NCBI GenBank assembly: GCA_964605495.1 | Contig: CAZSCW010000001.1 | Coordinates: forward strand, 4,843 to 43,931 | Reading direction: 5' to 3' | From: an uncultured Candidatus Saccharibacteria bacterium | GTDB taxonomy: Bacteria; Patescibacteriota; Minisyncoccia; Phycocordibacterales; UBA1006 | DNA: 39,089 nt | In this document: positions 1 through 39,089 of the stretch, in pieces | Position numbering within the stretch: the first letter of the stretch is position 1 | Layout of the letters: every line of letters begins with the position of its first letter | Program-made: the position numbers and the translations under genes | The notes under the pieces: generated by a model | The model's database searches: none | Seen by the model: the letters and a program-made list of their open reading frames with translations, nothing else | What the model was told of the DNA's origin: nothing

Positions 1-694
1 GTAATGTTGCATCAATTGTTTTTTGTCGATCGTGGTACATTGCCTCTAATTTTTCCTTACTTAATGCAATTGGTGCAGGTGTGGTTTCTGTTGAAATAAT
101 AGGTTGTACTGGAATTGTTGGGTTTGTTGATTTTTCTTCCTCAGGATGGAATTGCAGTGGTGTAGTTCCTGAAACAGTAACGGGTGCAGGTGTTGCAGGT
201 GTAACTGGAACTGATTGTGGTACTGGTTTTATATCATCTGCAATTATTGTTTGCATTGGCGATGCAACACCACCTACGCGTGTGAAATTATCTGTTTTAG
301 TAACCAATGGTGTATCATCATTAGTTATTTCAAATCCAGCTGACTCCATGACACCGGTTGGTGTTGTTACAACCTTTGGTCCACCATTTACGATATAATC
401 ATGAATCGGTGTAAAAATCCGCTCATTTACTTGCTCAATGATTTTAGTCGCTTCTGATGGTGAAATAGCTAGTCTATTAATTAATTCGTTTGGATAATCT
501 TTTACTTGTACCAATCCAACCATGACGAGCATTGTTTCAACCTGTAGGTCTTCCAGCTGGTCAATGTGCAGTCCGTAATTTTTCCCAATCGATAGCAGTT
601 CCGTTGCCCAATCAAAAGACTTTAATGCTTGTTGATTGATTTCGGGTAAGTATACCAATTGTTCTTCAAATGATTGTCGTAATTTTTCATTCAT
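1..694 (-). CDS. hypothetical protein, N-terminal 231 codons (gene runs off the left edge)
   Basis: ATG at 694-692. Hand translation (MNEKLRQSFEEQLVYLPEINQQALKSFDW...) stays open to position 1 and has a P/T-rich tail. It is absent from the ORF track because no stop lies in the window. ORF 81..398(+) is its antisense shadow. Confidence 0.6.
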   Translation of the reverse strand, partial: MNEKLRQSFEEQLVYLPEINQQALKSFDWATELLSIGKNYGLHIDQLEDLQVETMLVMVGLVQVKDYPNELINRLAISPSEATKIIEQVNERIFTPIHDYIVNGGPKVVTTPTGVMESAGFEITNDDTPLVTKTDNFTRVGGVASPMQTIIADDIKPVPQSVPVTPATPAPVTVSGTTPLQFHPEEEKSTNPTIPVQPIISTETTPAPIALSKEKLEAMYHDRQKTIDATL

Positions 695-724
695 ATTAAT
701 TAATAGTATACATTGTTTTTGATC

Positions 725-758
725 AAAAAGAAAAGAGCAGATCGCTCTTTTCTTTTTT
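725..758. terminator. intrinsic terminator hairpin downstream of the 1264-aa gene
   Basis: AGAAAAGAGC (729-738) pairs with GCTCTTTTCT (744-753) around a 5-nt loop. A/T runs flank both sides. Confidence 0.6.
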
Positions 759-770
759 AATATTAAATTT

Positions 771-3700
771 TTATTTACCAGTAACATCTCTACGAACGCC
801 TGTTGCGGCATTTTCCCCAGCATTATTCAATGCCTCACCTCCAATTAACCCTCCAGTAGCTGTCGCTACATGCTGTGTCATTCTACCAAATACTTTTTGG
901 TATGCTGCTGCTTTCTTTTCTAAATCCTCAGCATATTTTTGTTGATATTGATAGTTCAGGTTATCTAGATTATTTTGTGAAGCATTTACATCTTTTTGTG
1001 CTGCAATTACAGCATTTTGTGCAGTTGCTTTTCGTATTTGTACTTCATGATCTTGTTCATATGTTTTTAAAGCTTCTTTTTCAAAATCACTTAACGCAGT
1101 TATTTTGTTACCAAATGCATCATCATAACGTTGTTTAGCAGCTTTATGGTCACTTTTAGCTTTGTTGTACTCAGTATCTTTTTTGTTACGTTCTGCAGTT
1201 TTTTCTGCAATATCAGCTTCAATTTGAGCTTTCTTAGTTTCATCTTTTTCATTTTTAAGTTTTGTGTTGAGTTTATTAAGTTCAGATTGAACCTCATCAG
1301 CTTCTGTTTTTTTCTTGTCCATCTCTGCCTTACTTTTTTCTGCAATTGTCTTTTCTTGACTATGTAAAGCTTCAAGTTCAAGTTCAATTTTCTTCTGTCG
1401 AGCATCTCGAACACTTGTAATTCCTGAAAGATTGTTTTGATATGCATCAGCTTTTTTAATTTTATCATCATTTTCTTTAATTTCTTTATCTTTTTCAGCA
1501 ATTGTTTTATCACGATCTTGTATTTGTATATTTTTATTTTGAAGTTCAACTTTCTTGTTATCGATTTCTGTATTTTTCTTAGCAAGATCTTCTTTTTGGA
1601 AGTTAATTTGTGCTTCAATGTTTGATTTTTTATCGGGATCTGTTTCTGCTGCTGCAGCTGTTTGTAATTGCTGAATATCTTTTTCTATTACTGTTTTTTC
1701 ACTTTCTAAATTACTGAGATCATTTTCAATATCTGCTTTTTCTGTGCTTAATGTAGTTTTTTCATTTTCAACAGTTAGTTTTTCAACATTAAGTTGGATA
1801 TTTTGGTTTTTCAGATCCTCTTTCTCTTTCTCTTTCTTATCAATAAATGCTTCAGGTCCCTGATTTTCAGCTTCCATTGCAATGCGTGCATCTTCTGCCT
1901 CTTTTGCTTTCTTGGCAGCTTCCAGTTTAGCTTGTCGTTCACGTAACTCTTGTGCATCTTTTGCTTGAGCGTCTAACAATGCATCAGCAGCTTCTTTTTT
2001 GAGTTTTTCTTCTTGTTCTTTTGCAATATGTTCTTGTCGTTTTCGGTATTGTTCTGAAAGTGTTCCTTCTGCTTTAAATCCACCTTCACGTAATCCACGA
2101 GTTCCAAGGTCGATTTTTTCTCCAGACATTTCAGTAAATTTACCAAACCCTTTCATTGCACGTTCATTTTTACGAACATCAAATGACGCAGCGCCTAATT
2201 TATCACCCATAGTACGCATCCCTTTACCAAGGAAACTGTTATCGCCACGATTAGCATTTGCAAGAGCTGATCCTGCGCGTCCTAATGTCTGTCGTCCAAG
2301 CATTGCTGTTCCACCTGTTGCGGCACCTAACGCTGCAGTGGTTGCCCAACCACTTACCTTTCCTACCATCTCTCCAATTGCTCCAGACATTTCTGTAGCG
2401 ATTTTTTTACCAGCAATTAATAACGCTGCGGCAATAAATAAAGGAAACAGTATGGCAAATATTTTAATAAACATGTTACCGTTATTAATAATAGAAGCCG
2501 GAAGTAATGTTTTAATTGCAAGAATTTTTACTGTTAAGTAAACAAAGAATAAAAAAATTGGTGTTAAGAATGATAATTTTACTAAATTATTTAGCCAGCT
2601 ATCAAATCCAATATATTTATTTTTACTGAGCATTGGTATGGCGTTACCTACGAACGCCAACGGCGCAACAATAATCGATAACCATAAGCCAACTATTCTT
2701 CCTAGGAATATAAATCCACTAGATACGAATACATAAATTAAAATTAAGTATACAAAGAATAATGTAACTGCGATTATTCCATAAGAAACATAAAATTCAG
2801 TACTTTTTGTACTTCCCACAAGTATTCCTCCAAGAGTAGCAGCTGCTGCAGCTTGACCACCTTCTACGATTAATTGAGTACCACCAGATAATAGAGTATT
2901 AACAACACTGACATCATTAGTTGCTGCATAAATAGCCCCACCAAGTACTGCACCTTTACTACTGAAACCAATACTTCTGTCATCCACGAAATCGGAAAGC
3001 AAAAGAGTTTGTGGATTTACAATAGAAATAATAGCAAGTGATGGACTTTTTATACCAAGATTTGTAAACAGTGCAGATATACTTAACGGTGATAATCCAC
3101 CGACAGCAACGTCTTTTGATGCAGCATCTTCAATTTTATTATAAAAAATATTAGCAAATAAATCAGCTGTTTGAATTACTACACGACACATCATGAAACT
3201 AAAGTTTACCAACAGTGCCATGATAATTACACGGACGACTGTTTTCTTTGGCTCAAAGCCCATGATATCTTTATTCAAAATCAAACTAAATGCGGCAATG
3301 AATAATGCAAATATGAATCCAATATTTGAAAAGTCACGTATGATTGTCCATGCACTGCGTAGTCCACTTTCTAAACCACTACCAGTTAGTCCGTACATTA
3401 CAGGGCTGATAGCAATTTTTAGCGAAACATCCATAAAGATACCTGCTACTGTAGCTATACCGTTTGGAATAAATAAAATGAAATCAATAATTAATGTATA
3501 GACACTACAAAAAACATCTATAATACCACACTCGAAATCTTTCTTTGATTCCCCTTCTTGGTCTTTTTGAATATTATTTAAAGCTTGCTGTGCTGCATCA
3601 GCATTTTGTTGTTGAATTTGTTGTTGGATTGCTGCATTATCAACAGGAGTTCCTGCTGTGAATGGTAACGGTGCAGATGGAACCGGCTTACCACCATTTG

Positions 3701-4544
3701 TTTTTATTTCATTTTCCTCTATGTGAATTTTATATGCTGTTCCTGTTATTAAGTTATTAACAACAAATGTATAAGCGAGTCCCCCAGGTTGATTTACCTT
3801 ACCTGAAATTCCAGTGATTACTTTCCTATTAATTTCTCTATCATTTATATCTGTTAATACCCAAGAGATATTTACAGGTGCATTATCTGTAGACGGCGTT
3901 GGTTGGGATGAATTTTTATAAAAAACCGCACCAGTAACTTTTATTTCATCTGGTTTTACTGGATCAATGAAACCTTCAGGAATTGAAAAACTTACTTTTA
4001 TTTCACTATCCTGGTTTGTTGTTGACGCATCTATTCTTTGCGTTGTTATCTTGCCTCCACTTACTACAAATTGAACCTTACTAGAATCAACATCAGTAGT
4101 TTGAAATAAAATATCTTCATAAAACCACCCAAGATAAGTTCCATCTGCGGGCATAGGTATTTTTTGTTTGAATGTTTTTTCCTCATTATTTTTAAAGTAA
4201 TCAGTTTCGTCAAACTCGCCATCAACAATAACAGATTGATCATTTAATCTAACTACTTTGTAATGGAGAGCGATAGCGGAAAGGCCAAGAGTATCTCCTT
4301 GTGAATAGCCTCTAATATTATATCGAACAGATGATGACATATTAAATGAAGTGTTATCACCTGGAATGTTTTCAACCGTTATTCCGCGACCAAAGAAAGT
4401 ATCACCTAATGTTCCTGCATCGACAACATTTTTCTCTACATTAATTTTTGGTGTATTACCAAACAATGACACAGAAAAAAAGACTGGAGAAAGTGTTCCA
4501 ATAAGTGTAATACATAATGCGATGGCTGCGTAAAATTTTCGCAT
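771..4544 (-). CDS. giant multi-pass membrane protein with an extracytoplasmic N-domain and a K/E-rich coiled-coil C-terminal tail
   Basis: Long ORF (track 771..4565; the MRKFYAAIALCITLIG start at 4544 gives a signal/TM). It has a ~330-aa N-domain, a Q-rich linker, roughly 8-10 hydrophobic helices, a Gly-rich segment, then ~430 aa of K/E/A/Q heptad-like sequence. No family assigned. Confidence 0.8.
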   Translation of the reverse strand: MRKFYAAIALCITLIGTLSPVFFSVSLFGNTPKINVEKNVVDAGTLGDTFFGRGITVENIPGDNTSFNMSSSVRYNIRGYSQGDTLGLSAIALHYKVVRLNDQSVIVDGEFDETDYFKNNEEKTFKQKIPMPADGTYLGWFYEDILFQTTDVDSSKVQFVVSGGKITTQRIDASTTNQDSEIKVSFSIPEGFIDPVKPDEIKVTGAVFYKNSSQPTPSTDNAPVNISWVLTDINDREINRKVITGISGKVNQPGGLAYTFVVNNLITGTAYKIHIEENEIKTNGGKPVPSAPLPFTAGTPVDNAAIQQQIQQQNADAAQQALNNIQKDQEGESKKDFECGIIDVFCSVYTLIIDFILFIPNGIATVAGIFMDVSLKIAISPVMYGLTGSGLESGLRSAWTIIRDFSNIGFIFALFIAAFSLILNKDIMGFEPKKTVVRVIIMALLVNFSFMMCRVVIQTADLFANIFYNKIEDAASKDVAVGGLSPLSISALFTNLGIKSPSLAIISIVNPQTLLLSDFVDDRSIGFSSKGAVLGGAIYAATNDVSVVNTLLSGGTQLIVEGGQAAAAATLGGILVGSTKSTEFYVSYGIIAVTLFFVYLILIYVFVSSGFIFLGRIVGLWLSIIVAPLAFVGNAIPMLSKNKYIGFDSWLNNLVKLSFLTPIFLFFVYLTVKILAIKTLLPASIINNGNMFIKIFAILFPLFIAAALLIAGKKIATEMSGAIGEMVGKVSGWATTAALGAATGGTAMLGRQTLGRAGSALANANRGDNSFLGKGMRTMGDKLGAASFDVRKNERAMKGFGKFTEMSGEKIDLGTRGLREGGFKAEGTLSEQYRKRQEHIAKEQEEKLKKEAADALLDAQAKDAQELRERQAKLEAAKKAKEAEDARIAMEAENQGPEAFIDKKEKEKEDLKNQNIQLNVEKLTVENEKTTLSTEKADIENDLSNLESEKTVIEKDIQQLQTAAAAETDPDKKSNIEAQINFQKEDLAKKNTEIDNKKVELQNKNIQIQDRDKTIAEKDKEIKENDDKIKKADAYQNNLSGITSVRDARQKKIELELEALHSQEKTIAEKSKAEMDKKKTEADEVQSELNKLNTKLKNEKDETKKAQIEADIAEKTAERNKKDTEYNKAKSDHKAAKQRYDDAFGNKITALSDFEKEALKTYEQDHEVQIRKATAQNAVIAAQKDVNASQNNLDNLNYQYQQKYAEDLEKKAAAYQKVFGRMTQHVATATGGLIGGEALNNAGENAATGVRRDVTGK

Positions 4545-4588
4545 ATCTATTATGCAGTATATCACTTTACTGAAATTAAATGCAAATT

Positions 4589-4614
4589 AAAAAACCTACA
4601 AATATAGGTTTTTT
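4589..4614. terminator. hairpin between the 948-aa and 1264-aa genes
   Basis: AACCTA (4593-4598) pairs with TAGGTT (4605-4610), extended by A/T runs. Confidence 0.45.
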
Positions 4615-4624
4615 AATATAAAAA

Positions 4625-7471
4625 TTAATCAACAATATCTTCGTTAAAAAGATAGCTTACCATTGTTTTTTTAGAAATTTTTGTCCAGTCACTACTACAC
4701 TCTACAGATTTATAATGTGCAGTTATTCCACCATACCATGCATATTCTTTTACAAAGCGATTTAATCTACATAAGGCAAGATCACCTTGGCTTAATAAAT
4801 CCCAAACAGATTTTGCCGGTTCAATTTGAAAGAACTCTGCATTATTTGTCAAATTAGGATCCGTTGGCTTATCATCATCGTTTATGTCCCCCTCTACGCC
4901 GATGTCTTGCTTGCAGTATAGTCCAGTATCCCTCACTACATTACTAAGTAATCCGACAGGAACTAATCTTGTACTTTCAGTACAATTATTTAATGGATCG
5001 GCTTGGTATGCTCCTATTTTTGTGTTTAAAATACTTTGACCTGTTAATATCTCGTTTCTAACCTCTGGGGTTGTAAATTCTTTTACCCTAGTTTTTAGAA
5101 TATCGAGCATTTTTTGATGTCCATCTGGATCTGTCGAAAGATTAAAGTTTGTTAAAATAATAATTTTTAGTTTATTACAATCCATAGTTAATTTTTCAAT
5201 TTGGTCAATTGTTGAAGTAAGTTCTTGTATAGATGTTTGTATTTTCTCGGTAGTATATGGTATAGCAATATCATTTTTTATACCATTAAATGATGTTAGT
5301 ATTGATGATTTATCTTTGATAAATTTATCAAATTTTTCATTTCCTGGAACCCACTCAGTCAGATTGGTTATATATCTCTCTGGATTCACCCATAGTGACC
5401 AGATTGCACTGAGGGCCATTTTTTTCTTTACGGTACATGTTTCGTCACAAGTATCTGTTTTTTCTATATTACTAGGATCAATTCCTGCAACTAACCATGC
5501 CGAGTCGAGTACGATACCTTTTTCTGTACTACCAGTCGGTATAGTATCTAATCCTTGAATTTTTTTCGCCCACTCCACTACTGTTTTTTTATCAACAGCA
5601 TTTAGCATATCCCACTCTGTTCCAAACAATGGGGTTTTTTCAGGCATTTTATTTAATTTTTTAGCCCAATTAACAAAGATATTTTGATCTGCTGGCGACA
5701 ATAATTCCCAGTTATGATCGGTGAATGCAATGTTTTGTGGGACTGCAAGACTGGGCTCAAAGCCGTTTAGTCCAAATACACTTGATTTTAAAGTGTTTTC
5801 GATTTGTGATAACACATTTATAGTAAATTGTTTATTTAATATATCTTTTTGGTACTGCTGGAAATTTGTTCGTACTTTTTTTAATATTGCTGTTTGTGAT
5901 TGCATAATTGATGCTCCTGGAATATTCATATCAGGGCGCTGATTAAATAATTCCATTTCTGTTTTTGCATAATCAACACTAGTAATAATGTCGTTATAGA
6001 CAGCTTGTCGCCATCGTTTTGTACCTTCCTTTCCTTTATCTTTTCTTCCTTCCAATCTTGATATTTTTGCTTTTTTATAAGTATCTAATCGTTTTTGATA
6101 TCTAAAGTCAGGACCAGGGATACATTGATCTAGTGCTATAATTTGATCAGAAAAATCCTTCCCATTAGGATCGTCTTTTGTTACAAGGTTTGAGTATTTT
6201 TTAAGCAACCCTAATTCAAATCGTGTTGATGACATTGCTGATGGGAATTCTTCTTGTAAATCAATGAGTGTATATGGTATTTGTGTCCAATTAATATTTT
6301 GACCGTTTTTACCTACCAGTGATTCTGCACCACCTACTGAACTTTTGGATGGCTTGAAATCAGCATTCAGTGCAGTTAATCCTCCTTTAATAAAACTATT
6401 TACTAATCCCAATACCATTCCTGCAATTACTTCACCAAGCTCATCTGATGCAGAAAGTGTTTTTGATCCAGCGTCGAGAGCACTAGTTATCATGCCAGTA
6501 GAAGTTCCTACTGGGTTATTAATAAACTCTTCTAAACATCCACCATAATCTTCGATTACTCCTTTTACAATACTTCCAGCAATTGCAGCTTGATCTATTT
6601 TAATATCTTTTTTAATATCGTTTATATTTGGCTCGTTTTCTTTTGGTTGTTCTGGTTCTGGTGTTGGTCCGTCACCTAATATATCTGAATTATTATTAAA
6701 AGGACTTGCAGGTACAGGAACTGATGTTTCTGCATTTGTCGCAGCATTTAATTGTGCAAGTATTTCCTTGTTTGCTTTAATACTATTAATTCTCTCCTTT
6801 TGTCTATTAACATCAGCTTTGTAATCAGAAAAACTTTTATTACATTTTCCTTGTGGTTTTATGCCTGTTGATGCTAATTTAATTTTTTCCAACTCCTTTG
6901 CTTTTGCGATTTTTTCTGCAATCTCTTGTTTTGCAAGAAGCGCTGATCCAATATTAGTGTTGGCAGGATTGGATAATGCTAAAAATCCATCCCACCCACC
7001 AACTGATGCATCATTTGCAAATTGTTTGTAATTAGCACCAATAACTTTATCTAGATCAAATGCAGAAAGTGCACTTTGACCACCTGCTGCACCTTGGGCG
7101 CTTTTAATTACCGATTTTGCAATCCCAGCAGCATAGGGGTTATTAGAAATTCCTAAATCAGTTACAAACTTGTCTACTTGTTGGCTATCTAGGTTAGCAA
7201 AATAATCAGCAAAATTAGTAATAAATCCATTTTGACTACTGTCGCCACTGGCACCACCTGTTGATTTGTTTACAATTTTATTACTGAGTTTTGCTCCTGC
7301 CATTTGTGCAAGTGAGTTAGCAAGGGTGTCCAAACCATAATCTTTTATAATTTTCAAAACGTTTTTTGCCTCATTCAAAGGGTCAATATTTTGCGCATAG
7401 ATTACATTTGGAAATAGCCCAATTGAAATAAGCAAAATTGCAGATATTATTTTTTTTTGAATAGTTTTCAT
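4625..7471 (-). CDS. secreted 948-aa hypothetical protein
   Basis: Long ORF with N-terminal signal peptide MKTIQKKIISAILLISIGLFPNVIYAQN. No family recognised. Confidence 0.8.
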   Translation of the reverse strand: MKTIQKKIISAILLISIGLFPNVIYAQNIDPLNEAKNVLKIIKDYGLDTLANSLAQMAGAKLSNKIVNKSTGGASGDSSQNGFITNFADYFANLDSQQVDKFVTDLGISNNPYAAGIAKSVIKSAQGAAGGQSALSAFDLDKVIGANYKQFANDASVGGWDGFLALSNPANTNIGSALLAKQEIAEKIAKAKELEKIKLASTGIKPQGKCNKSFSDYKADVNRQKERINSIKANKEILAQLNAATNAETSVPVPASPFNNNSDILGDGPTPEPEQPKENEPNINDIKKDIKIDQAAIAGSIVKGVIEDYGGCLEEFINNPVGTSTGMITSALDAGSKTLSASDELGEVIAGMVLGLVNSFIKGGLTALNADFKPSKSSVGGAESLVGKNGQNINWTQIPYTLIDLQEEFPSAMSSTRFELGLLKKYSNLVTKDDPNGKDFSDQIIALDQCIPGPDFRYQKRLDTYKKAKISRLEGRKDKGKEGTKRWRQAVYNDIITSVDYAKTEMELFNQRPDMNIPGASIMQSQTAILKKVRTNFQQYQKDILNKQFTINVLSQIENTLKSSVFGLNGFEPSLAVPQNIAFTDHNWELLSPADQNIFVNWAKKLNKMPEKTPLFGTEWDMLNAVDKKTVVEWAKKIQGLDTIPTGSTEKGIVLDSAWLVAGIDPSNIEKTDTCDETCTVKKKMALSAIWSLWVNPERYITNLTEWVPGNEKFDKFIKDKSSILTSFNGIKNDIAIPYTTEKIQTSIQELTSTIDQIEKLTMDCNKLKIIILTNFNLSTDPDGHQKMLDILKTRVKEFTTPEVRNEILTGQSILNTKIGAYQADPLNNCTESTRLVPVGLLSNVVRDTGLYCKQDIGVEGDINDDDKPTDPNLTNNAEFFQIEPAKSVWDLLSQGDLALCRLNRFVKEYAWYGGITAHYKSVECSSDWTKISKKTMVSYLFNEDIVD

Positions 7472-7476
7472 ATATA

Positions 7477-8415
7477 TTAATTTACAGCGAACATACGTTG
7501 CATTGTGTTGTAATTATTGACTAATAAATTATAATTTTTTTGAAAAACTAAAAATATAGCAATTCTGGTTGATTCATCTGATGGCCCAAAAACACTTTTT
7601 GATAATGCTTCTGACATTCTTTTCAAATCATTTAATAACATTAGGTGACCCTCGATAAAATCATTTGGTACCGGTAATGATTTTAATTCTGTGACTTCAC
7701 GACTGAGTGTTCCTTGAAACAATGTTAACTGTGCACTGTTCTCTCCACTAAACAAACTTGCATAAATTGCTTTTATAGATGCATCATCCAATATCACAAT
7801 CTTTTTTACACTGTCTATTTTAGCTTTATAAGGTGCTTCTGCGTTATCTTCTGAATATTCAATATCATCTAACGTATATGGTGAGATTTGATTTTCAATT
7901 GAATCTGCAAGATCTAATAACTCTTTGGTAGTTGCTGCCTGGACAGCCTCTTGGATATTATTTCCTTTCGGATCTGTTAGTAATCTTTGATAAATTTTTA
8001 GCGCAAGCTTGTCTTCTGTGGTAACTGCATTTTTTGCAGCATCACTATTTAATAAATACCGCACATCCTGAGGGACACTATCGGCACTGTTTGGGATGTT
8101 TGGATCAGTACCAATTAATGCTTCTTGCCAATCAGCAAGTCCATCACCATCAGTATCTTTATCCACACTGAGTTCTCCTTTTGCTCGATCCCCTGCTACT
8201 GGTGTTGGAATAGCTACTAATGATTGCAATGCATTGTTTCTAATTTTTTGAATGAGTGATAATACAGGTTTCCATAATGCATATCCAATAATTAAAATTA
8301 ATATAATGATCAATACTCGTCTGATCTGTGGACCAGGTAAATATTTTTCCCACGGATGTTTTGGTGGTTGTATAGTGTTTTCAATTTTTTTATTATCGAT
8401 GTTAGAGGTATTCAT
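7477..8415 (-). CDS. membrane-anchored hypothetical protein with one Ca-binding-like DxDxDGD motif
   Basis: ORF 7477..8463. The start at 8415 (MNTSNIDNKK) avoids overlap with the rsmA stop at 8420. TM is VLIIILILIIGYALW; motif is DKDTDGDGLADWQE. Confidence 0.7.
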   Translation of the reverse strand: MNTSNIDNKKIENTIQPPKHPWEKYLPGPQIRRVLIIILILIIGYALWKPVLSLIQKIRNNALQSLVAIPTPVAGDRAKGELSVDKDTDGDGLADWQEALIGTDPNIPNSADSVPQDVRYLLNSDAAKNAVTTEDKLALKIYQRLLTDPKGNNIQEAVQAATTKELLDLADSIENQISPYTLDDIEYSEDNAEAPYKAKIDSVKKIVILDDASIKAIYASLFSGENSAQLTLFQGTLSREVTELKSLPVPNDFIEGHLMLLNDLKRMSEALSKSVFGPSDESTRIAIFLVFQKNYNLLVNNYNTMQRMFAVN

Positions 8416-8419
8416 ATCA

Positions 8420-9235
8420 TTATTGATTATACAATACATTGGTAATAAAAATCCAGTCATCAACTGTTAATTCTTCAGATCGAACAGTCAATGTGAGTTT
8501 TCGTTCTGAGAATATTTTTTCAAGCAATGCACGATTACCTAATCCAGCATCTAACAAGTTTTTGATAAGCACTTTTCTTTTGTGAGCAAATCCTGCATGA
8601 ATGATTTCAAAGAATTTTTTTTCAAATTGTTCATTTATAAAGTTTTTCCTTGAAATATTCTCAATTTTTATTACTGCAGAATCAACACGAGGTACAGGAT
8701 TAAAATTACCTCGAGCTACTTTGGTTACTAATTTTGGTGTTCCATATACTTTTACACTGATAGAAAGCAATGATTCCTTGTTATCCCGGGCTAAAATTCG
8801 GGTAGCAACCTCACTTTGGATTAACAAGATCATCTTTTTTGGTTGAAATTCTTCAGATAAAAACTTTCTAATGATCAATCCTGTAATATTATAAGGAATG
8901 TTTGCGGCAATAATATAGTCGTGCACCTCTATTTTTTTAAGTGTTTTTGGGTCAAAATCAATAATATCTTTGTTTATCAAGGTTAATTTCTGATTTTTGA
9001 TCTCTTTTTTGAATTTTTCGTTCAAAATATCGAATAACTGGTCATCTTTTTCAATAGCGACCACTTTCCCAGGTAATTCTATAAATTTTTTGGTTAAAGC
9101 TCCCAACCCTGGCCCAATTTCAAGGATAGTGTCTTTTACGGTTGCTTCTATTGTCTCACAGATTCGTGAAACAACCCGTTCCGAGTTTAAAAAGTTCTGG
9201 CCAAGTGATTTTTTTGGAATAACCTGTAGTGTCAT
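8420..9235 (-). CDS. rsmA: 16S rRNA (adenine1518/1519-N6)-dimethyltransferase
   Basis: KKSLGQNFL, EIGPGLGALT (SAM-binding) and NIPYNITG motifs. Start taken at MTLQVIPKK (9235). Confidence 0.9.
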   Translation of the reverse strand: MTLQVIPKKSLGQNFLNSERVVSRICETIEATVKDTILEIGPGLGALTKKFIELPGKVVAIEKDDQLFDILNEKFKKEIKNQKLTLINKDIIDFDPKTLKKIEVHDYIIAANIPYNITGLIIRKFLSEEFQPKKMILLIQSEVATRILARDNKESLLSISVKVYGTPKLVTKVARGNFNPVPRVDSAVIKIENISRKNFINEQFEKKFFEIIHAGFAHKRKVLIKNLLDAGLGNRALLEKIFSERKLTLTVRSEELTVDDWIFITNVLYNQ

Positions 9236-9543
9236 ATGTATTATCATACTGTATTTTGACAAAAATCCATAATCGTTCTCTTTTTTGGATTTCCTATTGC
9301 CGATCAGGGATCATGTGTTACCCTTTAGTATAAGAGGCATTAGTGCCCCAAATTCAGTTGCTGTAGTATGGTTGTCCTGGTTGTCTATCCGCTTTACCGT
9401 AAAAAATTATCTAGAATTCTCAATTTATTTATATCTTTTGGTCTTTTTCTAGATAGTTTATTTTTTCTTGGCTTATAAACTTTTTCAAAACAAAAACCTC
9501 TTCTTTTTCTATTATACAAAAAATCACAAGTGGTGCTACCATT

Positions 9544-10578
9544 GTGACTTTAAGCGTTTGGGCTTTTGCTCCAAACGTTGTTTCTGCTGGTTTATTTAAT
9601 TTTGCATCTGCAGAACGTGCTGATACTCCTCGTGCAGAAACATTACAAAGTCTTCCTATTATGGAGGCGCATTTGTCACCTATGATGCTTGCAACTGTTG
9701 ATTCAACTGTGTCAATTACTGATGATGATACATTAACTGCTCCGTTTTCTTTATATGAATTGGATACAGTTGATGTTCCTGATCGTGAAACCATTTCGAC
9801 ATATACAGTCGAACCTGGTGATACTCTTTCAGGTATTGCAAATGAATTTGGTGTAAGTACTAATACTATCCGTTGGGCAAACGATATTCCAGCAAAAGCG
9901 ACAGTAAAGGTTGGACAAAAATTAGTGATCTTACCAATTACAGGAGTTCGCCATAAGGTAGCAAAAGGAGATACGATTGCAACCATTGCAAAGAGATATA
10001 AGGCTGATACTGCTGATATAGCATCATATAATGATCTTGATTCAGGTGAAAAATTAACCGTCGGTTCAACTATTATTGTACCTGATGGAGAAATTCAGTT
10101 TACCCAGGCACAGCTTGCAAAATCTTCAGGAAAAACTGGAAAGGGCGGAAATAGTACCGATTCCCAATATAAAAATACTATGGGCAAAATTGGAGGGATC
10201 TCAAAACAGTCTGCACCAAATGGATACTTTATTCGTCCTGTAGTAGGAACAAAAACTCAAGGGTTCCACGGACCATATAACGCTATTGATATTGGTGCCC
10301 CAGAGGGAACACCGATTGTTGCAGCAGCTGCAGGTACAGTAATTCTTGCAAAAGGTTCTGGTTACAATGGTGGATACGGAGGGTTAACTATTATTCAACA
10401 CCCAAATGGGTCACAAAGTTTGTACGCTCACCAAAGTAAAGTTACTGCAAATGTAGGTGACCATGTTGCACAAGGTCAAAAAATTGGTGAAGTTGGACAT
10501 ACCGGACGCGTAATTGGACGCACCGGAAATCATTTACACCTTGAATTCAGAAACATTAAAACTCCAATATTATATTAA
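9544..10578 (+). CDS. LysM-domain M23 family metallopeptidase (cell-wall hydrolase)
   Basis: Two LysM repeats (YTVEPGDTLSGIANEFGV..., HKVAKGDTIATIAKRYKA...). M23 core is AIDIGAPEGTPIVAAAAGTV...YAHQS...GEVGHTG...HLHLEF. GTG start; no ATG/GTG/TTG lies upstream in frame. Confidence 0.9.
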   Translation: MTLSVWAFAPNVVSAGLFNFASAERADTPRAETLQSLPIMEAHLSPMMLATVDSTVSITDDDTLTAPFSLYELDTVDVPDRETISTYTVEPGDTLSGIANEFGVSTNTIRWANDIPAKATVKVGQKLVILPITGVRHKVAKGDTIATIAKRYKADTADIASYNDLDSGEKLTVGSTIIVPDGEIQFTQAQLAKSSGKTGKGGNSTDSQYKNTMGKIGGISKQSAPNGYFIRPVVGTKTQGFHGPYNAIDIGAPEGTPIVAAAAGTVILAKGSGYNGGYGGLTIIQHPNGSQSLYAHQSKVTANVGDHVAQGQKIGEVGHTGRVIGRTGNHLHLEFRNIKTPILY

Positions 10579-10580
10579 AT

Positions 10581-10605
10581 AAAAAACTGCAGAACGCAGT
10601 TTTTT
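10581..10605. terminator. bidirectional terminator between convergent genes
   Basis: AAAAAACTGC agaac GCAGTTTTTT. Confidence 0.7.
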
Positions 10606-10611
10606 ATTTAA

Positions 10612-12132
10612 TCAGTTTTGTTTTGGTCTGTATTGTAGTGCTTCCAAAATATGGTCGCTAGTAATTATTTCCGAAGAATCTAAATCTGCAATCGTCCGAG
10701 CAAGTTTTATGACACGGTGATATGCACGAGGTGATAGTTTCATCATTTGCGCACTTTTATTTAATACTTGCCGCGCATCATCAGTAATTTCTAATTGCTC
10801 AACATCTCTTGACTGCATGTGTGCGTTTAATTTTTGATAAGTATTAAATCTTTCGAATTGCTTATCACGGGTTTGTTTTACTCGATTTTTTATATCTTCG
10901 CTTTTTTCTGCATGATGACTGTTACCTAATTTTTCATAATCAATATGTTCTACAGGAATCCATAGATCAATACGATCCATGATTGGTCCAGAAATTTTTC
11001 GCGAGTATCTGGCAATATCGTTTTGGGTACAAATACATTTTTTATTTAATGATCCTGCATTTCCGCAGGGACAAGGGTTCATTGCTGCAACTAAAATAAA
11101 TTGTGATGGAAACGTTGCGGTTCCTTTTGCACGAGAAATATTCACAATACGATCTTCCAGTGGTTGCCGCATTGATTCCAAAACTCGTGTTTCAAATTCT
11201 GGAAATTCATCTAAAAATAATACACCACGATGTGCAAGAGTTACTTCACCTGGCTTAGGGATAGTTCCACCACCAATGAGTGATACATAGCTTGACGTAT
11301 GGTGTGGCGACCTAAACGGTGGATGAATAATTAGTGGTTGTTGTAGTTTTCCAGAAATACTATGAATACCGGTGACTTCTAGTGCTTCATCTAATGATAG
11401 TGTCGGCAAGATTCCGGTAAATGCACGAGCTAACATTGTTTTTCCAGTTCCAGGCGGTCCAAACATGACAATATTATGCCCACCAGCTGCTGCAATTTCT
11501 AATCCCCTCTTTGCTATTTCTTGTCCTTTTATATCAAAAAAATCAGTTGTTATTTCTTGGTGTTCGTCGAAATTAATTTCTGTTTGTGGTTCAGGAGTTA
11601 ATTTTTCATTACCAGTTACATGATGTACAACTTGTTTTAAATTATCAACAGCATAAATGGTAATATCTGAAACCAATGCAGCCTCACAGGCATTTTTTCG
11701 TGGTACAAAAATTTCAGTGAAACCATTTTGTTTTGCATGTTGTACTAATGGTAACACTCCGCCAATTGGTTGAATACTTCCATCTAATGACAACTCACCT
11801 AAAAATATTTTATGTTCTGGGTCAAAATCGATTGTATGTGATGATAATAAATAACCAAGTGCAATAGCAAGATCAAAATACGATCCTTCCTTTTTTAATT
11901 CTGCAGGAGCAAGTGATACTACAGTTTTGAAATTTTCTTGTTTTGGAGAAACGAAACCTGAATTTTTTATTGAACTGGATACACGATCACGAGATTCTTC
12001 CACTGCTTTATCAGGTAATCCAATAATGGTAAAACTATGCAGTCCATTTGTAATATCTACCTCCACGGTAACTATATGTCCTTGTAATTGAAAAGGCTGC
12101 GCAGAATATACTCGTGAAAATGTAGAGATCAT
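10612..12132 (-). CDS. comM: YifB/ComM family Mg-chelatase-like AAA+ ATPase
   Basis: Lon-protease-like N-domain, Walker A GPPGTGKT, Walker B VLFLDEF, C-terminal ChlI-like domain, 506 aa. Confidence 0.9.
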   Translation of the reverse strand: MISTFSRVYSAQPFQLQGHIVTVEVDITNGLHSFTIIGLPDKAVEESRDRVSSSIKNSGFVSPKQENFKTVVSLAPAELKKEGSYFDLAIALGYLLSSHTIDFDPEHKIFLGELSLDGSIQPIGGVLPLVQHAKQNGFTEIFVPRKNACEAALVSDITIYAVDNLKQVVHHVTGNEKLTPEPQTEINFDEHQEITTDFFDIKGQEIAKRGLEIAAAGGHNIVMFGPPGTGKTMLARAFTGILPTLSLDEALEVTGIHSISGKLQQPLIIHPPFRSPHHTSSYVSLIGGGTIPKPGEVTLAHRGVLFLDEFPEFETRVLESMRQPLEDRIVNISRAKGTATFPSQFILVAAMNPCPCGNAGSLNKKCICTQNDIARYSRKISGPIMDRIDLWIPVEHIDYEKLGNSHHAEKSEDIKNRVKQTRDKQFERFNTYQKLNAHMQSRDVEQLEITDDARQVLNKSAQMMKLSPRAYHRVIKLARTIADLDSSEIITSDHILEALQYRPKQN

Positions 12133-12193
12133 ATAAAAAATATTTTATCACGAGAATTTTATTTTGAAAAAATGTCGTTAATTATTTTATAAT

Positions 12194-12221
12194 AAAAAAC
12201 TACTCATGTGAGTAGTTTTTT
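12194..12221 (-). terminator. terminator after the dksA-like gene
   Basis: AAAAAACTACTCA tg TGAGTAGTTTTTT. Confidence 0.65.
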
Positions 12222-12222
12222 A

Positions 12223-12597
12223 TTATAGATTCATCATTGCTTTGCAAGTTCGTGCAGCAGGATTTGCCATTAAACGATCAAGTTCGATAGGTTGTCCCGA
12301 TTTTTCACAAATACCATAGGTTCCATCTTCCATTTTTTTAAGAGCATCAACAACAGCTTTGAATCGTAATTCGATTTCACCTAATCGTGCAGATCGAGAT
12401 TCAAAATCTTCTACGTAATCAGCCTGGTCGGTATAATCAGATTCTGCATCTCCATCAGTTTCGACAGGGACTGCCATCCAATCTCCAGTACTTTTGTTTT
12501 GGACACCGATACTAGAAAGTTCCCCGCGGAGTGTTTCCTCCTCAGTTTCCAGTAGTTTTTTCAGTTCCGCAAGGGTTTTTTTGTCGATTTTGTTCAT
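12223..12597 (-). CDS. DksA/TraR-family zinc-finger protein
   Basis: 124 aa with a coiled-coil N-part and C-terminal YGICEKSGQPIELDRLMANPAARTC, as in TraR/DksA. Confidence 0.75.
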   Translation of the reverse strand: MNKIDKKTLAELKKLLETEEETLRGELSSIGVQNKSTGDWMAVPVETDGDAESDYTDQADYVEDFESRSARLGEIELRFKAVVDALKKMEDGTYGICEKSGQPIELDRLMANPAARTCKAMMNL

Positions 12598-12642
12598 AGT
12601 GTAGTGAGTATAGCAAAGATTCTAGTTTTGTCACTGTTGTGA

Positions 12643-14100
12643 CTATCTTCCAATCATGCGACGTAATAATGGTTCTGCTATTTCTGCAGATGGCGTAATT
12701 AATAATGTTCCGTCAGTAAGAAATCCATAGGTAATTGTTTTACCGGATGTAGTTGTTCCAATACGCATAGGAATATTATTTACAATTGTATCAACAAAAG
12801 TTGGCGCTTCTTCCTTGATTAATGTGTTTGATGTTTCATCAGGCCAAAATAATAATTGGGTTCCATCAATAATATCCGGCTCCCATTTATGTATTAATTG
12901 ATACATCATATCGTATCCTTCAAAACGAATTAAGAGAAACGGAACCTTTATACCAGATGATGGCTGGTAGTAACCATATATGAAATCATCAGCTTGTGAT
13001 GCAAAACCAGTTGGGAATTTTATTCCAAACGTTTCAATAAATAATTGCAATGTTGTTCGTGCACCCTGTTGTAGTGGGACAATAGCAGAAAATGTTTTTG
13101 TCCCGACTTCACTTGCTTGTAGTTCTTTTAGTTTGTCTTTTAGTTTAAATGTTTCAACTGATGTTAACTCAAAAGGTTTAATGGTTTCAACTCTCAATAA
13201 ATTAGTTGCATATTTTGTTGTATCAGTTCTAAGTAGCGGTACGGTTTTTGGTATTTGTGAAATATATGTATAACCAATTCCAATAATACCTGTCAAAATA
13301 AAAATTACAGAACCAATCATGTAAAAAATATTTTTTGGATTTTTTGGGCTTACTGATTTTTTCTCAGCTTCGCGTGCTCGTGCCTCGGTTAATAGTTCAG
13401 AAATAACCTTACCTTGGTATCCTGCAACACTTTGGGCAACATCAGTGTCATAAGTTACAATTGATGGAATAGATGATTTTGCAAGTGCTTCTTTTTGCCG
13501 CTCTTCTTCTTGTTGTGATGCTAGGAATGATCGCTCCTTATCCCTAAAGGTTATATCATCAAAAATCGATTGTAATACTGTAAACAATTCAACCTCTTTT
13601 GTATCAGTAAAATGTTCTGTACCAGAGAGTGCTTGTTTTTTTCCGGGTAGTAATTCAAAGAAACGCTGAGAAAGTTCTGGGTTAATAAAAGGATCTTTTG
13701 CGTTCCATATATGTACCGGTTCTGGAATTTTTTCTTTTAAAACATTCCAGTTAAGTGGTGTTTGCAAAAATGTTTCTGCAATAGGTGCAAGAGCTTTATG
13801 TGCGGGTACATCAATACAACCTGCAATACTGATGTACATACGGATTTTTTTCTCATGTAGTTCCATTAAACGTAATACCAAAAGAGAACTAATACCATGA
13901 CTAATAATAATTGTTTCTTCGTTAATAATTTCTTTGTATTGTTCTAATGATTTTAACCAAAACGTAAAACCTTGTTGAGCACCACTTGGTAGTTCTGGAG
14001 TGATCACTGAATAACCTGCAGGCAGGATTGATTGTGTTTGCGAGTACCAATAATCTGTTGGGTTTGCAAAAGCGTCATGAAATATAATTATATGTTTCAT
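12643..14100 (-). CDS. hypothetical protein: alpha/beta-hydrolase-like N-domain, one TM helix, unknown C-domain
   Basis: 485-aa ORF. The N-terminal ~180 aa loosely resemble YdeN/RBBP9-type hydrolases (weak, no clean GxSxG). TM is IFYMIGSVIFILTGIIGIGY. Confidence 0.55.
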   Translation of the reverse strand: MKHIIIFHDAFANPTDYWYSQTQSILPAGYSVITPELPSGAQQGFTFWLKSLEQYKEIINEETIIISHGISSLLVLRLMELHEKKIRMYISIAGCIDVPAHKALAPIAETFLQTPLNWNVLKEKIPEPVHIWNAKDPFINPELSQRFFELLPGKKQALSGTEHFTDTKEVELFTVLQSIFDDITFRDKERSFLASQQEEERQKEALAKSSIPSIVTYDTDVAQSVAGYQGKVISELLTEARAREAEKKSVSPKNPKNIFYMIGSVIFILTGIIGIGYTYISQIPKTVPLLRTDTTKYATNLLRVETIKPFELTSVETFKLKDKLKELQASEVGTKTFSAIVPLQQGARTTLQLFIETFGIKFPTGFASQADDFIYGYYQPSSGIKVPFLLIRFEGYDMMYQLIHKWEPDIIDGTQLLFWPDETSNTLIKEEAPTFVDTIVNNIPMRIGTTTSGKTITYGFLTDGTLLITPSAEIAEPLLRRMIGR

Positions 14101-14141
14101 ATAAGATCTAACATATAGTATACAATGTTTTTAAGTAAATA

Positions 14142-14174
14142 AAAAACACTCTCCTAACAGGAATAAGTGTTTTT
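14142..14174 (-). terminator. terminator after rpsO
   Basis: AAAAACACT pairs with AGTGTTTTT around a 15-nt loop, abutting the rpsO stop. Confidence 0.5.
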
Positions 14175-14437
14175 TATTTTAATCCAACTTTTGTAACTAC
14201 TTCTTGATATGAATCAAAGTTTTTCTTTTTCAAGAGATTTAGTAGTTTACGTCGCTCTGCAACCATGATTACCAACCCGCGTCGTGAATGGATATCTTTT
14301 TTATGTAGTTGCAAGTGTGCAGTTAATTGATTAATTTGCTCACTCAATAGAGCTACTTGAACTTCTGGTGATCCTGAATCAGTAGCAGTTTTTCCAAAGT
14401 TTTTGATAATTTTTGCTTTTGAGTCTTTTGTTAACAT
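14174..14437 (-). CDS. rpsO: 30S ribosomal protein uS15
   Basis: 87 aa with GSPEVQVALLSEQINQLTAHLQLHKKDIHSRRGL, typical of S15. Confidence 0.95.
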   Translation of the reverse strand: MLTKDSKAKIIKNFGKTATDSGSPEVQVALLSEQINQLTAHLQLHKKDIHSRRGLVIMVAERRKLLNLLKKKNFDSYQEVVTKVGLK

Positions 14438-14487
14438 GGGAATATTCTAGCATATACATAAAAAAAAGCAAGTATTTTGTCTTTTAT

Positions 14488-14982
14488 TTACCGTATTGTT
14501 ATATTTTCTAGATATTCAATCCGTTTCAAAGTTCCTTCTTCATTTAAATAAACTCCAATTCCATCTACCTGCCAGCGTGTTTCACGTGGAACTTTTTTTA
14601 AATTTGAATAGATTTCAGCAGTTTTTAATAATCGCTTTATTTTGAAAAATGAAATATTTCCAAAAGGATTAATCATTTTTTTATTTTCTTTTAAAAATGT
14701 TTCACGAGAAACAGTATTTTTCACCGTTTTTATGTCTGTTTCATGTGAAACAATTGGTTTTATTGATATTTCAACATTATTTTCAGTTTCACGTGGAACA
14801 GTAACAGATTTAACCTCAATAAAATGAATTCTATTATCTTTCTTGACTATTATATCAATCTCACCAAATCTACATGAAAAGTTTAATTCTAATATTTTGA
14901 AACCTCGTTTCACGAGAAACATTTCAGCGAATTTTTCACCAGTTGATCCAATTTTTTGTTTTTTTGATGTAAATTTACGCAT
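14488..14982 (-). CDS. YraN/UPF0102-family endonuclease-like protein with a ~45-aa parS-built insertion
   Basis: GEKFAEMFLVKRGFKILELNFSCRFGEIDIIVKKDNRIHFIEVKS core and C-terminal WQVDGIGVYL. The middle segment carries VPRET/VSHET/VSRET/VPRET, each encoded by a parS-like palindrome. Confidence 0.75.
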   Translation of the reverse strand: MRKFTSKKQKIGSTGEKFAEMFLVKRGFKILELNFSCRFGEIDIIVKKDNRIHFIEVKSVTVPRETENNVEISIKPIVSHETDIKTVKNTVSRETFLKENKKMINPFGNISFFKIKRLLKTAEIYSNLKKVPRETRWQVDGIGVYLNEEGTLKRIEYLENITIR

Positions 14983-15442
14983 AATTTTTTCTTTGATATT
15001 TGTTACACATGAAACAGGTATTTATATATAAAATATATATGTTTCACGTGAAACATATATATTTTCCACACAAGTTGAATATTGTTTTATTTTAATGTCT
15101 TTTCTATAATAGCTTATATTATAAGGCTTATATACTGCTGTATCATACAATAAAATGATTTCAGACACAATATTACCAAAGTAAAAGACATATTGTGAAG
15201 TGTCTTTTATGAACATACACCCCAATGTTATCCACAGTTCTTTTATTTATAAACCTTATTTCCCACACTAAAACATGCTTAAAATATATATGCAAAACCT
15301 TTTGGACATAATATAGGACATGTTTTCTTATTAAAACTGAGCAAAAGTGGGGATAACTTGGGGAAGTGTCTTAATAATAAATATTGTAGAGAATCACTCA
15401 AATTGAATAATATAAATTATATGTTACAGTGTCAGTATCAAT
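14983..15442. other. candidate replication origin (oriC-like AT-rich gap)
   Basis: - TTATCCACA at 15228-15236 is a perfect DnaA box.
- TTTTCCACA at 15062-15070 and TGGGGATAA at 15348-15356 (reverse orientation) have 1 mismatch each.
- TTTCCCACA at 15259-15267 has 2 mismatches.
- (TA)n tracts and a perfect parS are present.
- Gene orientation flips here.
- No dnaA gene is in the window. Confidence 0.45.
15040..15055. promoter_or_regulatory. perfect 16/16 parS site
   Basis: TGTTTCACGTGAAACA, nested in a longer palindrome AAAATATATA-TGTTTCACGTGAAACA-TATATATTTT (15030-15065). Confidence 0.85.
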
Positions 15443-15513
15443 GCGGGCATGGTTTAGTGGTAAAATACCTCCTTGCCAAGGAGGAGTCGGGGGTTCGATT
15501 CCCCCTGCCCGCA
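15443..15513 (+). tRNA. tRNA-Gly(GCC)
   Basis: Hand-folded cloverleaf: acceptor GCGGGCA/TGCCCGC, anticodon arm CCTCC-TTGCCAA-GGAGG, T-arm GGGGG-TTCGATT-CCCCC. No encoded CCA. Confidence 0.9.
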
Positions 15514-15601
15514 CAAAATAAAAATCAGTATATCTTTATCAGATATTTTATAGATACTAATATTTGATTTTTTCTAAAATCTATGCTATTTTAAGACCGT
15601 T

Positions 15602-15673
15602 GCACCTGTGGTGAAATGGATATCACGACTGACTTCGGATCAGTTATTCTAGGTTCGAGTCCTGGCAGGTGCA
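15602..15673 (+). tRNA. tRNA-Arg(TCG)
   Basis: Acceptor GCACCTG/CAGGTGC, anticodon arm ACTGA-CTTCGGA-TCAGT, T-arm CTAGG-TTCGAGT-CCTGG. No encoded CCA. Confidence 0.85.
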
Positions 15674-15710
15674 CAAAGTGAGATTATTAATTAATTTATT
15701 ATCTCCATAT

Positions 15711-15974
15711 ATGAAAAAATTATATCGTTCAAGTAATGATACTGTTATTGCAGGAGTATTAGGTGGTTTTGCTGAATATATTGAAGTTGATCCAACTATT
15801 GTTCGACTTGGTTATATTTTACTGACATTGATAACTTGTTTCTCAGGGATCTTATTTTATGTAATTTGTTGGATTATTATGCCAAAAAAAGTTTCACATG
15901 AAACACATAAACATCATACAAAAATAGAAAACCAAGAAAAGGTAGACGTTTCACATGAAACAAATTCTATATAA
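15711..15974 (+). CDS. PspC-domain membrane protein
   Basis: MKKLYRSSNDTVIAGVLGGFAEYIEVDPTIVRLGYILL... followed by a TM. Start moved to 15711 because the track ORF overlaps tRNA-Arg. The C-tail carries two VSHET units (parS-like sites). Confidence 0.8.
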   Translation: MKKLYRSSNDTVIAGVLGGFAEYIEVDPTIVRLGYILLTLITCFSGILFYVICWIIMPKKVSHETHKHHTKIENQEKVDVSHETNSI

Positions 15975-15978
15975 ATAA

Positions 15979-16006
15979 AAAGTAAGTTGTTTTTGCAACT
16001 TACTTT
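15979..16006. terminator. terminator after the PspC gene
   Basis: AAAGTAAGTTG ttttg(t) CAACTTACTTT. Confidence 0.6.
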
Positions 16007-16012
16007 GGTTAA

Positions 16013-16150
16013 TTATTGCCACATACGGCATTTATCACATCTGTATTTATATTCCCATTGTCCAGCATCAAAGTCACCTGTCCAAAATGATACCCATCGA
16101 TATTGAACATAGGAACATGAACCCTTGCAGTCTTTTTTTGAGCATGTCAT
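16013..16150 (-). CDS. possible 45-aa Cys-rich small protein
   Basis: Hand-translated MTCSKKDCKGSCSYVQYRWVSFWTGDFDAGQWEYKYRCDKCRMWQ*. Five Cys including a CxxC. No clear RBS and below the track cutoff. Confidence 0.25.
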   Translation of the reverse strand: MTCSKKDCKGSCSYVQYRWVSFWTGDFDAGQWEYKYRCDKCRMWQ

Positions 16151-16206
16151 AAGAAATTATTTTTCTAACTATATAGTTATTAATAATAAAGTCAATTTAA
16201 ATAATC

Positions 16207-17718
16207 ATGGAATTTACAATCCCAACAAACGTTACACGTGTAACAGAAACATTAAAAAACGCCGGTTATGAAGCGTTTCTTGTTGGTGGCTGTGTACGTG
16301 ACGTATTAATAGGACAAATTAACAATGTTTCACGTGAACCAAAAGACTGGGATTTAACAACCAATGCAGAACCAATACAAATCGTGAAACTCTTTGAAGA
16401 TAAAGGTTTTAAAGTTGTTTATGAGAATAATTTCGGCACAGTATCAATTGTTTTCGAAGAAGAGGAGTTCAGTAGTCCTGTCCGAGAAATTCAAATAACC
16501 CCATATCGAATAGAAGGATCATACTCTGATAAACGACACCCCGATAGTGTGTCCTTTAGTAAAAACATTAATGACGATTTGTCACGACGAGATTTTACCA
16601 TGAATGCAATCGCGATGAATCCTGTAACGTTTGAATTAATTGATCCGTTTCACGGGAAACAGGCAATAGAAAAGCAGATAATTGTTTGTGTAGGTAATCC
16701 AGCCGAACGGTTTTCAGAGGACGCATTGCGTATTATACGTGCAATTCGTTTTGCTGCGCAATTGAATTTTACTGTTTCACATGAAACCATGAATGCAATT
16801 ATTGAAACTAGAGAATTATTGCTGAATGTTTCAGCAGAACGTATTCGCGATGAATTTATTAAAATAATTAATTCAGATAATCCTGGTATTGCATTGTTTC
16901 ACATGAAACAATTAGGGTTACTTGAAATTATTCTTCCTGAAATTATTCCAGGGATTGGATGTGAGCAGGGGGGTGTACATATATATGACGTATTTGATCA
17001 CTTGGTTCATGCGGTGCAGCATGCCGCTGACAAGGGGTATATGTTTCATATTCGGTTAACAGCATTGTTTCACGATATTGGAAAACCAAAAACCAGACGT
17101 CCAGGTAATAAAAAAGCGTATACATTTTACGGGCACGAGGTAGTTGGGGCACGCATTGCAGGAAAAATAATGGAACGATTGAAATTTCCAAAAGCCGATA
17201 CAGAATTAGTTACAAAATTTGTGCGTTGGCATATGTTTTTCAGTGATACTGAATCAATTACACTGTCAGCAGTACGTCGTATGATTGCAAATGTGGGCGC
17301 CGACCACATTTGGGATCTCATGAAAGTTCGCGAATGTGATCGTGTTGGGATGAATAAAACAGAGGCTCCATATCGATTGCGTAAATATTTTGCAATGATT
17401 GAGGAATGTTTGCGTGATCCAATTAGTGTTTCACAATTAAAAATAGATGGAAATTATTTAATAAACGAGTTACACGTGAAGCCAGGACCACGTATGGGTT
17501 GGATGTTACATGCATTACTGGAGGAGGTTCTGGAAAATCCAGAAAAAAACACGATTGAATATTTGTCAGATCGTGTGAAACAGATGGAAAAAATTCCAGA
17601 TAAAGAGTTAAAAGCAATGGGTGAACAGGGAAAACAAGTAAAGGAATCAGTAGACCAAGAAGAGGTCAAAAAGTTACACGTAAAACATAATGTAACAAGA
17701 AAGCCAAAGAGTAAATAA
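16207..17718 (+). CDS. cca: CCA-adding tRNA nucleotidyltransferase with HD domain
   Basis: GGCVRDVLIG...PKDWDL nucleotidyltransferase head, RRDFTMNA, and HD motif LFHDIGKP. 503 aa with a K/E-rich tail. Consistent with tRNAs lacking an encoded CCA. Confidence 0.9.
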   Translation: MEFTIPTNVTRVTETLKNAGYEAFLVGGCVRDVLIGQINNVSREPKDWDLTTNAEPIQIVKLFEDKGFKVVYENNFGTVSIVFEEEEFSSPVREIQITPYRIEGSYSDKRHPDSVSFSKNINDDLSRRDFTMNAIAMNPVTFELIDPFHGKQAIEKQIIVCVGNPAERFSEDALRIIRAIRFAAQLNFTVSHETMNAIIETRELLLNVSAERIRDEFIKIINSDNPGIALFHMKQLGLLEIILPEIIPGIGCEQGGVHIYDVFDHLVHAVQHAADKGYMFHIRLTALFHDIGKPKTRRPGNKKAYTFYGHEVVGARIAGKIMERLKFPKADTELVTKFVRWHMFFSDTESITLSAVRRMIANVGADHIWDLMKVRECDRVGMNKTEAPYRLRKYFAMIEECLRDPISVSQLKIDGNYLINELHVKPGPRMGWMLHALLEEVLENPEKNTIEYLSDRVKQMEKIPDKELKAMGEQGKQVKESVDQEEVKKLHVKHNVTRKPKSK

Positions 17719-17762
17719 ATTTGAAATTAAGCCTTATTTTATGGTATAATTGTCTTACTTAT

Positions 17763-18755
17763 ATGGAAATATTTATACAGGCAGTGATTATTATTGTTAT
17801 TACAGGGTTTTTTGCGATGTTGGAGGCTGCGTTGTTTACCGTATCCTTATCGCGTGCAAAAGTATTACAATCTCAGAAAAAAGCAGGAGCAGACGCATTG
17901 GTTACTGTGAAACAGTCTATGGCACGATCGATTTTTTTGTTGGTGGTGTTTATGAACGTATCAACAGTATTGGGAAGTATTATTTTAGGAAAACATGCCA
18001 GTGAGCAGTTTGAAGGTTCTCTTGGACTCATTTCATTTTTGATGACCGCTGGAATTATTTTATTTGGGGAACTTATCCCAAAAAGTATTGGTGATAAACA
18101 TGCAGAAACCCTTGGTAGATTTTTTGCGCCATTTATATTATTAATTACCAAATTGTTCAGTCCAATTGTGTGGGTATACGAAAAAGTAATTCACTTTTTA
18201 ATCGGGAATCATGTAACACCAGTTTCCGAGGATGATTTACGTATTTTATCTGAAACCAGTCATGCAGAGGGGAATATTGAACTTGATGAAAAAAATATTA
18301 TTTTGAATACGTTTCGTATGAACGATGTGTTGGCTCGTGATATTATGACACCGCGTACTGTTATCGAAGCATTAGAAGAAGGAAGTACCTTGGAAGAAGC
18401 GCTGATTGTTATTGGTGAAAAACCATATTCACGAATGCCAGTATATCGGGGAACCATTGATACTATTGTAGGTGTCGTAACATCAAAAGATATTTTACGA
18501 GGTTTGGCACGTGATGAGCATAAAGTCTTGATCAGTAAATATATTCAACCATGTACCTATGTGCCAGAAACAATGCGCGCAGATCACTTGTTAGCATTAT
18601 TTCAATCCAAGAAAATTCACTGTGCTATTGTTGTTGATGAGTTTAAAGGAACTGCAGGATTTATTACACTAGAGGATGTGTTGGAAGTATTAGTAGGGGA
18701 AATTATGGATGAAACAGATGAACACGAGGATCTCCGAAACATTATTAATGCATAA
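17763..18755 (+). CDS. CNNM/DUF21 + CBS-pair transporter-like protein (HlyC/CorC family without the CorC_HlyC tail)
   Basis: Four TM helices (DUF21), then tandem CBS (ARDIMTPRT..., VGVVTSKDIL...). Start at MEIFIQAV (17763). Confidence 0.85.
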   Translation: MEIFIQAVIIIVITGFFAMLEAALFTVSLSRAKVLQSQKKAGADALVTVKQSMARSIFLLVVFMNVSTVLGSIILGKHASEQFEGSLGLISFLMTAGIILFGELIPKSIGDKHAETLGRFFAPFILLITKLFSPIVWVYEKVIHFLIGNHVTPVSEDDLRILSETSHAEGNIELDEKNIILNTFRMNDVLARDIMTPRTVIEALEEGSTLEEALIVIGEKPYSRMPVYRGTIDTIVGVVTSKDILRGLARDEHKVLISKYIQPCTYVPETMRADHLLALFQSKKIHCAIVVDEFKGTAGFITLEDVLEVLVGEIMDETDEHEDLRNIINA

Positions 18756-18793
18756 ATATTAAAAAATCCAGACATAATTTGTCTGGATTTTGT

Positions 18794-19153
18794 TTAATGA
18801 ACTTCTAATGAATTAGATATTGCCTTATTTAGTTTGTTTTCTAGCTGGTGCATTTTTTCTATTAATTCACTACGTAGTCTGTATTGATCGCCTGTCGGTT
18901 TCAGATCCTTGTCATTAAAAATTTGATCCCGTATAAACTCATTTCTCAATTCTGTTGCATCTTTTAGTACCTTTTCTAAATAAGCAGGACCCAGCTTACC
19001 GGCTCGTTTTGCTTGACTATAAAGGTCTTTAATTTTCTTGCGCGTACTTTTTAGGAATACATCTATGTCATTTGTTGGTCGTAGCACCAATAGCGCCCTG
19101 ATTACTACATAGACAATGAATAATACGATGCCTCCAATAATTATTTTTTTCAT
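18794..19153 (-). CDS. membrane-anchored hypothetical protein
   Basis: 119 aa with N-terminal TM KKIIIGGIVLFIVYVVIRALLVL and a helical charged remainder. Confidence 0.6.
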   Translation of the reverse strand: MKKIIIGGIVLFIVYVVIRALLVLRPTNDIDVFLKSTRKKIKDLYSQAKRAGKLGPAYLEKVLKDATELRNEFIRDQIFNDKDLKPTGDQYRLRSELIEKMHQLENKLNKAISNSLEVH

Positions 19154-19243
19154 GTTGTTATTTTTTATATAAATAGCATTATATTATTCTTTTGTCAATG
19201 AATAAAATTAAATAATTACAAAAAATTTTTCGTAAAGAAGTTT

Positions 19244-20038
19244 TTATATATCTATATTTAACGACACAGGACAATGATCTGATCCCATAAATTCAGGATG
19301 AATGGATGAGTTCACTACTTTTGATTTTAATATTTTTGATACAAACCAATAATCAATACGCCAGCCAACATTTCGTGCACGGGCATTTGCAAAATGACTC
19401 CACCAACTGTAATGACCGTTACCTGTTGTAAACATACGAAAAGTATCAATAAATCCGGCTGCGTGTATTTTATCAATACCGGCACGTTCTTCGTCAGTAA
19501 ATCCATGTTCACCAATGTTTGCCTTCGGGTTGGCGAGATCATCAAATGTATGTGCAACATTTAAATCTCCGCAAAAAATTACAGGTTTTGTTTTCTCTAA
19601 TTCTTTGCAGTATTCCAAAAATGCAGGATCCCAATTTTTATCACGTAAATGTAAACGGCTGAGATCAGGTTTAGAATTTGGTGTATATACATTTACTACA
19701 AAACATTTTTTCAATTCGACAGCGATAACACGACCTTCAGTATTTGGATCACCATATTGATCTGTCAGTGTATATTTTTTAATAATATGTTCTGGGAAAT
19801 CTAATAATATATTTATTGGTTTTTCTTTGGTAAATATTGCAGTTCCACTGTAACCCTTTTTTGCCGCTGAATTCCAATACTCATGATAATCAGGCAAATC
19901 AAGAGGGGATTCGTGTTGCATTGCTTTTGTTTCTTGTAAACAAATAACATCAGGTTTTAATTGCTCAACCATTGGAATGAATAAATTTTTTTTATGAACT
20001 GCACGTATTCCGTTTACATTCCAAGAAACTAGTTTCAT
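19244..20038 (-). CDS. xth: exodeoxyribonuclease III
   Basis: MKLVSWNVNGIRA, CLQETK, FCGDLNVAH, SDHCPV motifs. Start at 20038, not the 20257 track start. Confidence 0.9.
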   Translation of the reverse strand: MKLVSWNVNGIRAVHKKNLFIPMVEQLKPDVICLQETKAMQHESPLDLPDYHEYWNSAAKKGYSGTAIFTKEKPINILLDFPEHIIKKYTLTDQYGDPNTEGRVIAVELKKCFVVNVYTPNSKPDLSRLHLRDKNWDPAFLEYCKELEKTKPVIFCGDLNVAHTFDDLANPKANIGEHGFTDEERAGIDKIHAAGFIDTFRMFTTGNGHYSWWSHFANARARNVGWRIDYWFVSKILKSKVVNSSIHPEFMGSDHCPVSLNIDI

Positions 20039-20136
20039 ATGAATAACTATAACATGATGGTGTAATGATAGAGACTTGATTATATCCAATACTCGTGCTA
20101 TTGTCTGCATGAATTTAAAACCAAAAATATAAGAAC

Positions 20137-20493
20137 ATGAGCCAAAAGATTGTTGAAAACGAGTTCCATCAGATCTGGAAACAGGTAGACGAATTACTTC
20201 CTGAAGCATTGAATCGAAAAAGCGCCGCCGAAGTTGTAAAAACTGAAGGTTTGGCAAATTTGGATGTTTTCTTTAATGAACACAGAAAAACTGTCAAAGA
20301 GTTACTCAGCGACTCTGTAAAAGCAATAACAGCTGAACAGGAAAGTTATTTAGAAAAATTGTATGATGACATTGTTGAACTAATTGAAAATTGTATTCCA
20401 GAGAAAGGAGGCTACAACTGTAAGCAAAAAGTAAAATATAAAGAAATCGTTATTATCTTTATTGCTTGCTTTAAAAAATGGAAAATTTACTAA
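20137..20493 (+). CDS. hypothetical protein
   Basis: 118-aa ORF with an ATG start and helical acidic sequence. No family recognised. Confidence 0.5.
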   Translation: MSQKIVENEFHQIWKQVDELLPEALNRKSAAEVVKTEGLANLDVFFNEHRKTVKELLSDSVKAITAEQESYLEKLYDDIVELIENCIPEKGGYNCKQKVKYKEIVIIFIACFKKWKIY

Positions 20494-20535
20494 AATATAA
20501 ACCTCGACATGTGTCGGGGTTTACCTATAGCCGTA

Positions 20536-20726
20536 TTGACTCATTGGACCGTTTTTGCTATTGTCTCATTTCGTGAGTGACCAGTGGGGAAACTGTCAGA
20601 CTTATGTTGTTCTTTAAAAAACCGAAAACTAGATTACCGTCCTGTTGGCCTGACAAGTCATTATGCATTTTAGTACAATTACGTTTTGAAAAACCCTTAC
20701 CATTTCTGGTAGGGGTTTATTTTTTT
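20536..20726 (+). ncRNA. candidate small RNA unit (promoter to terminator)
   Basis: TTGACT(20536)-17 nt-TATTGT(20559), then ~150 nt with no ORF, ending in the hairpin AAACCCTTACC/GGTAGGGGTTT plus a T-run (20691-20726). It contains the CTCA-tttcg-TGAG hairpin and the TGTTCTTTAAAA motif shared with the island modules. Confidence 0.3.
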
Positions 20727-21379
20727 CTGAATAATGTGAATAATAATACAAGCTTATCACCAGGATCACTTCTAATTTCAAATGTATGGTTTTTTTGATC
20801 CACTACTTCAAAACCATTTTTTTCAAATAAAGGATTTAATACTTCTGGTGAAAAGAAATAATAGGAGACACCAAATTTCGTATAAGGTGATTGGTTGTTC
20901 ATTTTTGGAGTAAATCCTAAAAATCGAGGTGTTTCAGATGAAAGTGTGATCGACAGTACATAACCATTTTGTTCAGTAACTCGATATAATTCTGAAAGAT
21001 ATTGACCCCATTGATCGATTTTCAAATGTTGCATAACACCAATTTCTGTAATCAAAGGAAAACTACTATCGGTAAACGGTAAATCAGTTGCGTATCCATG
21101 AACGAACCGAGCTTTTTCCGCATAGGCATGGAGCTTGATATCTGCATTCACCTTATCAACGATAGTACGAACATAATCAAGTCCAATAACACGAAACCCG
21201 TGCTCGATTAATTTGAATGCCCAAACGCCGCGACCAGATCCAATATCCAGCACAATACTGTTTGGAGCGACTGTAGGAAGCATGTCGAGAGCTATTTGAT
21301 GATACGGTGTTTGTGTCCAGATATCAGAACCTGTGCGATATGCCGTATCAAAATACTGATGTTGAGATTCAGGAGTCAT
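20717..21379 (-). CDS. class I SAM-dependent methyltransferase
   Basis: VLDIGSGRGVWAFKLIEHGFRVIGLDY (motif I / post-I). Start at MTPESQHQ (21379). Confidence 0.85.
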   Translation of the reverse strand: MTPESQHQYFDTAYRTGSDIWTQTPYHQIALDMLPTVAPNSIVLDIGSGRGVWAFKLIEHGFRVIGLDYVRTIVDKVNADIKLHAYAEKARFVHGYATDLPFTDSSFPLITEIGVMQHLKIDQWGQYLSELYRVTEQNGYVLSITLSSETPRFLGFTPKMNNQSPYTKFGVSYYFFSPEVLNPLFEKNGFEVVDQKNHTFEIRSDPGDKLVLLFTLFRKK

Positions 21380-21529
21380 TACTACTATTATAGACAATGC
21401 AAAATAATTGTCACGAAAGATCATTTGTATTTATTGTGTGGTTTAAATTTAAAGTTAGAATCCGTTCGGAAAACATTGACTTTGGGTACTTTTTCTGGTA
21501 TTAGTGTGTCTAAATAAAAAAGAAAAAAC

Positions 21530-22078
21530 ATGAAAAGAAAAGCGCAAGTATTGAGAATTTTGCTCGTAAATTTTGGCACAGAAAAAAGCCCTTGGAATTT
21601 ATTTTGTGGTATTGATCAATACCGGGTAGTATTTTTTAAGTACCTTGAAATGTTTTCATTACCCGCACAAGGTTCGATAAACACACAGATTATCTTTTTC
21701 CGTAATGGTGAAATAATTAATTCATTGATCCCCTATATCAGCGGGGAACATGGAGCACCATTTCGATTGGAAATTGGAAAACATCCGGTACATGCAAAAT
21801 TCCCACTCTATGAATCATCAAAAATTTTCTCTGGAGATTTTACTGAAGGTGATATTATTGAAATCTATAAAAAAGACTGGGAACTAGACGATAATCCGTT
21901 ATCATTGGTTTCAACTCATCGGTCTGTTGGGCATGATTTTCATTTTGTTTTTCATGGTGATGAAATTGCACAAAAAATCGTACAATTTTCAGGTATGACC
22001 TATGGTGATCTTTCAGAAAAATCTGTAATCTTTGAAAACAGGCCAGGTGAATCTAAAAGATACATTTCGCATTATTAA
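21530..22078 (+). CDS. hypothetical protein
   Basis: 182-aa ORF directly upstream of the XRE gene (10-nt gap). No family recognised. Confidence 0.55.
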   Translation: MKRKAQVLRILLVNFGTEKSPWNLFCGIDQYRVVFFKYLEMFSLPAQGSINTQIIFFRNGEIINSLIPYISGEHGAPFRLEIGKHPVHAKFPLYESSKIFSGDFTEGDIIEIYKKDWELDDNPLSLVSTHRSVGHDFHFVFHGDEIAQKIVQFSGMTYGDLSEKSVIFENRPGESKRYISHY

Positions 22079-22087
22079 ATAATAACA

Positions 22088-22375
22088 ATGACAAAGGAAG
22101 GAAATATTTTTAAGAAAATACGAACAGATCGTGGGATTAAACAAAATTTCGTAGCTGATAAAATTAACTTTTCAAAAGAATATCTTTCCAATTTGGAGAA
22201 TGATGAAAAGCCGATGAGTTTAGAAGCTGCAAAGAGGCTCCTTAATTTTTATACCAGCGGTGAATGTAAAAAACTTACTGTTGCAGAGATAGAAGAGATC
22301 CACGTATTTCTTTTTGGGAAAAATGTAATGGAAAATTTTGTATCTACCATACAAAACAAAAGCACTCATTATTGA
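22088..22375 (+). CDS. XRE-family helix-turn-helix transcriptional regulator
   Basis: IRTDRGIKQNFVADKINFSKEYLSNLENDEK is a typical HTH_3 pattern. 95 aa. Confidence 0.75.
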   Translation: MTKEGNIFKKIRTDRGIKQNFVADKINFSKEYLSNLENDEKPMSLEAAKRLLNFYTSGECKKLTVAEIEEIHVFLFGKNVMENFVSTIQNKSTHY

Positions 22376-22384
22376 GTGCTTTTT
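22357..22384. terminator. bidirectional terminator between the XRE and xer genes
   Basis: AGCACTCA ttat TGAGTGCT with flanking A/T runs. Confidence 0.6.
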
Positions 22385-22415
22385 ATTTATTAAAAATTTT
22401 TTCAAAAGCAACGGG

Positions 22416-23378
22416 TTATTTCCCATGAAATTTCTTATGAACCTCGCGCAATTGTTTGTCAGTCACGTGTGTATAGACTTGGGTCGTTGCAATGTTCGCA
22501 TGGCCGAGCATCATCTGGACTGATCGAATGTCAGCGCCATTGGAAAGTAAATCAGTTGCAAAACTATGGCGTAGAACATGCGGTGTTACGCGCTTTGAAA
22601 TTCCCGCAACAGTCGCGTAATGTTTTACAATACGTTCGATGGATCGTGGAGTCAGTCGCATATCAGCAGATGATTTTGCAGATACGTTTACGAACATTGG
22701 TTCGGCAAAATCCTTGCGGACACTTAAATATTTTTTTATTGCATCACGCGCGCGATCTGAAATAAATACCACACGAACCTTATCACCTTTTCCTCGAATT
22801 GAAAATTCATCTTTACTTAAATCTAATCCTCGGTTCAGGGAACATAATTCTGACAGACGAAGTCCAGTAGAAAAAAATAATTCAAGTAATGCACGATCGC
22901 GGTAACGAACAATATTTTTTTCATCTTGTTTTTTTTCAGATTTTGGATTTGTTAAATTTTGCATCATTGGCGCCTTTAAAAATCTTTTTAGTTCATCACC
23001 TGACAACGGATCAATATCACGTGATCCAGTTTTGGCCAGTTCAATAGCATCTGGGGTCAGTGCCTCGATCCCACGTTTTCTCAAATATTTTAAAAACGAA
23101 CGCAGTGCAATCAGATAATAATTTTGCGTCGCCTTTTTCATAGTTCCTTGTGATTGGCCTTTTACTTTCACACCCTTGGAACGATTCAGGTGTAATCTGA
23201 ACTCTCTTAAAATATTTTCATTAATATCTGAAACATGTTGAATTTTCCCAAACTCAAAAAAAACATCCAAATAATGTTCGTAGTTACGAACAGTGTTTAA
23301 CGCACGTCCACGTTCGATTTCAACATATTCTAAAAATTGTCTTTTGAGATCTGTAATAGTCATATTGTTTTTTTTCAT
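22416..23378 (-). CDS. tyrosine recombinase XerC/XerD-like
   Basis: N-terminal SAM-like domain and catalytic HVLRHSFATDLLSNGADIRSVQMMLGHANIATTQVYTHV. The start could be 23378 or 23363. Confidence 0.9.
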   Translation of the reverse strand: MKKNNMTITDLKRQFLEYVEIERGRALNTVRNYEHYLDVFFEFGKIQHVSDINENILREFRLHLNRSKGVKVKGQSQGTMKKATQNYYLIALRSFLKYLRKRGIEALTPDAIELAKTGSRDIDPLSGDELKRFLKAPMMQNLTNPKSEKKQDEKNIVRYRDRALLELFFSTGLRLSELCSLNRGLDLSKDEFSIRGKGDKVRVVFISDRARDAIKKYLSVRKDFAEPMFVNVSAKSSADMRLTPRSIERIVKHYATVAGISKRVTPHVLRHSFATDLLSNGADIRSVQMMLGHANIATTQVYTHVTDKQLREVHKKFHGK

Positions 23379-23407
23379 TATATCACAATTTGGCATGCTA
23401 AAAATTT

Positions 23408-25135
23408 ATGAGAAATTTTGTGTCATGGTATACTGTTATCAATATGATGCCGTCTGCAGCAAAACAACAACAGCAAACTGTTGTAAAAAATGGAACCACT
23501 ACGACTACTACGACGGTTATTACCAACCAGTCTACTTTAGACAATACAAAATTTACTCAGGCAGAACTCGGGACACGCAGTTTTGCGCGCACAGTTGAAA
23601 AAAATATTGCAGAAATGAATAAGAAAAAAGGTGAAGTATCTACCAGTACTCTTTCAGAAATTAAACCGCACGAGGTTTCACACATTCCTGATGATTTAAC
23701 TTTTGGTTCAACGACTGATGCTAGTCAGTTACCCCAGACAGTAATAGATATACTTGCGTTTCACGGGATTACGTTTAGCGAGGGTGACCGAGTTATTCAT
23801 ATTCCTAGCGCAAAATATTTTAGTATTTCAAAGATGGAAGGTGAAGTAAAAACATATCGAACCTTTTCATTAGATGAAGATATTGTACCGCCGGAACCAG
23901 AACCAACTGCAGAATCTATTATCGAGGAGTCCGCAGAGATAGTAGTACCTGAAACAGAAGTTTCTGTAGCTTCAGATAGTGCCCAACCACTCAACACTGA
24001 TACTCTACAAAACAATACAACTGTTTCACAAAACACTGTACCCGTTATTTCACAAAACACACAAACCAATACATTGGGAACTATCGGCGTTTCACAGTCA
24101 GTAGGATCAGTAATTAGTGAGCCAACAGTACCAGAAAACTTCATGTCGCAATTTGCTTCAGGAGGTCCAACATCCGATCATTCTGAACCTGCAACACAAA
24201 CAGTAGTTACGCCTACGAAAGAAATTTCAACTGTTTCACAGGAGATAGTATCTGAAACTGCTGGATTATCACCACTGCAAATAAAACTTGAACAAACGCG
24301 CAGAGCGTCCAATCGAGAGCGCGATGCATACTTTGCAAATAGATACATTAATTCAATTACAGGAACAATTACAGAATTATTTGGTAGTAATACATTAATT
24401 CAATCAGAGTTATTTAAAACAATTCAAGATTATGACACAGCACGTAGAGCTATCTTGGTAGAGATGGGTACCACAAAAAAAACGTTTCATGAGGTAGTCA
24501 GTTGGGTGAAACAGGAACAAATTGAAATTGCTCATTTATTTTCACACCAGAAGAATCAATTATTTACGAAACTTGCAAAAGTGTTTCACTTGTCAGTACC
24601 AAGTATAATCGAAACACGAACAGGTGCTGCTCCAATGGTTTCACAGACATCGGTGTCAGTAATGAGTCAGAAATTAGGATTAGTGCCACATGTAGAAACA
24701 GGTCCCGCATGGAGTTATTTATTTAGTGTAGAACGTCCCGTAAAATTAGATTTTACAAAGACTGTGTTGGCAACAACTACCGTTAATACAGATTCATTAA
24801 GTAATACTAGTGTATCAAATATTCCCACCCCGCAGGCTAGTATTGTTACTGTGGAGCAATCTAAAAAAGTTGATCGTGCAAAACTTTATAATAAAATCCA
24901 CGATGCTGCTGTGTCTGTTTGGTTAATTAATAAAGAAATTAAACCAATCACAGAGTCAATTTCTGAAGAGGTGATAAAAGAACCAGTTGTTTCAGAACAG
25001 ATAGCCCCAGAAGAAAAACCAAAATCTGTTTCACGACCAATGGCAGCTATTAGTTTCCAACCAGAACCAGATGATGAGCCTACTGTCGATATGAACTCAC
25101 CCATGAAACAGCACCCCGAAGAATTATTTATTTAA
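23408..25135 (+). CDS. hypothetical T/S/Q/V-rich protein studded with GTTTCAC half-sites
   Basis: 575-aa ORF (alternative start 23444). Low-complexity N-half. No family recognised. Confidence 0.65.
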   Translation: MRNFVSWYTVINMMPSAAKQQQQTVVKNGTTTTTTTVITNQSTLDNTKFTQAELGTRSFARTVEKNIAEMNKKKGEVSTSTLSEIKPHEVSHIPDDLTFGSTTDASQLPQTVIDILAFHGITFSEGDRVIHIPSAKYFSISKMEGEVKTYRTFSLDEDIVPPEPEPTAESIIEESAEIVVPETEVSVASDSAQPLNTDTLQNNTTVSQNTVPVISQNTQTNTLGTIGVSQSVGSVISEPTVPENFMSQFASGGPTSDHSEPATQTVVTPTKEISTVSQEIVSETAGLSPLQIKLEQTRRASNRERDAYFANRYINSITGTITELFGSNTLIQSELFKTIQDYDTARRAILVEMGTTKKTFHEVVSWVKQEQIEIAHLFSHQKNQLFTKLAKVFHLSVPSIIETRTGAAPMVSQTSVSVMSQKLGLVPHVETGPAWSYLFSVERPVKLDFTKTVLATTTVNTDSLSNTSVSNIPTPQASIVTVEQSKKVDRAKLYNKIHDAAVSVWLINKEIKPITESISEEVIKEPVVSEQIAPEEKPKSVSRPMAAISFQPEPDDEPTVDMNSPMKQHPEELFI

Positions 25136-25148
25136 TCATATTTATATT

Positions 25149-25454
25149 ATGGATGCATCAACATTTCGCTCTACGATTATCAAGGAGTTTGAATTACAAA
25201 ACTTATCAGTAGATGAACAATCTGATTACGTAAATCAGATTGGGGAACTGGTATTGCAAGGGGTGATTATTAAATCACTATCTGCAATGGATACTAATCA
25301 TGCGGCTGAACTTGATCAAATTATTGATCAAGGAAAAGAGGCTCATGAAATTATGCATTATTTGGAATCAACCATTCCTGGTTTTCCAGATTTGGTTCGT
25401 GATGAAATACAGGCAATCAAACTAGATTTAAAAACAGGTATGGGTCAGGTTTAG
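25149..25454 (+). CDS. hypothetical protein
   Basis: 101-aa helical acidic ORF, 13 nt after the preceding gene. Confidence 0.6.
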   Translation: MDASTFRSTIIKEFELQNLSVDEQSDYVNQIGELVLQGVIIKSLSAMDTNHAAELDQIIDQGKEAHEIMHYLESTIPGFPDLVRDEIQAIKLDLKTGMGQV

Positions 25455-25456
25455 TT

Positions 25457-25487
25457 AAAAAACACTCAATATAATTGAGTGTTTTTT
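25457..25487 (+). terminator. intrinsic terminator
   Basis: AAAAAACACTCAAT ata ATTGAGTGTTTTTT. Confidence 0.8.
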
Positions 25488-25582
25488 AATAAAAAATCCA
25501 ACCACTAAAAAGAGTGATTGGATGGATTTGATGATTCTGACTCCCTGTATTTTTCTAGTATCAGTGTATCATATTAAGGTAC

Positions 25583-25679
25583 TTGACTATTTTCTTAGAT
25601 AGGCTATACTATTGATAGGGTTTTTATGTTCCTAGACTTTAGGGTTTGGTCAGTCTGCAATGGACTGGCCAATTTTTTT
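25583..25679 (+). ncRNA. candidate sRNA unit 1
   Basis: TTGACT(25583)-16 nt-TATACT(25605), then ~60 nt, then the terminator TTGGTCAGTC/GACTGGCCAA plus T7 (25646-25679). Confidence 0.3.
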
Positions 25680-25684
25680 ACCTA

Positions 25685-25806
25685 TTGACTTATTTTTCAG
25701 AAATAGTATCCTCGTAAAAAGGTACTCTAATAATTGTTTTCAGCAATTTGGTTTTCATAGTTTTATGGTTTTTGGGCCCAACGAGCTTTTAGTTCGTTGG
25801 GTTTTT
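25685..25806 (+). ncRNA. candidate sRNA unit 2
   Basis: TTGACT(25685)-16 nt-TATCCT(25707), then ~85 nt, then the terminator CCCAACGA/TCGTTGGG plus T5 (25777-25806). Confidence 0.3.
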
Positions 25807-25827
25807 ATTTGGCTTATATTTTGTTTC

Positions 25828-25904
25828 TATAATACAATAGAACTAACCCCACATTTTTAAATAGTTAGTTTAGTAGGCACCACGTTATATACGTGGTGTT
25901 TTTT
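25828..25904 (+). ncRNA. candidate sRNA unit 3
   Basis: TATAAT(25828) with a weak -35, then the terminator CACCACGT tatat ACGTGGTG plus T6 (25878-25904). It overlaps the 5' end of track ORF 25893, so pcrA must start downstream. Confidence 0.25.
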
Positions 25905-25949
25905 ATTTTCAATTTTGGAACCATGGCACACAGTGTTATACTCATACAC

Positions 25950-27902
25950 ATGAACGAAACTCTTCCAAAAATGAACAATGAATTTTCTTATCTACAAGAT
26001 CTTAATCCAGAACAGCAAAGAGCAGTATTGCATATTAACGGACCACTGTTAATTGTTGCTGGTGCAGGAACTGGTAAAACAAAAACATTAACATATCGTA
26101 TACTTCATTTAATTAATAACGGTGTTTCTGCCGAACACATTTTAGCGATTACGTTTACCAATAAAGCAGCAGCAGAAATGCGCGAACGTTTACACAACAT
26201 GTTAGGTGAACATCGGTTAATGCCAATGATGAAAACATTCCATGGGCTGGGTGTGTATATTTTACGAACATTTTATCAAGAGGCAAAACTGCGTAAAGAA
26301 TTTGTGATTATGGACACCACTGATACCACACGGTTGATAAAAGATTGTATGGAGGAATTATCAATTGATCCAAAACAATATGATCCACGTACTATTAAAA
26401 CAATTATTAGTAATGCAAAAAATGCAGGTAAAAATATTTTTGATTTTGAGGCGGATATTTATAATCCAGTAACTGATAATGCGGTTAAAATTTGGCGACT
26501 ATATGAACAAAAAAAACAACTCGAACACGCACTTGATTTTGATGATTTATTAGTAAAAACAAAAGAACTACTGGAAACCAATGTTGAAGTCCGGACTAAA
26601 CTCCAGAATAAATTTAAATACGTACATATTGATGAGTATCAGGATACCAACGAAATCCAATATCAGGTTGCAAAAATACTGGCGGGTACAGCACATAACA
26701 TTTGTGCTGTAGGAGATACGGACCAAAACATTTACAGTTGGCGTGGAGCAAATATCAAAAATATGTTGAATTTCGAACGTGATTTTCCAGGAACAGTAAC
26801 TATATTATTAGAACAAAATTACCGATCAACGAAAAATATTCTATCTGTTGCTGATGCAATCATTACTAAAAATACTTCACGTATTGATAAGACCTTACGT
26901 ACAGAAAAACATGATGGAGAATCGGTAACTGTATTTGTAGGATTGAATGAGGGACATGAGGCACGTTTGGTAGTCAGTGAAATAAAAGATTTGATTAATG
27001 GTGGAATTCCTGCAACAGAAATTGCAATATTGTTCAGAACTCATTTCCAATCACGAGCATTAGAAGAGGCATGTCTGCATGCAGAAATTCCGTATCAGGT
27101 ATTGGGTGTAAAATTCTTTGAACGAAAAGAAATCAAGGATCTGGTGTCCTATATTCGTGCATCGGTAAACCCAGATAGTTTGTCAGATATAAAACGCGTC
27201 ATTAATGAACCAAAGCGCGGTATTGGAAAAGTTGCACTGGCAAAGATTTTTGCAGGGCAGGCTGCTGATCTGTCAGGTGCAGCAGGGGGTGGTTATCGTG
27301 ATTTTCAGAATATTCTACATGATATTAGAAAATTATGTTCGGAAAAAATTCCATCAGAGGTAGTTCGTTATGCAATTCATCGATCAGGAATGTTTACGAT
27401 GTACAGCAATGGATCAGCAGATGAACGTGAACGACTGGAAACGATGGAGGAATTGGTAACGTATGCATTACGCTACGACGATTTTCCAATTGGTGAGGGA
27501 TTACTGCAGATGCTCGAGGATATTTCACTCCTTTCAGAACAGGATAATATTCGTGATGATCGTCCAGCGGTTCGTTTGATGACCGTGCATGCTGCAAAGG
27601 GGCTCGAATTTGATTATGTATTTGTAACAGGAATGGAGCAGGGATTATTTCCACATGCAGGTTATGATCAGAAAAAAGGTAAAGAGGAACAAGAGGAAGA
27701 GCGTAGATTGTTTTATGTGGCGGTAACACGTGCACGAGAACGATTATATTTGTCTCATGCATATGCTCGAACGGTGTATGGTCAACAGAATTTTAATGCA
27801 CCATCTGAATTCCTATCAGATATTCCAGGAACACTTTTGGATTATCCAGATACTGGAGATATTCCTGATGAGCCATTGAAAACTGTATATCTAGAATGGT
27901 AA
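25950..27902 (+). CDS. pcrA: UvrD/PcrA-type ATP-dependent DNA helicase
   Basis: LNPEQQRAV, AGAGTGKTKTLT (Walker A), HIDEYQDTN, QNYRS, VHAAKGLEF, YVAVTRA motifs. Start 25950 or 25971. Confidence 0.9.
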   Translation: MNETLPKMNNEFSYLQDLNPEQQRAVLHINGPLLIVAGAGTGKTKTLTYRILHLINNGVSAEHILAITFTNKAAAEMRERLHNMLGEHRLMPMMKTFHGLGVYILRTFYQEAKLRKEFVIMDTTDTTRLIKDCMEELSIDPKQYDPRTIKTIISNAKNAGKNIFDFEADIYNPVTDNAVKIWRLYEQKKQLEHALDFDDLLVKTKELLETNVEVRTKLQNKFKYVHIDEYQDTNEIQYQVAKILAGTAHNICAVGDTDQNIYSWRGANIKNMLNFERDFPGTVTILLEQNYRSTKNILSVADAIITKNTSRIDKTLRTEKHDGESVTVFVGLNEGHEARLVVSEIKDLINGGIPATEIAILFRTHFQSRALEEACLHAEIPYQVLGVKFFERKEIKDLVSYIRASVNPDSLSDIKRVINEPKRGIGKVALAKIFAGQAADLSGAAGGGYRDFQNILHDIRKLCSEKIPSEVVRYAIHRSGMFTMYSNGSADERERLETMEELVTYALRYDDFPIGEGLLQMLEDISLLSEQDNIRDDRPAVRLMTVHAAKGLEFDYVFVTGMEQGLFPHAGYDQKKGKEEQEEERRLFYVAVTRARERLYLSHAYARTVYGQQNFNAPSEFLSDIPGTLLDYPDTGDIPDEPLKTVYLEW

Positions 27903-27904
27903 AC

Positions 27905-27939
27905 AAAAACAACTCAAAATGAGTTGTTTTTGTTTTTTT
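27905..27939 (+). terminator. terminator after pcrA
   Basis: AAAAACAACTC aaaat GAGTTGTTTTT followed by a T-run. Confidence 0.8.
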
Positions 27940-27940
27940 G

Positions 27941-28011
27941 TGCGGCGTAAGGGAATCGAACCCTTATCTACTGCTTGGAAGGCAGTCATTCTACCACTAA
28001 ACTAACACCGC
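27941..28011 (-). tRNA. tRNA-Gly(TCC)
   Basis: The reverse complement folds as acceptor GCGGTGT/ACGCCGC, anticodon arm ACTGC-CTTCCAA-GCAGT, T-arm AAGGG-TTCGATT-CCCTT. No encoded CCA. Confidence 0.9.
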
Positions 28012-28063
28012 AATAAGGCTATCATAACAGATTATATATTTTTATCAAGTAGTTTTTTGCATG

Positions 28064-28161
28064 TAAAAACCCCTACCAAAGTAGGGGTTCCGGCTAACCA
28101 GGCCGTCTCTATAAAAAAAGATTTCTATCAGGAGTATAGAATAATCAATTAAATAGGTCAA
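28064..28161 (-). ncRNA. candidate minus-strand sRNA unit
   Basis: Minus-strand TTGACC(28161-28156)-17 nt-TATACT(28138-28133), then ~55 nt, then the hairpin AACCCCTAC/GTAGGGGTT (28068-28089) with a short U tail. Confidence 0.3.
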
Positions 28162-28172
28162 TATAGTAACAT

Positions 28173-28199
28173 AAAACCACCGGTCTCGACGGTGGTTTT
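28173..28199 (-). terminator. terminator after the HU gene
   Basis: AAAACCACCG gtctcga CGGTGGTTTT. Confidence 0.7.
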
Positions 28200-28207
28200 A
28201 TAAAAGA

Positions 28208-28480
28208 CTATTTAACTGCGTCTTTGAAAGCTTTAGCAGCTCGGAATTTTGGAACCGTAGTTGCAGCAACTTTTACTTGTTCTCCAGTTTTTGGATTGCG
28301 CGCCATTCGTGCAGGGCGAGCTTTTGCAGAGAAGATTCCAAGTCCAGCCAATGATACTTCTTCACCTTTTTTCAAAGTTGAAATGATAGCATCAATAATT
28401 GATTGTACTACTTCTTCTGATTGAACTTTTGTTCCACCAATTTTTTCGTGGATCATTTCTGCAAGTGCTTGTTTATTCAT
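28208..28480 (-). CDS. hup: HU-family DNA-binding protein
   Basis: MNKQALAEMIHEKIGG...GLGIFSAKARPARMARNPKTGEQVKVAATTVPKFRAAKAFKDAV. Start at 28480. Confidence 0.9.
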   Translation of the reverse strand: MNKQALAEMIHEKIGGTKVQSEEVVQSIIDAIISTLKKGEEVSLAGLGIFSAKARPARMARNPKTGEQVKVAATTVPKFRAAKAFKDAVK

Positions 28481-28692
28481 AGGGCTAAAAGAGTGAATCG
28501 CTATCAATGCATTGATAGGCAATTCGATTACATAATAATGCTCTAGAGCCTCTGAAAATCCTATTTGAGTAGAATTTTCGAAAGACCCTTATAGTATAGG
28601 TTATTTTCCATATATAAGGAAATATTGACAAATTCTATTAAATAATTATAATTTTACAGGAAAATCGATTCATTCATTAAAAACAAACAGAT

Positions 28693-29112
28693 ATGTTAGC
28701 ATCTATCAGATCAAAAATTCCCTTTTTAAAAAGTAAAAAGCTTCCCAAAGAAGACAAGAACTTAAAACCAGAAACAAAAGTAATCTCAATGAGAATACTT
28801 AACAAAGACCGAAATGTTGAAATTCTAAAGGATAAAATTTCATTTGAAATAGAAAACGATAAAAATTCACCCAAAAATGAATTATCGTTATTCTACAATA
28901 TCCTTTTGAAAGAACAAAAGAAAGATTTTGAAAAAGGTGATATAAAATTAGTTGAATCGTTTAATATCATACCTAATAAAGAAAAAACTGCCAAAGTTGA
29001 CATCACTATCACTAATAAAAGTTTTACAAAAATTAAAACAGATCATGACATTAGGGAATTGTTGAGTAAAATTTTGGTAATAAAAACAAGGTTCGAACAT
29101 GGAAAGCACTAA
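28693..29112 (+). CDS. hypothetical K-rich protein
   Basis: 139-aa ORF behind TTGACA(28625)-16 nt-TATAAT. Confidence 0.5.
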   Translation: MLASIRSKIPFLKSKKLPKEDKNLKPETKVISMRILNKDRNVEILKDKISFEIENDKNSPKNELSLFYNILLKEQKKDFEKGDIKLVESFNIIPNKEKTAKVDITITNKSFTKIKTDHDIRELLSKILVIKTRFEHGKH

Positions 29113-29242
29113 GCCAAGAAAACAATCTGACTGGGATCGCAAGAAAAAACCTGTCAAAAAAGTTGAAGAAAAACCAAAAAACCCTCATCACAAGGGCAGA
29201 AAACAGAAATACGTGCGACATTTAAATCTCCGCAAAAAATAA
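29099..29242 (+). CDS. possible 47-aa very basic small protein
   Basis: Hand-translated MESTKPRKQSDWDRKKKPVKKVEEKPKNPHHKGRKQKYVRHLNLRKK*. Its ATG overlaps the end of the preceding ORF. Followed by a terminator at 29253-29288. Confidence 0.25.
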   Translation: MESTKPRKQSDWDRKKKPVKKVEEKPKNPHHKGRKQKYVRHLNLRKK

Positions 29243-29306
29243 CATATATAGTAACAACCTAATCCACGGATTAGGTTGTTTTATTTTTGTGATATAATAA
29301 TCAAGT

Positions 29307-29522
29307 ATGGCATTTAACCCTAACAAACCACCTAAAAAAACAAATGGAAAAGAAATTATTGGAACTATTGATTTGAATAGTGCTGAAATGCGCAAGGAAA
29401 CTCCACAACAACGCGCAGAACGGGCTCGACTTGAAAAAGAAAATGGAGTAAAAGCGAACGTGTATAAGGATCGTACAAAATACGATCGAAATACCAAGCA
29501 TAAGAAAAATAAATTTGATTAA
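29307..29522 (+). CDS. hypothetical basic 71-aa protein
   Basis: ORF with its own TATAAT and terminators on both sides (29253-29288, 29521-29545). Confidence 0.5.
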   Translation: MAFNPNKPPKKTNGKEIIGTIDLNSAEMRKETPQQRAERARLEKENGVKANVYKDRTKYDRNTKHKKNKFD

Positions 29523-29570
29523 AAACCACGTTTTACGTGGTTTTTGTTTTTATGATATAATCAACATATT

Positions 29571-30335
29571 ATGCAAGAGCGAATCAAAAAATTTCTCCAG
29601 GATATTGGCCTTTCTGAAAAAGAGGCAGCCGTGTATCTGTCGTTACTATCAGTAGACAGTGCATCTGTAATTGAACTTTCAAAATCAACTGATATCAATC
29701 GAACAACATTATATCCAATTTTGGACGATTTGATTGCAAAAAAACTCGTTGTTGAGATAAAGCACGATAAAAAGGTTCGTTTTCAAGCAGAACCACCAGA
29801 ACGCATTGAAACATATGTTCAAAATCGAAAAAATCAGTTAGAGGAACAGGAAAAAGTGTTAGAGGATATTATTCCACAAATGCGTGGGTTTTCACGACAA
29901 ACAGGCGAAAAGCCGATTGTTAAAATATACGAAGGTCACGATGGAATATTGGATGCCATGAGTGATTATTATGAATTTTTAGGTAAAGATCAGGATGCAT
30001 ATTTAGTGTATTCACGAGATCTTATTGAATCTGCATTTTCAAAAAAGGAATTGGAACAAATAAAACAGAAGCGTTTAGGTAAAAATATTCCAGCAAGTGC
30101 AATTTATACGAAGAGCGATGGAGACTATACAACAGAATTGTCACCAAATCAGTTGCGAGTTGATGCTGAAAAATATCCAATTTTGGCAGATATTGCTGTG
30201 CTAGGTGACAGGGTTCGATTCATTACATTAAAACGAAATCTATCTGCTATTTTAATTAAGAACCAGGATATTGCTGAAACATTACAAAGCTTGATTAAAT
30301 TGGTATTAGATTCGCAAAATAATAACCGCACATAA
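29571..30335 (+). CDS. TrmB-like winged-helix transcriptional regulator (paralog 1)
   Basis: N-terminal LQDIGLSEKEAAVYLSLLSVDSASVIELSKSTDINRTTLYPILDDLIAKKLV, TrmB-type wHTH. ~170-aa C-domain. Confidence 0.8.
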   Translation: MQERIKKFLQDIGLSEKEAAVYLSLLSVDSASVIELSKSTDINRTTLYPILDDLIAKKLVVEIKHDKKVRFQAEPPERIETYVQNRKNQLEEQEKVLEDIIPQMRGFSRQTGEKPIVKIYEGHDGILDAMSDYYEFLGKDQDAYLVYSRDLIESAFSKKELEQIKQKRLGKNIPASAIYTKSDGDYTTELSPNQLRVDAEKYPILADIAVLGDRVRFITLKRNLSAILIKNQDIAETLQSLIKLVLDSQNNNRT

Positions 30336-30352
30336 AAGTGCGGTTATAGTGT

Positions 30353-30659
30353 GGAAAAGTTCTCGATAGCAAATAAATATATTAAATACATGATTTGTTT
30401 TTGCTTTTCGATCGTAATGGTGATTAACCCCTTGGGTTGGTGTGAAGGCGCTGGTACATATTGCTATGCCAGTTTTCTGAGGCCTTCACACCGGACGCGG
30501 TTAATGGTCCATAAGTAGATCTGTTCTAAAGAATTTACGTCAACTCAAGTTGTTTTTACGTTGAGCTGGTTGTTGTCATCTTTTTCTAATCAGAAACCTG
30601 ATTAGAAGTAATGACTTTTCCGAACGTTTGATGATCTACCGAGAACTTTCTCGTTTTTT
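30353..30659 (+). ncRNA. candidate ~300-nt structured RNA
   Basis: - No ORF.
- 30353-30369 pairs with 30636-30652 (14 WC + 1 GU of 17).
- Internal perfect stems are GGTGTGAAGGC/GCCTTCACACC (30439-49 / 30482-92) and TTCTAATCAG-aaac-CTGATTAGAA (30584-30607).
- T6 at 30654-59. Confidence 0.4.
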
Positions 30660-30930
30660 GGTTGCTTAGTGTCCCATTTTTCATTGTTAATTTTTAAAGA
30701 ATTGATTTACCTACCAAGTATAGCAGATTCTAAAAATATGTCAAGCTTTTTGCAAAAATAGTCTATCTTTTTCGTCAGGGTAGGCTTTTTTGTAATAATT
30801 TTAATTTTTTCCATTAAATATTTTTATAGAAATATGTCAAATTTTAGTATATTTTGTCTATTTAAAACAACAAAATATCCTTTATTTATAATGATTAATA
30901 TAGTTATCCACAGTTTTATGTCGAAATGAT

Positions 30931-30959
30931 TTGACAAAATATAATGAATCTGCTATACT
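30931..30959 (+). promoter_or_regulatory. strong sigma70-type promoter firing into the noncoding rsr leader
   Basis: TTGACA-17 nt-TATACT. A perfect DnaA box TTATCCACA sits at 30904-30912 just upstream. Confidence 0.6.
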
Positions 30960-31181
30960 GCAATTAAGAACGTGAGATACAGTCATGTTCAATACCGCGA
31001 GATACATAAAAACTGTTTAATTCTTTAGACAGACTCTTGAAACCAAGTCCACTTGATATCAGCCATATGGTTGGTATCTGGAATAGTTGGAATCAGGTAC
31101 GTCACCGAATGACGTTAAATGTCGGCGCAATCATATGCGATATTGAATAATTCTTTTACAAAAAAATAAAACTATATAACT

Positions 31182-31349
31182 ATGCCAAAAACACCGAAAG
31201 ATATCTGGAAATTAACAGTTGCCCTACTGGACCAAAACGGCTTTACCACTCGTGGTGAAAAGAAAAAAGACGCACAGAAGAAAAAGAAGCAATTCTTTTT
31301 TGAAAAGCGATTACTTACTAATCCGGTTGGGAATGGAAAACACCGTTAA
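31182..31349 (+). CDS. possible 55-aa basic small protein in the leader
   Basis: Hand-translated MPKTPKDIWKLTVALLDQNGFTTRGEKKKDAQKKKKQFFFEKRLLTNPVGNGKHR*. No clear RBS. Confidence 0.25.
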   Translation: MPKTPKDIWKLTVALLDQNGFTTRGEKKKDAQKKKKQFFFEKRLLTNPVGNGKHR

Positions 31350-31399
31350 GTTACCATCTGTCTCTCTTGCAGGTTTTGGCGTAGCCAAAGAGAATGTTC

Positions 31400-31474
31400 A
31401 TAATCGTAACTGATTATGATCTTTATCCAGATTATGAAGCAATTCATAGTTTGGTAGAGATGTTCTTTCAAAAA
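31400..31474 (+). ncRNA. A-type RNA module, copy A1 (variant)
   Basis: Small hairpin ATAATC/GATTAT, then CTTTATCCAGATTATGAAG-caat-TCATAGTTTGGTAGAG, then tail ATGTTCTTTCAAAA. Confidence 0.5.
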
Positions 31475-31547
31475 TCTTGAAAGGAATATCCCCAGCATCA
31501 TTTATAAAACGGAGATGGTGTTTGGAATATTCCTTTCGAGGAGAAAA
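31475..31547 (+). ncRNA. C-type RNA module, copy C1
   Basis: TCTTGAAAGGAATATCC ... GGAATATTCCTTTCGAGGAGAAAA, a ~16-bp stem. Confidence 0.5.
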
Positions 31548-31811
31548 ACAATAGGCTGGTGTCAGGACCACAACATCTCTGAATTTACATTCGAACTAAA
31601 TCGGATATAAATGTGGGATTGTTTGCAGAAATATTAAAAAATAATTCTTTGATAAGAGAAAGTAGGAAGATGCAAGAGCTTAGTCATTTCGACTATGTAT
31701 CGTCTATCCTATGATCCGCCTTTCTGATCAAAAGGTTTCAAATTTCTTGGCAGGGTATTACAACTATATCCTTATCTATAAGCATGACGATGTGAAATGG
31801 TAAAATTTTTC

Positions 31812-31921
31812 GGGAAATTGTTTTGCAATCGAGCAAAACAATTTCCCTTCTTATCAGGATCATAACTAATACAAAAAGTTATGGTTCTGTAGGAAGTAAT
31901 GGTCCTACTGTTCTTTTAAAA
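31812..31921 (+). ncRNA. A-type RNA module, copy A2
   Basis: Perfect 15-bp hairpin GGGAAATTGTTTTGC/GCAAAACAATTTCCC, then TTCTTATCAGGATCATAA-13 nt-TTATGGTTCTGTAGGAAG, then tail ...CTGTTCTTTTAAAA. Confidence 0.55.
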
Positions 31922-32692
31922 ATTGTTCACCAAACCGTTCTGCTTCTCAACCTGTGTTGTCGCGCAGGGCCATTATCCGTAAGGATATGGCGTTCCCTTG
32001 GATCTACTTGTCGCTGACTATTATTTCCCGGCTTGGAAATGATGGAAGACTACCTATCCGAGGTTACTTCGCAAATCTAACAAATAAAATTATGTTTTAC
32101 TGTTGGTGGATTCTCAATTCTCGACCAGAGGATTGTAGGGTTTACCAACGCAAACCGAGAAGCAGAGGGTGTGACTACCTGGGGCGGTTACCCAAACAGT
32201 CCAAGCGTTAGCAATCTTGATTATTATTTTCTTTATCATGCATTCCCATCAACCAGGAAGCCAATGTTTCAAAAAGAAACGTTGGCTTCTATCATCGGGA
32301 ATGATATGTTAGGAAAATAATTTTCAAGTCGTTTGGAATGATCATGTGCGCAGTGATTGTTCGAACCAAAGGTTGGTACTCCTTTGGAAGTTGTTAGGAT
32401 GATTCAGGAAATTCTTCTAGAGCTATTCAATGGTCTGGCCGGACTATTGATAGACGTGAAGGGTTTCCTGACATCCGAAATGTCCCGGCACTATGTCAGG
32501 ACAGTTACCTTATTCGCCTCTTGTCGCTTGATCTTTGATTTCTATACCAATAGAGAGAAAAGAAACGACTGCAGAATTAGGTTACTTCGCAGAAAAGTCT
32601 TTTTATTTCGGCGGGGATCCTGTTCCGTACAGACGATACCGCCAGGCCTTGGGATTGAACATAATGTTCAATCCCTTCTTATCAGGATCATA
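31879..32692 (+). ncRNA. ~0.8-kb ORF-poor, highly structured segment between modules A2 and A3
   Basis: Multiple long stems:
- 32244-32300: CATTCCC...GGAAGCCAATGTTTC-aaaaa-GAAACGTTGGCTTC...GGGAATG
- CCTGACAT/ATGTCAGG at 32467-32499
- long-range TCTGCTTCTC (31939-48) pairing with GAGAAGCAGA (32156-65). Confidence 0.4.
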
Positions 32693-32728
32693 AAGTAATT
32701 TGTGATTCTGTAGGAATTTGTTCTTTGA
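32651..32728 (+). ncRNA. A-type RNA module, copy A3 (immediately upstream of rsr)
   Basis: GGGATTGAAC-ataat-GTTCAATCCC, then TTCTTATCAGGATCATAA-loop-TGTGATTCTGTAGGAA, then tail TTTGTTCTTTGA. Confidence 0.55.
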
Positions 32729-32758
32729 TTTTAAAATAATTCTGTTGCTGACGATTTG

Positions 32759-32813
32759 TTTATTTGGTGAAAAAGGGGGTTAAATCACATGTGACTCTCT
32801 TTCACCAAATAAA
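32759..32813 (+). promoter_or_regulatory. perfect 14-bp hairpin ending 9 nt before the rsr ATG
   Basis: TTTATTTGGTGAAA (32759-72) pairs with TTTCACCAAATAAA (32800-13). The 27-nt loop contains AAGGGGG. Confidence 0.5.
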
Positions 32814-32822
32814 ATTTCGTCT

Positions 32823-34427
32823 ATGACTACTATACATACTATTACCGCTGCTTTTGCTGGAAGATCTACAGAATCATCTCATGTTAATCATGCAGGTGGT
32901 ACATCTTTCAGAAGATCCTTGTGGGAACAACTCCTACAAGTACTCAGCACGAATACCTTGAGTGATACATTTTATGTGAAGAAGGAGCAGCTTGCTTCGG
33001 AAACCATAGATGTGATCATGGAGGCTCGTGAAAAAGATCACCGTTTCCTCGCACAAGCAATTGTGTGGGCGCGTAGAGATGGTTTAATGAAATTGGTTCC
33101 GACACTTGCTCTCGCGATTCTTTCTGGAAAGAAAGGTATCGAGCCGCAATTGTTTTTGAACACGTTTCAGCAAACAATCTTGACGCCGGATGATCTCCGC
33201 ACATTCGTTTCAATCATCAAGTCTGGTGTAGTGCCAGGCAGAAGAGGAATTGGTGGAGTGGTGCGCGATGCTGTTCGTACTTGGATGGGTGGTATTTCCG
33301 AATATCATGCTGTTAAGTACGGCTCGGTTAATTCCGATGGAGTTACACTCCGCGACATCTTGCGCCTGACTCACCCGAAACCATCTTCTGATGTGTTGAA
33401 CGAGCGTTTTGGATGGCTTGCAGGTTCGCGCAAGGGAGACCTTACGTTGAATCCGCAGATTTTGTCATTGGAAAAATTGAAGCGTGCAACAACCGAAGAA
33501 GAGATAGTTCAATTGGTTCGCCAAGGAAGACTACCCTACGAGGTTGTGGTGCCGTCAGTTCCGAAGATGACAAAGGCTGTGTGGGCCGAGCTGTTACGAC
33601 AAGCTCCGTACATGAACCTACTTCGAAACTTACGTTCGTTCCGCGAACATGGAGTTTTTGAAGACCAGGCAAATGTCGAGTACGTTGTTGGCAGACTCAC
33701 CGATCCGCGTGCGGTTGAGGCAAGTCGAGTATTACCATTCCGCTTTTTTGATGCGTTAAAAGCTTTCACATTCACCTCTGCACCCGACATGCAGATACGT
33801 GATGCGATAGCGAGCGGGCTTGAATTGTCATTTGTGAATCTTCCGAATTTCGGTTCGGAGACACATGTGACAATTGGTTCAGATGTCAGTGGTTCAATGT
33901 CATCTTATTCAATCTCTGAAAAGAGCGAGACTAAGTGCATTGATATCTGTGGTGTCTTTACCGGAGCTCTCTTAAAACGTAGCGAAAATGTACTTACACT
34001 TCCATTCGAGGGACATGTTGTACATTTGCCACTTTCAAAGCACGACAGCATCGCTGAAACGGCTCGAAAGATTGCAAGTGTGCGAGGTGGTTCCACAGCG
34101 GTTGGTGCACCAATACAATACCTGCTTGATCGTAAGATTAAGACAGATGTATTCATTGGTATCACTGACAACGAGGATTGGGCATATGGATCAGGACACG
34201 CAGTGTCAGGTAAATTTTACGACTTGTGGTTACGCTACAAGAAGGAAATTAACCCAAATGCGAAAGCATTTCTGGTAACCATTCTCCCATACCGCGACGC
34301 TGTAGCCCCTGAGGGCTCGGATGTTCATTTCATCTACGGATGGAGTGAGAAGGTATTGAATTATATTGCTTTGAAAATATCTACAGGCGCGAGTCAGGTA
34401 GATAAGATCAGAACGATAGAAGTTTGA
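32823..34427 (+). CDS. rsr: Ro60-related protein Rsr (TROVE domain + vWA domain)
   Basis: 534 aa. N-terminal NHAGGTSF...LSDTFY and ...AQAIVWARRDGLMKLVPTLALAIL match the TROVE pattern of Ro60/Rsr. The C-terminal vWA has the MIDAS motif DVSGSM. Visibly higher G+C than its neighbours. Confidence 0.85.
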   Translation: MTTIHTITAAFAGRSTESSHVNHAGGTSFRRSLWEQLLQVLSTNTLSDTFYVKKEQLASETIDVIMEAREKDHRFLAQAIVWARRDGLMKLVPTLALAILSGKKGIEPQLFLNTFQQTILTPDDLRTFVSIIKSGVVPGRRGIGGVVRDAVRTWMGGISEYHAVKYGSVNSDGVTLRDILRLTHPKPSSDVLNERFGWLAGSRKGDLTLNPQILSLEKLKRATTEEEIVQLVRQGRLPYEVVVPSVPKMTKAVWAELLRQAPYMNLLRNLRSFREHGVFEDQANVEYVVGRLTDPRAVEASRVLPFRFFDALKAFTFTSAPDMQIRDAIASGLELSFVNLPNFGSETHVTIGSDVSGSMSSYSISEKSETKCIDICGVFTGALLKRSENVLTLPFEGHVVHLPLSKHDSIAETARKIASVRGGSTAVGAPIQYLLDRKIKTDVFIGITDNEDWAYGSGHAVSGKFYDLWLRYKKEINPNAKAFLVTILPYRDAVAPEGSDVHFIYGWSEKVLNYIALKISTGASQVDKIRTIEV

Positions 34428-34728
34428 TATCTTTGAAGGGATGTTGATATTTGGCGATCGGACCGGTTTCACACTGCTTACTACTACCGATAGCAAGGTA
34501 GCGTACAAGTATTTTTTCAAACGGAAAAAATGCGGAGCAGCCGGTTGGCAACAGAAAGTACCTTGCTTGCGAGGGAAAAAGTGAAGAAGGTATCAGATTC
34601 CGCCTTTTAAAATAATTGGAATCACTATATAGACTATTTCGTCATGTTTGCGAAAGCACATGAATATCCTCGCCTTGGTGGAAAACGAAAAGGTGAAATA
34701 GTCAGCGGTTACCAGAAATGGATCCGCA

Positions 34729-34779
34729 CCTGTCCTGAAATGTATATTTCAGCTGATGAGTCCAACAGGACGAAACAGG
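34729..34779 (+). ncRNA. type III hammerhead ribozyme HHR-1
   Basis: CCUGU-C(cut after 34734)-[CUGAAAU guau AUUUCAG]-CUGAUGA-[GUCC aaca GGAC]-GAA-ACAGG. All core nucleotides are present, with a GUC cleavage triplet and stem III open. Confidence 0.9.
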
Positions 34780-34798
34780 AATTGATATCGTGAATTAC

Positions 34799-34837
34799 AA
34801 CAAAACCGCTTGATTGCGGTTTTGTTGTTTCTTTTTC
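34799..34837 (+). terminator. intrinsic terminator right after HHR-1
   Basis: AACAAAACCGC ttgatt... GCGGTTTTGTT followed by a T-rich tail. Confidence 0.65.
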
Positions 34838-34858
34838 TACTCGTGCTATAATTTTGTT

Positions 34859-35407
34859 ATGAAAAGTATTAATACCATTAAAAATACAATAAAACATCAT
34901 CAATCAACCATTACTAAAATAATAATGGTTGTAGTAGTAATTGGATCAGCTTTTGCAGTACATCATGTAATGGCAGCTGATATTCCTGCAGCACCAAATC
35001 CTGCAAAATTGGTAAATGATAATGCAGGAATGTTGAGCGCTGAGCAAATTTCAACACTCGAGAAAAAATTACGAGCATATAATGATTCGACAACTAATCA
35101 AATAGTAATTGTAACAGTGCCAAGTATTGGAATGTACGCAATTGATGATTATGCAAACCGATTAGCAAATCAATGGGGAATTGGAGTTAGCGGAAAAGAT
35201 AATGGAATTTTGGTATTAGTTGCAAAAGGTGAAAAACAAATTGATATTGAAGTTGGTACACGCATGGATGCATCTGTAACTGATATTGATGCAAAACGAG
35301 TTATTGATCAACAAATGGTTCCAGCGTTCAGTAAAAAGGATTACTATGGAGGACTGACAGCGGCAGTTGATAAGTTAATTGCAACTATTACAGCACATCC
35401 TTTATAA
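34859..35407 (+). CDS. TPM-domain (YgcG-like) protein
   Basis: Signal/TM, then VNDNAGMLSAEQISTLEKKLRAYNDSTTNQIVIVTV...GILVLVAKGEKQIDIEVG. Start at MKSINT (34859), behind TATAAT at 34845. Confidence 0.85.
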   Translation: MKSINTIKNTIKHHQSTITKIIMVVVVIGSAFAVHHVMAADIPAAPNPAKLVNDNAGMLSAEQISTLEKKLRAYNDSTTNQIVIVTVPSIGMYAIDDYANRLANQWGIGVSGKDNGILVLVAKGEKQIDIEVGTRMDASVTDIDAKRVIDQQMVPAFSKKDYYGGLTAAVDKLIATITAHPL

Positions 35408-35410
35408 ATA

Positions 35411-35443
35411 AAAACACCTCATTCCGCAGAATGAGGTGTTTTT
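35411..35443. terminator. bidirectional terminator
   Basis: CACCTCATTC cgca GAATGAGGTG with A/T runs. Confidence 0.7.
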
Positions 35444-36218
35444 ATTTTGCCTGTATCCACAGTGTTTCAAAAATCATTTTCGCAAATTCGTAAATAGATT
35501 TATTGGTGATTACAATAGAATGTAATCCCTGATCCCAAATAGTAAATGTCACGTGATTTTTCCAGATAGAACAATGCAAATTCGGATTGAGTATTTTTTT
35601 TGAAATAATTCGTGTATCACGCAGTTTTAATCGTGATTCTTTTAGTTCGTCTTTTGCCATAGGGGATTCGGTAATAATGTTTCGTGCTGTAATACCTTTT
35701 TTCCGGCGAGCTTTACCATACCCATGCAGACGATCCTTTGCAACAGTAAATTTCTCAACTTCACCAGAAATACGTAACACTTCTCCATTTTTATCTTGAT
35801 CAAGTGACCTAAAAAACAAATCAATAAAACCGTCTTCACCTTCCAAGTGTTCTACATCTATTTGTTCAGTTTCGCCACGTAATGCAAAAAACGTACGAAG
35901 TTCTGGAAAAACAGATTCTAATGACTCCATTTTTTGTGTTGCAATTATTTTTTCATACTCTACAAAGTTTTTTATTTTTTCAGGTTTTTCAATATACATC
36001 ATGCGCCGCTTACCAAGTTTGGTTACACCCAAAACTTTTCTCTCAAGGAGGTTTTCAGTAGCTACATGTACCGTCGAACGGGGAAGTTTCACCCCAGATG
36101 CAATATCTGCAATAGTCGAAAGTCCAGATTTAAACAAGTAAAAAATAACCTGCTGTTCGGCCATGTCCAACCCAATAGTTTTTAATGCTGTTTTAATATC
36201 TTTTGGTATTTCAATCAT
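35442..36218 (-). CDS. TrmB-like winged-helix transcriptional regulator (paralog 2)
   Basis: LKTIGLDMAEQQVIFYLFKSGLSTIADIASGVKLPRSTVHVATENLLERKVL. Same length and architecture as 29571..30335. Confidence 0.8.
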   Translation of the reverse strand: MIEIPKDIKTALKTIGLDMAEQQVIFYLFKSGLSTIADIASGVKLPRSTVHVATENLLERKVLGVTKLGKRRMMYIEKPEKIKNFVEYEKIIATQKMESLESVFPELRTFFALRGETEQIDVEHLEGEDGFIDLFFRSLDQDKNGEVLRISGEVEKFTVAKDRLHGYGKARRKKGITARNIITESPMAKDELKESRLKLRDTRIISKKILNPNLHCSIWKNHVTFTIWDQGLHSIVITNKSIYEFAKMIFETLWIQAK

Positions 36219-36342
36219 GATTACAGTGTAGCATATATGTTTAAAATGACCAATTTTTATGACACTTTTAAAATATAATACTAATTTATAAAGGATATAT
36301 TCAAAATAATAATTAAAGTATTAGTATTTAGTGTCATTTTAC

Positions 36343-36371
36343 TTGACTTTTCATGTATACCATGCTATACT
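36343..36371 (+). promoter_or_regulatory. sigma70-type promoter firing into noncoding modules
   Basis: TTGACT-17 nt-TATACT. An inverted repeat ATGACAC..ATACTAAT / ATTAGTAT..GTGTCAT (36259-36337) abuts the -35. Confidence 0.55.
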
Positions 36372-36434
36372 GGTTGTAGAAAGATGAGATAAGAAAAACA
36401 TCTTTCATAAAAATTGTTCATTAAAAAACAACAT

Positions 36435-36572
36435 ATGAAAAGAATAAGAGAGTTTTTTGAAAATTTTAGTGATGATCACCCATTCATCACAGCAATAATG
36501 GTATTAGCTGTTATTGTTTATGTATGTCACTGGTTAGGTGTGCATACATCCTTGTCTGGCATTGACAGATAA
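36435..36572 (+). CDS. possible 45-aa hydrophobic peptide
   Basis: Hand-translated MKRIREFFENFSDDHPFITAIMVLAVIVYVCHWLGVHTSLSGIDR*. One TM-like stretch. No clear RBS. Confidence 0.3.
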   Translation: MKRIREFFENFSDDHPFITAIMVLAVIVYVCHWLGVHTSLSGIDR

Positions 36573-36586
36573 ATGCAAAGGAAAAT

Positions 36587-36665
36587 GGACGAGCCTTTAT
36601 AAAATCGTCCACATTATTCAGCTCACGAATTTCGCGAGTTGATAGTGTAACAATGTTCTTTGAAA
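36587..36665 (+). ncRNA. B-type RNA module, copy B1
   Basis: GGACGA-12 nt-TCGTCC, then CATTATTCAG-CTCACGAatttCGCGAG-TTGATAGTG, then tail AATGTTCTTTGAAA. Confidence 0.5.
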
Positions 36666-36668
36666 TAA

Positions 36669-36730
36669 TCTCGAAAGGAATATTCTGCATATCAGAATAT
36701 GATGAATAGAATATTCCTTTCGAGGAGAAA
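36669..36730 (+). ncRNA. C-type RNA module, copy C2
   Basis: TCTCGAAAGGAATATTC ... GAATATTCCTTTCGAGGAGAAA. Confidence 0.5.
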
Positions 36731-36844
36731 GCACTTCTTGTTTTGGTTGTTGAACAGGAAAGTAGAGACCTGCTCTCTCATGACACAACAACCAGCCTCG
36801 TATAGTTTGATGGAACTATGCTGTGGCGTATTTGCTCCATCATA

Positions 36845-36928
36845 GGGAAGTGTATAAGCAGAAACACTTCCCTTTCTTATCAGGATCATAAAACAATTTG
36901 TGGTTCTGTAGGGAAATGTTCTTTGAAA
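36845..36928 (+). ncRNA. A-type RNA module, copy A4
   Basis: GGGAAGTGT-10 nt-ACACTTCCC, then TTTCTTATCAGGATCATAA-loop-TGTGGTTCTGTAGGGAA, then tail ATGTTCTTTGAAAAG. Confidence 0.55.
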
Positions 36929-36931
36929 AGA

Positions 36932-36981
36932 TTTAATTGGTTACCTAAGTTTCTTACCAGAAATTTAGGTAACCAATTAAA
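36932..36981 (+). promoter_or_regulatory. perfect 17-bp hairpin ending 9 nt before the lipoprotein ATG
   Basis: TTTAATTGGTTACCTAA (36932-48) pairs with TTAGGTAACCAATTAAA (36965-81). 16-nt loop. Confidence 0.5.
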
Positions 36982-36990
36982 TTAAGAGAT

Positions 36991-37305
36991 ATGAAAAAGA
37001 TAAGTATTATCGCATTAGGATTCATAATGTTTTTGACTTCTTGTAAAAACGAAACCTATTACCAAGGTAAGGGTGTAGTTATTGAAGAAGACAGAACATA
37101 CTTTGGGGGTGTGCAAGTGAAAGTATCAGTTGATACTGCAGGAGATGGTAACCAGATTTGGTTCTGGGCATCTCCTGCAGGTTTTGCTGATAGCTATCAC
37201 CGCTATTCTCAAGGTGACACCGTAGACGTTGAATACATGGCATTCAATAGTTGGGTCAGTCCTGTGACGGAAAAGTCCAAACAAGACAGCGCTGAAGTAC
37301 AGTAA
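36991..37305 (+). CDS. small lipoprotein, hypothetical
   Basis: MKKISIIALGFIMFLTSC has an LTSC lipobox. 104 aa. Confidence 0.7.
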   Translation: MKKISIIALGFIMFLTSCKNETYYQGKGVVIEEDRTYFGGVQVKVSVDTAGDGNQIWFWASPAGFADSYHRYSQGDTVDVEYMAFNSWVSPVTEKSKQDSAEVQ

Positions 37306-37377
37306 GCATGTCGCTGGCTAAGGTGCAAAACACCTTACACTCTTGTCTGAAAGAGGTAAAACTTCAGGAAGGAGAAC

Positions 37378-37455
37378 GGGCAAGCCTATATAAAATTGCC
37401 CTCATTATTCAACTCACGAATTTCGTGAGTTGATAGTGTAAGTAGTTCTTTAAAA
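37378..37455 (+). ncRNA. B-type RNA module, copy B2
   Basis: GGGCAA-12 nt-TTGCCC, then CATTATTCAA-CTCACGAatttCGTGAG-TTGATAGTG, then tail TAGTTCTTTAAAA. The first stem is fully compensated relative to B1. Confidence 0.5.
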
Positions 37456-37679
37456 TGACAAATATTTTTTATGGAAGGTTTTATAGAATATCCCCAGTAT
37501 TGTATAGTTTTGGTATAACGCTGTACAAACTCGCTTATGATTCGGCACTATCCGACTCAATGATTGGCACCTGCATATGCCAAAGGAATTGGTTGATTTA
37601 CCAAATACCAATTTCAAAACTAGTAGGTTGATTATTCGTATGGGATTACGAACCTGTCTCTAGAAGATAAATGATCAAC

Positions 37680-37766
37680 GGAGAAACAAATGCCTTGGGA
37701 AATGTTTCTCCTCTTTATCCAATCCATGAAGTAATTCGTGGATTGGTAGAGAAAATGTTCGTTACA
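37680..37766 (+). ncRNA. A-type RNA module, copy A5 (variant)
   Basis: GGAGAAACA-14 nt-TGTTTCTCC, then TCTTTATCCAATCCATGAAG-taat-TCGTGGATTGGTAGAG, then tail AAAATGTTCGTTACAAAA. Confidence 0.5.
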
Positions 37767-37848
37767 AAAATATTTTCCAATCTATTAAATTCAGAAGATA
37801 ATAACTCTTAAATATTTTGGGTAAATTAACCAAATTTTTAAGTTAAGT

Positions 37849-38055
37849 ATGGAAAGATTAGATGTTTATATAGAGATAGGTGATCATTATTACTCTGGTC
37901 TCTATAAAAATTGCCCTGTAATATCTTCTGGTGATGACTGGGCTATTGTATATGTCGAGGTTGGCGATCATTATTACTCGGGAGAGTATAGAGTTCTGCT
38001 TTATGGTGATCGCTGGATGACTACAGACTACTATGGTTATCATTACGATGGGTGA
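37849..38055 (+). CDS. hypothetical 68-aa protein with an internal duplication
   Basis: VYIEIGDHYYSGLY and VYVEVGDHYYSGEY repeats; Y/G/D-rich. Confidence 0.5.
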   Translation: MERLDVYIEIGDHYYSGLYKNCPVISSGDDWAIVYVEVGDHYYSGEYRVLLYGDRWMTTDYYGYHYDG

Positions 38056-38178
38056 ACCCTCTCGCTCTAGAGGTATTGTCGTTAGACATGAGAGGTGCGT
38101 TTTGTCCCCGTCTTGCCGAAAAGATGGAGAGCCTCGAGGAAGCAGAGCCTCACGAGTGATTGCATCTTGCATCCTCGT

Positions 38179-38230
38179 TCTGTCCTAGAATGTATTATTC
38201 TAGCTGATGAGTCCAAAAGGACGAAACAGA
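38179..38230 (+). ncRNA. type III hammerhead ribozyme HHR-2
   Basis: UCUGU-C(cut after 38184)-[CUAGAAU guauu AUUCUAG]-CUGAUGA-[GUCC aaaa GGAC]-GAA-ACAGA. Stems I and III differ from HHR-1 only by compensatory pairs. Confidence 0.9.
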
Positions 38231-38268
38231 TTCTTTTACAAATTTCATAAACAAAAAAAACAGATAGC

Positions 38269-38568
38269 ATGGAAAAGAAATATTATCACTTAGAAAACCT
38301 TGATAAAATCATCACTAAAAAAATCGAGAGTGAACCACAACCACAAATGCAGTCACAGTCACATCTACCGCCAAACTGTATAGACTGTAAGCATCATCGT
38401 GTACTTCCTGACCCAGATCCCGATGATTGGTTCTGTGATGACGATGAAAAAGTTTTGTGTACCCTTGCGAAAAAATTAGTGACAGTCGCATGCAGGCCGC
38501 ACCACAAGCGAAAAGAATGCACGGTTCCGTCATGGTGCCCACTGCTGCAAGCAAACCAAACCGTATAA
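38269..38568 (+). CDS. hypothetical Cys-rich 99-aa protein
   Basis: Eight Cys (CIDC...FCDDDEKVLC...ACRPHHKRKEC...WC). Starts 39 nt after HHR-2. Confidence 0.55.
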   Translation: MEKKYYHLENLDKIITKKIESEPQPQMQSQSHLPPNCIDCKHHRVLPDPDPDDWFCDDDEKVLCTLAKKLVTVACRPHHKRKECTVPSWCPLLQANQTV

Positions 38569-38604
38569 AAGTATCATTATTTTTTCACCCTTAAAATAAT
38601 AACA

Positions 38605-38928
38605 ATGGACAATAAAAAATGTCTTTTCAAATATGATGATTTTCTCAAAAATCACATTAATGAGACAATGAGCCCCGAGATCACTGAGTTGTTTCGCAAC
38701 TATGCCTGGCAAGCACCACATGCATTTCTTGCGCTCAAGCGTATAGATCGCATCGCTCAAATAGGTACTGCATCAGGAGAAGTACTAAAACAACTTCTCG
38801 TTGATATGCAGGAAAAGTTCAAACGTGCCGGCATTGCAAGAAACGAGGTCGCGAAGATTAAACAGGTATTGTTTGATAGATATCCTGATATCCAGAGGAA
38901 AATCAAACAAACCCCTGTATCGCGATAG
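38605..38928 (+). CDS. hypothetical 107-aa protein
   Basis: ATG ORF 37 nt after the previous stop, followed by a terminator at 38939-38963 (AGAACAGG aaatc CCTGTTCT TTTT). Confidence 0.55.
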   Translation: MDNKKCLFKYDDFLKNHINETMSPEITELFRNYAWQAPHAFLALKRIDRIAQIGTASGEVLKQLLVDMQEKFKRAGIARNEVAKIKQVLFDRYPDIQRKIKQTPVSR

Positions 38929-38996
38929 TAGTTTTCACAGAACAGGAAATCCCTGTTCTTTTTATTCAATTTAATCTATAATTAGAAAATAATTCT

Positions 38997-39089
38997 ATGA
39001 AAGAACAATTAATTATAAAACGCGAAAGCAAACAAGAAAATCGAGAAAGTTTTTTAAAGCGATTGGAAGGGAAATTTACACCAGAACAA
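38997..39089 (+). CDS. hypothetical protein, first 31 codons (runs off the right edge)
   Basis: ATG at 38997. MKEQLIIKRESKQENRESFLKRLEGKFTPEQ stays open to the window end. Confidence 0.4.
   Translation, partial: MKEQLIIKRESKQENRESFLKRLEGKFTPEQ

Follow-up and report, generated by a model that had tools for sequence, protein, structure and literature searches.

A conserved cluster of 15 parS sites, most of them within reading frames, as a probable origin-proximal centromere of a Paceibacteria chromosome

We found that an array of 15 parS sites spanning 3.1 kb (positions 14578-17687) in the genome of an uncultured bacterium is probably an origin-proximal chromosomal centromere onto which ParB would load. 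The sites are clustered and conserved, are under selection as DNA, and lie on the chromosome near dnaA. The array adds to a known class of bacterial centromeres and does not establish a new one.

Results

A cluster of parS sites on a Paceibacteria chromosome

The analyzed stretch of 39,089 nt (hereafter, the window) is chromosomal DNA of an uncultured Paceibacterota bacterium (Paceibacteria; CPR/Patescibacteria) and holds rpsO, ksgA, comM, dksA, cca, and tRNA genes. By adding 9.2 kb on the left and 9.8 kb on the right from the same genome, we obtained a 58-kb composite, in which yidC-yidD-rnpA-rpmH and dnaA lie 6-9 kb to the left of the window, and HD_4, RNase Y, ClpP, and trigger factor lie to its right. 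The leftward extension ends at dnaA, where the DnaA records of this lineage are contig-end fragments. T4SS-like genes (PrgI, TraC-like, and VirB4-like) are located 15-20 kb leftward of the array, and a 948-aa ORF had no database record with the same start.

The 15 sites match the 16-bp palindrome TGTTNCACGTGAAACA, which is the canonical chromosomal parS consensus (PMC7022226), and comprise one perfect copy and four, eight, and two copies with one, two, and three mismatches, respectively. The window contains 16 matches with up to three mismatches as compared to 0.37 expected from shuffled sequences, and none of 100 shuffles attained the observed number. The sixteenth, a three-mismatch match at 10038, looks like a chance occurrence. 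That at 17672, also with three mismatches, is counted as genuine and as the 15th site, given that the homologous cca codons of relatives read AGTTACACGTGAAACA or AGTTGCACGTGAAACA (two mismatches each). The remaining 14 sites were those of the original prediction, and all were recovered with the same positions and mismatch counts; its identification of the motif and its view that such a cluster exceeds chance in 39 kb are likewise supported. The array straddles a divergent junction, with yraN on one side and tRNA-Gly, tRNA-Arg, pspC, and cca on the other. Its features are as follows (sites and spacer are given without strand):

14488..14982, minus strand: yraN (UPF0102, predicted nuclease fold), 164 aa, hosting five sites
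14578..14593: parS site 1, TGTTTCACGTGGAACT, two mismatches; in yraN near the C-terminus, reading ..VPRET..
14698..14713: parS site 2, one mismatch; expanded yraN loop, reading VSRET
14737..14752: parS site 3, one mismatch; yraN loop, reading VSHET
14785..14800: parS site 4, two mismatches; yraN loop, reading VPRET
14906..14921: parS site 5, two mismatches; N-terminal part of yraN, in the other open frame (..FLVKRG..)
15001..15016: parS site 6, two mismatches; intergenic, immediately before the yraN start; relative L008 has it too
15040..15055: parS site 7, the sole perfect copy; intergenic
15056..15442: AT-rich spacer between the divergent yraN and tRNA genes, with DnaA-box-like sites
15443..15514, plus strand: tRNA-Gly(GCC)
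15602..15674, plus strand: tRNA-Arg(TCG)
15711..15974, plus strand: gene of a PspC-domain protein, 87 aa as called on other contigs, with two sites in its C-terminal tail
15890..15905: parS site 8, two mismatches; pspC C-terminal tail, reading VSHET
15947..15962: parS site 9, two mismatches; pspC C-terminal tail, reading VSHET
16207..17718, plus strand: cca (CCA-adding enzyme / poly(A) polymerase family), 503 aa, hosting six sites
16230..16245: parS site 10, CGTTACACGTGTAACA, three mismatches, a symmetric variant; cca N-terminus, reading NVTRVT
16326..16341: parS site 11, one mismatch; in cca, arisen with a 4-codon insertion (NNVS) that outgroups do not have
16646..16661: parS site 12, two mismatches; in cca, reading DPFHGKQ
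16773..16788: parS site 13, two mismatches; in cca, reading VSHET; kept in L008-L012 and L014
16895..16910: parS site 14, one mismatch; in cca, reading LFHMKQ; kept in L008, L009, and L010
17672..17687: parS site 15, AGTTACACGTAAAACA, three mismatches; cca C-terminal tail, reading KLHVKH

The spacing of the sites is irregular, ranging from 39 to 850 bp, and in their alignment only positions 2-16 of the 16-mer carry information, the flanks carrying none. Positions 2-8 and 11-16 vary hardly at all (G2, C6, A7, and C15 do not vary), and variability is greatest at the central positions 9-10. At least 12 of the 15 sites depart from the consensus, five of them by a change of the central CG to CA. 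The perfect copy, site 7, forms the center of a 36-bp perfect palindrome (15030-15065). In addition to the array, we observed a second cluster in the window, consisting only of nine copies of the heptamer GTTTCAC (23675-25028), which is a half-parS bound by Pseudomonas aeruginosa ParB (PMC5961200, PMC10419367). The half-sites of P. aeruginosa are dispersed genome-wide, whereas those found here are grouped at a distance of 8 kb from the array, in a cluster that relative L010 has not kept.

Most sites are written into reading frames and are selected as DNA

Thirteen of the 15 sites fall within coding sequence and two are intergenic, which we attribute to the scarcity of intergenic DNA in this genome. 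The coding sites, which occur in genes of both strands, are read in the two stop-free frames of the palindrome, as V-S/P-R/H-E-T or F-H-x-K-Q. In YraN, the Pfam match ends at residue 60, where a lineage-variable, site-bearing loop begins, the expansion and variability of which coincide exactly with the positions of the sites.

Comparison with related genomes, which the original prediction had suggested, showed the cluster to be conserved. In 14 related genomes, 75 sites with no more than two mismatches lie in the cca zones, compared to a single one in the remaining 185 kb outside these zones; 750 kb of unrelated cca loci contained none and 766 kb of dnaA loci contained one at the same threshold. 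The array junction is syntenic over a family-level clade. All 16 columns of site 7 are invariant across the window, L008, and L010, and a perfect or one-mismatch counterpart lies beside yraN in most relatives. The 16 bases of site 12 are likewise identical in the window, L008, L009, and L010, with outgroups reading DL(Y/F)NGxxD and having no parS site at this position, and the codons of site 10 match parS more closely in relatives than in the window.

We then compared degenerate cca codons at conserved residues among four genomes and found that 19 out of 25 were identical inside sites versus 75 out of 293 outside (p = 7e-7), i.e., a roughly threefold higher conservation of synonymous positions. 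Outgroups without the cca sites have different residues at those places, and by comparison with them the gain of sites in cca involved amino-acid changes and one 4-codon insertion. Together, the synonymous conservation inside sites and the residue changes relative to outgroups indicate that selection acts on the DNA.

These data bear directly on the idea that selection favors a recurrent V-S-R/H-E-T peptide, with the palindrome as its by-product. Indeed, nine of the 13 coding sites read as V-[SPT]-[RH]-[EV]-[TP]. However, the other four are in a different frame (FHxKQ, LHVKH, and FLVKR), and two sites lie outside genes altogether. The three host proteins have no relationship to one another, their genes occupy both strands, and such selection would not account for the conserved synonymous positions. 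As far as sequence analysis can refute an idea, the frame, strand, and synonymous-site data refute this one, and we consider it extremely improbable.

The array is confined to one chromosomal locus

Next, we considered whether a small mobile element of palindromic type (MITE-, REP-, or RPE-like) could have supplied the sites, or whether they could represent a genome-wide uptake or methylation motif that is locally frequent. The sites are palindromic and some of them came with in-frame insertions, as do the palindromic elements of Rickettsia. However, similarity among the copies ends at the 16-mer, with no shared flanks or larger repeat unit, and single sites are orthologous across species. Furthermore, scanning the 58-kb composite revealed sites with up to two mismatches at 14578-16910 only and zero in the other 55 kb, and relatives have essentially none beyond the homologous zone. 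In all the sequence scanned, from this genome and its relatives alike, the copies are confined to a single locus, which makes such a repeat very unlikely and also answers the concern, raised with the original prediction, that the same density might occur everywhere.

The original prediction had likened the locus to a plasmid-style centromere. Plasmid centromeres, e.g., F sopC, consist of regular tandem iterons of plasmid-specific sequence beside their own parAB operon. The array resembles them in holding many binding sites in a short stretch of DNA, and the T4SS-like genes to its left could also speak for a plasmid-type or integrated-element centromere. However, its spacing is irregular with no repeat unit beyond the 16-mer, its motif is the chromosomal consensus, no parAB operon is adjacent, and its sites are embedded in conserved housekeeping genes, the junction between which keeps its synteny among relatives. 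In light of this, and of the surrounding rpsO, ksgA, cca, and tRNA genes with rpmH-rnpA-yidC and dnaA to the left, the comparison with plasmids is not upheld, and we regard a plasmid or integrated-element origin of the array as having almost no likelihood.

Relation of the array to the replication origin

The spacer between yraN and the tRNA genes is 75% AT, compared to 65% in the window, reaching 78-81% around the perfect parS site. It contains DnaA-box-like sites at 15062 (TTTTCCACA), 15207 (TTATGAACA), 15228 (TTATCCACA), 15259 (TTTCCCACA), and 15348 (TTATCCCCA, minus strand), so that 15062-15356 holds three DnaA boxes with no more than one mismatch and two with two mismatches (TTATCCACA-like). 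One box is only 6 bp from the perfect parS site, and the pair at 15207/15228 is kept in nine genomes. The spacer is the densest 400-bp DnaA-box cluster of the 58 kb, though with only three boxes, and no defined 13-mer or DnaA-trio was recognized in it. The cumulative GC skew has its minimum at 15299, although skew is confounded with gene orientation here: approximately 20 genes leftward are all on the minus strand, the strand switch coincides with the skew minimum and the DnaA-box pair, and a test at four-fold sites gave an ambiguous GC skew and a TA skew weakly favoring an origin at 15.3 kb.

In this genome, the dnaA start lies ~24 kb to the left of the perfect parS site. In L020, the order is dnaN-dnaA-yraN followed by DnaA boxes, tRNAs, and cca, with dnaA directly abutting yraN, and L031 has at least five perfect parS sites with seven DnaA boxes immediately after. 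The arrangement in L020, the distance to dnaA in this genome, and the conserved DnaA boxes place the array near the origin. The array may overlap the origin itself, and the spacer is a candidate oriC or a candidate for the dnaA-upstream half of a bipartite origin. The placing of oriC inside the array is weakened by the DnaA-box clusters that relatives have between dnaA and dnaN; in the close relative L100, for example, this cluster is convincing and richer than that of the array spacer.

Search for the binding protein

In agreement with the original prediction, Pfam analysis of ~30 ORFs detected no ParA or ParB in the window, and six-frame motif regular expressions did not match either protein. 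Using validated B. subtilis Spo0J and Soj queries (the former 100% identical to P0012), tblastn and phmmer searches of the 58-kb composite and of 14 cca and 80 dnaA loci (~1 Mb from relatives) also returned none; specifically, neither parAB nor parS was found near dnaA in the 80 dnaA loci, which derive from JGI metagenomes. A search for CPR ParB proteins by name with Spo0J returned only Bacillus proteins, and our literature search on ParB, parS, or chromosome partitioning in Patescibacteria/CPR found nothing relevant. Since neither gene was found in 58 kb of this genome or ~1 Mb of relatives, we infer the binding protein from its sites.

Clustering beyond chance, conservation, and purifying selection at the DNA level imply a functional protein-binding array, and its sequence suggests that ParB would be much the most likely binder. 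Alternatively, the array could be an operator or landing pad for another protein, such as a ParB/Noc-family paralogue or a CACGTG-core regulator, which would act not on segregation but on origin firing or on transcription of the surrounding genes (yraN, pspC, cca, and those of the two tRNAs). The failure to find parB in any sequence reached, the adjacency to conserved DnaA boxes, and the concentration of variability at positions 9-10 would all fit such a reader. However, the conserved positions fit the pan-bacterial parS over 15-16 bp, including the outer GTTTC/GAAAC arms beyond the CACGTG core (PMC7022226), and parB is a single gene, with the searched part amounting to ~6-10% of a genome of roughly 0.6-1 Mb. 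Thus, we consider a reader other than canonical ParB unlikely.

Discussion

A close known counterpart of the array is the chromosomal parS cluster of Myxococcus xanthus, with 22-24 sites in about 3 kb (PMC3899335, PMC3778016). The original prediction had described the present locus as exceptionally dense, a description that does not stand against the 22 parS sites in 3 kb of that chromosome (PMC3899335). Both are dense arrays of the 16-bp canonical chromosomal parS (~5-7 sites per kb) that mix perfect and degenerate copies, and both are origin-proximal yet tens of kb away, at 30-35 kb from ori or dnaA in M. xanthus and ~24 kb from dnaA here. In contrast to M. xanthus, where ~4 kb separate the array from the downstream parAB and binding of ParB was demonstrated in vitro, the present array is known from sequence and has no parAB within 58 kb; moreover, 13 of its 15 sites are in reading frames, it sits at a DnaA-box junction, and its genome is roughly ten times smaller.

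The array also shares its consensus with the Spo0J/parS system of B. subtilis, the 10 origin-proximal sites of which include one inside spo0J, so that parS is tolerated within coding sequence in both organisms. In fact, B. subtilis Spo0J contains ..NVPRET.., the same peptide as YraN here, at the place where spo0J carries its parS site. The spread of the sites in B. subtilis extends over hundreds of kb, as opposed to 15 sites in 3.1 kb here. That system is functionally tied to oriC and DnaA via Soj (PMC7614844). In Corynebacterium glutamicum, 10 parS sites occupy 35 kb at a distance of 73 kb from oriC, and one site alone is sufficient, indicating that multiplicity is redundant or quantitative (PMC7083940). 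As proposed here for our array, a single origin-proximal cluster serves as a ParB/SMC loading hub in C. glutamicum, but that cluster is ~17-fold less dense and nine of its 10 sites are intergenic, compared to the 13 of 15 coding sites in the window.

By analogy with characterized ParB proteins, ParB dimers would load on the 15 parS sites, and each site would nucleate a ParB clamp, formed in a CTP-dependent manner and sliding onto flanking DNA. With so many sites close together, loading would be fast and the partition complex at the origin region compact; this complex may serve ParA-driven segregation and/or SMC loading. We infer the binder, the clamp-loading mechanism, and the function in segregation or SMC loading from these comparisons.

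A more far-reaching possibility, which we put forward only tentatively, is that centromere and origin element are united in one 3-kb module, split from dnaA and parAB and enlarged by sites written into housekeeping frames, with replication starting inside the array or with a distant ParB or a non-canonical protein as its reader. The enlargement by coding changes is itself observed: it comprises the YraN loop insertion, the PspC tail, and the substitutions and 4-codon insertion in the CCA-adding enzyme. The reader of the array may be a ParB encoded far away or a non-canonical protein. If replication does start inside a ParB-loading array, DnaA and the ParB clamps would share a target of only a few hundred bp.

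As a probable origin-proximal centromere of a known kind, the locus leaves the current picture of how ParABS works unchanged. Its variant sites offer a ready panel for ParB specificity, and it provides a clean natural case in which selection for DNA-binding sites overrides protein sequence, with the gain of sites traceable to particular residue changes and insertions in three proteins. The parS cluster and the conserved DnaA boxes beside cca could be used to orient CPR MAGs or to set their start. For a Paceibacteria clade, the locus represents a concrete conserved centromere and a candidate origin landmark.

A dense parS array on a CPR chromosome

A motif scan of the whole window returned 16 matches to TGTTTCACGTGAAACA at ≤3 mismatches, against a chance expectation of 0.37 per window derived from dinucleotide-preserving shuffles. 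All 14 sites of the original prediction were reproduced at identical coordinates and with identical numbers of mismatches. The stretch at 17672–17687 (3 mismatches) counts as a true 15th site, because the same cca codons of relatives hold AGTTACACGTGAAACA or AGTTGCACGTGAAACA. The match at 10038 (≤3 mismatches) looks like a chance occurrence. The spacing of the sites is irregular (39 to 850 bp). Their alignment carries information only at positions 2–16, with nothing in the flanks; therefore, they are not copies of a larger repeat. Within the alignment, G2, T3, T4, C6, A7, A13, and C15 are invariant, and variation is greatest at the centre. At 15030–15065, a 36-bp perfect palindrome (AAAATATATATGTTTCACGTGAAACATATATATTTT) is centred on the perfect parS site; its extension past the site is lineage specific and missing from the related loci L008 and L010.

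The window belongs to the chromosome of a low-GC Patescibacteria (CPR) bacterium, so the earlier reading of the array as a plasmid-style centromere is not supported. The genomes closest to it, all MAGs, carry the label Candidatus Paceibacterota or Nomurabacteria, or in some cases Saccharibacteria, and the locus was recovered on 15 metagenome contigs. The organism is present in ENA samples ERZ17987536, ERZ3756520, ERZ22307367, and ERZ27283032. Almost all genes left of ~15.0 kb lie on the minus strand:

Left of ~15.0 kb, minus strand: yraN/UPF0102, rpsO, 485-aa protein, dksA-like, comM, ksgA, large surface proteins
Left of ~15.0 kb, plus strand (exception): LysM/M23 peptidase gene
Right of ~15.0 kb, all plus strand: tRNA-Gly(GCC), tRNA-Arg(TCG), PspC-domain protein, CCA-adding enzyme (cca), CNNM/CBS transporter

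Among relatives (L008–L036), the order and orientation of the tRNA-Gly(GCC)/tRNA-Arg(TCG) pair beside the parS/DnaA-box spacer vary (both plus; Arg minus with Gly plus; Gly minus with Arg plus), which suggests that small inversions have occurred here repeatedly. A T4SS-like gene set (PrgI, TraC-like, VirB4/TraG-type ATPase; 14581–17516 of locus L093 and 7118–9588 of L094) lies immediately outside the left end of the window and adjoins the very large proteins at window positions 771–7471.

Other features of the window

Three further features lie to the right of the array:

30336–32822: 2.5 kb without an ORF of ≥120 aa, directly upstream of a Ro60/TROVE (Rsr-like) gene (32823–34427)
34727–34781, plus strand: type III hammerhead ribozyme candidate
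38177–38232, plus strand: type III hammerhead ribozyme candidate

The two hammerhead candidates flank a 3.4-kb ORF-poor stretch and score 40.6 and 42.8 bits (E ~2e-7), both under the Rfam gathering score of 48.5; their CUGAUGA...CGAAAC cores are complete, and the core pattern has two matches versus 0.02 expected. Near 30336–32822, GC rises to 40–47%; an Rfam search of this stretch gave no credible matches, and it may hold Y-RNA-like or other unannotated RNA.

Sites in coding sequence and selection on the motif

Thirteen of the 15 sites are coding (five in yraN, two in the tail of pspC, and six in cca), and the other two lie in the yraN–tRNA spacer. Whichever strand is read, the parS palindrome places a TGA stop in one frame; coding sites are therefore confined to the two open frames, where they encode V-S/P/T-R/H-E-T or F/L-H-x-K-Q/H. 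Other parS sites inside genes are already known: the Spo0J protein contains ..NVPRET.., which matches the position of the parS site within spo0J.

The number of sites at ≤2 mismatches drops as evolutionary distance grows, from 13 in the window (15 in all) to 10 each in L008 and L011, 7 in L010, 5 each in L012 and L013, 4 each in L014 and L020, 3 in L016, and 1 each in L018 and L036; most of these genomes have a perfect or 1-mismatch site adjoining yraN. The cca sites are individually orthologous across genomes, and site 16646 is identical at 16 of 16 bases in four of them. We compared cca among the window, L008, L009, and L010 (Fisher test). At degenerate codons of residues conserved in all four, the codon was identical in 19/25 cases in sites versus 75/293 outside (p = 7e-7), and 84% of nucleotide columns were invariant within sites versus 59% outside (p = 2e-7). 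Relative to outgroups, DL(Y/F)NGxxD has become DPFHGKQA, GIxxMxxL has become ALFHMKQL, and FxIExxT has become FTVSHET at sites, and a 4-codon insertion (NNVS) accompanied the gain of site 16326. The YraN sites fill a loop that is short or missing in relatives (122 aa in L020 vs 164 aa in the window), and the Pfam UPF0102 match ends at residue 60, the start of this loop. Other lineages have filled the loop independently; for example, L013 carries three parS-like sites at 3981–4044 with exact 24-bp spacing, encoding ..VTRDTGNNVSRVTGLNVPRET.., its YraN loop having expanded independently. The codon and column conservation, the outgroup changes, and the YraN loop together show that it is the DNA motif that is under selection, with the proteins accommodating it; such selection rules out an explanation by peptide repeats.

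Confinement of the sites to the locus

Contigs from other samples that overlap the window lengthen it by 9.2 kb on the left and 9.8 kb on the right; in the resulting 58-kb composite, sites at ≤2 mismatches occur at 14578–16910 only. Across 14 genomes of the clade, ~5-kb zones around cca hold 75 such sites, and the remaining 185 kb of the same loci hold 1. The same threshold gave no sites in 750 kb of cca loci of unrelated bacteria and 1 site in 766 kb around dnaA on Paceibacteria-like metagenome contigs. The sites are therefore not present at the same density everywhere, be it in the composite, the cca loci of relatives and unrelated bacteria, or the dnaA loci.

DnaA boxes and the position of the origin

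The yraN–tRNA spacer (460 bp, 75% AT vs 65% for the window) contains five DnaA-box-like sites:

15062: TTTTCCACA, 6 bp from the perfect parS site
15207: TTATGAACA
15228: TTATCCACA
15259: TTTCCCACA
15348, minus strand: TTATCCCCA

Nine genomes retain the 15207/15228 pair, including a perfect TTATCCACA, in spacers that can hardly be aligned elsewhere. Along the composite, cumulative GC skew reaches its minimum at 15299, and the switch in gene orientation coincides with it. Gene orientation confounds this skew; at four-fold sites, used to tell replication effects from those of transcription, GC skew gave a mixed signal and TA skew favoured an origin at 15.3 kb only weakly. Unwinding within this spacer is a tentative reading that we hold at somewhat under even confidence. 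Walking leftward, we encountered T4SS-like genes, then yidC-yidD-rnpA-rpmH, and then dnaA, which starts ~8.85 kb left of the window and ~24 kb from the perfect parS site. Two observations favour dnaA–dnaN as the origin instead: of 30 Paceibacteria-like dnaA loci, at least 18 have their best DnaA-box cluster in the dnaA–dnaN spacer, and in the close relative L100 (DnaA 80% identical) this spacer contains ~six boxes together with an AT-rich stretch. Unwinding there, some 25 kb off, is a reading that we hold at about even confidence. The array is origin-proximal under either position.

In L020, the order at 3739–9411 is dnaN, dnaA, yraN, three DnaA boxes, tRNA-Arg, tRNA-Gly, and cca, with dnaA directly abutting yraN; therefore, the window spacer corresponds to the box cluster upstream of dnaA in an apparently bipartite origin. 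Compared with L020, the window's lineage has ~24 kb between dnaA and yraN, and hence between the putative origin halves:

Between dnaA and yraN, ~24 kb: rpmH to yidC, T4SS-like genes, large surface proteins, on to rpsO

A distant Paceibacterota relative, L031, carries ~229-bp tandem repeats at 7960–8992 with two perfect parS sites each (at least five are visible; an assembly gap interrupts the repeats), followed directly by seven regularly spaced DnaA boxes and tRNA-Pro, with no dnaA within 9 kb. In this relative, a multi-site array has thus been reached by another route.

The close DnaA homologues on record (P0001–P0011) are all truncated fragments on short contigs, and it seems that assembly of these organisms tends to break off inside dnaA or close to it.

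The predicted binder

Our Spo0J and Soj queries were authentic (strong Pfam ParB_N/HTH_ParB and ParA-type matches; the Spo0J query is 100% identical to its database entry). As originally stated for the window, Pfam, motif, tblastn, and phmmer searches found no ParA or ParB there, nor in the 58-kb composite, the 14 cca loci, or 80 dnaA loci; these cover a small fraction of any one genome, so absence of the genes is not implied. In this clade, neither the array nor dnaA has parAB as a neighbour, unlike in many bacteria (PMC7022226). Because the sites match the pan-bacterial parS consensus over its full length and are under demonstrated selection, we infer that ParB binds the array; the parS interpretation is thus supported, with ParB as the probable binder.

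A second cluster, at 23675–25028, consists of half-parS heptamers only (eight GTTTCAC and one GTGAAAC in 1.35 kb; nine vs ~0.17 expected). It sits within a 575-aa ORF without a Pfam match, where most copies encode V-S-Q/H/R and two are in another frame, and its conservation does not extend to L010. P. aeruginosa ParB has been reported to bind the GTTTCAC half-site (PMC5961200, PMC10419367).

Comparison with known systems and proposed function

The density, at first considered exceptional, has a precedent in M. xanthus, where a 3-kb cluster located ~4 kb upstream of parA and ~35 kb from oriC holds 22 parS sites (PMC3899335), or 24 by the count of a second study (PMC3778016). In C. glutamicum, 10 sites are spread over 35 kb, almost all of them between genes (PMC7083940). 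A literature search turned up no published work on parS/ParB in this phylum.

By analogy with ParB clamp, ParA, and SMC biology, as established in earlier work (PMC7053999, PMC8494293, PMC7083940), ParB dimers would recognise each parS site, shut as CTP-bound clamps, and slide to adjoining DNA; ParA would move the resulting ParB complex, which would also load SMC. Fifteen loading sites in 3.1 kb would be expected to raise loading flux and to keep ParB concentrated on a very short stretch of DNA surrounding the origin element. What is new here is the phylum of the array, the share of its sites that lie within reading frames and whose protein changes can be traced, and its placement across a conserved DnaA-box element that is separated from dnaA and parAB.

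What the first reader, a model, noticed from the sequence alone, without database searches (positions are those of the whole stretch)
30353..38230. RNA-dominated accessory island: Ro60/Rsr plus arrays of covarying RNA modules plus two hammerheads
After the stop of a TrmB-like regulator (30335) the window changes character.

- 30.35-32.82 kb has no minus-strand ORF of 60 aa or more, and only four implausible plus-strand ones.
- G+C is visibly higher. My hand counts of single 60-nt lines inside rsr gave 32/60 and 34/60, against 22/60 for one pcrA line. These are hand samples only.
- Two strong TTGAC[AT]-17-TATACT promoters (30931, 36343) fire into noncoding DNA.
- There is a TROVE+vWA Ro60/Rsr gene.
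- Three families of repeated hairpin modules keep their pairing through compensatory changes.
- Two canonical hammerheads are present.

From established knowledge, bacterial Rsr acts with adjacent noncoding Y RNAs. In some species it sits in an operon with RtcB ligase, whose substrates are exactly the 2',3'-cyclic-phosphate and 5'-OH ends that hammerheads produce.

I cannot match any of the modules here to Y RNA/YrlA or to another family I know. They are either very divergent Rsr partners or a new cis-acting or processing RNA class.
Basis: partly seen in the sequence, partly recalled or inferred. Interest (0 to 1): 0.85.

Follow-up and report, generated by a model that had tools for sequence, protein, structure and literature searches.

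The report
Modular structured RNAs around CPR rsr
In an ultrasmall (CPR/Patescibacteria) bacterium, the gene for the RNA-quality-control protein Ro60/Rsr sits in about 4 kb of non-coding DNA built from reusable folded-RNA modules (two hammerhead ribozymes, seven 'stem-bulge' units, and two copies of an undescribed RNA domain found only next to this gene), giving testable candidates for Ro60's unknown RNA partners in these organisms.

Summary
Positions 30.35-38.23 kb contain a bona fide rsr (TROVE+vWA), two type III hammerheads with complete cores, two top-scoring sigma-70-type promoters, and about 52% non-coding DNA that folds far better than shuffled sequence.

It is a variable hairpin stacked on a ~20-bp hairpin with a one-nucleotide pyrimidine bulge and conserved G·U pairs, followed by a single-stranded GUUCUUUNAAA tail. 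There are 7 copies, and 12 of 16 pairs covary. The units lie between small ORFs and also occur in rsr-less islands.

Hammerheads occupy the same slot as the bulged hairpin. An 84%-identical relative has a stem-bulge unit exactly where the window has hammerhead 1.

I also found a new "E-domain" (two copies, 31995-32073 and 32508-32591). In the DNA fetched, it occurs only beside rsr and on the same strand: 14 of 16 CPR rsr loci by covariance model, with a divergent version in the other two. It is the best candidate for a Y-RNA-like partner.

None of these modules matches Rfam. They lack YrlA's defining features. No RtcB is nearby.

Best reading: long precursor RNAs are cut and capped by these modules. 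No processing or Rsr binding has been shown.

The parts
29571..30335 (+). TrmB-family (TrmBL2-like) DNA-binding regulator, the conserved upstream neighbour of rsr
   Evidence: Pfam TrmB 1e-11. AF2 model pLDDT 87.5, best full-length PDB match TrmBL2 at E=1.7e-11. A TrmB gene lies next to rsr in all 16 assessable CPR loci.
30348..30930 (.). Structured spacer with a divergent pair of promoter-like sites. Strand of expression unresolved.
   Evidence: z=-6.95 when folded as the minus strand, but the plus strand folds better (-101 against -93 kcal/mol). Promoter-like site at 30744 (-), 11/12, and a minus-oriented terminator at 30347-30322.
30931..30959 (+). Promoter P1 (TTGACA-17-TGcTATACT) driving the ~1.86-kb rsr leader
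   Evidence: Homologous promoter blocks in L001, L002, L004, L005, L006 and L008.
31182..31349 (+). Conserved 55-aa basic small ORF (a cassette within the leader)
   Evidence: blastp hits to L001 8248-8412 and L002 5048-5209. Called as a gene in L197 and L204-L208.
31399..31474 (+). Stem-bulge unit A1 (hairpin 1, bulged hairpin 2, GUUCUUUCAAAAA tail)
   Evidence: RNAfold. CM R1 64.2 bits.
31476..31540 (+). Long hairpin C1, followed by GGAGAAA
   Evidence: z=-5.3. Paralogue at 36670-36724.
31812..31924 (+). Stem-bulge unit A2 (an extra small hairpin precedes the tail)
   Evidence: Not used in training; R1 27.2 bits, E=0.001.
31995..32073 (+). E-domain copy a: P1 CCUUGGAU/AUCCGAGG, P2 GUC/GAC, variable P3, 3' UUACUUCG
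   Evidence: CM R3 71.5 bits.
32218..32341 (+). Hairpin module between the two E-domains. An otherwise 100%-identical strain carries an unrelated hairpin of the same length here.
   Evidence: L204 11647-11770.
32508..32591 (+). E-domain copy b: P1 CCUUAUUC/GAAUUAGG, P2 GUCG/CGAC
   Evidence: CM R3 72.3 bits.
32651..32732 (+). Stem-bulge unit A3, the last unit, ~90 nt upstream of the rsr start
   Evidence: A unit or a hammerhead occupies the equivalent position, roughly 60-180 nt upstream of rsr, in the loci examined.
32750..32821 (+). Stable hairpin abutting the rsr start codon
   Evidence: z=-7.45. In L005, L006 and L008 the equivalent hairpin sequesters the SD sequence GGAGAA.
32823..34427 (+). 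rsr (Ro60 orthologue, TROVE + vWA)
   Evidence: 362 homologues at E<=1e-40; the few named ones are CPR/Parcubacteria-type MAGs or '60 kDa SS-A/Ro'.
34445..34726 (+). Structured rsr 3' region. Includes element D (34539-34585), which recurs before a hammerhead in another strain.
   Evidence: The 47 nt are 100% identical in L019 and L208 in a different context.
34727..34781 (+). Hammerhead 1 (type III). Predicted cleavage after C34734. Preceded by a small hairpin at 34705-34727.
   Evidence: L197 carries a stem-bulge unit at this exact position.
34797..34828 (+). Intrinsic terminator ending the rsr transcription unit
34859..35407 (+). TPM-domain protein gene. Not conserved in other rsr loci.
   Evidence: Pfam 3e-40. 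tblastn finds it in no other locus.
35442..36218 (-). Second TrmB-like regulator, divergent from array 2
   Evidence: Pfam TrmB 6.6e-5. Homologues lie next to module arrays in L015, L040, L047 and L048.
36343..36371 (+). Promoter P2 (TTGACT-17-TGcTATACT)
   Evidence: Conserved in L015.
36435..36572 (+). Conserved 45-aa small membrane-protein ORF
   Evidence: blastp hits to L019, L040, L047 and L002.
36577..36666 (+). Stem-bulge unit B1 (5' flank AAAGGAAAAU, hairpin 1 with conserved GCCUUUAUAAAA loop)
36670..36724 (+). Long hairpin C2
   Evidence: z=-6.46.
36844..36929 (+). Stem-bulge unit A4
36930..36983 (+). 25-bp perfect hairpin abutting the next start codon
   Evidence: z=-11.6. Homologous hairpin in L002 precedes a different ORF.
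36991..37305 (+). 104-aa lipoprotein-like cassette ORF
   Evidence: 86% identical in L015. Absent from strain L208.
37369..37456 (+). Stem-bulge unit B2. An outer helix GGAGAAC/GUUCUUU is possible.
37680..37769 (+). Stem-bulge unit A5 (tail variant GUUCGUU)
   Evidence: 75.1 bits.
37849..38055 (+). 68-aa ORF with an internal 84-nt tandem repeat
   Evidence: repeat D7. Called as a gene in L204 and L205.
38056..38176 (+). Structured region preceding hammerhead 2
   Evidence: 70-73% identical stretches precede the hammerhead region in L040 and L047.
38177..38232 (+). Hammerhead 2 (type III). Predicted cleavage after C38184. Followed by the tail variant AUUCUUUUACAAA and then the next ORF.
38269..38928 (+). 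Two further small cassette ORFs (99 and 107 aa), no family match
   Evidence: The 99-aa ORF has a homologue in L019 and L208.

Best explanation
**What it is.** This is the rsr (Ro60) locus of a Paceibacteria-like CPR bacterium, plus a neighbouring array of small-gene cassettes. Each lies next to a TrmBL2-like regulator. Each is probably transcribed from a strong sigma-70-type promoter as a long, heavily folded precursor RNA. The precursors are assembled from a small toolkit of RNA modules.

**The three module types.**
1. The E-domain is a three-helix RNA ending in ...GAGG-WUACUUC. In the DNA I fetched it occurs only beside rsr, upstream or downstream, always on the rsr strand. I take it to be the Y-RNA-like partner that assembles with Rsr.
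2. The stem-bulge unit is a variable hairpin stacked on a ~20-bp hairpin with a single pyrimidine bulge and conserved G·U pairs, followed by a single-stranded GUUCUUUNAAA tail.
3. Type III hammerheads take the place of the bulged hairpin in the same slot: [hairpin 1][hammerhead][tail].

**How it most likely works.** Module types 2 and 3 act as RNA-level punctuation between cistrons.
- The hammerhead cuts itself.
- The stem-bulge unit or its tail is cut by a host endonuclease. RNase III acting on the ~20-bp helix and RNase Y acting at G|UU in the tail are the candidates.
- The remaining structures cap the 3' end of the upstream piece and the 5' end of the downstream piece.
- This releases individual small mRNAs and stable structured RNAs, including the E-domain RNA.
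- rsr translation is additionally gated by a stable hairpin at its start site.

**Shown.** The modules, their covariation, their strand, their positions relative to ORFs, their distribution, and the swap of a hammerhead for a stem-bulge unit.

**Inferred.** Transcription as long precursors, cleavage at the units or tails, and Rsr binding of the E-domain.
For: **Structure.**
- The leader segment 31925-32660 has z=-9.4.
- The 1.2-2.6-kb gaps between trmB and rsr in 9 loci have 300-nt-window z-scores mostly between -3 and -12. Coding controls give about 0 to -2.5.
- The plus strand always folds better than the minus strand.

**Stem-bulge units.**
- Covariation across 39 units.
- In independent loci all 21 hits at E<0.01 are on the rsr strand.
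- 0 hits in 663 kb of viral DNA that matched the relaxed primary-sequence pattern.
- Conserved G·U positions show that the plus strand is the one that folds.
- The units start just after an upstream stop codon. The next ATG follows 7-25 nt after the tail, or 45-90 nt after it when an extra hairpin intervenes.

**Equivalence of hammerhead and unit.**
- [hairpin][hammerhead][tail] arrangements occur in L004, L019, L198 and L200.
- Window hammerhead 1 and a stem-bulge unit in L197 occupy the same site between 84%-identical flanks.
- The hammerheads themselves covary.

**E-domain.**
- CM R3 gives 25 hits at E<=1. All are on the plus strand and all are in rsr loci. None falls in the 11 rsr-less CPR module loci or elsewhere in the window. 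Ten hits from sequences not used in training have E<0.002.
- A strict regex gives 16 hits in 209 kb of rsr loci, 0 in 60 kb of other CPR loci, and 1 in 1.37 Mb of unrelated DNA.
- 9 of 12 pairs are compensatory. P1 variable positions are 84% paired against 60% in shuffles, 0 of 5000 reaching the observed value.
- It lies downstream of rsr in L001, L002, L198 and L203, so it is not only a leader element.

**Established knowledge.** Bacterial Y RNAs are encoded within 4 kb of rsr on the same strand, and many Ro60-encoding bacteria lack a recognisable YrlA (PMC4201824).

**Nuclease candidate.** An RNase Y gene is present at the edge of the island in L197, L198 and L200.
Against: - There are no expression, 5'/3'-end or binding data of any kind.
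- The E-domain lacks the GNCGAAN0-1G motif and the tRNA-like domain of YrlA, and it is not detected by Rfam's Y_RNA model.
- The E-domain could be a cis-regulatory element where it lies upstream of rsr.
- L006 and L008 carry only a divergent E-domain version.
- Stem-bulge units sometimes follow one another with no ORF between them, for example A1 to A2 to A3 in the window. Punctuating mRNAs therefore cannot be their only role.
- The function of the GUUCUUU tail is unknown.
- Cassette content differs between strains with identical trmB. This could reflect a DNA-level recombination function of the same repeats.
- The covariation counts were made on alignments fitted to the models. They are also inflated by paralogous copies and by relatedness of the sequences.
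Confidence: 0.45

Rival explanations
1. The stem-bulge units themselves are the Rsr ligands. On this view they are miniature Y-RNA-like modules: a helix with a single bulged pyrimidine plus a 3' single-stranded pyrimidine tail, matching Ro60's known preference for a bulged helix on its surface and a 3' tail in its cavity. They would tether Rsr to the transcripts for autoregulation, protection or decay.
For: - A unit sits roughly 60-180 nt upstream of rsr in the window, L001, L002, L003, L005, L006 and L008.
- The geometry resembles the conserved bulged helix of metazoan Y RNAs: a 6-7-bp lower stem, a one-nucleotide bulge on the 5' strand, conserved sequence on both strands (UUAU-Y-CAG / YUG-AUAG), and conserved G·U pairs typical of protein sites.
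- Module B's 3' strand UUGAUAGUG resembles the Y RNA sequence UUGACUAGYC. This comparison rests on my own knowledge of Y RNA consensus.
Against: - Units are abundant in arrays with no rsr in the DNA fetched (up to 13 kb; L038, L072, L040/L047).
- They are replaced at the same site by a hammerhead. This argues that the shared function is cleavage or end formation, not binding of one protein.
- L202 and L203 have rsr and E-domains but no units.
- No Y_RNA model hit.
Confidence: 0.2
2. The whole upstream region is a cis-acting leader that controls rsr. The E-domain would be a ligand- or protein-binding sensor, riboswitch-like or autoregulatory. It would not be a trans-acting partner RNA, and the modules would be attenuator or stability elements.
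For: - The E-domain has the look of an aptamer: two helices enclosing conserved joining sequences.
- It lies upstream of rsr in most loci.
- The rsr start is masked by a stable hairpin, which sequesters the SD sequence in L005, L006 and L008.
Against: - The E-domain lies downstream of rsr in L001, L198 and L203, and on both sides in L002.
- It sits 240-760 nt from the start codon with other modules in between.
- There are two copies per locus in many genomes.
Confidence: 0.13
3. The units are DNA-level recombination sites of an integron-like cassette system, or substrates for recurrent homologous exchange. Small ORF or RNA cassettes bounded by imperfect hairpins and a conserved GTT-containing site would be captured and shuffled. 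Any RNA folding would be secondary.
For: - The arrays are co-oriented [ORF][hairpin][GTTCTTT][ORF] repeats downstream of a strong promoter and a divergent regulator.
- Cassette content differs between strains that are 99-100% identical elsewhere. In L208 the breakpoint falls right after the tail of unit B1.
- Module-for-module swaps occur with sharp boundaries.
- L038 carries HicAB-type cassettes (this identification rests on my reading of the translated sequences, and no family search was run).
- A tyrosine recombinase gene lies 6 kb upstream of trmB1.
Against: - Conserved G·U pairs are on the coding (top) strand, whereas integron attC sites fold on the bottom strand.
- There is no RYYYAAC...GTTRRRY pair forming the stem base. 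The GTT lies outside the hairpin.
- No integrase is adjacent to any array. The nearby recombinase has an ordinary XerC/D-type domain make-up.
- Hammerheads, which can only act as RNA, are interchangeable with the units and share the tail.
Confidence: 0.12
4. The repeats are selfish or neutral repeated DNA of the MITE or REP type that has accumulated in permissive intergenic DNA, with no dedicated function.
For: There are many copies with variable sequence, located in variable islands.
Against: - All confident copies share the orientation of the local genes.
- They are absent from the other 30 kb of the window.
- The structure has been maintained by compensatory changes, with conserved wobble pairs and a conserved single-stranded tail, across several CPR classes.
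- Their position relative to stop and start codons is fixed.
Confidence: 0.05

Closest known systems
Bacterial Rsr with adjacent Y RNAs (D. radiodurans Yrn1; Salmonella/Mycobacterium YrlA and YrlB)
   Same: - An Ro60 orthologue with structured non-coding RNAs encoded within a few kb on the same strand, often in more than one copy.
- The E-domain meets the positional criterion used to define bacterial Y RNAs (PMC4201824).
   Different: - No GNCGAAN0-1G motif.
- No tRNA-like T or D arms.
- No rtcBA genes nearby.
- The RNAs are embedded in 0.5-2-kb multi-module leaders, together with hammerheads and small ORFs.
- The regulator is TrmBL2-like rather than RtcR.
- Binding to Rsr is untested.
Type III hammerhead ribozymes in bacterial and phage polycistronic regions (Rfam RF00008)
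   Same: Complete catalytic core, three helices with helix III open, GUC (or GUA, GUU) cleavage triplet, and intergenic position.
   Different: - Scores fall just below the Rfam gathering threshold.
- In my searches of the held paper library I found no report of either feature below.
- The hammerheads are embedded in a fixed [hairpin][hammerhead][GUUCUUU tail] frame.
- They are interchangeable at the same site with a non-ribozyme-looking bulged hairpin.
Intercistronic processing and stabiliser hairpins (phage T7 RNase III sites; REP-type mRNA stabilisers)
   Same: Stable, imperfect ~20-bp hairpins placed between cistrons of a long transcript. They are plausible endonuclease substrates and 3'-end protectors. 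This comparison rests on general knowledge.
   Different: - The unit has a conserved two-hairpin architecture, a conserved bulge and wobble pairs, and a conserved single-stranded tail.
- The units are confined to accessory arrays rather than spread genome-wide.
- Cleavage is untested.
Integron gene-cassette arrays with attC sites
   Same: - Co-oriented small, often orphan ORFs, each followed by an imperfect hairpin with an extrahelical base and a conserved GTT-containing motif.
- The arrays vary between strains.
- A strong promoter lies at one end.
   Different: - The folding strand is the top (RNA-sense) strand.
- No R''/R' boxes.
- No adjacent integrase.
- Hammerheads are interchangeable with the hairpins.
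Metazoan Y RNAs and nematode stem-bulge RNAs
   Same: - A helix with a single bulged pyrimidine on the 5' strand plus a pyrimidine-rich 3' tail.
- One E-domain copy (L007 5486-5575) carries UGGUCCGA / GGACUACC, close to the Ro-binding sequences GGUCCGA / UGACUAGCC.
   Different: No detectable homology: no Rfam Y_RNA hit at E<=10 in the island and E<=1 in L004, L005 and L007. The resemblance is confined to a few nucleotides and is not conserved in all copies.

Membership tests
Ro60/Rsr protein | TROVE (HEAT-repeat ring) domain followed by a vWA domain | tested here: met
   Pfam PF05731 7e-14 and PF25045 2e-14. Aligns over residues ~16-465 to human and Xenopus Ro60 and to D. radiodurans Rsr structures.
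Ro60/Rsr protein | Reaches NCBIfam's Rsr equivalog cut-off | tested here: not met
   88 bits against a cut-off of 900. It is a divergent member, not an equivalog of proteobacterial Rsr.
Hammerhead ribozyme type III | Catalytic core CUGAUGA ... GAAA with an NUH cleavage triplet | tested here: met
   Both window copies have GUC / CUGAUGAG / CGAAAC. The core is invariant in 9 related copies.
Hammerhead ribozyme type III | Helices I and II closed and helix III open, supported by covariation | tested here: met
   97% of cells paired and 12 of 16 pairs with changes on both sides. Covariation 0.70 against 0.23 in shuffles.
Hammerhead ribozyme type III | Rfam gathering score (48.5 bits) | tested here: not met
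   40.6 and 42.8 bits, E=3e-6 and 7e-7.
Hammerhead ribozyme type III | Self-cleavage | not testable with these tools
   Needs in vitro transcription and a cleavage assay.
YrlA-type bacterial Y RNA | GNCGAAN0-1G motif near the 5' end | tested here: not met
   The 1-nt-spacer form GNCGAANG has no match in the non-coding RNA: its only matches inside 30.35-38.23 kb (36073, 36115) lie within the TrmB2 coding region, and 4 matches in the whole window fall below the 8.4 expected by chance. The 0-nt-spacer form was not searched.
YrlA-type bacterial Y RNA | tRNA-like domain (T and D arms) | tested here: not met
   No tRNA-like hit from Rfam or ARAGORN in the island.
YrlA-type bacterial Y RNA | Encoded within 4 kb of rsr on the same strand | tested here: met
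   E-domains lie 240-870 nt from rsr on the same strand in the loci where they were located.
YrlA-type bacterial Y RNA | Bound by Rsr | not testable with these tools
   Needs RIP-seq or EMSA.
Metazoan-type Y RNA (Rfam RF00019) | Match to the family covariance model | tested here: not met
   No hit at E<=10 in 30200-38600, at E<=1 in L004, L005 and L007, or at E<=0.01 in L197-L203.
Integron attC site | R'' RYYYAAC and R' GTTRRRY pairing at the base of the hairpin | tested here: not met
   The lower stem is YYWUUAU / AUAGWGR. The GTT lies 2-6 nt outside the stem and is followed by pyrimidines.
Integron attC site | Adjacent integron integrase | tested here: not met
   No recombinase is adjacent to any array. 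The nearest, at 22416-23396, has a XerC/D-type domain make-up.
Integron attC site | Structure selected on the bottom strand | tested here: not met
   Conserved G·U pairs are on the top strand, and the plus strand is more stable.
Integron attC site | Co-oriented, strain-variable cassette array | tested here: met
Known large or structured bacterial ncRNAs (ROOL, GOLLD, OLE, HEARO, raiA, twister, pistol, hatchet and others) | Match to any of the 4227 Rfam 15 models | tested here: not met
   Only tRNAs, hammerheads and, in L007, a tmRNA-like hit.
REP/MITE-type dispersed repeats | Genome-wide dispersal, both orientations or inverted pairs | tested here: not met
   In 39 kb all 7 copies lie in the two arrays on one strand. 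The only other hit is weak (20.6 bits). All 21 hits at E<0.01 in independent loci are co-oriented. Complete genomes were not available.

The most novel reading that the evidence does not exclude
The stem-bulge unit (bulged ~20-bp hairpin plus GUUCUUU tail) is a new RNA-cleavage module that evolution swaps one-for-one with hammerheads. It would be either a new class of self-cleaving ribozyme or the dedicated site of an unknown nuclease. Together with the rsr-specific E-domain as a new class of Ro60-bound RNA, it would form an RNA-level 'cassette punctuation' system peculiar to CPR bacteria.
Probability: 0.1. Interest if true: 0.92.

Novelty: new variant of a known kind. Interest (0 to 1): 0.78.

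Why it matters
**Ro60 partners.** Ro60/Rsr is conserved from bacteria to humans. Its RNA partners are known in only a few bacteria, and many Ro60-encoding species have no recognisable Y RNA (PMC4201824). CPR/Patescibacteria are a large, mostly uncultured part of bacterial diversity with minimal genomes. A 0.5-2.6-kb block of structured RNA kept next to rsr across several CPR classes implies an important function. The E-domain gives a concrete, sequence-defined candidate for a new Ro60 partner RNA. It can be tested by pull-down or by reconstitution with recombinant Rsr.

**Hammerhead function.** What bacterial hammerheads are for is still poorly understood. Here a hammerhead and a bulged hairpin replace each other at the same site and are followed by the same single-stranded tail. 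This offers an unusually clean natural experiment. It also gives a lead to either a new nuclease-substrate pair or a new ribozyme.

**Genome plasticity.** The strain-level swapping of RNA modules and small-ORF cassettes is a possible new mode of accessory-genome plasticity in CPR bacteria.

Tried and rejected
1. **Known RNA families.** Rfam at gathering and at permissive E-values over the window and 18 related loci gave only tRNAs, sub-threshold hammerheads and one tmRNA-like hit.
2. **YrlA features.** No GNCGAANG motif in the non-coding RNA and no tRNA-like elements.
3. **Module C in other loci.** The exact 18-mer has no match in any fetched locus. C remains a two-copy family within the window.
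4. **Viral origin of the units.** None of the 80 loci passed the covariance model.
5. **Intrinsic terminators.** Rejected. Classical GC-rich terminators exist elsewhere in the island (34797, 35410), whereas the units have AU-rich stems and occur in series inside operon-like arrays.
6. **Outer helix pairing the tail with the 5' flank (a three-way junction).** Present in A1 and B2 and imperfect in B1-type units, but absent in A3, A4 and A5. It is not a family feature.
7. **Pseudoknot between the hairpin-1 loop and the 5' flank (AGG/CCU).** Only 3-5 bp in B-type units. Not pursued.
8. **TrmB-like protein as a nuclease or RNA binder.** Rejected. The model matches TrmBL2 over its full length, a wHTH DNA-binding protein.
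9. **RtcB link.** No RtcB gene in the loci with called genes.
10. **MAFFT alignment of full E-domains.** It failed to keep P1 in register. I solved this with a hand table and a covariance-model realignment.
11. **N-runs in L204 and L205.** These are scaffold gaps, not deletions, and I ignored them.

Full report
**Origin and setting**

- The window's Rsr protein is closest (73-74% identity) to Candidatus Paceibacterota MAGs. More distant relatives are labelled Saccharibacteria, Doudnabacteria, Zambryskibacteria, Falkowbacteria and Parcubacteria. The window therefore comes from a CPR/Patescibacteria genome.
- The first ~20 kb that I scanned carry ordinary genes: KsgA, an M23/LysM peptidase, a ComM-like ATPase, a CCA/poly(A) polymerase and others. 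PcrA lies at 25.9-27.9 kb.
- ORF 22416-23396 is a tyrosine recombinase with an XerC/D-type domain make-up.

**Check of the observation**

- *Promoters.* One search shows that the two promoters are the best plus-strand matches in the region.
- *Rsr.* TROVE plus vWA, with full-length similarity to solved Ro60 and Rsr structures.
- *Hammerheads.* The two sites score 40.6 and 42.8 bits against a gathering score of 48.5, with complete cores. Together with seven homologous hammerheads from related loci they show 97% pairing and compensatory changes in 12 of 16 pairs.
- *G+C.* Raised clearly only in rsr (0.457 against a background of 0.345 +/- 0.025). The leader is 0.36-0.38.
- *Coding content.* 47.7% of 30353-38230 is coding. 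That includes conserved small ORFs of 55, 45, 104 and 68 aa.
- *Folding.* The non-coding half folds far better than shuffled sequence: 31925-32660 has z=-9.4, and individual hairpins reach z=-5 to -12. The plus strand always folds better than the minus strand.

**The stem-bulge unit**

- a variable hairpin 1;
- stacked directly on it, hairpin 2, with a 6-7-bp lower stem, a single bulged U or C, a conserved CAG/YUG step and a 9-12-bp upper stem;
- 2-6 nt further on, a single-stranded GUUCUUUNAAA tail.

Distribution and structure:
- A covariance model built from 11 copies finds 7 units in the window, all on the plus strand. It finds many more in related loci, always on the rsr strand.
- In seven loci fetched independently through Rsr homologues it finds 21 further hits at E<0.01, all on the rsr strand.
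- A metagenome scan with a primary-sequence pattern returned 68 loci, of which 12 pass the model. None of 80 viral loci matching a relaxed pattern passes.
- On 39 units, 94.5% of cells pair and 12 of 16 pairs change on both sides. Several positions are conserved G·U wobbles. The structure is therefore selected on the RNA-sense strand.

Position relative to genes:
- Hairpin 1 begins just after an upstream stop codon.
- The next ATG follows 7-25 nt after the tail, or 45-90 nt when an extra long hairpin intervenes.

Relation to rsr:
- Units are not rsr-specific. They fill arrays with no rsr in the DNA fetched, up to 13 kb, in L038, L040/L047 and L072.
- A TrmB-like gene lies next to the arrays in L038, L040 and L047. 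tblastn found none in L072.

**Hammerheads occupy the same slot**

- In L004, L019/L208, L198 and L200 the arrangement is [hairpin][hammerhead][GUUCUUU-like tail].
- L197 is collinear with window 28001-34839 at 84-88% identity. It carries [hairpin 1][bulged hairpin 2] exactly where the window carries [small hairpin][hammerhead 1]. Both are followed by ATATCGTGAATTACAA and the terminator.
- This replacement at the same site is the strongest clue to function. Whatever the bulged hairpin does, a self-cleaving ribozyme can substitute for it.

**The E-domain**

I found it while comparing the trmB-rsr gaps. Its consensus is:
- P1: CCUU[RR]NN / NNYY[GR]AGG;
- J1: a U-rich stretch of about 7 nt;
- P2: GYCC / GGRC;
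- J2: NUUGAC;
- P3: variable;
- UG(C/U)C after P2';
- an invariant WUACUUC after P1'.

Evidence for structure and specificity:
- The variable P1 positions take 12 different sequences among 14 copies and remain 84% paired, against 60% in shuffles (0 of 5000 reach the observed value).
- A covariance model gives 25 hits at E<=1 in 259 kb. All are on the plus strand and all are in rsr loci. None falls in the 11 rsr-less CPR module loci or elsewhere in the window. Ten hits from sequences not used in training have E<0.002.
- 9 of 12 pairs are compensatory.
- A strict regex gives 16 hits in 209 kb of rsr loci, 0 in 60 kb of other CPR loci and 1 in 1.37 Mb of unrelated DNA.
- 14 of 16 rsr loci have a confident copy. 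L006 and L008 have a divergent version.
- Copies lie 240-760 nt upstream of rsr. In L001, L002, L198 and L203 they lie 250-870 nt downstream.
- No Rfam family matches. In five full-text searches of the held paper library I found no paper linking Rsr or Ro60 to CPR bacteria, hammerheads or such RNAs.

**Locus architecture across CPR bacteria**

- In all 16 assessable loci a TrmB-family gene lies beside rsr, separated from it by a 1.0-2.6-kb gap with at most a short ORF (38-134 aa).
- In the nine loci tested, that gap is strongly structured.
- A homologous promoter block is shared across lineages.
- The window's TrmB1 model matches TrmBL2, a wHTH DNA-binding protein.
- Just upstream of rsr the order is [unit or hammerhead][tail][stable hairpin][start codon]. 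In L005, L006 and L008 the hairpin sequesters the SD sequence GGAGAA.
- No RtcB gene is called in the eight loci with called genes.

**Variability**

- L040 and L047 place the TrmB2 array directly next to the homologue of window 28.2-28.5 kb. They lack the ~7-kb rsr segment.
- L072 carries a module island at a different chromosomal site.
- Among strains with identical TrmB1, array 2 has different cassette sets. In L208 the breakpoint lies right after the tail of unit B1.
- In L204 a 125-nt hairpin between the two E-domains is replaced by an unrelated hairpin, inside otherwise 100%-identical sequence.

**Interpretation**

- *Shown.* Three covarying RNA module types on the sense strand; their fixed positions relative to ORFs and to rsr; the restriction of the E-domain to rsr loci in the DNA fetched; the interchange of hammerhead and unit; and the variability between strains.
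- *Inferred.* The arrays are transcribed as long precursors. Hammerheads cut them in cis, and a host endonuclease cuts at the units or tails. The remaining structures cap the products. The E-domain RNA is the Y-RNA-like partner of Rsr.
- I put this composite model at about 0.45.
- The main rivals, with the evidence for and against each given in their own sections, are:
  - the units themselves bind Rsr (0.2);
  - the region is a purely cis-regulatory leader (0.13);
  - the units are DNA-level cassette recombination sites (0.12);
  - the repeats are selfish DNA (0.05).

**Novelty**

- The pairing of Rsr with adjacent non-coding RNA is a known kind of system, and hammerheads are known.
- The E-domain, the stem-bulge unit, their modular arrangement and the hammerhead-for-hairpin exchange are, as far as Rfam 15 and the held literature show, undescribed.
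- The E-domain fails the defining tests for YrlA membership. I therefore do not file it as a Y RNA, although it may work like one.

Noticed in passing
L007 8109-8300: Directly downstream of rsr in a Doudnabacteria MAG, a hammerhead (8109-8161) is followed 8 nt later by a 131-nt RNA. This RNA matches the tRNA-like ends of tmRNA (Rfam tmRNA 56.9 bits, above the gathering score) but has only ~70 nt in place of the mRNA and pseudoknot region. ARAGORN does not call it. It could be a miniature tmRNA or a tRNA-like Y RNA analogous to YrlA.
   Followed up: partly
window 32218-32341 vs L204 11647-11770: In a strain that is 100% identical over the preceding 11.6 kb, a ~125-nt hairpin between the two E-domains is replaced by an unrelated hairpin of the same length. 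This is a very local module swap.
   Followed up: partly
window 36669-39025 vs L208 9389-10231: Strains with identical TrmB1 carry different cassette sets in array 2. L208 has a 108-aa ORF, a D-like element, a hammerhead and a 75-aa ORF in place of the window's C2, A4, lipoprotein, B2, A5, 68-aa ORF, hammerhead 2, and 99- and 107-aa ORFs. The left breakpoint lies just after the GUUCUUU tail of unit B1.
   Followed up: partly
window 30322-30744: A TG-extended promoter-like site (TTGACA-16-TATACT, 11/12) points leftwards at 30744. A terminator oriented for the minus strand sits at 30347-30322. This suggests a ~390-nt minus-strand RNA convergent with trmB1, yet the plus strand folds more stably. 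Unresolved.
   Followed up: partly
window 28481-35455: Relatives L040 and L047 join the homologue of 28209-28480 directly to the TrmB2 gene. The ~7 kb carrying trmB1, the leader, rsr, hammerhead 1 and the TPM gene is therefore an insertion or deletion next to tRNA-Gly (27941-28011).
   Followed up: partly
window 22416-23396 (-): Tyrosine recombinase (Phage_int_SAM_1 + Phage_integrase, an XerC/D-like domain make-up) about 6 kb upstream of trmB1. It is relevant to the DNA-level rival but is not adjacent to the arrays.
   Followed up: no
L005 5930-5991; L006 5870-5940; L008 5880-5946: In other CPR lineages the hairpin just upstream of rsr pairs the SD sequence (GGAGAA) with an upstream UUUCUCC stretch. 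This suggests translational gating of rsr. The window's own rsr has no recognisable SD.
   Followed up: partly
L197 8924-10438; L198 8255-9605; L200 8842-9605: An RNase Y gene (RNase_Y_N + KH + HD) lies on the opposite strand at the distal edge of the rsr cassette array in three Paceibacteria loci. This may be synteny only, or it may be a hint to the nuclease that acts on the tails.
   Followed up: no
window 37863-37982: The 68-aa ORF 37849-38055 contains an 84-nt tandem duplication encoding VY(I/V)E(I/V)GDHYYSG. It has no family match.
   Followed up: no
L007 7680-7830 and L203 5700-5880: Two distant loci share short conserved stretches just downstream of the rsr stop (…GUCUGACUGCG… and …AAAAGACCGAA…). 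This hints at yet another conserved 3' RNA element.
   Followed up: no
window 36577-36610 and B-type units in L002, L019, L048, L072: B-type units share a conserved 5' flank AAAGGAAAAC and a conserved 12-14-nt hairpin-1 loop (GCCUAUAUAAAAU). A 3-5-bp flank-loop pairing (AGG/CCU) is possible.
   Followed up: partly

What the first reader, a model, noticed from the sequence alone, without database searches (positions are those of the whole stretch)
31400..37766. A-type module: five copies of a two-hairpin RNA element with compensatory substitutions and a conserved internal loop, always followed by a UGUUCUUUGAAA-like tail
Copies lie at 31400-31474, 31812-31921, 32651-32728, 36845-36928 and 37680-37766, all on the plus strand.

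Each copy has three parts:
1. A hairpin of unrelated sequence but preserved pairing. In three copies it starts GGGA and ends TCCC: GGGAAATTGTTTTGC/GCAAAACAATTTCCC, GGGATTGAAC/GTTCAATCCC, GGGAAGTGT/ACACTTCCC. The other two are GGAGAAACA/TGTTTCTCC and ATAATC/GATTAT.
2. A long helix CUU(C)UUAUCAGGAUCAUAA / UUAUGGUUCUGUAGGAA. It has two G-U pairs and a conserved small internal loop (UAU opposite UA).
3. A (A/U)UGUUCUUUGAAA-like tail.

In copy A5 the upper helix is rewritten to CCAAUCCAUGA/UCGUGGAUUGG within the same unit. That favours local folding and selection on structure rather than simple repeat spread.

Three copies sit directly upstream of genes (rsr, lipoprotein 36991, ORF 37849). The other two genes of the island are preceded by hammerheads. 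The module may therefore be another processing, ribozyme or protein-binding (Rsr?) element. The 3' strand UGGUUCUGUAGG loosely recalls the Y-RNA UGGUCCGAAGG Ro-binding strand, but in permuted order, which I treat as weak.
Basis: seen in the sequence. Interest (0 to 1): 0.8.

Follow-up and report, generated by a model that had tools for sequence, protein, structure and literature searches.

The report
Two-hairpin RNA module carrying BoxA
The repeated element is a real, conserved two-hairpin RNA whose "tail" is a BoxA site (the docking sequence for the NusB/S10 anti-termination factors); it punctuates long multi-gene transcripts in tiny CPR bacteria, can be swapped for a hammerhead ribozyme, and is not specific to the Ro/Rsr gene.

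Summary
The window has seven copies, not five, all on the + strand. Each is a GC-clamped hairpin H1, one linker base, an 18-19 bp helix H2 with a bulged U, then GUUCUUUNAAA.

H2 shows strong covariation: 97-98% of cells paired and 13 of 17 pairs with double changes, over 42 and 90 distinct copies. Many G·U pairs point to folding of the + strand, most simply as RNA.

The tail matches the BoxA consensus GYTCTTTAANA. It is identical to a functionally tested Legionella BoxA and to a Mycoplasma rRNA-spacer sequence.

The modules lie inside two promoter-to-terminator operons, between genes and non-coding RNAs. In relatives, type III hammerheads occupy the same position and are also followed by BoxA.

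A metagenome scan found the module in 62 loci, with up to 13 copies per locus. Only 5 of the 102 loci fetched carry rsr, so it is not a Y RNA or an Rsr site.

Best reading: an rrn/nut-like hairpin-plus-BoxA intercistronic signal that reloads Nus factors on RNA polymerase. H1-H2 closes the upstream unit. Protein binding and anti-termination are inferred, not shown. This is a new variant of a known kind.

The parts
31398..31419 (+). Module A1, hairpin H1
   Evidence: MFE hairpin ending 1 nt before H2
31421..31459 (+). Module A1, helix H2 (lower stem, bulged U, upper stem, GCAA loop)
   Evidence: R1 hit 31419-31477, 73.3 bits
31462..31472 (+). Module A1, BoxA GTTCTTTCAAA
31812..31847 (+). Module A2, hairpin H1; flagged as terminator-like (15 bp stem followed by TTCTTATC)
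31849..31894 (+). Module A2, helix H2
   Evidence: R1 hit, 59.3 bits
31889..31908 (+). Module A2, extra hairpin H3; its 5' arm re-uses the 3' strand of the H2 lower stem
31910..31920 (+). Module A2, BoxA GTTCTTTTAAA
32651..32675 (+). Module A3, hairpin H1 (terminator-like)
32677..32715 (+). Module A3, helix H2
   Evidence: R1 hit, 70.2 bits
32720..32730 (+). Module A3, BoxA-like GTTCTTTGATT, 93 nt upstream of the rsr start codon
36586..36611 (+).
36612..36647 (+). Module C1, helix H2
   Evidence: R1 hit, 65.7 bits
36655..36665 (+). Module C1, BoxA GTTCTTTGAAA
36845..36872 (+). Module A4, hairpin H1
36875..36913 (+). Module A4, helix H2
   Evidence: R1 hit, 76.3 bits
36918..36928 (+). Module A4, BoxA GTTCTTTGAAA
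37378..37401 (+).
37403..37438 (+). Module C2, helix H2
   Evidence: R1 hit, 63.2 bits
37445..37455 (+). Module C2, BoxA GTTCTTTAAAA, a perfect match to GYTCTTTAANA
   Evidence: consensus from PMC5725501
37680..37711 (+). Module A5, hairpin H1
37713..37751 (+). Module A5, helix H2 with the upper stem rewritten by compensatory changes
   Evidence: R1 hit, 77.1 bits
37757..37767 (+). Module A5, BoxA variant GTTCGTTACAA
34727..34781 (+). Type III hammerhead at the position a module occupies in relative L009; followed by a degenerate BoxA-like GTGAATTACAA and then the operon terminator
38177..38232 (+). Type III hammerhead followed by the BoxA-like ATTCTTTTACA (38234-38244), upstream of ORF 38269-38568
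30931..30959 (+). Strong sigma-70-type promoter (TTGACA-17-TATACT, TG) that would drive operon 1: small ORF, A1, A2, A3, rsr, hammerhead
34797..34828 (+). Intrinsic terminator ending operon 1
36343..36371 (+). Strong sigma-70-type promoter that would drive operon 2: C1, A4, C2, A5, hammerhead
38939..38959 (+). Intrinsic terminator ending operon 2

Best explanation
The module is an intercistronic RNA signal of the rrn/lambda-nut kind: structured RNA followed by a single-stranded BoxA.

Proposed mechanism, within long same-strand operons:
1. H1, a GGR...YCC-clamped hairpin followed by a U-rich run, closes the upstream gene or non-coding RNA as a leaky intrinsic terminator and/or a protective 3' hairpin.
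2. H2 follows after one linker base. It is an 18-19 bp helix with an invariant U·G, U-A, A-U base and a bulged U. It ends 2-7 nt before BoxA and plays the boxB-like role of a helix next to BoxA.
3. BoxA (GUUCUUUNAAA) in the nascent RNA binds NusB-S10 and assembles a Nus complex on RNA polymerase.
4. The modified polymerase keeps transcribing through the next poorly translated or untranslated unit and through the next H1. There the signal is renewed.
5. At some joints a type III hammerhead replaces H1-H2. It cuts the transcript instead of ending it with hairpins.

Shown: the structure, its strand, its conservation, the BoxA sequence identity, the positions relative to promoters, terminators and genes, and the hammerhead interchange.

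Inferred: NusB/S10 binding, anti-termination, and any terminator or stabiliser activity of H1.
For: Structure:
- H2 is 97.2% paired over 42 distinct copies from Rsr loci and 98.0% over 90 distinct metagenome copies. 13 of 17 pairs change on both sides. Register-slid controls give 38-50%.
- Conserved G·U positions (for example U5·G in 36 of 42 and 81 of 90 copies) would be C·A on the other strand.
- All hits in every locus lie on one strand, the gene strand.
- H1 is present in 129 of 129 distinct copies, against 113 of 600 random positions. A mean of 4.7 of the next 8 bases are U. The terminator scan flags two of the window's H1 hairpins.

BoxA identity:
- Tail profile over 42 copies: G38, U37, U37, C39, U32, U39, U39, n, A30, A34.
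- The 34 secondary metagenome copies not selected by the search pattern show G33, T34, T33, C34, T31, T33, T32.
- The exact consensus GYTCTTTAANA (PMC5725501) occurs 17 times on the gene strand and 0 times on the other strand in 329 kb.
- GTTCTTTAAAA is the Legionella pneumophila Lens CRISPR BoxA. That BoxA relieves polarity when placed in synthetic arrays (bioRxiv 10.1101/2020.06.17.157628).
- GTTCTTTGAAAACTGAAT is one of a nested primer set for mycoplasma detection (PMC3019172). That it targets the 16S-23S spacer is my recollection.
- The tail is more open than the helices: mean unpaired probability 0.53 against 0.06-0.17 in most of H2.

Context:
- Only two strong promoters (30931, 36343) and two operon-end terminators are found, so the modules are internal to long transcripts.
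- The order hairpin then BoxA is the rrn order boxB-boxA-boxC. BoxA is necessary and sufficient for rrnTAC formation. N-type complexes resist intrinsic and Rho-dependent terminators (PMC10250234).
- NusB-NusE has a dsRNA site contiguous with the BoxA site (PMC3177189).
- Hammerheads in these arrays are followed within 2-11 nt by BoxA in most cases. The 1.04 Mb viral control gave one spurious core match with no BoxA.
- The last joint of operon 1, just before its terminator, carries a degenerate BoxA.
Against: - No binding or transcription data exist. No rRNA operon of this lineage was available, so I could not check that its own rrn BoxA has this sequence.
- No Nus factor gene lies in the window, which is uninformative.
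- rrn boxB hairpins are not conserved, whereas H2 has invariant features. That hints at an additional specific partner or a processing role that this model does not explain.
- Renewing BoxA at every joint, up to 13 per array, is unlike lambda or rrn.
- BoxA often lies only 10-25 nt from the start codon. In E. coli suhB that geometry gives translational repression and Rho termination, not read-through.
- The predicted openness of BoxA (0.53) is only slightly above that of the flanks (about 0.4).
- The covariance model rewards the tail, so part of the tail's conservation among its hits is ascertainment.
Confidence: 0.55

Rival explanations
1. RNA processing and stability punctuation. H1-H2 is the 3' end structure of the upstream unit. 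It is either a substrate for a protein endonuclease (RNase III on the 18-19 bp H2, or RNase Y in the open tail) or a block to 3' exonucleases. That makes it the protein-dependent equivalent of the hammerhead. BoxA then acts mainly as a Nus-dependent translational repressor of the next ORF, as in suhB, rather than as an anti-terminator.
For: - A hammerhead and H1-H2 occupy the same position in close relatives and across many arrays.
- When arrays differ, the exchanged unit is BoxA + ORF + H1-H2, so H1-H2 travels with the upstream ORF.
- H2 has conserved wobble positions and a bulge, as protein-recognised helices do.
- BoxA is often 10-25 nt from the AUG, the geometry of suhB repression.
Against: - No cleavage data exist.
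- RNase III needs no conserved sequence such as UUA[U]C...G-UAG.
- This reading does not explain why BoxA also precedes long non-coding stretches, such as those after A1 and A2 in the window.
- It is compatible with, rather than exclusive of, the anti-termination reading.
Confidence: 0.2
2. put-like element: the two stem-loops joined by one base bind RNA polymerase directly, as HK022 putRNA does, and make it terminator-resistant without, or in addition to, Nus factors.
For: The architecture resembles putRNA: about 70 nt, two stem-loops with a single base at the fork, bulges, and a wedge-like unpaired U low in stem II (PMC9378689). The module is H1, 0-2 nt, then H2 with a bulged U low in the helix.
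Against: - H1 varies freely in sequence and length (6-24 bp), unlike put stem I with its triplex and conserved bases.
- A hammerhead can replace H1-H2.
- There is no sequence similarity, and no Rfam match.
Confidence: 0.08
3. DNA-level cassette joint: the module is an attC-like folded recombination site, and the arrays are integron-like cassette arrays.
For: - The arrays hold small, mostly unannotated ORFs, all on one strand.
- Gene content differs between close relatives.
- Homology breakpoints fall within 0-14 nt of BoxA in several independent comparisons.
- The hairpin has an extrahelical base and a conserved GTT.
Against: - No integrase is adjacent. The nearest tyrosine recombinase is about 8 kb before the island.
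- No inverse core site (AAAGAAC) lies upstream, and the tail does not pair with upstream sequence.
- GTTCTTT does not fit GTTRRRY.
- Hammerhead ribozymes, which are RNA devices, occupy the same joints.
- Breakpoints at the only conserved 11-20 nt are also expected from ordinary homologous recombination.
Confidence: 0.06
4. A new class of self-cleaving ribozyme that does the hammerhead's job.
For: It is positionally equivalent to hammerheads in the same arrays. The same reasoning led to twister-sister, pistol and hatchet.
Against: - Apart from BoxA, which also follows complete hammerheads, the only conserved unpaired bases are the bulged U and the linker.
- H1 is unconstrained in sequence.
- The tail does not pair back to form a junction.
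- No Rfam ribozyme family matches at E up to 5.
Confidence: 0.05
5. Rsr (Ro60) binding site or Y-RNA-like module.
For: In the Rsr loci where the model reached E 0.05 or better (the closer relatives plus L006), a copy lies within about 150 nt upstream of rsr in most (L006 at 800 nt); more distant loci gave only weaker matches there. The helix has a bulge, as the Ro-binding helix does.
Against: - 97 of the 102 metagenome loci fetched with the module pattern have no rsr, including a 14.4 kb locus with 13 copies.
- The GNCGAAN0-1G or GGUCCGA motif is absent, as is any tRNA-like domain.
- A 99%-conserved RNA with that motif in relatives lies directly after rsr.
Confidence: 0.03

Closest known systems
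rrn operon anti-termination signal (boxB-boxA-boxC) and its NusB/NusE-binding BoxA
   Same: - A hairpin is followed within a few bases by single-stranded GYUCUUUAANA-type BoxA on the nascent transcript.
- It occurs more than once per operon (leader and spacer in rrn).
- It precedes long untranslated structured RNA.
   Different: - It is not at rRNA genes.
- It is repeated at nearly every gene joint, 7 times in this window and up to 13 per array.
- The hairpin part is two stacked hairpins with conserved features, whereas rrn boxB is dispensable and unconserved.
- No boxC was recognised.
- It can be replaced by a hammerhead.
BoxA elements outside rRNA: suhB 5' UTR and CRISPR array leaders (Baniulyte 2017; Stringer 2020 as cited)
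   Same: The core sequence is the same, with GTTCTTTAAAA identical to the Legionella Lens CRISPR BoxA. It lies upstream of non-coding arrays or within 50 nt of start codons.
   Different: Those are single BoxA sites without a conserved two-hairpin partner. Here BoxA is part of a repeated composite module in CPR bacteria.
Lambda nut site (boxA + boxB bound by N)
   Same: BoxA plus a hairpin, producing polymerase that reads through terminators inside a long operon.
   Different: The order is reversed (boxA then boxB in lambda). No N-like protein was identified; small basic ORFs in the arrays are only candidates.
HK022 putRNA
   Same: Two stem-loops joined by one base, with a bulged base low in the second stem, acting in cis within early operons.
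   Different: There is no sequence relation, stem 1 is unconstrained here, and put needs no BoxA.
Bacterial Y RNAs (YrlA/YrlB, Yrn1)
   Same: Some copies lie next to rsr, and the helix is bulged.
   Different: The module lacks the Ro-binding motif and the tRNA-like domain, and it mostly occurs without rsr. The window's likely Y RNA is elsewhere, at 34428-34640.

Membership tests
BoxA (NusB/NusE binding site) | Sequence fits the consensus GYUCUUUAANA, with the critical G, C and U positions kept | tested here: met
   There are 17 perfect matches on the gene strand and 0 on the other strand in 329 kb. Profile: G38, U37, U37, C39, U32, U39, U39 of 42, and G33, T34, T33, C34 of 34 in copies not chosen by the search pattern. 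The consensus comes from PMC5725501.
BoxA (NusB/NusE binding site) | Single-stranded in the nascent RNA | tested here: inconclusive
   Unpaired in the MFE folds of isolated modules. Mean unpaired probability is 0.53, against 0.06-0.17 in H2 but about 0.4 in the flanks. No systematic pairing with upstream sequence.
BoxA (NusB/NusE binding site) | Lies on the transcribed strand inside a long transcription unit, upstream of the region to be protected | tested here: met
   Same strand as all genes of the arrays. Located between consensus promoters at 30931 and 36343 and terminators at 34797 and 38939. Transcription itself was not measured.
BoxA (NusB/NusE binding site) | Same sequence as the organism's own rrn leader and spacer BoxA | not tested
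BoxA (NusB/NusE binding site) | Binds NusB-S10 and confers Nus-dependent read-through | not testable with these tools
   Needs EMSA or ITC and reporter assays.
rrn-type anti-terminator (boxB-boxA) | A hairpin immediately 5' of BoxA | tested here: met
   H2, H3 or hammerhead stem III ends 2-11 nt before BoxA in all copies. The rrn order is taken from PMC10250234.
Bacterial Y RNA | Ro-binding motif GNCGAAN0-1G or GGUCCGA in a terminal stem | tested here: not met
   Absent from the module alignment. Motif definition from PMC4201824.
Bacterial Y RNA | Encoded next to rsr | tested here: not met
   Only 5 of the 102 metagenome loci fetched with the module pattern contain rsr.
Bacterial Y RNA | tRNA-like domain | tested here: not met
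   No ARAGORN or Rfam tRNA-like hit in the modules.
Known self-cleaving ribozymes (hammerhead, twister, twister-sister, pistol, hatchet, HDV-like) | Match to the family's conserved core and structure | tested here: not met
   The Rfam 15 scan at E up to 5 finds only the two hammerheads and nothing on the modules.
Integron attC site | Inverse core sites R'' (RYYYAAC) and R' (GTTRRRY) that pair, with an integron integrase nearby | tested here: not met
   GTTCTTT does not fit GTTRRRY. There is no upstream complement. No adjacent integrase was found.
MITE or REP-type repeat | Terminal inverted repeats with target-site duplications, and either orientation relative to genes | tested here: not met
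   All 168 hits are on the gene strand. Sequence differs while pairing is kept. Target-site duplications were not looked for.
HK022 putRNA | Conserved stem I/II sequences that contact the beta' zinc-binding domain | not tested
   Only the gross architecture was compared. No put model was available.

The most novel reading that the evidence does not exclude
The H1-H2/BoxA modules, and the hammerhead/BoxA units that replace them, are the joints of a previously undescribed cassette-array system in CPR bacteria.

At the RNA level, each joint ends or cuts the upstream unit and re-arms RNA polymerase with Nus factors. That would give bacterial type III hammerheads a concrete job.

At the DNA level, the same BoxA joints are where gene cassettes (BoxA + ORF + H1-H2) are exchanged between genomes.
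Probability: 0.25. Interest if true: 0.85.

Novelty: new variant of a known kind. Interest (0 to 1): 0.65.

Why it matters
BoxA and Nus-factor anti-termination are textbook for rRNA operons and phage lambda, and have recently been extended to suhB and CRISPR arrays. Here BoxA appears as part of a conserved composite RNA module, repeated at almost every gene joint of accessory gene arrays in CPR/Patescibacteria. These organisms have hardly any experimental transcription biology.

The regular pairing of type III hammerheads with BoxA, and their interchange with a two-hairpin module, gives a directly testable hypothesis for what bacterial hammerheads do: transcript punctuation coupled to re-arming of RNA polymerase.

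The result also warns against reading these repeats as Y RNAs merely because one array contains rsr. In addition, it provides a covariance model and a sequence signature for finding such arrays.

Tried and rejected
- Sigma-70 promoter reading of the tail (TTGAAA/TTTACA as -35, or TAAAAT as -10). No consistent partner hexamer exists. The spacing to H2's TTGATA varies from 12 to 16 and sometimes includes a whole hairpin. The scan finds strong promoters only at 30931 and 36343.
- Sigma-54 reading. The GG/GC dinucleotides are not conserved (by eye).
- Three-way junction, with the tail pairing to sequence 5' of H1. This was suggested by MFE folds of four window copies. It is rejected because cognate duplex energy (-3.9) equals non-cognate (-4.05) and shuffled (-4.0) over 127 copies.
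- Y RNA and drum or other Rfam families. No matches.
- A loose linear pattern scan of viral contigs gave at least 120 hits. The 80 loci tested were chance matches: R1 found one marginal hit in 660 kb. This serves as a negative control for the model.
- A literature search for a natural hammerhead-BoxA link or a CPR Ro60 RNA found nothing.
- Pfam on window proteins found no Nus factor genes, which is uninformative.


Full report
**Setting**

The window is an AT-rich (about 33% GC) cellular genome of the CPR/Patescibacteria type. It encodes a CCA-adding enzyme, UvrD, XerC-like, KsgA, HU and tRNAs. The closest Rsr homologues come from Paceibacterota MAGs. rsr (TROVE + vWA) lies at 32823-34427 on the + strand and has a higher GC content, about 47%.

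**Observation check**

The five reported copies are present and fold as described, with z-scores from -5.3 to -8.8. Two more copies with the same architecture sit at 36586-36665 and 37378-37455. Each copy has four parts:
- H1, a hairpin of free sequence, mostly GGR...YCC.
- A linker of 0-2 bases.
- H2, made of a 5-7 bp lower stem, one bulged U, an 11-12 bp upper stem and often a GNRA loop.
- A tail (A/U)UGUUCUUUNAAA, 2-7 bases further on.

On the seven window copies, 98.3% of pair cells are standard pairs and 9 of 17 pairs change on both sides. Register-slid controls give 39-44%. The trio U·G, U-A, A-U under the bulged U never varies.

**Conservation elsewhere**

I built covariance model R1 from H2 plus the tail and searched three sets of sequence.
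- In the window it finds the seven copies. The only other matches are weak (E 0.11 or worse): four overlap the copies on the minus strand and two lie elsewhere (20601-20624 +, 38991-39028 -).
- In 299 kb around rsr homologues it finds 51 hits, all on the rsr strand and clustered in the rsr neighbourhood. Examples are 11 in L002 and 10 in L013.
- In 660 kb of viral contigs that contain a loose linear version of the pattern, it finds one marginal hit.

Pairing is 97.2% over the 42 distinct Rsr-locus copies and 98.0% over 90 distinct metagenome copies. In both sets 13 of 17 pairs change on both sides. Frequent G·U pairs at fixed positions imply folding of the + strand. H1 is present in 129 of 129 distinct copies, against 19% of random positions.

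**The tail is BoxA**

- The tail profile is G U U C U U U n A A.
- The gamma-proteobacterial BoxA consensus is GYTCTTTAANA (PMC5725501). Exact matches occur 17 times on the gene strand and never on the other strand in 329 kb.
- GTTCTTTAAAA (window 37445-37455, L002, L008 and others) is letter for letter the Legionella pneumophila Lens CRISPR BoxA. That BoxA restores expression of distal spacers when engineered into arrays.
- GTTCTTTGAAAA (window 36655 and 36918) matches one of the nested primers used for mycoplasma detection; that this primer targets the 16S-23S spacer is my recollection.
- The order hairpin then BoxA is the rrn order boxB-boxA-boxC. BoxA is necessary and sufficient for rrnTAC assembly (PMC10250234).
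- NusB-NusE has a dsRNA site next to the BoxA site (PMC3177189).
- That the Firmicutes rrn BoxA reads UGUUCUUUGAAAA is my recollection. I could not confirm it in a paper.

**Context in the window**

Only two strong sigma-70-type promoters (30931-30959, 36343-36371) and two operon-end terminators (34797-34828, 38939-38959) are found on the + strand. The modules therefore sit inside two long transcription units:
- Operon 1: small ORF, A1, long hairpin and non-coding RNA, A2, non-coding RNA, A3, hairpin, rsr, Y-like RNA, hammerhead, terminator.
- Operon 2: small ORF, C1, hairpin, A4, hairpin, lipoprotein, C2, A5, ORF, hammerhead, two ORFs, terminator.

Start codons in the arrays largely lack Shine-Dalgarno sequences (by eye).

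**Hammerhead interchange**

The window and L009 (Rsr 90% identical) are colinear. The 210 nt after rsr are about 99% identical. Then, at the same spot, the window has hammerhead 34727-34781 while L009 has an H1-H2 module. Both are followed by the same GATATCGTGAATTACAAYAAAA and a terminator.

A hammerhead-core search finds 10 core matches in the Rsr loci (about 7 distinct hammerheads) and 18 in the metagenome loci (about 13 distinct), against one spurious match in 1.04 Mb of control sequence. Most are followed within 2-11 nt by GUUCUUU-type BoxA. One example is L014, where the hammerhead at 13269-13323 is followed by GTTCTTTAAAA at 13324, then a hairpin and an ATG.

**Not Rsr-specific**

A metagenome scan with a degenerate module pattern returned 102 loci. 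R1 confirms 117 copies in 62 of the 100 loci searched, always on one strand per locus. Only 5 of the 102 loci contain rsr.

L161 (14.4 kb) carries 13 copies next to rtcB and a DEAH helicase. An ORF starts within 250 nt downstream of 105 of the 117 copies, with a median gap of 44 nt and a median length of 107 aa. Of the 40 downstream proteins tested, 35 have no Pfam family.

The likely Y RNA is the conserved stretch directly after rsr. In relatives it carries the Ro-binding motif GNCGAAN0-1G.

**Cassette behaviour**

Where related arrays differ, homology breaks within 0-14 nt of BoxA. Examples are L002/L199 at 0, L002/L010 at -3 and -14, L010/L218 at -4, and L188 and L195 against L230 at +6. 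The exchanged unit is BoxA + ORF + H1-H2. This fits recombination at the only conserved sequence. It does not by itself show site-specific recombination.

**Interpretation**

The best-supported reading is an rrn/nut-like intercistronic signal.
- H1 is terminator-like and H2 is boxB-like.
- BoxA recruits NusB-S10 so that RNA polymerase continues through poorly translated or untranslated units.
- A hammerhead is an alternative way to separate units.

Binding and anti-termination are inferred, not shown. Rival readings are given with their tests: a nuclease site or stabiliser with BoxA as a translational repressor, a put-like element, an attC-like site, a new ribozyme, and an Rsr site. A tempting three-way junction, with the tail pairing upstream of H1, was tested and rejected.

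**Known or new**

No Rfam 15 family matches the module. Searches of the paper library found no description of a hairpin-BoxA repeat in CPR or of a natural hammerhead-BoxA pairing. BoxA itself and its use outside rRNA are known. I therefore rate this a new variant of a known kind, with interest 0.65.

Noticed in passing
window 34428-34640: The stretch directly after the rsr stop codon is about 99% identical between the window and L009, while the neighbouring coding DNA is about 84% identical. Relatives share ...AUCGGAU.GGU...UUGGCAACAGAAA, and three of them carry the Ro-binding motif GNCGAAN0-1G right after rsr. This is the likely Y RNA of the locus. No Rfam family matches it.
   Followed up: partly
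window 34727-34781 and 38177-38232; L014 13269-13323; L011 13522-13545; L004 845-872 and 1860-1883; many metagenome loci: Type III hammerheads score just under Rfam's gathering cut-off and recur in these arrays. Most are followed within 2-11 nt by a BoxA sequence. I found no report of such a pairing.
   Followed up: partly
window 31476-31541 and 36670-36724; also 32759-32813 and 36931-36983: Long, near-perfect hairpins follow BoxA directly. Two are related to each other (CGAAAGGAAUAUUC...GAAUAUUCCUUUCGAGGAGAAA). Two others end only 7-9 nt before the start codons of rsr and the lipoprotein gene, so BoxA and the AUG would be brought side by side. L161 and L014 show the same layout.
   Followed up: no
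L002 8991, 12098, 12627, 13120; L010 13243, 13253; L188 3197; L195 1731: Homology between related arrays breaks within 0-14 nt of BoxA. The swapped unit is BoxA + ORF + H1-H2, so the arrays behave like cassette arrays.
   Followed up: partly
L161 1-14419: This metagenome contig has 13 modules on one strand and no rsr. It carries rtcB (6358-7683), a DEAH-box helicase (1664-3496) and several unannotated ORFs. Each module is followed by a conserved GC-rich hairpin.
   Followed up: partly
window 20537-20720: A lone perfect BoxA (GTTCTTTAAAA, 20609-20619, + strand) lies in a short unit. The unit runs from a promoter-like TTGACT-17-TATTGT (by eye) to a terminator-like hairpin and has no ORF. It is followed by GAAAACUAGAU. 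This may be a small RNA with a BoxA.
   Followed up: no
window 31182-31349; L002 9048-9209; L001 about 12248; L011 12118-12279; L014 13055-13210: A conserved basic protein of about 53 aa (..NGF..DG.PK....Q.FFE+R.I..P.GN..) with no Pfam family is present in most of the related Rsr arrays inspected. Other small families recur too: a lipoprotein, an MKKI+-FF-DF membrane peptide, and an Arg/Lys-rich 52 aa protein. None has an assigned function.
   Followed up: no
L007 12134-12157 and 12170-12300: A hammerhead core lies about 12 nt upstream of the tmRNA gene, a short distance downstream of rsr, in a Doudnabacteria MAG.
   Followed up: no
window 30951-30979 and 36363-36391: The two operon promoters share a similar -10 region and early leader (TGCTATACTG...AGA..TGAGATA). 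This suggests common control. TrmB-family regulator genes flank the arrays (29571-30335 on +, 35442-36218 on -) and are syntenic in relatives.
   Followed up: no
window 32823-34427: rsr has about 47% GC in a genome of about 33% GC. Its flanks (TrmB regulator upstream; RNase Y, ClpP and trigger factor downstream) are conserved in relatives, while the small genes between them vary.
   Followed up: partly

Follow-up and report, generated by a model that had tools for sequence, protein, structure and literature searches.

Repeated two-hairpin RNA modules as putative junction signals in the cassette arrays of a Candidatus Saccharibacteria genome

An island of small genes and non-coding RNAs in a stretch of 39,089 nt from an uncultured Candidatus Saccharibacteria bacterium (the window) raises the question of whether the hairpins repeated between these cassettes are functional RNAs and, if so, what they do there. 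These hairpins prove to be genuine and conserved as RNA structures, outside every catalogued RNA family; the junction module found no match in Rfam 15.

A single module family with seven copies

The module consists of a variable, G+C-based hairpin (P2), a bulged hairpin (P3) and a single-stranded tail GUUCUUUNAAAA, in this order. B1 (36578-36668) and B2 (37369-37458), both on the + strand, form the same two hairpins as originally predicted, with z values of -4.3 and -6.2, respectively, against shuffles, and they share 92% identity in an alignment of 91 columns. In B1, P2 is formed by 36587-36592 and 36605-36610, P3 extends from 36612 to 36647 with a bulge of one base near 36618-36619 and the tail GUUCUUUGAAA occupies 36655-36665. 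The corresponding parts of B2 are 37378-37383/37396-37401, 37403-37438 and the tail GUUCUUUAAAA at 37445-37455. The proposed recoding of P2 is borne out: GGACGA/UCGUCC in B1 and GGGCAA/UUGCCC in B2 differ by four substitutions that make up two compensated pairs, and the stems enclose a 12-nt loop, GCCU[U/A]UAUAAAA. The word GTTCTTTNAAA occurs eight times in the window versus 0.5 expected occurrences, and five of these are + strand sites of the island.

Searches relied on a covariance model derived from just the two B copies (R1), a family model (R2) and a model of the C hairpin (R3). R1 also matches the A-type copies A5 (37671-37770; 41.5 bits, E 3.7e-8), A1 (31389-31475; 29.5 bits, E 8.6e-5) and A4 (36835-36931; 18.9 bits), so that B does not form the separate class it had been taken for and the seven copies of the window constitute one family. 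R2 recovers all seven, exclusively in the island and exclusively on the + strand, with 93.5 bits for B1, 93.1 for B2, 72.8 for A5, which carries the tail variant GUUCGUU, 66.9 for A1, 47.8 for A4, 35 for A3 (32642-32733), which is the last junction 5' of rsr, and 29 (E 2e-4, filters off) for A2 (31803-31923), a member with a long P2. An alleged degenerate third B copy on the + strand at 20566-20620 is not a member. It reaches 11 bits with R2 (E 2.3) even with filters off, folds no better than shuffles (z +0.94) and has two 11-nt blocks in common with B2 and nothing more; it is a relic at best.

Structure statistics were derived from 64 module copies from genomes of ultra-small (CPR) bacteria. 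Pairing holds in 94.9% of cells as compared to 41-55% after shifting the partner by one to three columns, changes on both sides occur in 20 of the 22 pairs, and the covariation score of 0.757 (0.289 in shuffles) was reached by none of 500 shuffles. An independent combination of MAFFT and RNAalifold recovered P3 from the homologues with 14 of its 18 pairs compensated. P3 comprises 16-19 bp with a one-base bulge, and its lower helix is conserved in sequence (YUUAU(U)CAG ... YUG(A)UAG). About a quarter of the module pairs are G-U, which points to the + strand RNA as the functional strand. Positions that are both conserved and unpaired are restricted to the bulge, one junction base and the tail. 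Pairing predictions for 47 copies revealed neither a conserved pseudoknot nor a consistent partner for the tail, whose mean paired probability is 0.57 (0.18 with upstream and 0.39 with downstream bases) versus 0.63 for all bases. The modules are structured + strand RNAs whose compensatory changes are genuine. Covarying homologues exist, as the original prediction had required. Fragments of a decayed gene are ruled out by the position of the modules between ORFs and by the lack of a common reading frame.

Cassette arrays, C hairpins and hammerheads

The island has just two strong promoters, both on the + strand. The first array starts at TTGACA-17-TATACT (30931-30959; 11 of 12 consensus matches) and is arranged in the order small ORF, A1, C1, RNA, A2, RNA, A3, rsr. 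The consensus promoter of the second array, TTGACT-17-TATACT (36343-36371), is divergent from a gene on the - strand (35442-36218) for a TrmB-like winged-helix regulator (Pfam TrmB, E 6.6e-5). This promoter is kept in genomes G004, G025, G038 and G044, where TrmB-like orthologues likewise adjoin arrays, and more distant homologues do so in G040, G057 and G098. Only two genomes encode the array's small basic protein. A dedicated partner protein for the module was not found, and TrmB-like proteins are widespread, with members in 45 of 101 genomes. The rsr gene (32823-34427, + strand), one cassette of the first array, encodes a Ro60 protein with the Pfam domains TROVE and vWA_Ro60, the match to NCBIfam Rsr being far under the cut-off.

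Modules share their orientation with the flanking ORFs, and 35 of 63 copies start no more than about 20 nt past the upstream stop codon. Spacing to this stop is tight, while the distance to the next start codon varies from 8 to more than 300 nt. Further hairpins on the + strand follow some of the tails. One resides between the A3 tail and the rsr start codon (32759-32812; z -6.5), with a hairpin at the equivalent position in loci L008, L012 and L014. Another, 3' of the A4 tail (36931-36982; z -10.1), is a near-perfect hairpin of 24 bp that stops just 5' of a start codon at 36991 and has homologues in G004, one after an A copy and one after a hammerhead.

The long hairpins C1 (31475-31547; z -5.8; R3 101 bits) and C2 (36669-36730; z -6.6; R3 74 bits), both on the + strand, exist as described, with a common base UCUYGAAAGGAAUAU/AUAUUCCUUUCGAGG and differing interiors. 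C1 combines a 15-bp base (31475-31489 with 31527-31541) with a 12-bp upper stem and is followed by GAGGAGAAA; C2 has 19 bp (36669-36687 with 36707-36725) plus 5 bp and is followed by GAGGAGAAAG. They begin 4 nt 3' of the A1 and B1 tails, respectively. The hairpin is present in five related genomes, G000 (two copies), G004, G044, G025 and G038, located 3' of a tail or tail-like word and downstream of the orthologous promoter. Its upper stem covaries (GGAAUAU/AUAUUCC, GGAGUCU/AGACUCC, GGACCGU/ACAGUCC). C is not an independent module; it makes up the conserved hairpin at the 5' end of variable non-coding cassettes, a short one of which is opened by C2 and closed by A4.

Two type III hammerheads are encoded on the same strand. 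The first (34727-34781; Rfam RF00008, 40.6 bits, E 3e-6, under the gathering score of 48.5) precedes a terminator at 34797-34828, and the second (38177-38232; 42.8 bits) is followed by the tail-like AUUCUUUUACAAA at 38230-38242. At the CPR loci fetched, the tail GUUCUUUNAAAA appears 3-10 nt past stem III in eight of ten hammerheads, and the segment of tail and hairpin 3' of A4 (36917-36985) shows 75% identity to its post-hammerhead equivalent in G004 (L035, 17167-17237). In a survey of 101 relatives, 19 of which carry the module, hammerheads were found in 8 of the 19 module-carrying and in 6 of the 82 other genomes (odds ratio 9.2, for genomes that are related and not independent). TROVE occurs in 3 of the 101 relatives and in 1 of the 19 carriers. 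The module family is co-distributed with hammerheads and not with Ro60.

A putative punctuation signal and its alternatives

At other junctions the slot held by our hairpins is filled by hammerheads, and the hairpins therefore probably mark sites of transcript cleavage or insulation. The best explanation, to which we would give an even chance, is that the seven copies represent one conserved cis-acting RNA junction ("punctuation") module that allows the polycistronic RNA to be cleaved or insulated one cassette at a time. Long + strand transcripts would begin at the consensus promoters beside the TrmB-like regulator gene, and modules would separate their cassettes, i.e. small genes or non-coding RNAs. 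At other junctions of such arrays a type III hammerhead takes the slot of the module, followed by the same tail, and a C hairpin directly 3' of the tail forms the 5' end of a variable non-coding cassette that ends in the next module. Structure, family, copy number, genomic position and the hammerhead link are observed, and from them we infer the cleavage or insulation role as well as the acting enzyme, which may be a host ribonuclease. The candidates are RNase III, RNase Y and RNase J, all of which the genome encodes; the tail and the long duplexes would be likely points of attack, and the hairpins may be left behind as protective ends. The failure to find a dedicated partner protein or a conserved pairing partner of the tail speaks against this explanation, as does the resemblance of P2 and its U-rich stretch to a weak terminator.

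Other readings deserve consideration. It is rather unlikely that the module is an attenuator, pause site or partial terminator in which P2 or P3 with the following U-stretch lowers or times read-through between cassettes. Such a role would fit modules that start directly after stop codons, a G+C-rich P2 base followed by 5-6 U in 8 nt, a U-rich tail after structured RNA in both junction types and a terminator scan that flags two of the seven copies (A2 and A3). However, P3 and tail are still covarying and conserved downstream of the supposed P2 terminator and hence both function in read-through transcripts. P2 has long loops of up to about 25 nt among aligned copies, a gap of 3-10 nt between P3 and the tail is too wide for a classical terminator, and the true terminators of the genome (34797-34828 and 38939-38959) exhibit long U runs. 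The tail and the next long hairpin are situated 15-100 nt 5' of start codons, the hairpin after the tail hides the Shine-Dalgarno sequence of rsr in L012 and L014, and the bulged, sequence-conserved helix resembles a protein-binding site; a 5'-leader operator or insulator, protein-bound or self-folding, that sets translation or stability of the downstream cassette without a cut is conceivable on these grounds. We regard it as unlikely, given that the module also stands 5' of non-coding cassettes (C1, C2), that spacing is tight towards the upstream stop and not towards the next start, and that no protein partner was seen to co-vary with it. A self-cleaving ribozyme of a new class, made up of module plus tail and standing in for the hammerhead, would account for the slot and tail shared with type III hammerheads, the co-occurrence in genomes and the failure to match any Rfam family, and Weinberg et al. 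are said to have discovered ribozyme classes in 2015 via such neighbourhood association. Yet the conserved bases mostly reside within ordinary Watson-Crick helices (P3a), while known small ribozymes conserve junctions or internal loops instead; with so few conserved unpaired bases and no conserved pseudoknot, we consider a ribozyme quite unlikely.

Three further readings have much less in their favor. The original prediction included a riboswitch-like arrangement with a tail that switches between the closing helix of B (1:2) and the C stem (2:3). A 9-bp helix of the tail preceding C1 with the 5' arm of C, UUCUUUCAA/UUGAAAGGA, can indeed be drawn by hand, and the B1 and B2 tails are able to pair with AAGGAGAAC on the 5' side. 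The switch is nevertheless not general and very improbable: the 5' partner is confined to the B subtype and retained in L017 and L040 despite a decayed tail, the C hairpin is missing after most copies, the predicted partner differs from copy to copy, a C stem of -30 kcal/mol would beat a 6-9-bp alternative and nothing resembles the conserved core of a ligand pocket. A pyrimidine tail can pair with any AGGA-rich stretch, and a conserved or covarying partner is lacking. Most of the original prediction, i.e. the B and C hairpins, stands, whereas the third copy and the switch do not. It is hardly credible that the modules are Y-RNA-like ligands whose bulged helix is bound by the Rsr protein of the island, even though rsr is no more than 4 kb away on the same strand, five CPR loci (the window, L007, L008, L012 and L014) have a copy directly upstream of this gene and a bulged helix ending in UUGAUAG is reminiscent of the Y RNA stem; the rarity of TROVE among module carriers, the absence of the motif GNCGAAN0-1G and of tRNA-like arms, and the lack of an Rfam Y RNA match all argue against it. 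We would scarcely expect the repeats to act as DNA either, be it as integron-like attC sites or as small mobile palindromes that shuffle cassettes. Cassette order does vary among genomes with a module at each cassette end, B subtype ends read AAC...GTT, and 68 nt of C1 are 100% identical to the copy in the sister genome G004 within flanks of 70-80% identity. However, the G-U pairs would be C-A mismatches on the opposite strand, each module has two hairpins instead of one, just about 9 of 64 copies have the 5' AAC and the sole recombinase of the window is XerC/D-like (228 bits versus 110 for the integron integrase model, cut-off 265).

Comparison with known systems

In polycistronic mRNAs of phage T7, RNase III processing hairpins lie between genes. 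Like these, the modules are repeated, related hairpins with an interrupted helix between cistrons, and a hairpin would remain at the RNA end after the putative cut; a sequence relation does not exist, and the unit described here also comprises another hairpin and a single-stranded tail that is conserved. RNase Y sites in Gram-positive operons, e.g. saePQRS of Staphylococcus aureus, are guided by a downstream hairpin and resemble our junctions in the A/U-rich single strand beside a stable hairpin within an operon transcript, and RNase Y is encoded in the genome studied here. To our knowledge, however, such sites show little sequence conservation and never occur as multi-copy covarying modules. 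Integron attC sites are likewise structured repeats at the 3' ends of promoterless cassettes with covarying stems and drifting sequence, but the modules consist of two hairpins, their G-U pairs are strand-specific and an integron integrase is absent from their neighbourhood. The bacterial Y RNAs YrlA and YrlB (Chen et al., 2014, PMC4201824) are structured RNAs that are also found at most 4 kb from rsr on the same strand, whereas the modules lack GNCGAAN0-1G, tRNA-like arms and co-occurrence with Ro60 across genomes. For clustered hammerheads flanking single genes, cleavage of long transcripts has been proposed (Perreault et al., 2011, PMC3088659). A, B and C do not contain the hammerhead core CUGAUGA...GAAA. 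Like the clustered type III hammerheads of bacterial and prophage transcripts, the modules are positioned between small genes of one predicted long transcript; the tail and hairpin downstream are common to both, and both occur together in arrays and in genomes.

The module family and its covariation

The two B-type copies, B1 (36578-36668) and B2 (37369-37458), are 92% identical with a single gap in the alignment. Each folds into a variable hairpin P2 (6 bp, 12-nt loop) and a bulged hairpin P3 (7 bp, one-base bulge, 9 bp), at fold z-scores of -4.3 for B1 and -6.2 for B2, and the compensatory recoding of P2 put forward in the original prediction is borne out, the four substitutions amounting to two compensated pairs. 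A covariance model derived from B1 and B2 alone (R1) recovers three of the A-type copies in the window, A5 (E 3.7e-8), A1 (E 8.6e-5) and A4 (E 0.08), and also matches many copies around the Ro60 gene, rsr, of another Paceibacterota MAG (locus L008). A second model built from ten matches (R2) identifies seven copies in the genome, all on the + strand and all within the island at 30.9-39.0 kb, and has no match elsewhere in the genome, which answers the earlier call for a search for further copies. B and A copies thus are one family: the hairpins described for the B and C types stand, and B has to be given up as a class of its own since a model made from B only matches A copies. The module consensus reads GGnnnA-loop-UnnnCC, a single base, YnUUAU(U)CAG, a hairpin that varies and is capped GAA...UUC, YUG(A)UAGnG, 3-8 nt and the tail GUUCUUUNAAAA; in P3, either C or the U before it can be taken as the bulged base. 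A B subtype with two conserved extras, AAGGARAAY on the 5' side and GCCUnUAUAAAA as the loop of P2, is present in the window's genome, L008 and the relatives G040 and G008.

In an alignment of 64 copies from fetched CPR loci that was fitted to the covariance model, 94.9% of cells pair, sliding the partners lowers this to 41-55%, both sides have changed in 20 of 22 pairs, and the observed covariation scores were reached by no shuffle. P3 was recovered again, with 14 of 18 pairs compensated, when 20 copies were aligned separately with MAFFT and folded with RNAalifold, the check that had been proposed for the homologues. Several pairs are mostly G-U, and selection therefore acts on the + strand RNA. 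The covarying helices are P2, P3 and the stem of the C hairpins only.

A degenerate third copy had been suspected at 20566-20620. This stretch reaches 11 bits with R2 (E 2.3, filters off), folds no better than shuffles and has only ATTTCGTGAGT and GTTCTTTAAAA in common with B2; it does not belong to the family. Three more exact copies of GTTCTTTNAAA occur outside the island, at 4825-4835 (-), 28905-28915 (-) and 20609-20619 (+); they have no adjoining two-hairpin module and may be chance matches or junction relics. Searched at gathering score, Rfam 15 returned three tRNAs only for the whole window. Relaxed runs (E<=5 for 30500-39089, E<=10 for 36560-36940) yielded only two hammerheads besides matches of C2 to generic microRNA-like hairpins at 15-21 bits. 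A, B and C match no Rfam 15 family; the module family is uncatalogued, and a literature search found no paper describing it.

Transcription units, cassettes and C hairpins

The genome containing the window comprises 549 kb and is 78% complete, and the Ro60 loci nearest to its own stem from Paceibacterota MAGs (CPR/Patescibacteria). Two + strand transcription units with consensus promoters at 30931-30959 and 36343-36371 lie in the island. Unit 1 carries a 55-aa ORF, long ORF-free stretches, rsr (32823-34427, +, TROVE plus vWA_Ro60 domains), a hammerhead and a terminator. A TrmB-like gene on the minus strand (35442-36218) diverges from the start of unit 2, which comprises five small ORFs together with the second hammerhead and another terminator. 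Orthologues of this gene lie divergently beside arrays in the relatives G004, G025, G038 and G044, all of which keep the unit 2 promoter; more distant homologues lie beside arrays in G040, G057 and G098. The divergent promoter region contains TAAAATGACMAAT at 36242-36254, conserved there in G004, G025 and G044, and a second site resides within the B2 tail (37451-37463). This word may be a candidate operator, two occurrences against 0.9 expected being weak.

Some cassettes recur. A small, very basic protein of 52-55 aa (GFNxDGTPK...FFERR..TPMGN, without Pfam match) is encoded at 31182-31349 in the window, at 5048-5209 in L008 and at 14829-14987 in the G004 locus L035. It occurs in only two of the 101 relatives, and the 55-aa version was rejected as a partner of the module because it is present in the window's genome and G004 only. 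One conserved cassette preceding a B-type module, in the window (36436-36572) and in L008 (4709-4873), encodes a protein of 45-54 aa for which a single membrane helix is predicted and which would be type I toxin-like in size. Between A2 and A3, upstream of rsr, about 0.7 kb (31930-32640) contain few ORFs and many hairpins; the RNA has no Rfam match and cannot be aligned with its counterparts in other genomes.

Of 101 genomes from the order to which the window's genome belongs, 19 contain module copies matched by R2, often as clusters of 3-8; a sample of 150 further genomes from the class yielded four with matches. The copies are oriented like the flanking ORFs, and 35 of 63 have a stop codon at most about 20 nt before their start; the next start codon follows at anything from 8 to over 300 nt. 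The tail is often followed by a long near-perfect hairpin ending near the start codon, as at 36931-36982 (24 bp, z -10.1) and, before rsr, at 32759-32812. Exact-pattern scans of genome contigs gave nothing useful besides G004 and one Patescibacteria MAG. A phage origin was discarded: pattern matches in IMG/VR number more than 117, and none of 80 loci fetched from these matches the model.

C1 (31475-31547) and C2 (36669-36730) are hairpins with a 15-bp base in common and different interiors (fold z -5.8 and -6.6), in line with the stems with differing loops originally described. The covariance model of C (R3) matches twice in the window's genome and also in G004, G044, G025 and G038, i.e., in the genomes with the closest TrmB-like orthologues; all copies fold at z about -7. 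The base YCGAAAGGA...UCCUUUCGAGGAR is conserved and the next helix covaries (GGAAUAU/AUAUUCC, GGAGUCU/AGACUCC, GGACCGU/ACAGUCC). C is preceded by a junction module in G044 and the window and lies about 60-100 nt after the promoter, with a tail-like word ahead, in G004, G025 and G038. Downstream of C follow 110-450 nt of non-coding RNA that terminates in an A copy in five of six units compared, the exception being G038; from one genome to another, this RNA cannot be aligned. C1 (31479-31546) and the G004 copy (L035 14348-14415) share 68 nt, including the loop, at 100% identity, as against 70-80% for the flanks and 67-72% for the neighbouring genes, which suggests recent exchange or transfer of the hairpin, or gene conversion.

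Alternative readings of the modules

Mutually exclusive pairings of the tail had been proposed as a switch. By hand, the tail can be paired with the B 5' flank, with the C 5' arm or with GAGGAGAAA after C, all of them AGGA-rich. No partner of the tail is conserved across the module family, and its mean paired probability is 0.57 versus 0.63 overall (0.18 upstream, 0.39 downstream), with a predicted partner that differs from copy to copy. None of the alternative partners is conserved or consistent, and none covaries, so that the switch reading is not supported; two mutually exclusive covarying helices, as looked for in a riboswitch, were not found. A closing helix P1 (AAGGAGAAC with GUUCUUU) is confined to the B subtype with different registers in B1 and B2, its 5' strand persists in L017 and L040 despite a decayed tail, and P1 was excluded from the models. 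A pseudoknot that would pair the 5' AAGG with CCUU of the P2 loop was also considered; its bases are invariant or shifted and do not covary. It is possible that the module acts as an attenuator or as a site of pausing. Intrinsic (Rho-independent) terminators have a G+C-rich hairpin directly in front of a U run; in the module, 5-6 of the 8 nt behind P2 are U, and a terminator scan flags P2 of A2 and A3 and not that of B1 or B2. P2 has long loops, and further downstream come the conserved P3 and the tail. An operator in an uncut leader is likewise possible. A coding C-terminal peptide in the 5' part of B was dismissed because of inconsistent reading frames among copies, and an internal promoter (P3 TTGATA plus an A/T-rich box in the tail) in view of a spacing of 11-16 nt, CTGTAG in the A subtype and its absence from the promoter scan. 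Integron attC sites form one imperfect hairpin, carry R''/R' boxes (RYYYAAC ... GTTRRRY) and lie near an integron integrase, whereas the module has two hairpins. AAC...GTT ends occur in about 9 of 64 copies, G-U pairs are frequent, and the recombinase at 22416-23396 is XerC/D-like and falls under the integron-integrase cut-off; on G-U pairs, shape and recombinase, attC or another mobile DNA repeat was rejected.

The vicinity of rsr pointed at Y RNAs. C1 lies 1.3 kb upstream and B1, C2 and B2 lie 2.2-3.0 kb downstream; all share the + strand with rsr and are less than 4 kb away from it, and in five CPR loci rsr is immediately preceded by a module copy. The 5' motif by which bacterial Y RNAs (YrlA/YrlB) are recognized by Ro60, GNCGAAN0-1G (PMC4201824), is absent from B1, B2, C1 and C2 in a regex search, and a search of the island for tRNA-like T/D stem-loops gave no tRNA-like or Y RNA match (Rfam E<=5; ARAGORN). 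TROVE is encoded in three of the 101 relatives and overlaps with the module in the window's genome only, so the modules are no accessory of Ro60. We reject them as Y RNAs or Ro60 ligands on three counts, the motif, the tRNA-like arms and the co-occurrence, which corrects the picture of the island: the arrays follow a general design, and Ro60 is just one of the cassettes. A further non-coding RNA that recurs is marked by the invariant word GCCGGUUGGCAACAGAAAGUA; it is located directly downstream of rsr in the window (34440-34600, core 34539-34560) and L008 (about 7620-7740) and precedes junction modules in G004 (L035 15603-15624, 16217-16238, 16937-16980). It may be a better candidate for a Ro60-associated RNA than the modules. 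In rsr loci from Saccharibacteria and Zambryskibacteria (L012 5860-5945, L014 5880-5950), the post-tail hairpin buries the rsr Shine-Dalgarno AAGGAGAAAC by pairing with GUUUCUCUUUGG, and possibly serves in translational control of Ro60.

A junction slot filled by module or hammerhead

The type III hammerhead core CUGAUGA ... GAAA is absent from B1, B2, C1 and C2 and occurs in the island only at 34727-34781 and 38177-38232. Both hammerheads score 40-43 bits, under the Rfam gathering score of 48.5, and would therefore be missed by default annotation; those of the relatives mostly fall below it, too. Type III hammerheads are present in 14 of 101 relatives, namely in 8 of 19 module carriers versus 6 of 82 others (odds ratio 9.2, Fisher p 6e-4; the genomes are related and hence not independent). 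Eight of ten distinct hammerheads from fetched CPR loci carry the same tail as the module 3-10 nt after stem III (for instance CGAAACAGGGUGUUCUUUGAAAAAG in G004; AUUCUUUUACAAA after the second window hammerhead), and tail plus hairpin after A4 (36917-36985) are 75% identical to the post-hammerhead counterpart in G004 (L035 17167-17237). Given the common tail and the homologous tail-plus-hairpin, module and hammerhead are alternative fillings of one junction design, which reads module or hammerhead, tail, optional long hairpin, next cassette. The earlier observation was largely right, and the structures are real; the B/C classification and the switch reading need revision.

The module is a conserved + strand RNA structure that stands at cassette borders of long arrays and is interchangeable with a self-cleaving ribozyme. 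It would mark cassette borders for cutting or insulation. An endonuclease might attack the hairpin-adjacent single-stranded tail or the long duplexes, the new RNA ends would carry hairpins, and these would shield the RNA from exonucleases. RNase III, RNase Y and RNase J are encoded in the genome and RtcB was not found there, which fits a processing scheme of the Gram-positive type. The same role has been proposed for clustered gene-flanking hammerheads in prophage transcripts (PMC3088659). The module itself could also be a new ribozyme; that, with its GUUCUUU tail, it represents a new self-cleaving class, or a self-processing signal needing no dedicated protein, which replaces the hammerhead at CPR cassette-array junctions appears improbable to us.

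CPR bacteria constitute a large share of bacterial diversity, and to our knowledge almost nothing is known about their RNA processing. Here, a compact multi-copy RNA with strong covariation swaps places with a known ribozyme and could represent a new type of signal for ribonucleases, a new ribozyme class or a new natural insulator, in which last case its layout would resemble the ribozyme-plus-hairpin insulators engineered in synthetic biology.

What the first reader, a model, noticed from the sequence alone, without database searches (positions are those of the whole stretch)
31879..32692. About 0.8 kb of ORF-poor, stem-rich sequence inside the rsr leader: possible large structured RNA
Between modules A2 and A3 there is no convincing CDS. 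The three track ORFs lack an RBS, have odd composition, and are cut across by long hairpins. Helices are abundant:
- a ~57-nt hairpin at 32244-32300 with a 14-bp core GGAAGCCAAUGUUUC/GAAACGUUGGCUUC, closed by CAUUCCC/GGGAAUG;
- CCAAAGG/CCUUUGG at 32367-32388;
- CCUGACAU/AUGUCAGG at 32467-32499;
- GGCGG/CCGCC around 32611-32645;
- a long-range pair, 31939-31948 with 32156-32165;
- an internal direct repeat AGGUUACUUCGCA at about 32060 and 32578.

The segment lies downstream of the 30931 promoter with no obvious terminator before rsr. It is therefore probably co-transcribed with rsr. Its size and complexity are in the range of the large ornate bacterial RNAs, but I see no diagnostic motif of RNase P, tmRNA, group I/II introns or OLE.
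Basis: partly seen in the sequence, partly recalled or inferred. Interest (0 to 1): 0.6.

Follow-up and report, generated by a model that had tools for sequence, protein, structure and literature searches.

The report
Tandem Ro60-partner RNAs in rsr leader
The 0.8-kb gene-free stretch before the Ro60 (rsr) gene of this ultra-small CPR bacterium is real, heavily folded non-coding RNA, but rather than one giant RNA it is a string of hairpins carrying two copies of a conserved kinked stem-loop that is absent from Rfam and from the papers searched, is found only beside rsr genes, and is most likely this lineage's version of a Y RNA.

Summary
**Observation confirmed.** Window 31879-32692 is non-coding and very stem-rich. 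The plus-strand MFE is -308 kcal/mol (z = -11.4), 62 kcal/mol better than the minus strand. Its ORFs are broken by frameshifts and stops in two close relatives. The longest ORF has no protein relative among 1.84 billion proteins.

**Interpretation partly supported.** It is structured RNA on the rsr strand, but modular rather than one ornate fold.
- A covariance model finds it in all 16 rsr loci examined, always on the rsr strand, upstream or downstream, usually twice.
- It occurs nowhere else in this genome and in none of 57 rsr-lacking relatives.
- It matches no Rfam family, including YrlA.
- Between the copies lie five hairpins, some with compensatory changes. Some have tips wholly replaced in strains whose Rsr is 90-97% identical.

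**Best reading (about 0.55):** two Y-RNA-like Rsr partner RNAs processed from the rsr leader. Binding and processing are inferred. No RNA data could be examined.

Other agents in this scan reported similar rsr-linked RNAs on other DNA.

The parts
31812..31921 (+). Flanking 'A2' punctuation module. It has a variable hairpin (31812-31847, terminator-like), then a ~20-bp hairpin CUUCUUAUCAGGAUCAUAAC/GUUAUGGUUCUGUAGGAAG, then a UGUUCUUUU tail.
   Evidence: Repeats D1 and D2 and inverted repeat I7. Terminator-like call. The same module brackets the unit in L031 and L032.
31934..31948 (+). 5' arm of a long-range helix whose partner is 32157-32170. Both arms are 100% identical in three strains.
   Evidence: I5. 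Pairs in the MFE. In the three-sequence consensus fold it has 14 bp, all invariant. There is no covariation, and no counterpart appears in the L035 fold.
31951..31991 (+). Two small hairpins just 5' of copy 1. The second one (31969-31991) is the 'P0' hairpin that precedes most copies of the motif.
   Evidence: The 45 nt upstream of 23 copies fold better than shuffles (mean z = -2.4).
31995..32077 (+). Copy 1 of the rsr-linked motif.
- P1: 31996-32003 / 32056-32063.
- P2: 32010-32012 / 32048-32050.
- k-turn-like loop: GCU-GA (32013-32017) opposite AA (32046-32047).
- P3: 32018-32028 / 32035-32045.
- Tail: UUACUUCGCAAA, 32064-32075.
   Evidence: Covariance-model scores of 58.2 bits (R1) and 53.6 bits, E = 6e-9 (R2). 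The single-sequence MFE gives P1, P2 and P3 (z = -3.6). P3 keeps pairing through three one-sided changes in L032 and L031.
32104..32148 (+). Hairpin H1. The outer helix UGGUGGAUU/GGGUUUACCA encloses AAUUCUC/GAGGAUU.
   Evidence: Compensatory changes occur in relatives: UGGCGAAUU/GGGAUUCGCCA in L032 and UGGAUU/AAUCCA in L031 (four both-sided pairs).
32150..32225 (+). Near-invariant block. It holds the 3' arm of the long-range helix (32157-32170), a small hairpin (32179-32199), and AAACAGUCCAAGCGUUAGC.
   Evidence: 100% identity across 32160-32199 in three strains. Part of the block is recognisable in L034 and L035 as a hairpin followed by AACA.
32216..32328 (+). Long hairpin H2, about 110 nt. 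The basal half is conserved with compensatory changes.
   Evidence: I1, I15. Identity is only 0.25-0.38 across 32240-32319, yet a hairpin forms in all three strains.
32336..32387 (+). Hairpins H3 (32336-32362) and H4 (32366-32387, CCAAAGG/CCUUUGG). H4 is invariant in three strains.
32393..32480 (+). Long hairpin H5: a 22-bp helix 32393-32417/32458-32480, capped by 32422-32436/32441-32455.
   Evidence: Across the two helices there are 2 both-sided and 9 one-sided changes and 3 pair positions with a non-pair. It is also in the MFE.
32482..32503 (+). P0 hairpin of copy 2: UGUCC/GGACA here, UGUUCCAAU/AUUGGAACA in L032, and a longer GCCCU.../...AGGGC hairpin in L031.
32507..32595 (+). Copy 2 of the rsr-linked motif.
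- P1: 32508-32515 / 32574-32581, with one U-U mismatch.
- P2: GUCG/CGAC, 32523-32526 / 32566-32569.
- k-turn-like loop: CUU-GA (32527-32531) opposite AA (32564-32565).
- P3: 32532-32545 / 32550-32563.
- Tail: UUACUUCGCAGA, 32582-32593.
   Evidence: Covariance-model scores of 78.2 bits (R1) and 69 bits, E = 4e-12 (R2). One P3 pair changes U-A to C-G in L031 and L032.
32611..32645 (+). GGCGG/CCGCC hairpin between copy 2 and A3. It is conserved in L032 and replaced by a different UUCG-loop hairpin in L031.
32651..32728 (+). Flanking 'A3' punctuation module. Hairpin 1 is GGGA.../...UCCC here, GGGU/ACCC in L032 and GAGC/GCUC in L031. The invariant long hairpin 32676-32716 follows.
32823..34427 (+). 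rsr, a Ro60 orthologue with TROVE and vWA_Ro60 domains. It is the gene with which the motif always travels.
   Evidence: Pfam PF05731 and PF25045. 331 homologues at E <= 1e-60.

Best explanation
The interval between punctuation modules A2 and A3 is a non-coding part of a long rsr leader transcript.

**Anatomy**
It is a string of independently folding hairpins that carries two copies of a conserved, rsr-specific RNA motif. Each copy is a kinked stem-loop with these parts:
- an invariant helix base, CCUU/GAGG;
- 4-5 freely covarying distal pairs;
- an internal loop, U-rich on the 5' side and UGC on the 3' side;
- a 3-4-bp helix, GUCC/GGAC;
- a k-turn-like loop (3-nt bulge, then G-A, opposite (G/A)A);
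- a variable hairpin that can hold more than 100 nt;
- a conserved single-stranded 3' tail, UUACUUCG(A/C)A.

**Proposed function**
I read the two copies as this lineage's Y RNAs, that is, partner RNAs of the Ro60 ring protein Rsr. The invariant helix base plus the tail would be the protein handle. The variable hairpins would be spacers or effector and target modules. The RNAs would be released from the precursor at the long perfect hairpins of the A modules, most simply by RNase III, which the genome encodes.

**Shown**
- The motif, its covariation and its exclusive linkage to rsr.
- Non-coding status.
- Structure conservation of the neighbouring hairpins.

**Inferred**
- Transcription as one precursor.
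- Processing.
- Binding to Rsr.
For: **Family and linkage to rsr**
- Covariance models R1 and R2 give 26 hits at E < 1e-3 in all 16 rsr loci examined. All are on the rsr strand and most loci have two.
- In L009, L010, L011 and L018 a copy lies 3' of rsr. The motif is therefore not merely a 5'-UTR regulator.
- The whole own genome has only the two copies in this finding.
- Among 61 relatives, the motif is found only in the two genomes with a full-length rsr (G000 and G032) and in none of 57 genomes without rsr.

**Structure**
- 92.6% of cells pair, against 25-54% when partners are slid.
- The distal P1 pairs covary (AU 9 / GC 9; GC/AU/UA/CG).
- P2 covaries: GUCC/GGAC, GUUC/GAAC, GUCG/CGAC, GCC/GGC.
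- Single-sequence MFEs recover P1, P2 and P3 with a free tail in most copies.

**k-turn-like signature**
- 17 of 26 copies have N3-GA after P2.
- 23 of 26 have an A directly before the 3' strand of P2.
- In most of the 17 copies the next position is a non-pair, and a run of 4-7 base pairs follows.

**Match to the genomic definition of bacterial Y RNAs**
- Chen et al. 2014 (PMC4201824) found them on the same strand within 4 kb of rsr, often two per locus, and processed from one precursor in M. smegmatis.
- No canonical YrlA is present that could otherwise serve this Rsr.

**Other support**
- Non-coding status.
- Strand: the plus strand is 62 kcal/mol more stable than the minus strand.
- RNase III is present in the genome at 241 bits.
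Against: - There is no RNA-level evidence. Transcript ends and processing are therefore unknown.
- Binding to Rsr is untested.
- The motif lacks the YrlA tRNA-like domain and the GNCGAAN0-1G box. It shares only the tetramer GUCC with the animal Ro-binding box GGUCCGA.
- In both window copies the second k-turn pair would be A-A rather than A-G. In copy 1 of L031 and L032 the bulged-strand GA is AA.
- The classical Y-RNA effector PNPase and the RtcB ligase were not found, either here (78% complete) or in the 97%-complete rsr-bearing relative G032. The tethered-effector part of the Y-RNA model therefore has no candidate.
- About 560 of the 814 nt lie outside the two copies and have no assigned role.
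Confidence: 0.55

Rival explanations
1. Cis-acting elements of the rsr mRNA. The motif copies are binding sites in the UTRs through which Rsr, or another protein, autoregulates rsr translation or stability. They are not released as separate RNAs.
For: - The copies share strand and probably transcript with rsr.
- In the window and its closest relatives both copies lie in the 5' leader, 230-830 nt before the start codon.
- No strong terminator separates them from rsr.
Against: - Copies lie 250-780 nt downstream of the rsr stop codon in L009, L010, L011 and L018.
- The distance to the start codon is not conserved.
- Copies are bracketed by punctuation hairpins.
- This reading overlaps with the best explanation, because a Y RNA can also be cut from a UTR.
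Confidence: 0.2
2. The whole ~0.8 kb folds into one large, ornate RNA with a single global architecture, in the manner of OLE, GOLLD or ROOL.
For: - Folding energy is extreme (z = -11.4).
- A 14-bp long-range helix (31934-48/32157-70) has both arms 100% conserved in three strains.
- The two-copy unit with about 520-630-nt spacing recurs in L031, L032, L034 and L035.
- The L035 counterpart is also highly structured (z = -8.5).
Against: - No Rfam large-RNA family matches, even at E <= 10.
- Nearly all predicted pairs are local hairpins.
- The long-range helix shows no covariation and is missing from the L035 fold. A duplex search between the flanks of 15 copies gave no significant closing helix.
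- Inter-copy sequence does not align at 79-83% Rsr identity.
- Copies occur singly or 140-330 nt apart in other loci.
- Whole hairpins are swapped between near-identical strains.
Confidence: 0.15
3. A decayed protein gene, or a set of small genes.
For: ORFs of 49-113 aa are open in this sequence.
Against: - In both close relatives the ORFs carry frameshifts, with stops at residue 15-30, and show no third-position bias.
- As an internal control, the neighbouring 55-aa ORF at 31182-31349 is intact with a third-position bias.
- There are no Pfam hits.
- phmmer against 1.84 billion proteins finds only the ORF's own copy.
- The conservation pattern is a mosaic of invariant blocks and swapped hairpins, not uniform drift.
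Confidence: 0.02
4. A repeat or small mobile element (REP- or MITE-like palindromes) that happens to sit near rsr.
For: - Many palindromic hairpins.
- Some hairpins are exchanged wholesale between strains.
Against: - There are only two motif copies in the genome, both at rsr.
- Self-comparison of the interval against the whole window finds no other repeats.
- The motif is conserved with rsr across distant lineages and shows helix covariation.
Confidence: 0.03

Closest known systems
Bacterial Y RNAs: YrlA/YrlB (Salmonella, Mycobacterium, mycobacteriophages) and Yrn1/Yrn2 (Deinococcus radiodurans). Source: Chen et al. 2014, PMC4201824; Rfam RF02553.
   Same: - Encoded within 1 kb of rsr on the same strand.
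- Usually two per locus.
- In M. smegmatis both lie upstream of rsr and are cut from one precursor.
- Stem-based RNAs with a short conserved box.
   Different: - No match to the YrlA model.
- No tRNA-like T and D arms.
- No GNCGAAN0-1G box.
- The conserved parts here are instead a CCUU/GAGG helix base, a k-turn-like loop, and a 10-12-nt single-stranded tail UUACUUCG(A/C)A.
- The copies are embedded in a far longer (~1.9 kb) structured leader.
- PNPase and RtcB were not found in these genomes.
Animal Y RNAs (Rfam RF00019).
   Same: - A long imperfect stem with a conserved protein-binding helix interrupted by loops.
- The tetramer GUCC of the animal GGUCCGA box recurs in P2. One relative, L016, has GGUCCGA exactly.
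   Different: - There is no 5'/3'-end stem with a bulged C.
- There is no Rfam match.
- The similarity is limited to 4 nt and is not statistically meaningful.
Large ornate bacterial RNAs (OLE, GOLLD, ROOL, HEARO, raiA).
   Same: Size range and very high density of helices.
   Different: - No Rfam hit at E <= 10.
- The architecture is a chain of local hairpins.
- Only the two ~85-nt modules are conserved beyond close relatives.
Kink-turn (k-turn) motif.
   Same: The layout matches: a Watson-Crick stem (P2), a 3-nt bulge, then G-A opposite G-A, usually a non-Watson-Crick third position, then a second stem. It is present in 15-17 of 26 copies.
   Different: - It is inferred from sequence pattern only.
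- Both window copies have A-A at the second position.
- No L7Ae-type binding protein was looked for.
RNase III processing hairpins between cistrons (phage T7 early transcripts, rRNA operons). This comparison is from general knowledge.
   Same: The unit is bracketed by ~20-bp near-perfect hairpins (A2 and A3) that recur between functional units of the locus. RNase III is encoded.
   Different: Cleavage is untested. The A modules also carry a terminator-like first hairpin and a conserved tail whose role is unknown.

Membership tests
YrlA (Rfam RF02553) | Scores at or above the family's gathering threshold (69 bits) with the covariance model. | tested here: not met
   No YrlA hit in 30600-32900 at E <= 10. 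The best hit in the whole genome is 11.4 bits, on another contig. None was found in nine other rsr loci at gathering threshold.
YrlA (Rfam RF02553) | A tRNA-like domain with T and D arms. | tested here: not met
   ARAGORN finds nothing in 30300-38500. There is no Rfam tRNA or tmRNA hit in the stretch.
YrlA (Rfam RF02553) | A GNCGAAN0-1G box near the 5' end (Chen et al. 2014). | tested here: not met
   The window copies read GUCGCUGAC and GUCGCUUGAU, and the tail reads CUUCGCA. Neither fits the box.
Bacterial Y RNA (functional class) | Encoded within 4 kb of rsr on the same strand. | tested here: met
   All 26 hits in 16 loci are on the rsr strand and within about 1 kb of the gene. The motif is absent from rsr-less relatives.
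Bacterial Y RNA (functional class) | Bound by Rsr/Ro60 in vivo or in vitro. | not testable with these tools
   Needs co-immunoprecipitation or a gel-shift assay.
Bacterial Y RNA (functional class) | Accumulates as a discrete small RNA. | not testable with these tools
Large ornate RNAs (OLE, GOLLD, ROOL, HEARO, raiA) | Match to the family covariance model. | tested here: not met
   The Rfam 15 scan at gathering threshold and at E <= 10 returns only chance miRNA and snoRNA hits of 25 bits or less.
Large ornate RNAs (generic) | A conserved global fold with long-range helices supported by covariation. | tested here: not met
   The only long-range helix is invariant, so it gives no covariation. It is absent from the L035 fold. 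Inter-copy sequence is not conserved at 79-83% Rsr identity.
k-turn | A C-stem, a 3-nt bulge, tandem sheared G-A/A-G pairs, then an NC-stem. | tested here: inconclusive
   The sequence pattern fits in 15-17 of 26 copies. The window copies have GA opposite AA. No structural test was done.
Protein-coding gene or pseudogene | A reading frame or protein similarity conserved in relatives. | tested here: not met
   The conserved 55-aa ORF at 31182-31349 serves as a positive control.

The most novel reading that the evidence does not exclude
The whole A2-A3 interval is released as one ~0.75-kb RNA that carries two Rsr handles. It would therefore assemble two Ro60 rings on a single scaffold. Its fast-swapping hairpin tips (32244-32300, 32482-32503, 32611-32645) would act as exchangeable specificity or effector modules. 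This would be a new, large, multivalent class of Y RNA in bacteria that lack PNPase and RtcB.
Probability: 0.12. Interest if true: 0.8.

Novelty: new variant of a known kind. Interest (0 to 1): 0.6.

Why it matters
- **A missing partner for CPR Ro60.** Ro60/Rsr proteins act through partner Y RNAs. Bacterial Y RNAs have been characterised in only a few cultured bacteria and their phages, mostly as tRNA mimics. The many Rsr genes of CPR/Patescibacteria have no YrlA.
- **A concrete candidate.** A conserved, covarying, rsr-exclusive RNA with a k-turn-like kink and a single-stranded tail supplies a candidate partner and a searchable model for hundreds of such loci.
- **A different effector.** PNPase and RtcB were not found in these genomes. 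Ro60 would then have to work with a different effector, or alone, in these minimal cells.
- **A tractable example of a processed non-coding precursor.** The surrounding architecture includes long hairpins, punctuation modules, nearby hammerheads, and hairpins exchanged between near-identical strains.

Tried and rejected
- **BLASTN against relatives.** BLASTN of the interval against 40 relatives found nothing.
- **BLASTN against more distant rsr loci.** It gave only short hits, which nevertheless pointed to the motif.
- **Exact-pattern scans.** The metagenome collection gave 1 contig and the viral collection gave none.
- **Pattern with 3 mismatches over 400 phylum genomes.** It was no better than its reversed control, so it was dropped in favour of covariance models.
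- **k-mer sharing table.** It was pure low-complexity noise.
- **RNAduplex search for a helix closing around each copy.** Nothing was significant.
- **Tail as an antisense guide.** The own genome holds no complementary target other than the copies themselves.
- **Nested, degenerate third copy.** I considered 5' half CCGUUCUG..UUGUCGC at 31936-61 with 3' half GACUACCUGGGGCGGUUAC at 32172-92. In L034 and L035 the 3' part instead forms a local covarying hairpin, so I do not claim it.
- **Alternative genetic code 25.** It opens no convincing ORF.
- **Gordonia phage Ro locus as a YrlA control.** It had neither YrlA nor the new motif, so it did not work as a control.
Full report
**Setting.** The window is contig C1:4843-43931 of a 549-kb, 78%-complete genome whose relatives are 0.5-0.9-Mb genomes. 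The closest named rsr loci belong to Candidatus Paceibacterota. A gene at 32823-34427 (+) encodes a Ro60/Rsr orthologue with TROVE and vWA_Ro60 domains. About 2.5 kb upstream, from the stop of a TrmB-like gene at 30335, there is no long ORF. The finding covers 31879-32692, between two repeated 'A' modules (31812-31921 and 32651-32728, D1 and D2).

**Observation.**
- The plus strand folds to -308.2 kcal/mol, against -218.6 +/- 7.9 for shuffles (z = -11.4).
- The minus strand reaches only -246.2 kcal/mol. This asymmetry is expected if G-U pairs matter, and it points to a plus-strand RNA.
- Rfam 15 finds nothing relevant, at gathering score or at E <= 10.
- ARAGORN finds no tRNA-like gene.

**Not coding.** Through Rsr homologues I fetched two close relatives whose upstream DNA aligns to the window:
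- L032, with Rsr 97% identical and upstream DNA 83% identical;
- L031, with Rsr 90% identical and upstream DNA 78-82% identical.

In both, every ORF of the interval is interrupted by frameshifts and by stops at residue 15-30. Substitutions in the two ORFs tested (85 and 113 aa) show no third-position bias. The neighbouring 55-aa ORF at 31182-31349 behaves like a real gene: it is intact, 51-52 of 55 residues are identical, and changes fall mostly at third positions. None of the four ORFs scanned has a Pfam hit. phmmer of the 113-aa ORF against 1.84 billion proteins finds only its own copy.

**The key: the 13-nt direct repeat marks a conserved motif.** A weak BLASTN comparison with nine other rsr loci kept hitting the two repeat copies. 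Anchoring on them showed the string GGACUGC-N5-GAGGUUACUUCGAA in every locus, on the rsr strand. Further 5' lie CCUU-N4 and UUUUGUCC-NNUGAC.

Single-sequence folds give the same shape in most copies:
- helix P1, CCUU+N4 paired with N4+GAGG;
- an internal loop;
- helix P2, GUCC/GGAC;
- a variable hairpin P3;
- an unpaired 3' tail.

I built a covariance model from seven copies (R1) and rebuilt it from 18 (R2). R2 finds 26 matches at E < 1e-3 in all 16 rsr loci held. All are on the rsr strand, and most loci have two. The two copies here are 31995-32077 (53.6 bits) and 32507-32595 (69 bits).

**Support for the structure.**
- On the model alignment, 92.6% of cells pair, against 25-54% for slid partners.
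- The four distal P1 pairs covary freely (for example AU 9 / GC 9). The four proximal pairs, CCUU/GAGG, are almost invariant.
- P2 covaries as well: GUCC/GGAC, GUUC/GAAC, GUCG/CGAC, GCC/GGC.
- Between P2 and P3 the pattern matches the layout of a kink-turn. There is a 3-nt bulge, then GA on the 5' strand (17 of 26 copies). An A lies directly before the 3' strand of P2 (23 of 26; GA in 15). In most of the 17 copies the next position is a non-pair, and a run of 4-7 base pairs follows.
- Both window copies have GA opposite AA. Copy 1 of L031 and L032 has AA in place of the bulged-strand GA. I therefore treat the k-turn as likely but unproven.
- Most copies are preceded within a few nucleotides by a hairpin of unrelated sequence, here called P0 (mean z = -2.4 over 23 copies).

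**Specificity for rsr.**
- The own genome has only these two copies.
- In the same 61 relatives that I searched for Rsr, the model hits only G000 and G032. These are the only two with a full-length rsr. None of the 57 genomes without rsr has a hit.
- G003 has only a C-terminal rsr fragment at a contig end.
- Copies lie upstream of rsr in the window, L031, L032, L034, L035 and L012-L017. They lie downstream in L009 and L010, and on both sides in L011 and L018.
- One locus is labelled as a gammaproteobacterial MAG (L012). I did not verify that label.

**The rest of the interval.** The three-strain alignment, its windowed identity and a consensus fold show a mosaic.

Near-invariant blocks:
- 31920-31959, at 100% identity;
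- copy 1;
- 32160-32199, at 100% identity;
- 32360-32399;
- copy 2.

Hairpins with compensatory or one-sided changes:
- H1 at 32104-32148, reading UGGUGGAUU/GGGUUUACCA here, UGGCGAAUU/GGGAUUCGCCA in L032 and UGGAUU/AAUCCA in L031;
- the base of H2;
- H5 at 32393-32480;
- P3 of both copies;
- hairpin 1 of A3, reading GGGA/UCCC, then GGGU/ACCC, then GAGC/GCUC.

Three hairpins keep their position but not their sequence. They are the apical 57 nt of H2 (32244-32300, identity 0.25-0.38), P0 of copy 2, and in L031 the 32611-32645 hairpin.

The long-range helix 31934-48/32157-70 is in the MFE but both arms are invariant, so nothing tests it. It has no counterpart in the fold of the L035 unit. A flank-duplex search around 15 copies gave nothing significant. 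In L034 and L035 (Rsr 83% and 79% identical) the two copies keep a similar spacing of 531-631 nt. The L035 unit is also highly structured (z = -8.5). The sequence between the copies, however, no longer aligns.

**Transcription context.**
- The best promoter-like site is at 30931-30959 (TTGACA-17-TATACT with an extended TG).
- The only clear terminator is after rsr, at 34797-34828.
- The first hairpins of A2 and A3 are flagged as terminator-like but are followed by UUCUUAU, not a U run.
- In L031 and L032 the same A modules bracket the two-copy unit. In L010 one A module follows the single copy.
- The second A hairpin is a ~20-bp duplex, and the genome encodes RNase III at 241 bits. Processing there is my inference.

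**Comparison with what is known.** Chen et al. 2014 (PMC4201824) defined bacterial Y RNAs. Their best matches lie within 4 kb of rsr on the same strand, and there are often two per locus. In M. smegmatis both are cut from one precursor upstream of rsr. The present RNAs meet that genomic definition.

They fail every defining feature of the YrlA family:
- no RF02553 match;
- no tRNA-like arms;
- no GNCGAAN0-1G box.

Similarity to the animal GGUCCGA box is limited to GUCC. PNPase, the effector tethered by the Deinococcus Y RNA, and RtcB, the operon partner in Salmonella, were not found. This holds both here and in the 97%-complete, rsr-bearing G032, where only S1/KH-domain fragments scored. A full-text search found no paper on Y RNAs in CPR bacteria.

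**Mechanism proposed.** One long plus-strand transcript from about 30960 runs through a small protein gene, several RNA modules and rsr. The A-module duplexes are cut, most simply by RNase III. This releases the interval, or each half of it. Each motif copy presents an invariant helix base plus a 10-12-nt single-stranded tail. A helix plus a single strand is what Ro60 proteins are known to bind, on the outer surface and in the central cavity respectively (from memory of the Xenopus structures; not tested here). The kink and the variable hairpins project away. The shown and inferred parts are separated in the section Best explanation.

**Earlier notes of this scan.** These were read after I had derived the motif and the k-turn pattern.
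- Other agents reported rsr-linked, non-Rfam RNAs in Patescibacteria on other DNA. One was described as kink-turn-containing, and one report described 'hairpin punctuation'.
- Hammerheads were reported downstream in this same window.
- These notes agree with my reading, but I cannot confirm that they concern the same family.

**Verdict.** It is ordinary in kind, as partner RNAs beside a Ro60 gene, but new in form. It is not a single giant RNA.

Noticed in passing
window 31182-31349 (+): A 55-aa lysine-rich ORF (MPKTPKDIW...) inside the 'RNA island' is intact in L031 and L032. 51-52 of 55 residues are identical and changes fall mostly at third codon positions. It is probably a real small protein gene in the rsr leader. 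It has no Pfam family.
   Followed up: partly
window 32244-32300, 32482-32503, 32611-32645 versus L032 and L031: Whole hairpins are replaced by unrelated hairpins at the same positions in strains whose flanks are 90-100% identical and whose Rsr is 90-97% identical. This looks like cassette exchange rather than gradual compensatory drift. The mechanism is unknown.
   Followed up: partly
window 31812-31921 and 32651-32728 (also 36845-36928): The A modules consist of a variable, terminator-like hairpin, an invariant ~20-bp hairpin and a UGUUCUUUGA-like tail. They bracket the two-copy unit here and in L031 and L032, and one follows the single motif copy in L010. They are candidate processing or attenuation punctuation.
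   Followed up: partly
L016 8170-8300 (+), about 620 nt downstream of that locus's rsr: A 131-nt match to the tmRNA model spans only its tRNA-like ends (56.9 bits). It is either a reduced tmRNA or a tRNA-mimic RNA beside rsr in a Doudnabacteria MAG.
   Followed up: no
own genome G000 and relative G032: No PNPase over cut-off and no RtcB were found in either rsr-bearing genome. G032 is 97% complete. RNase III is present in G000.
   Followed up: partly
window 32536-32558: Inside P3 of copy 2 there is a second symmetric GA/GA internal loop (G31 A32 opposite G51 A52 of the copy). It may form tandem sheared pairs.
   Followed up: no
L012 (contig labelled uncultured Gammaproteobacteria): An rsr 58% identical to this one carries the same motif upstream (44.6 bits), plus a second tail-only match at 5805. 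This is either joint horizontal transfer of protein and RNA, or a mis-binned contig.
   Followed up: no
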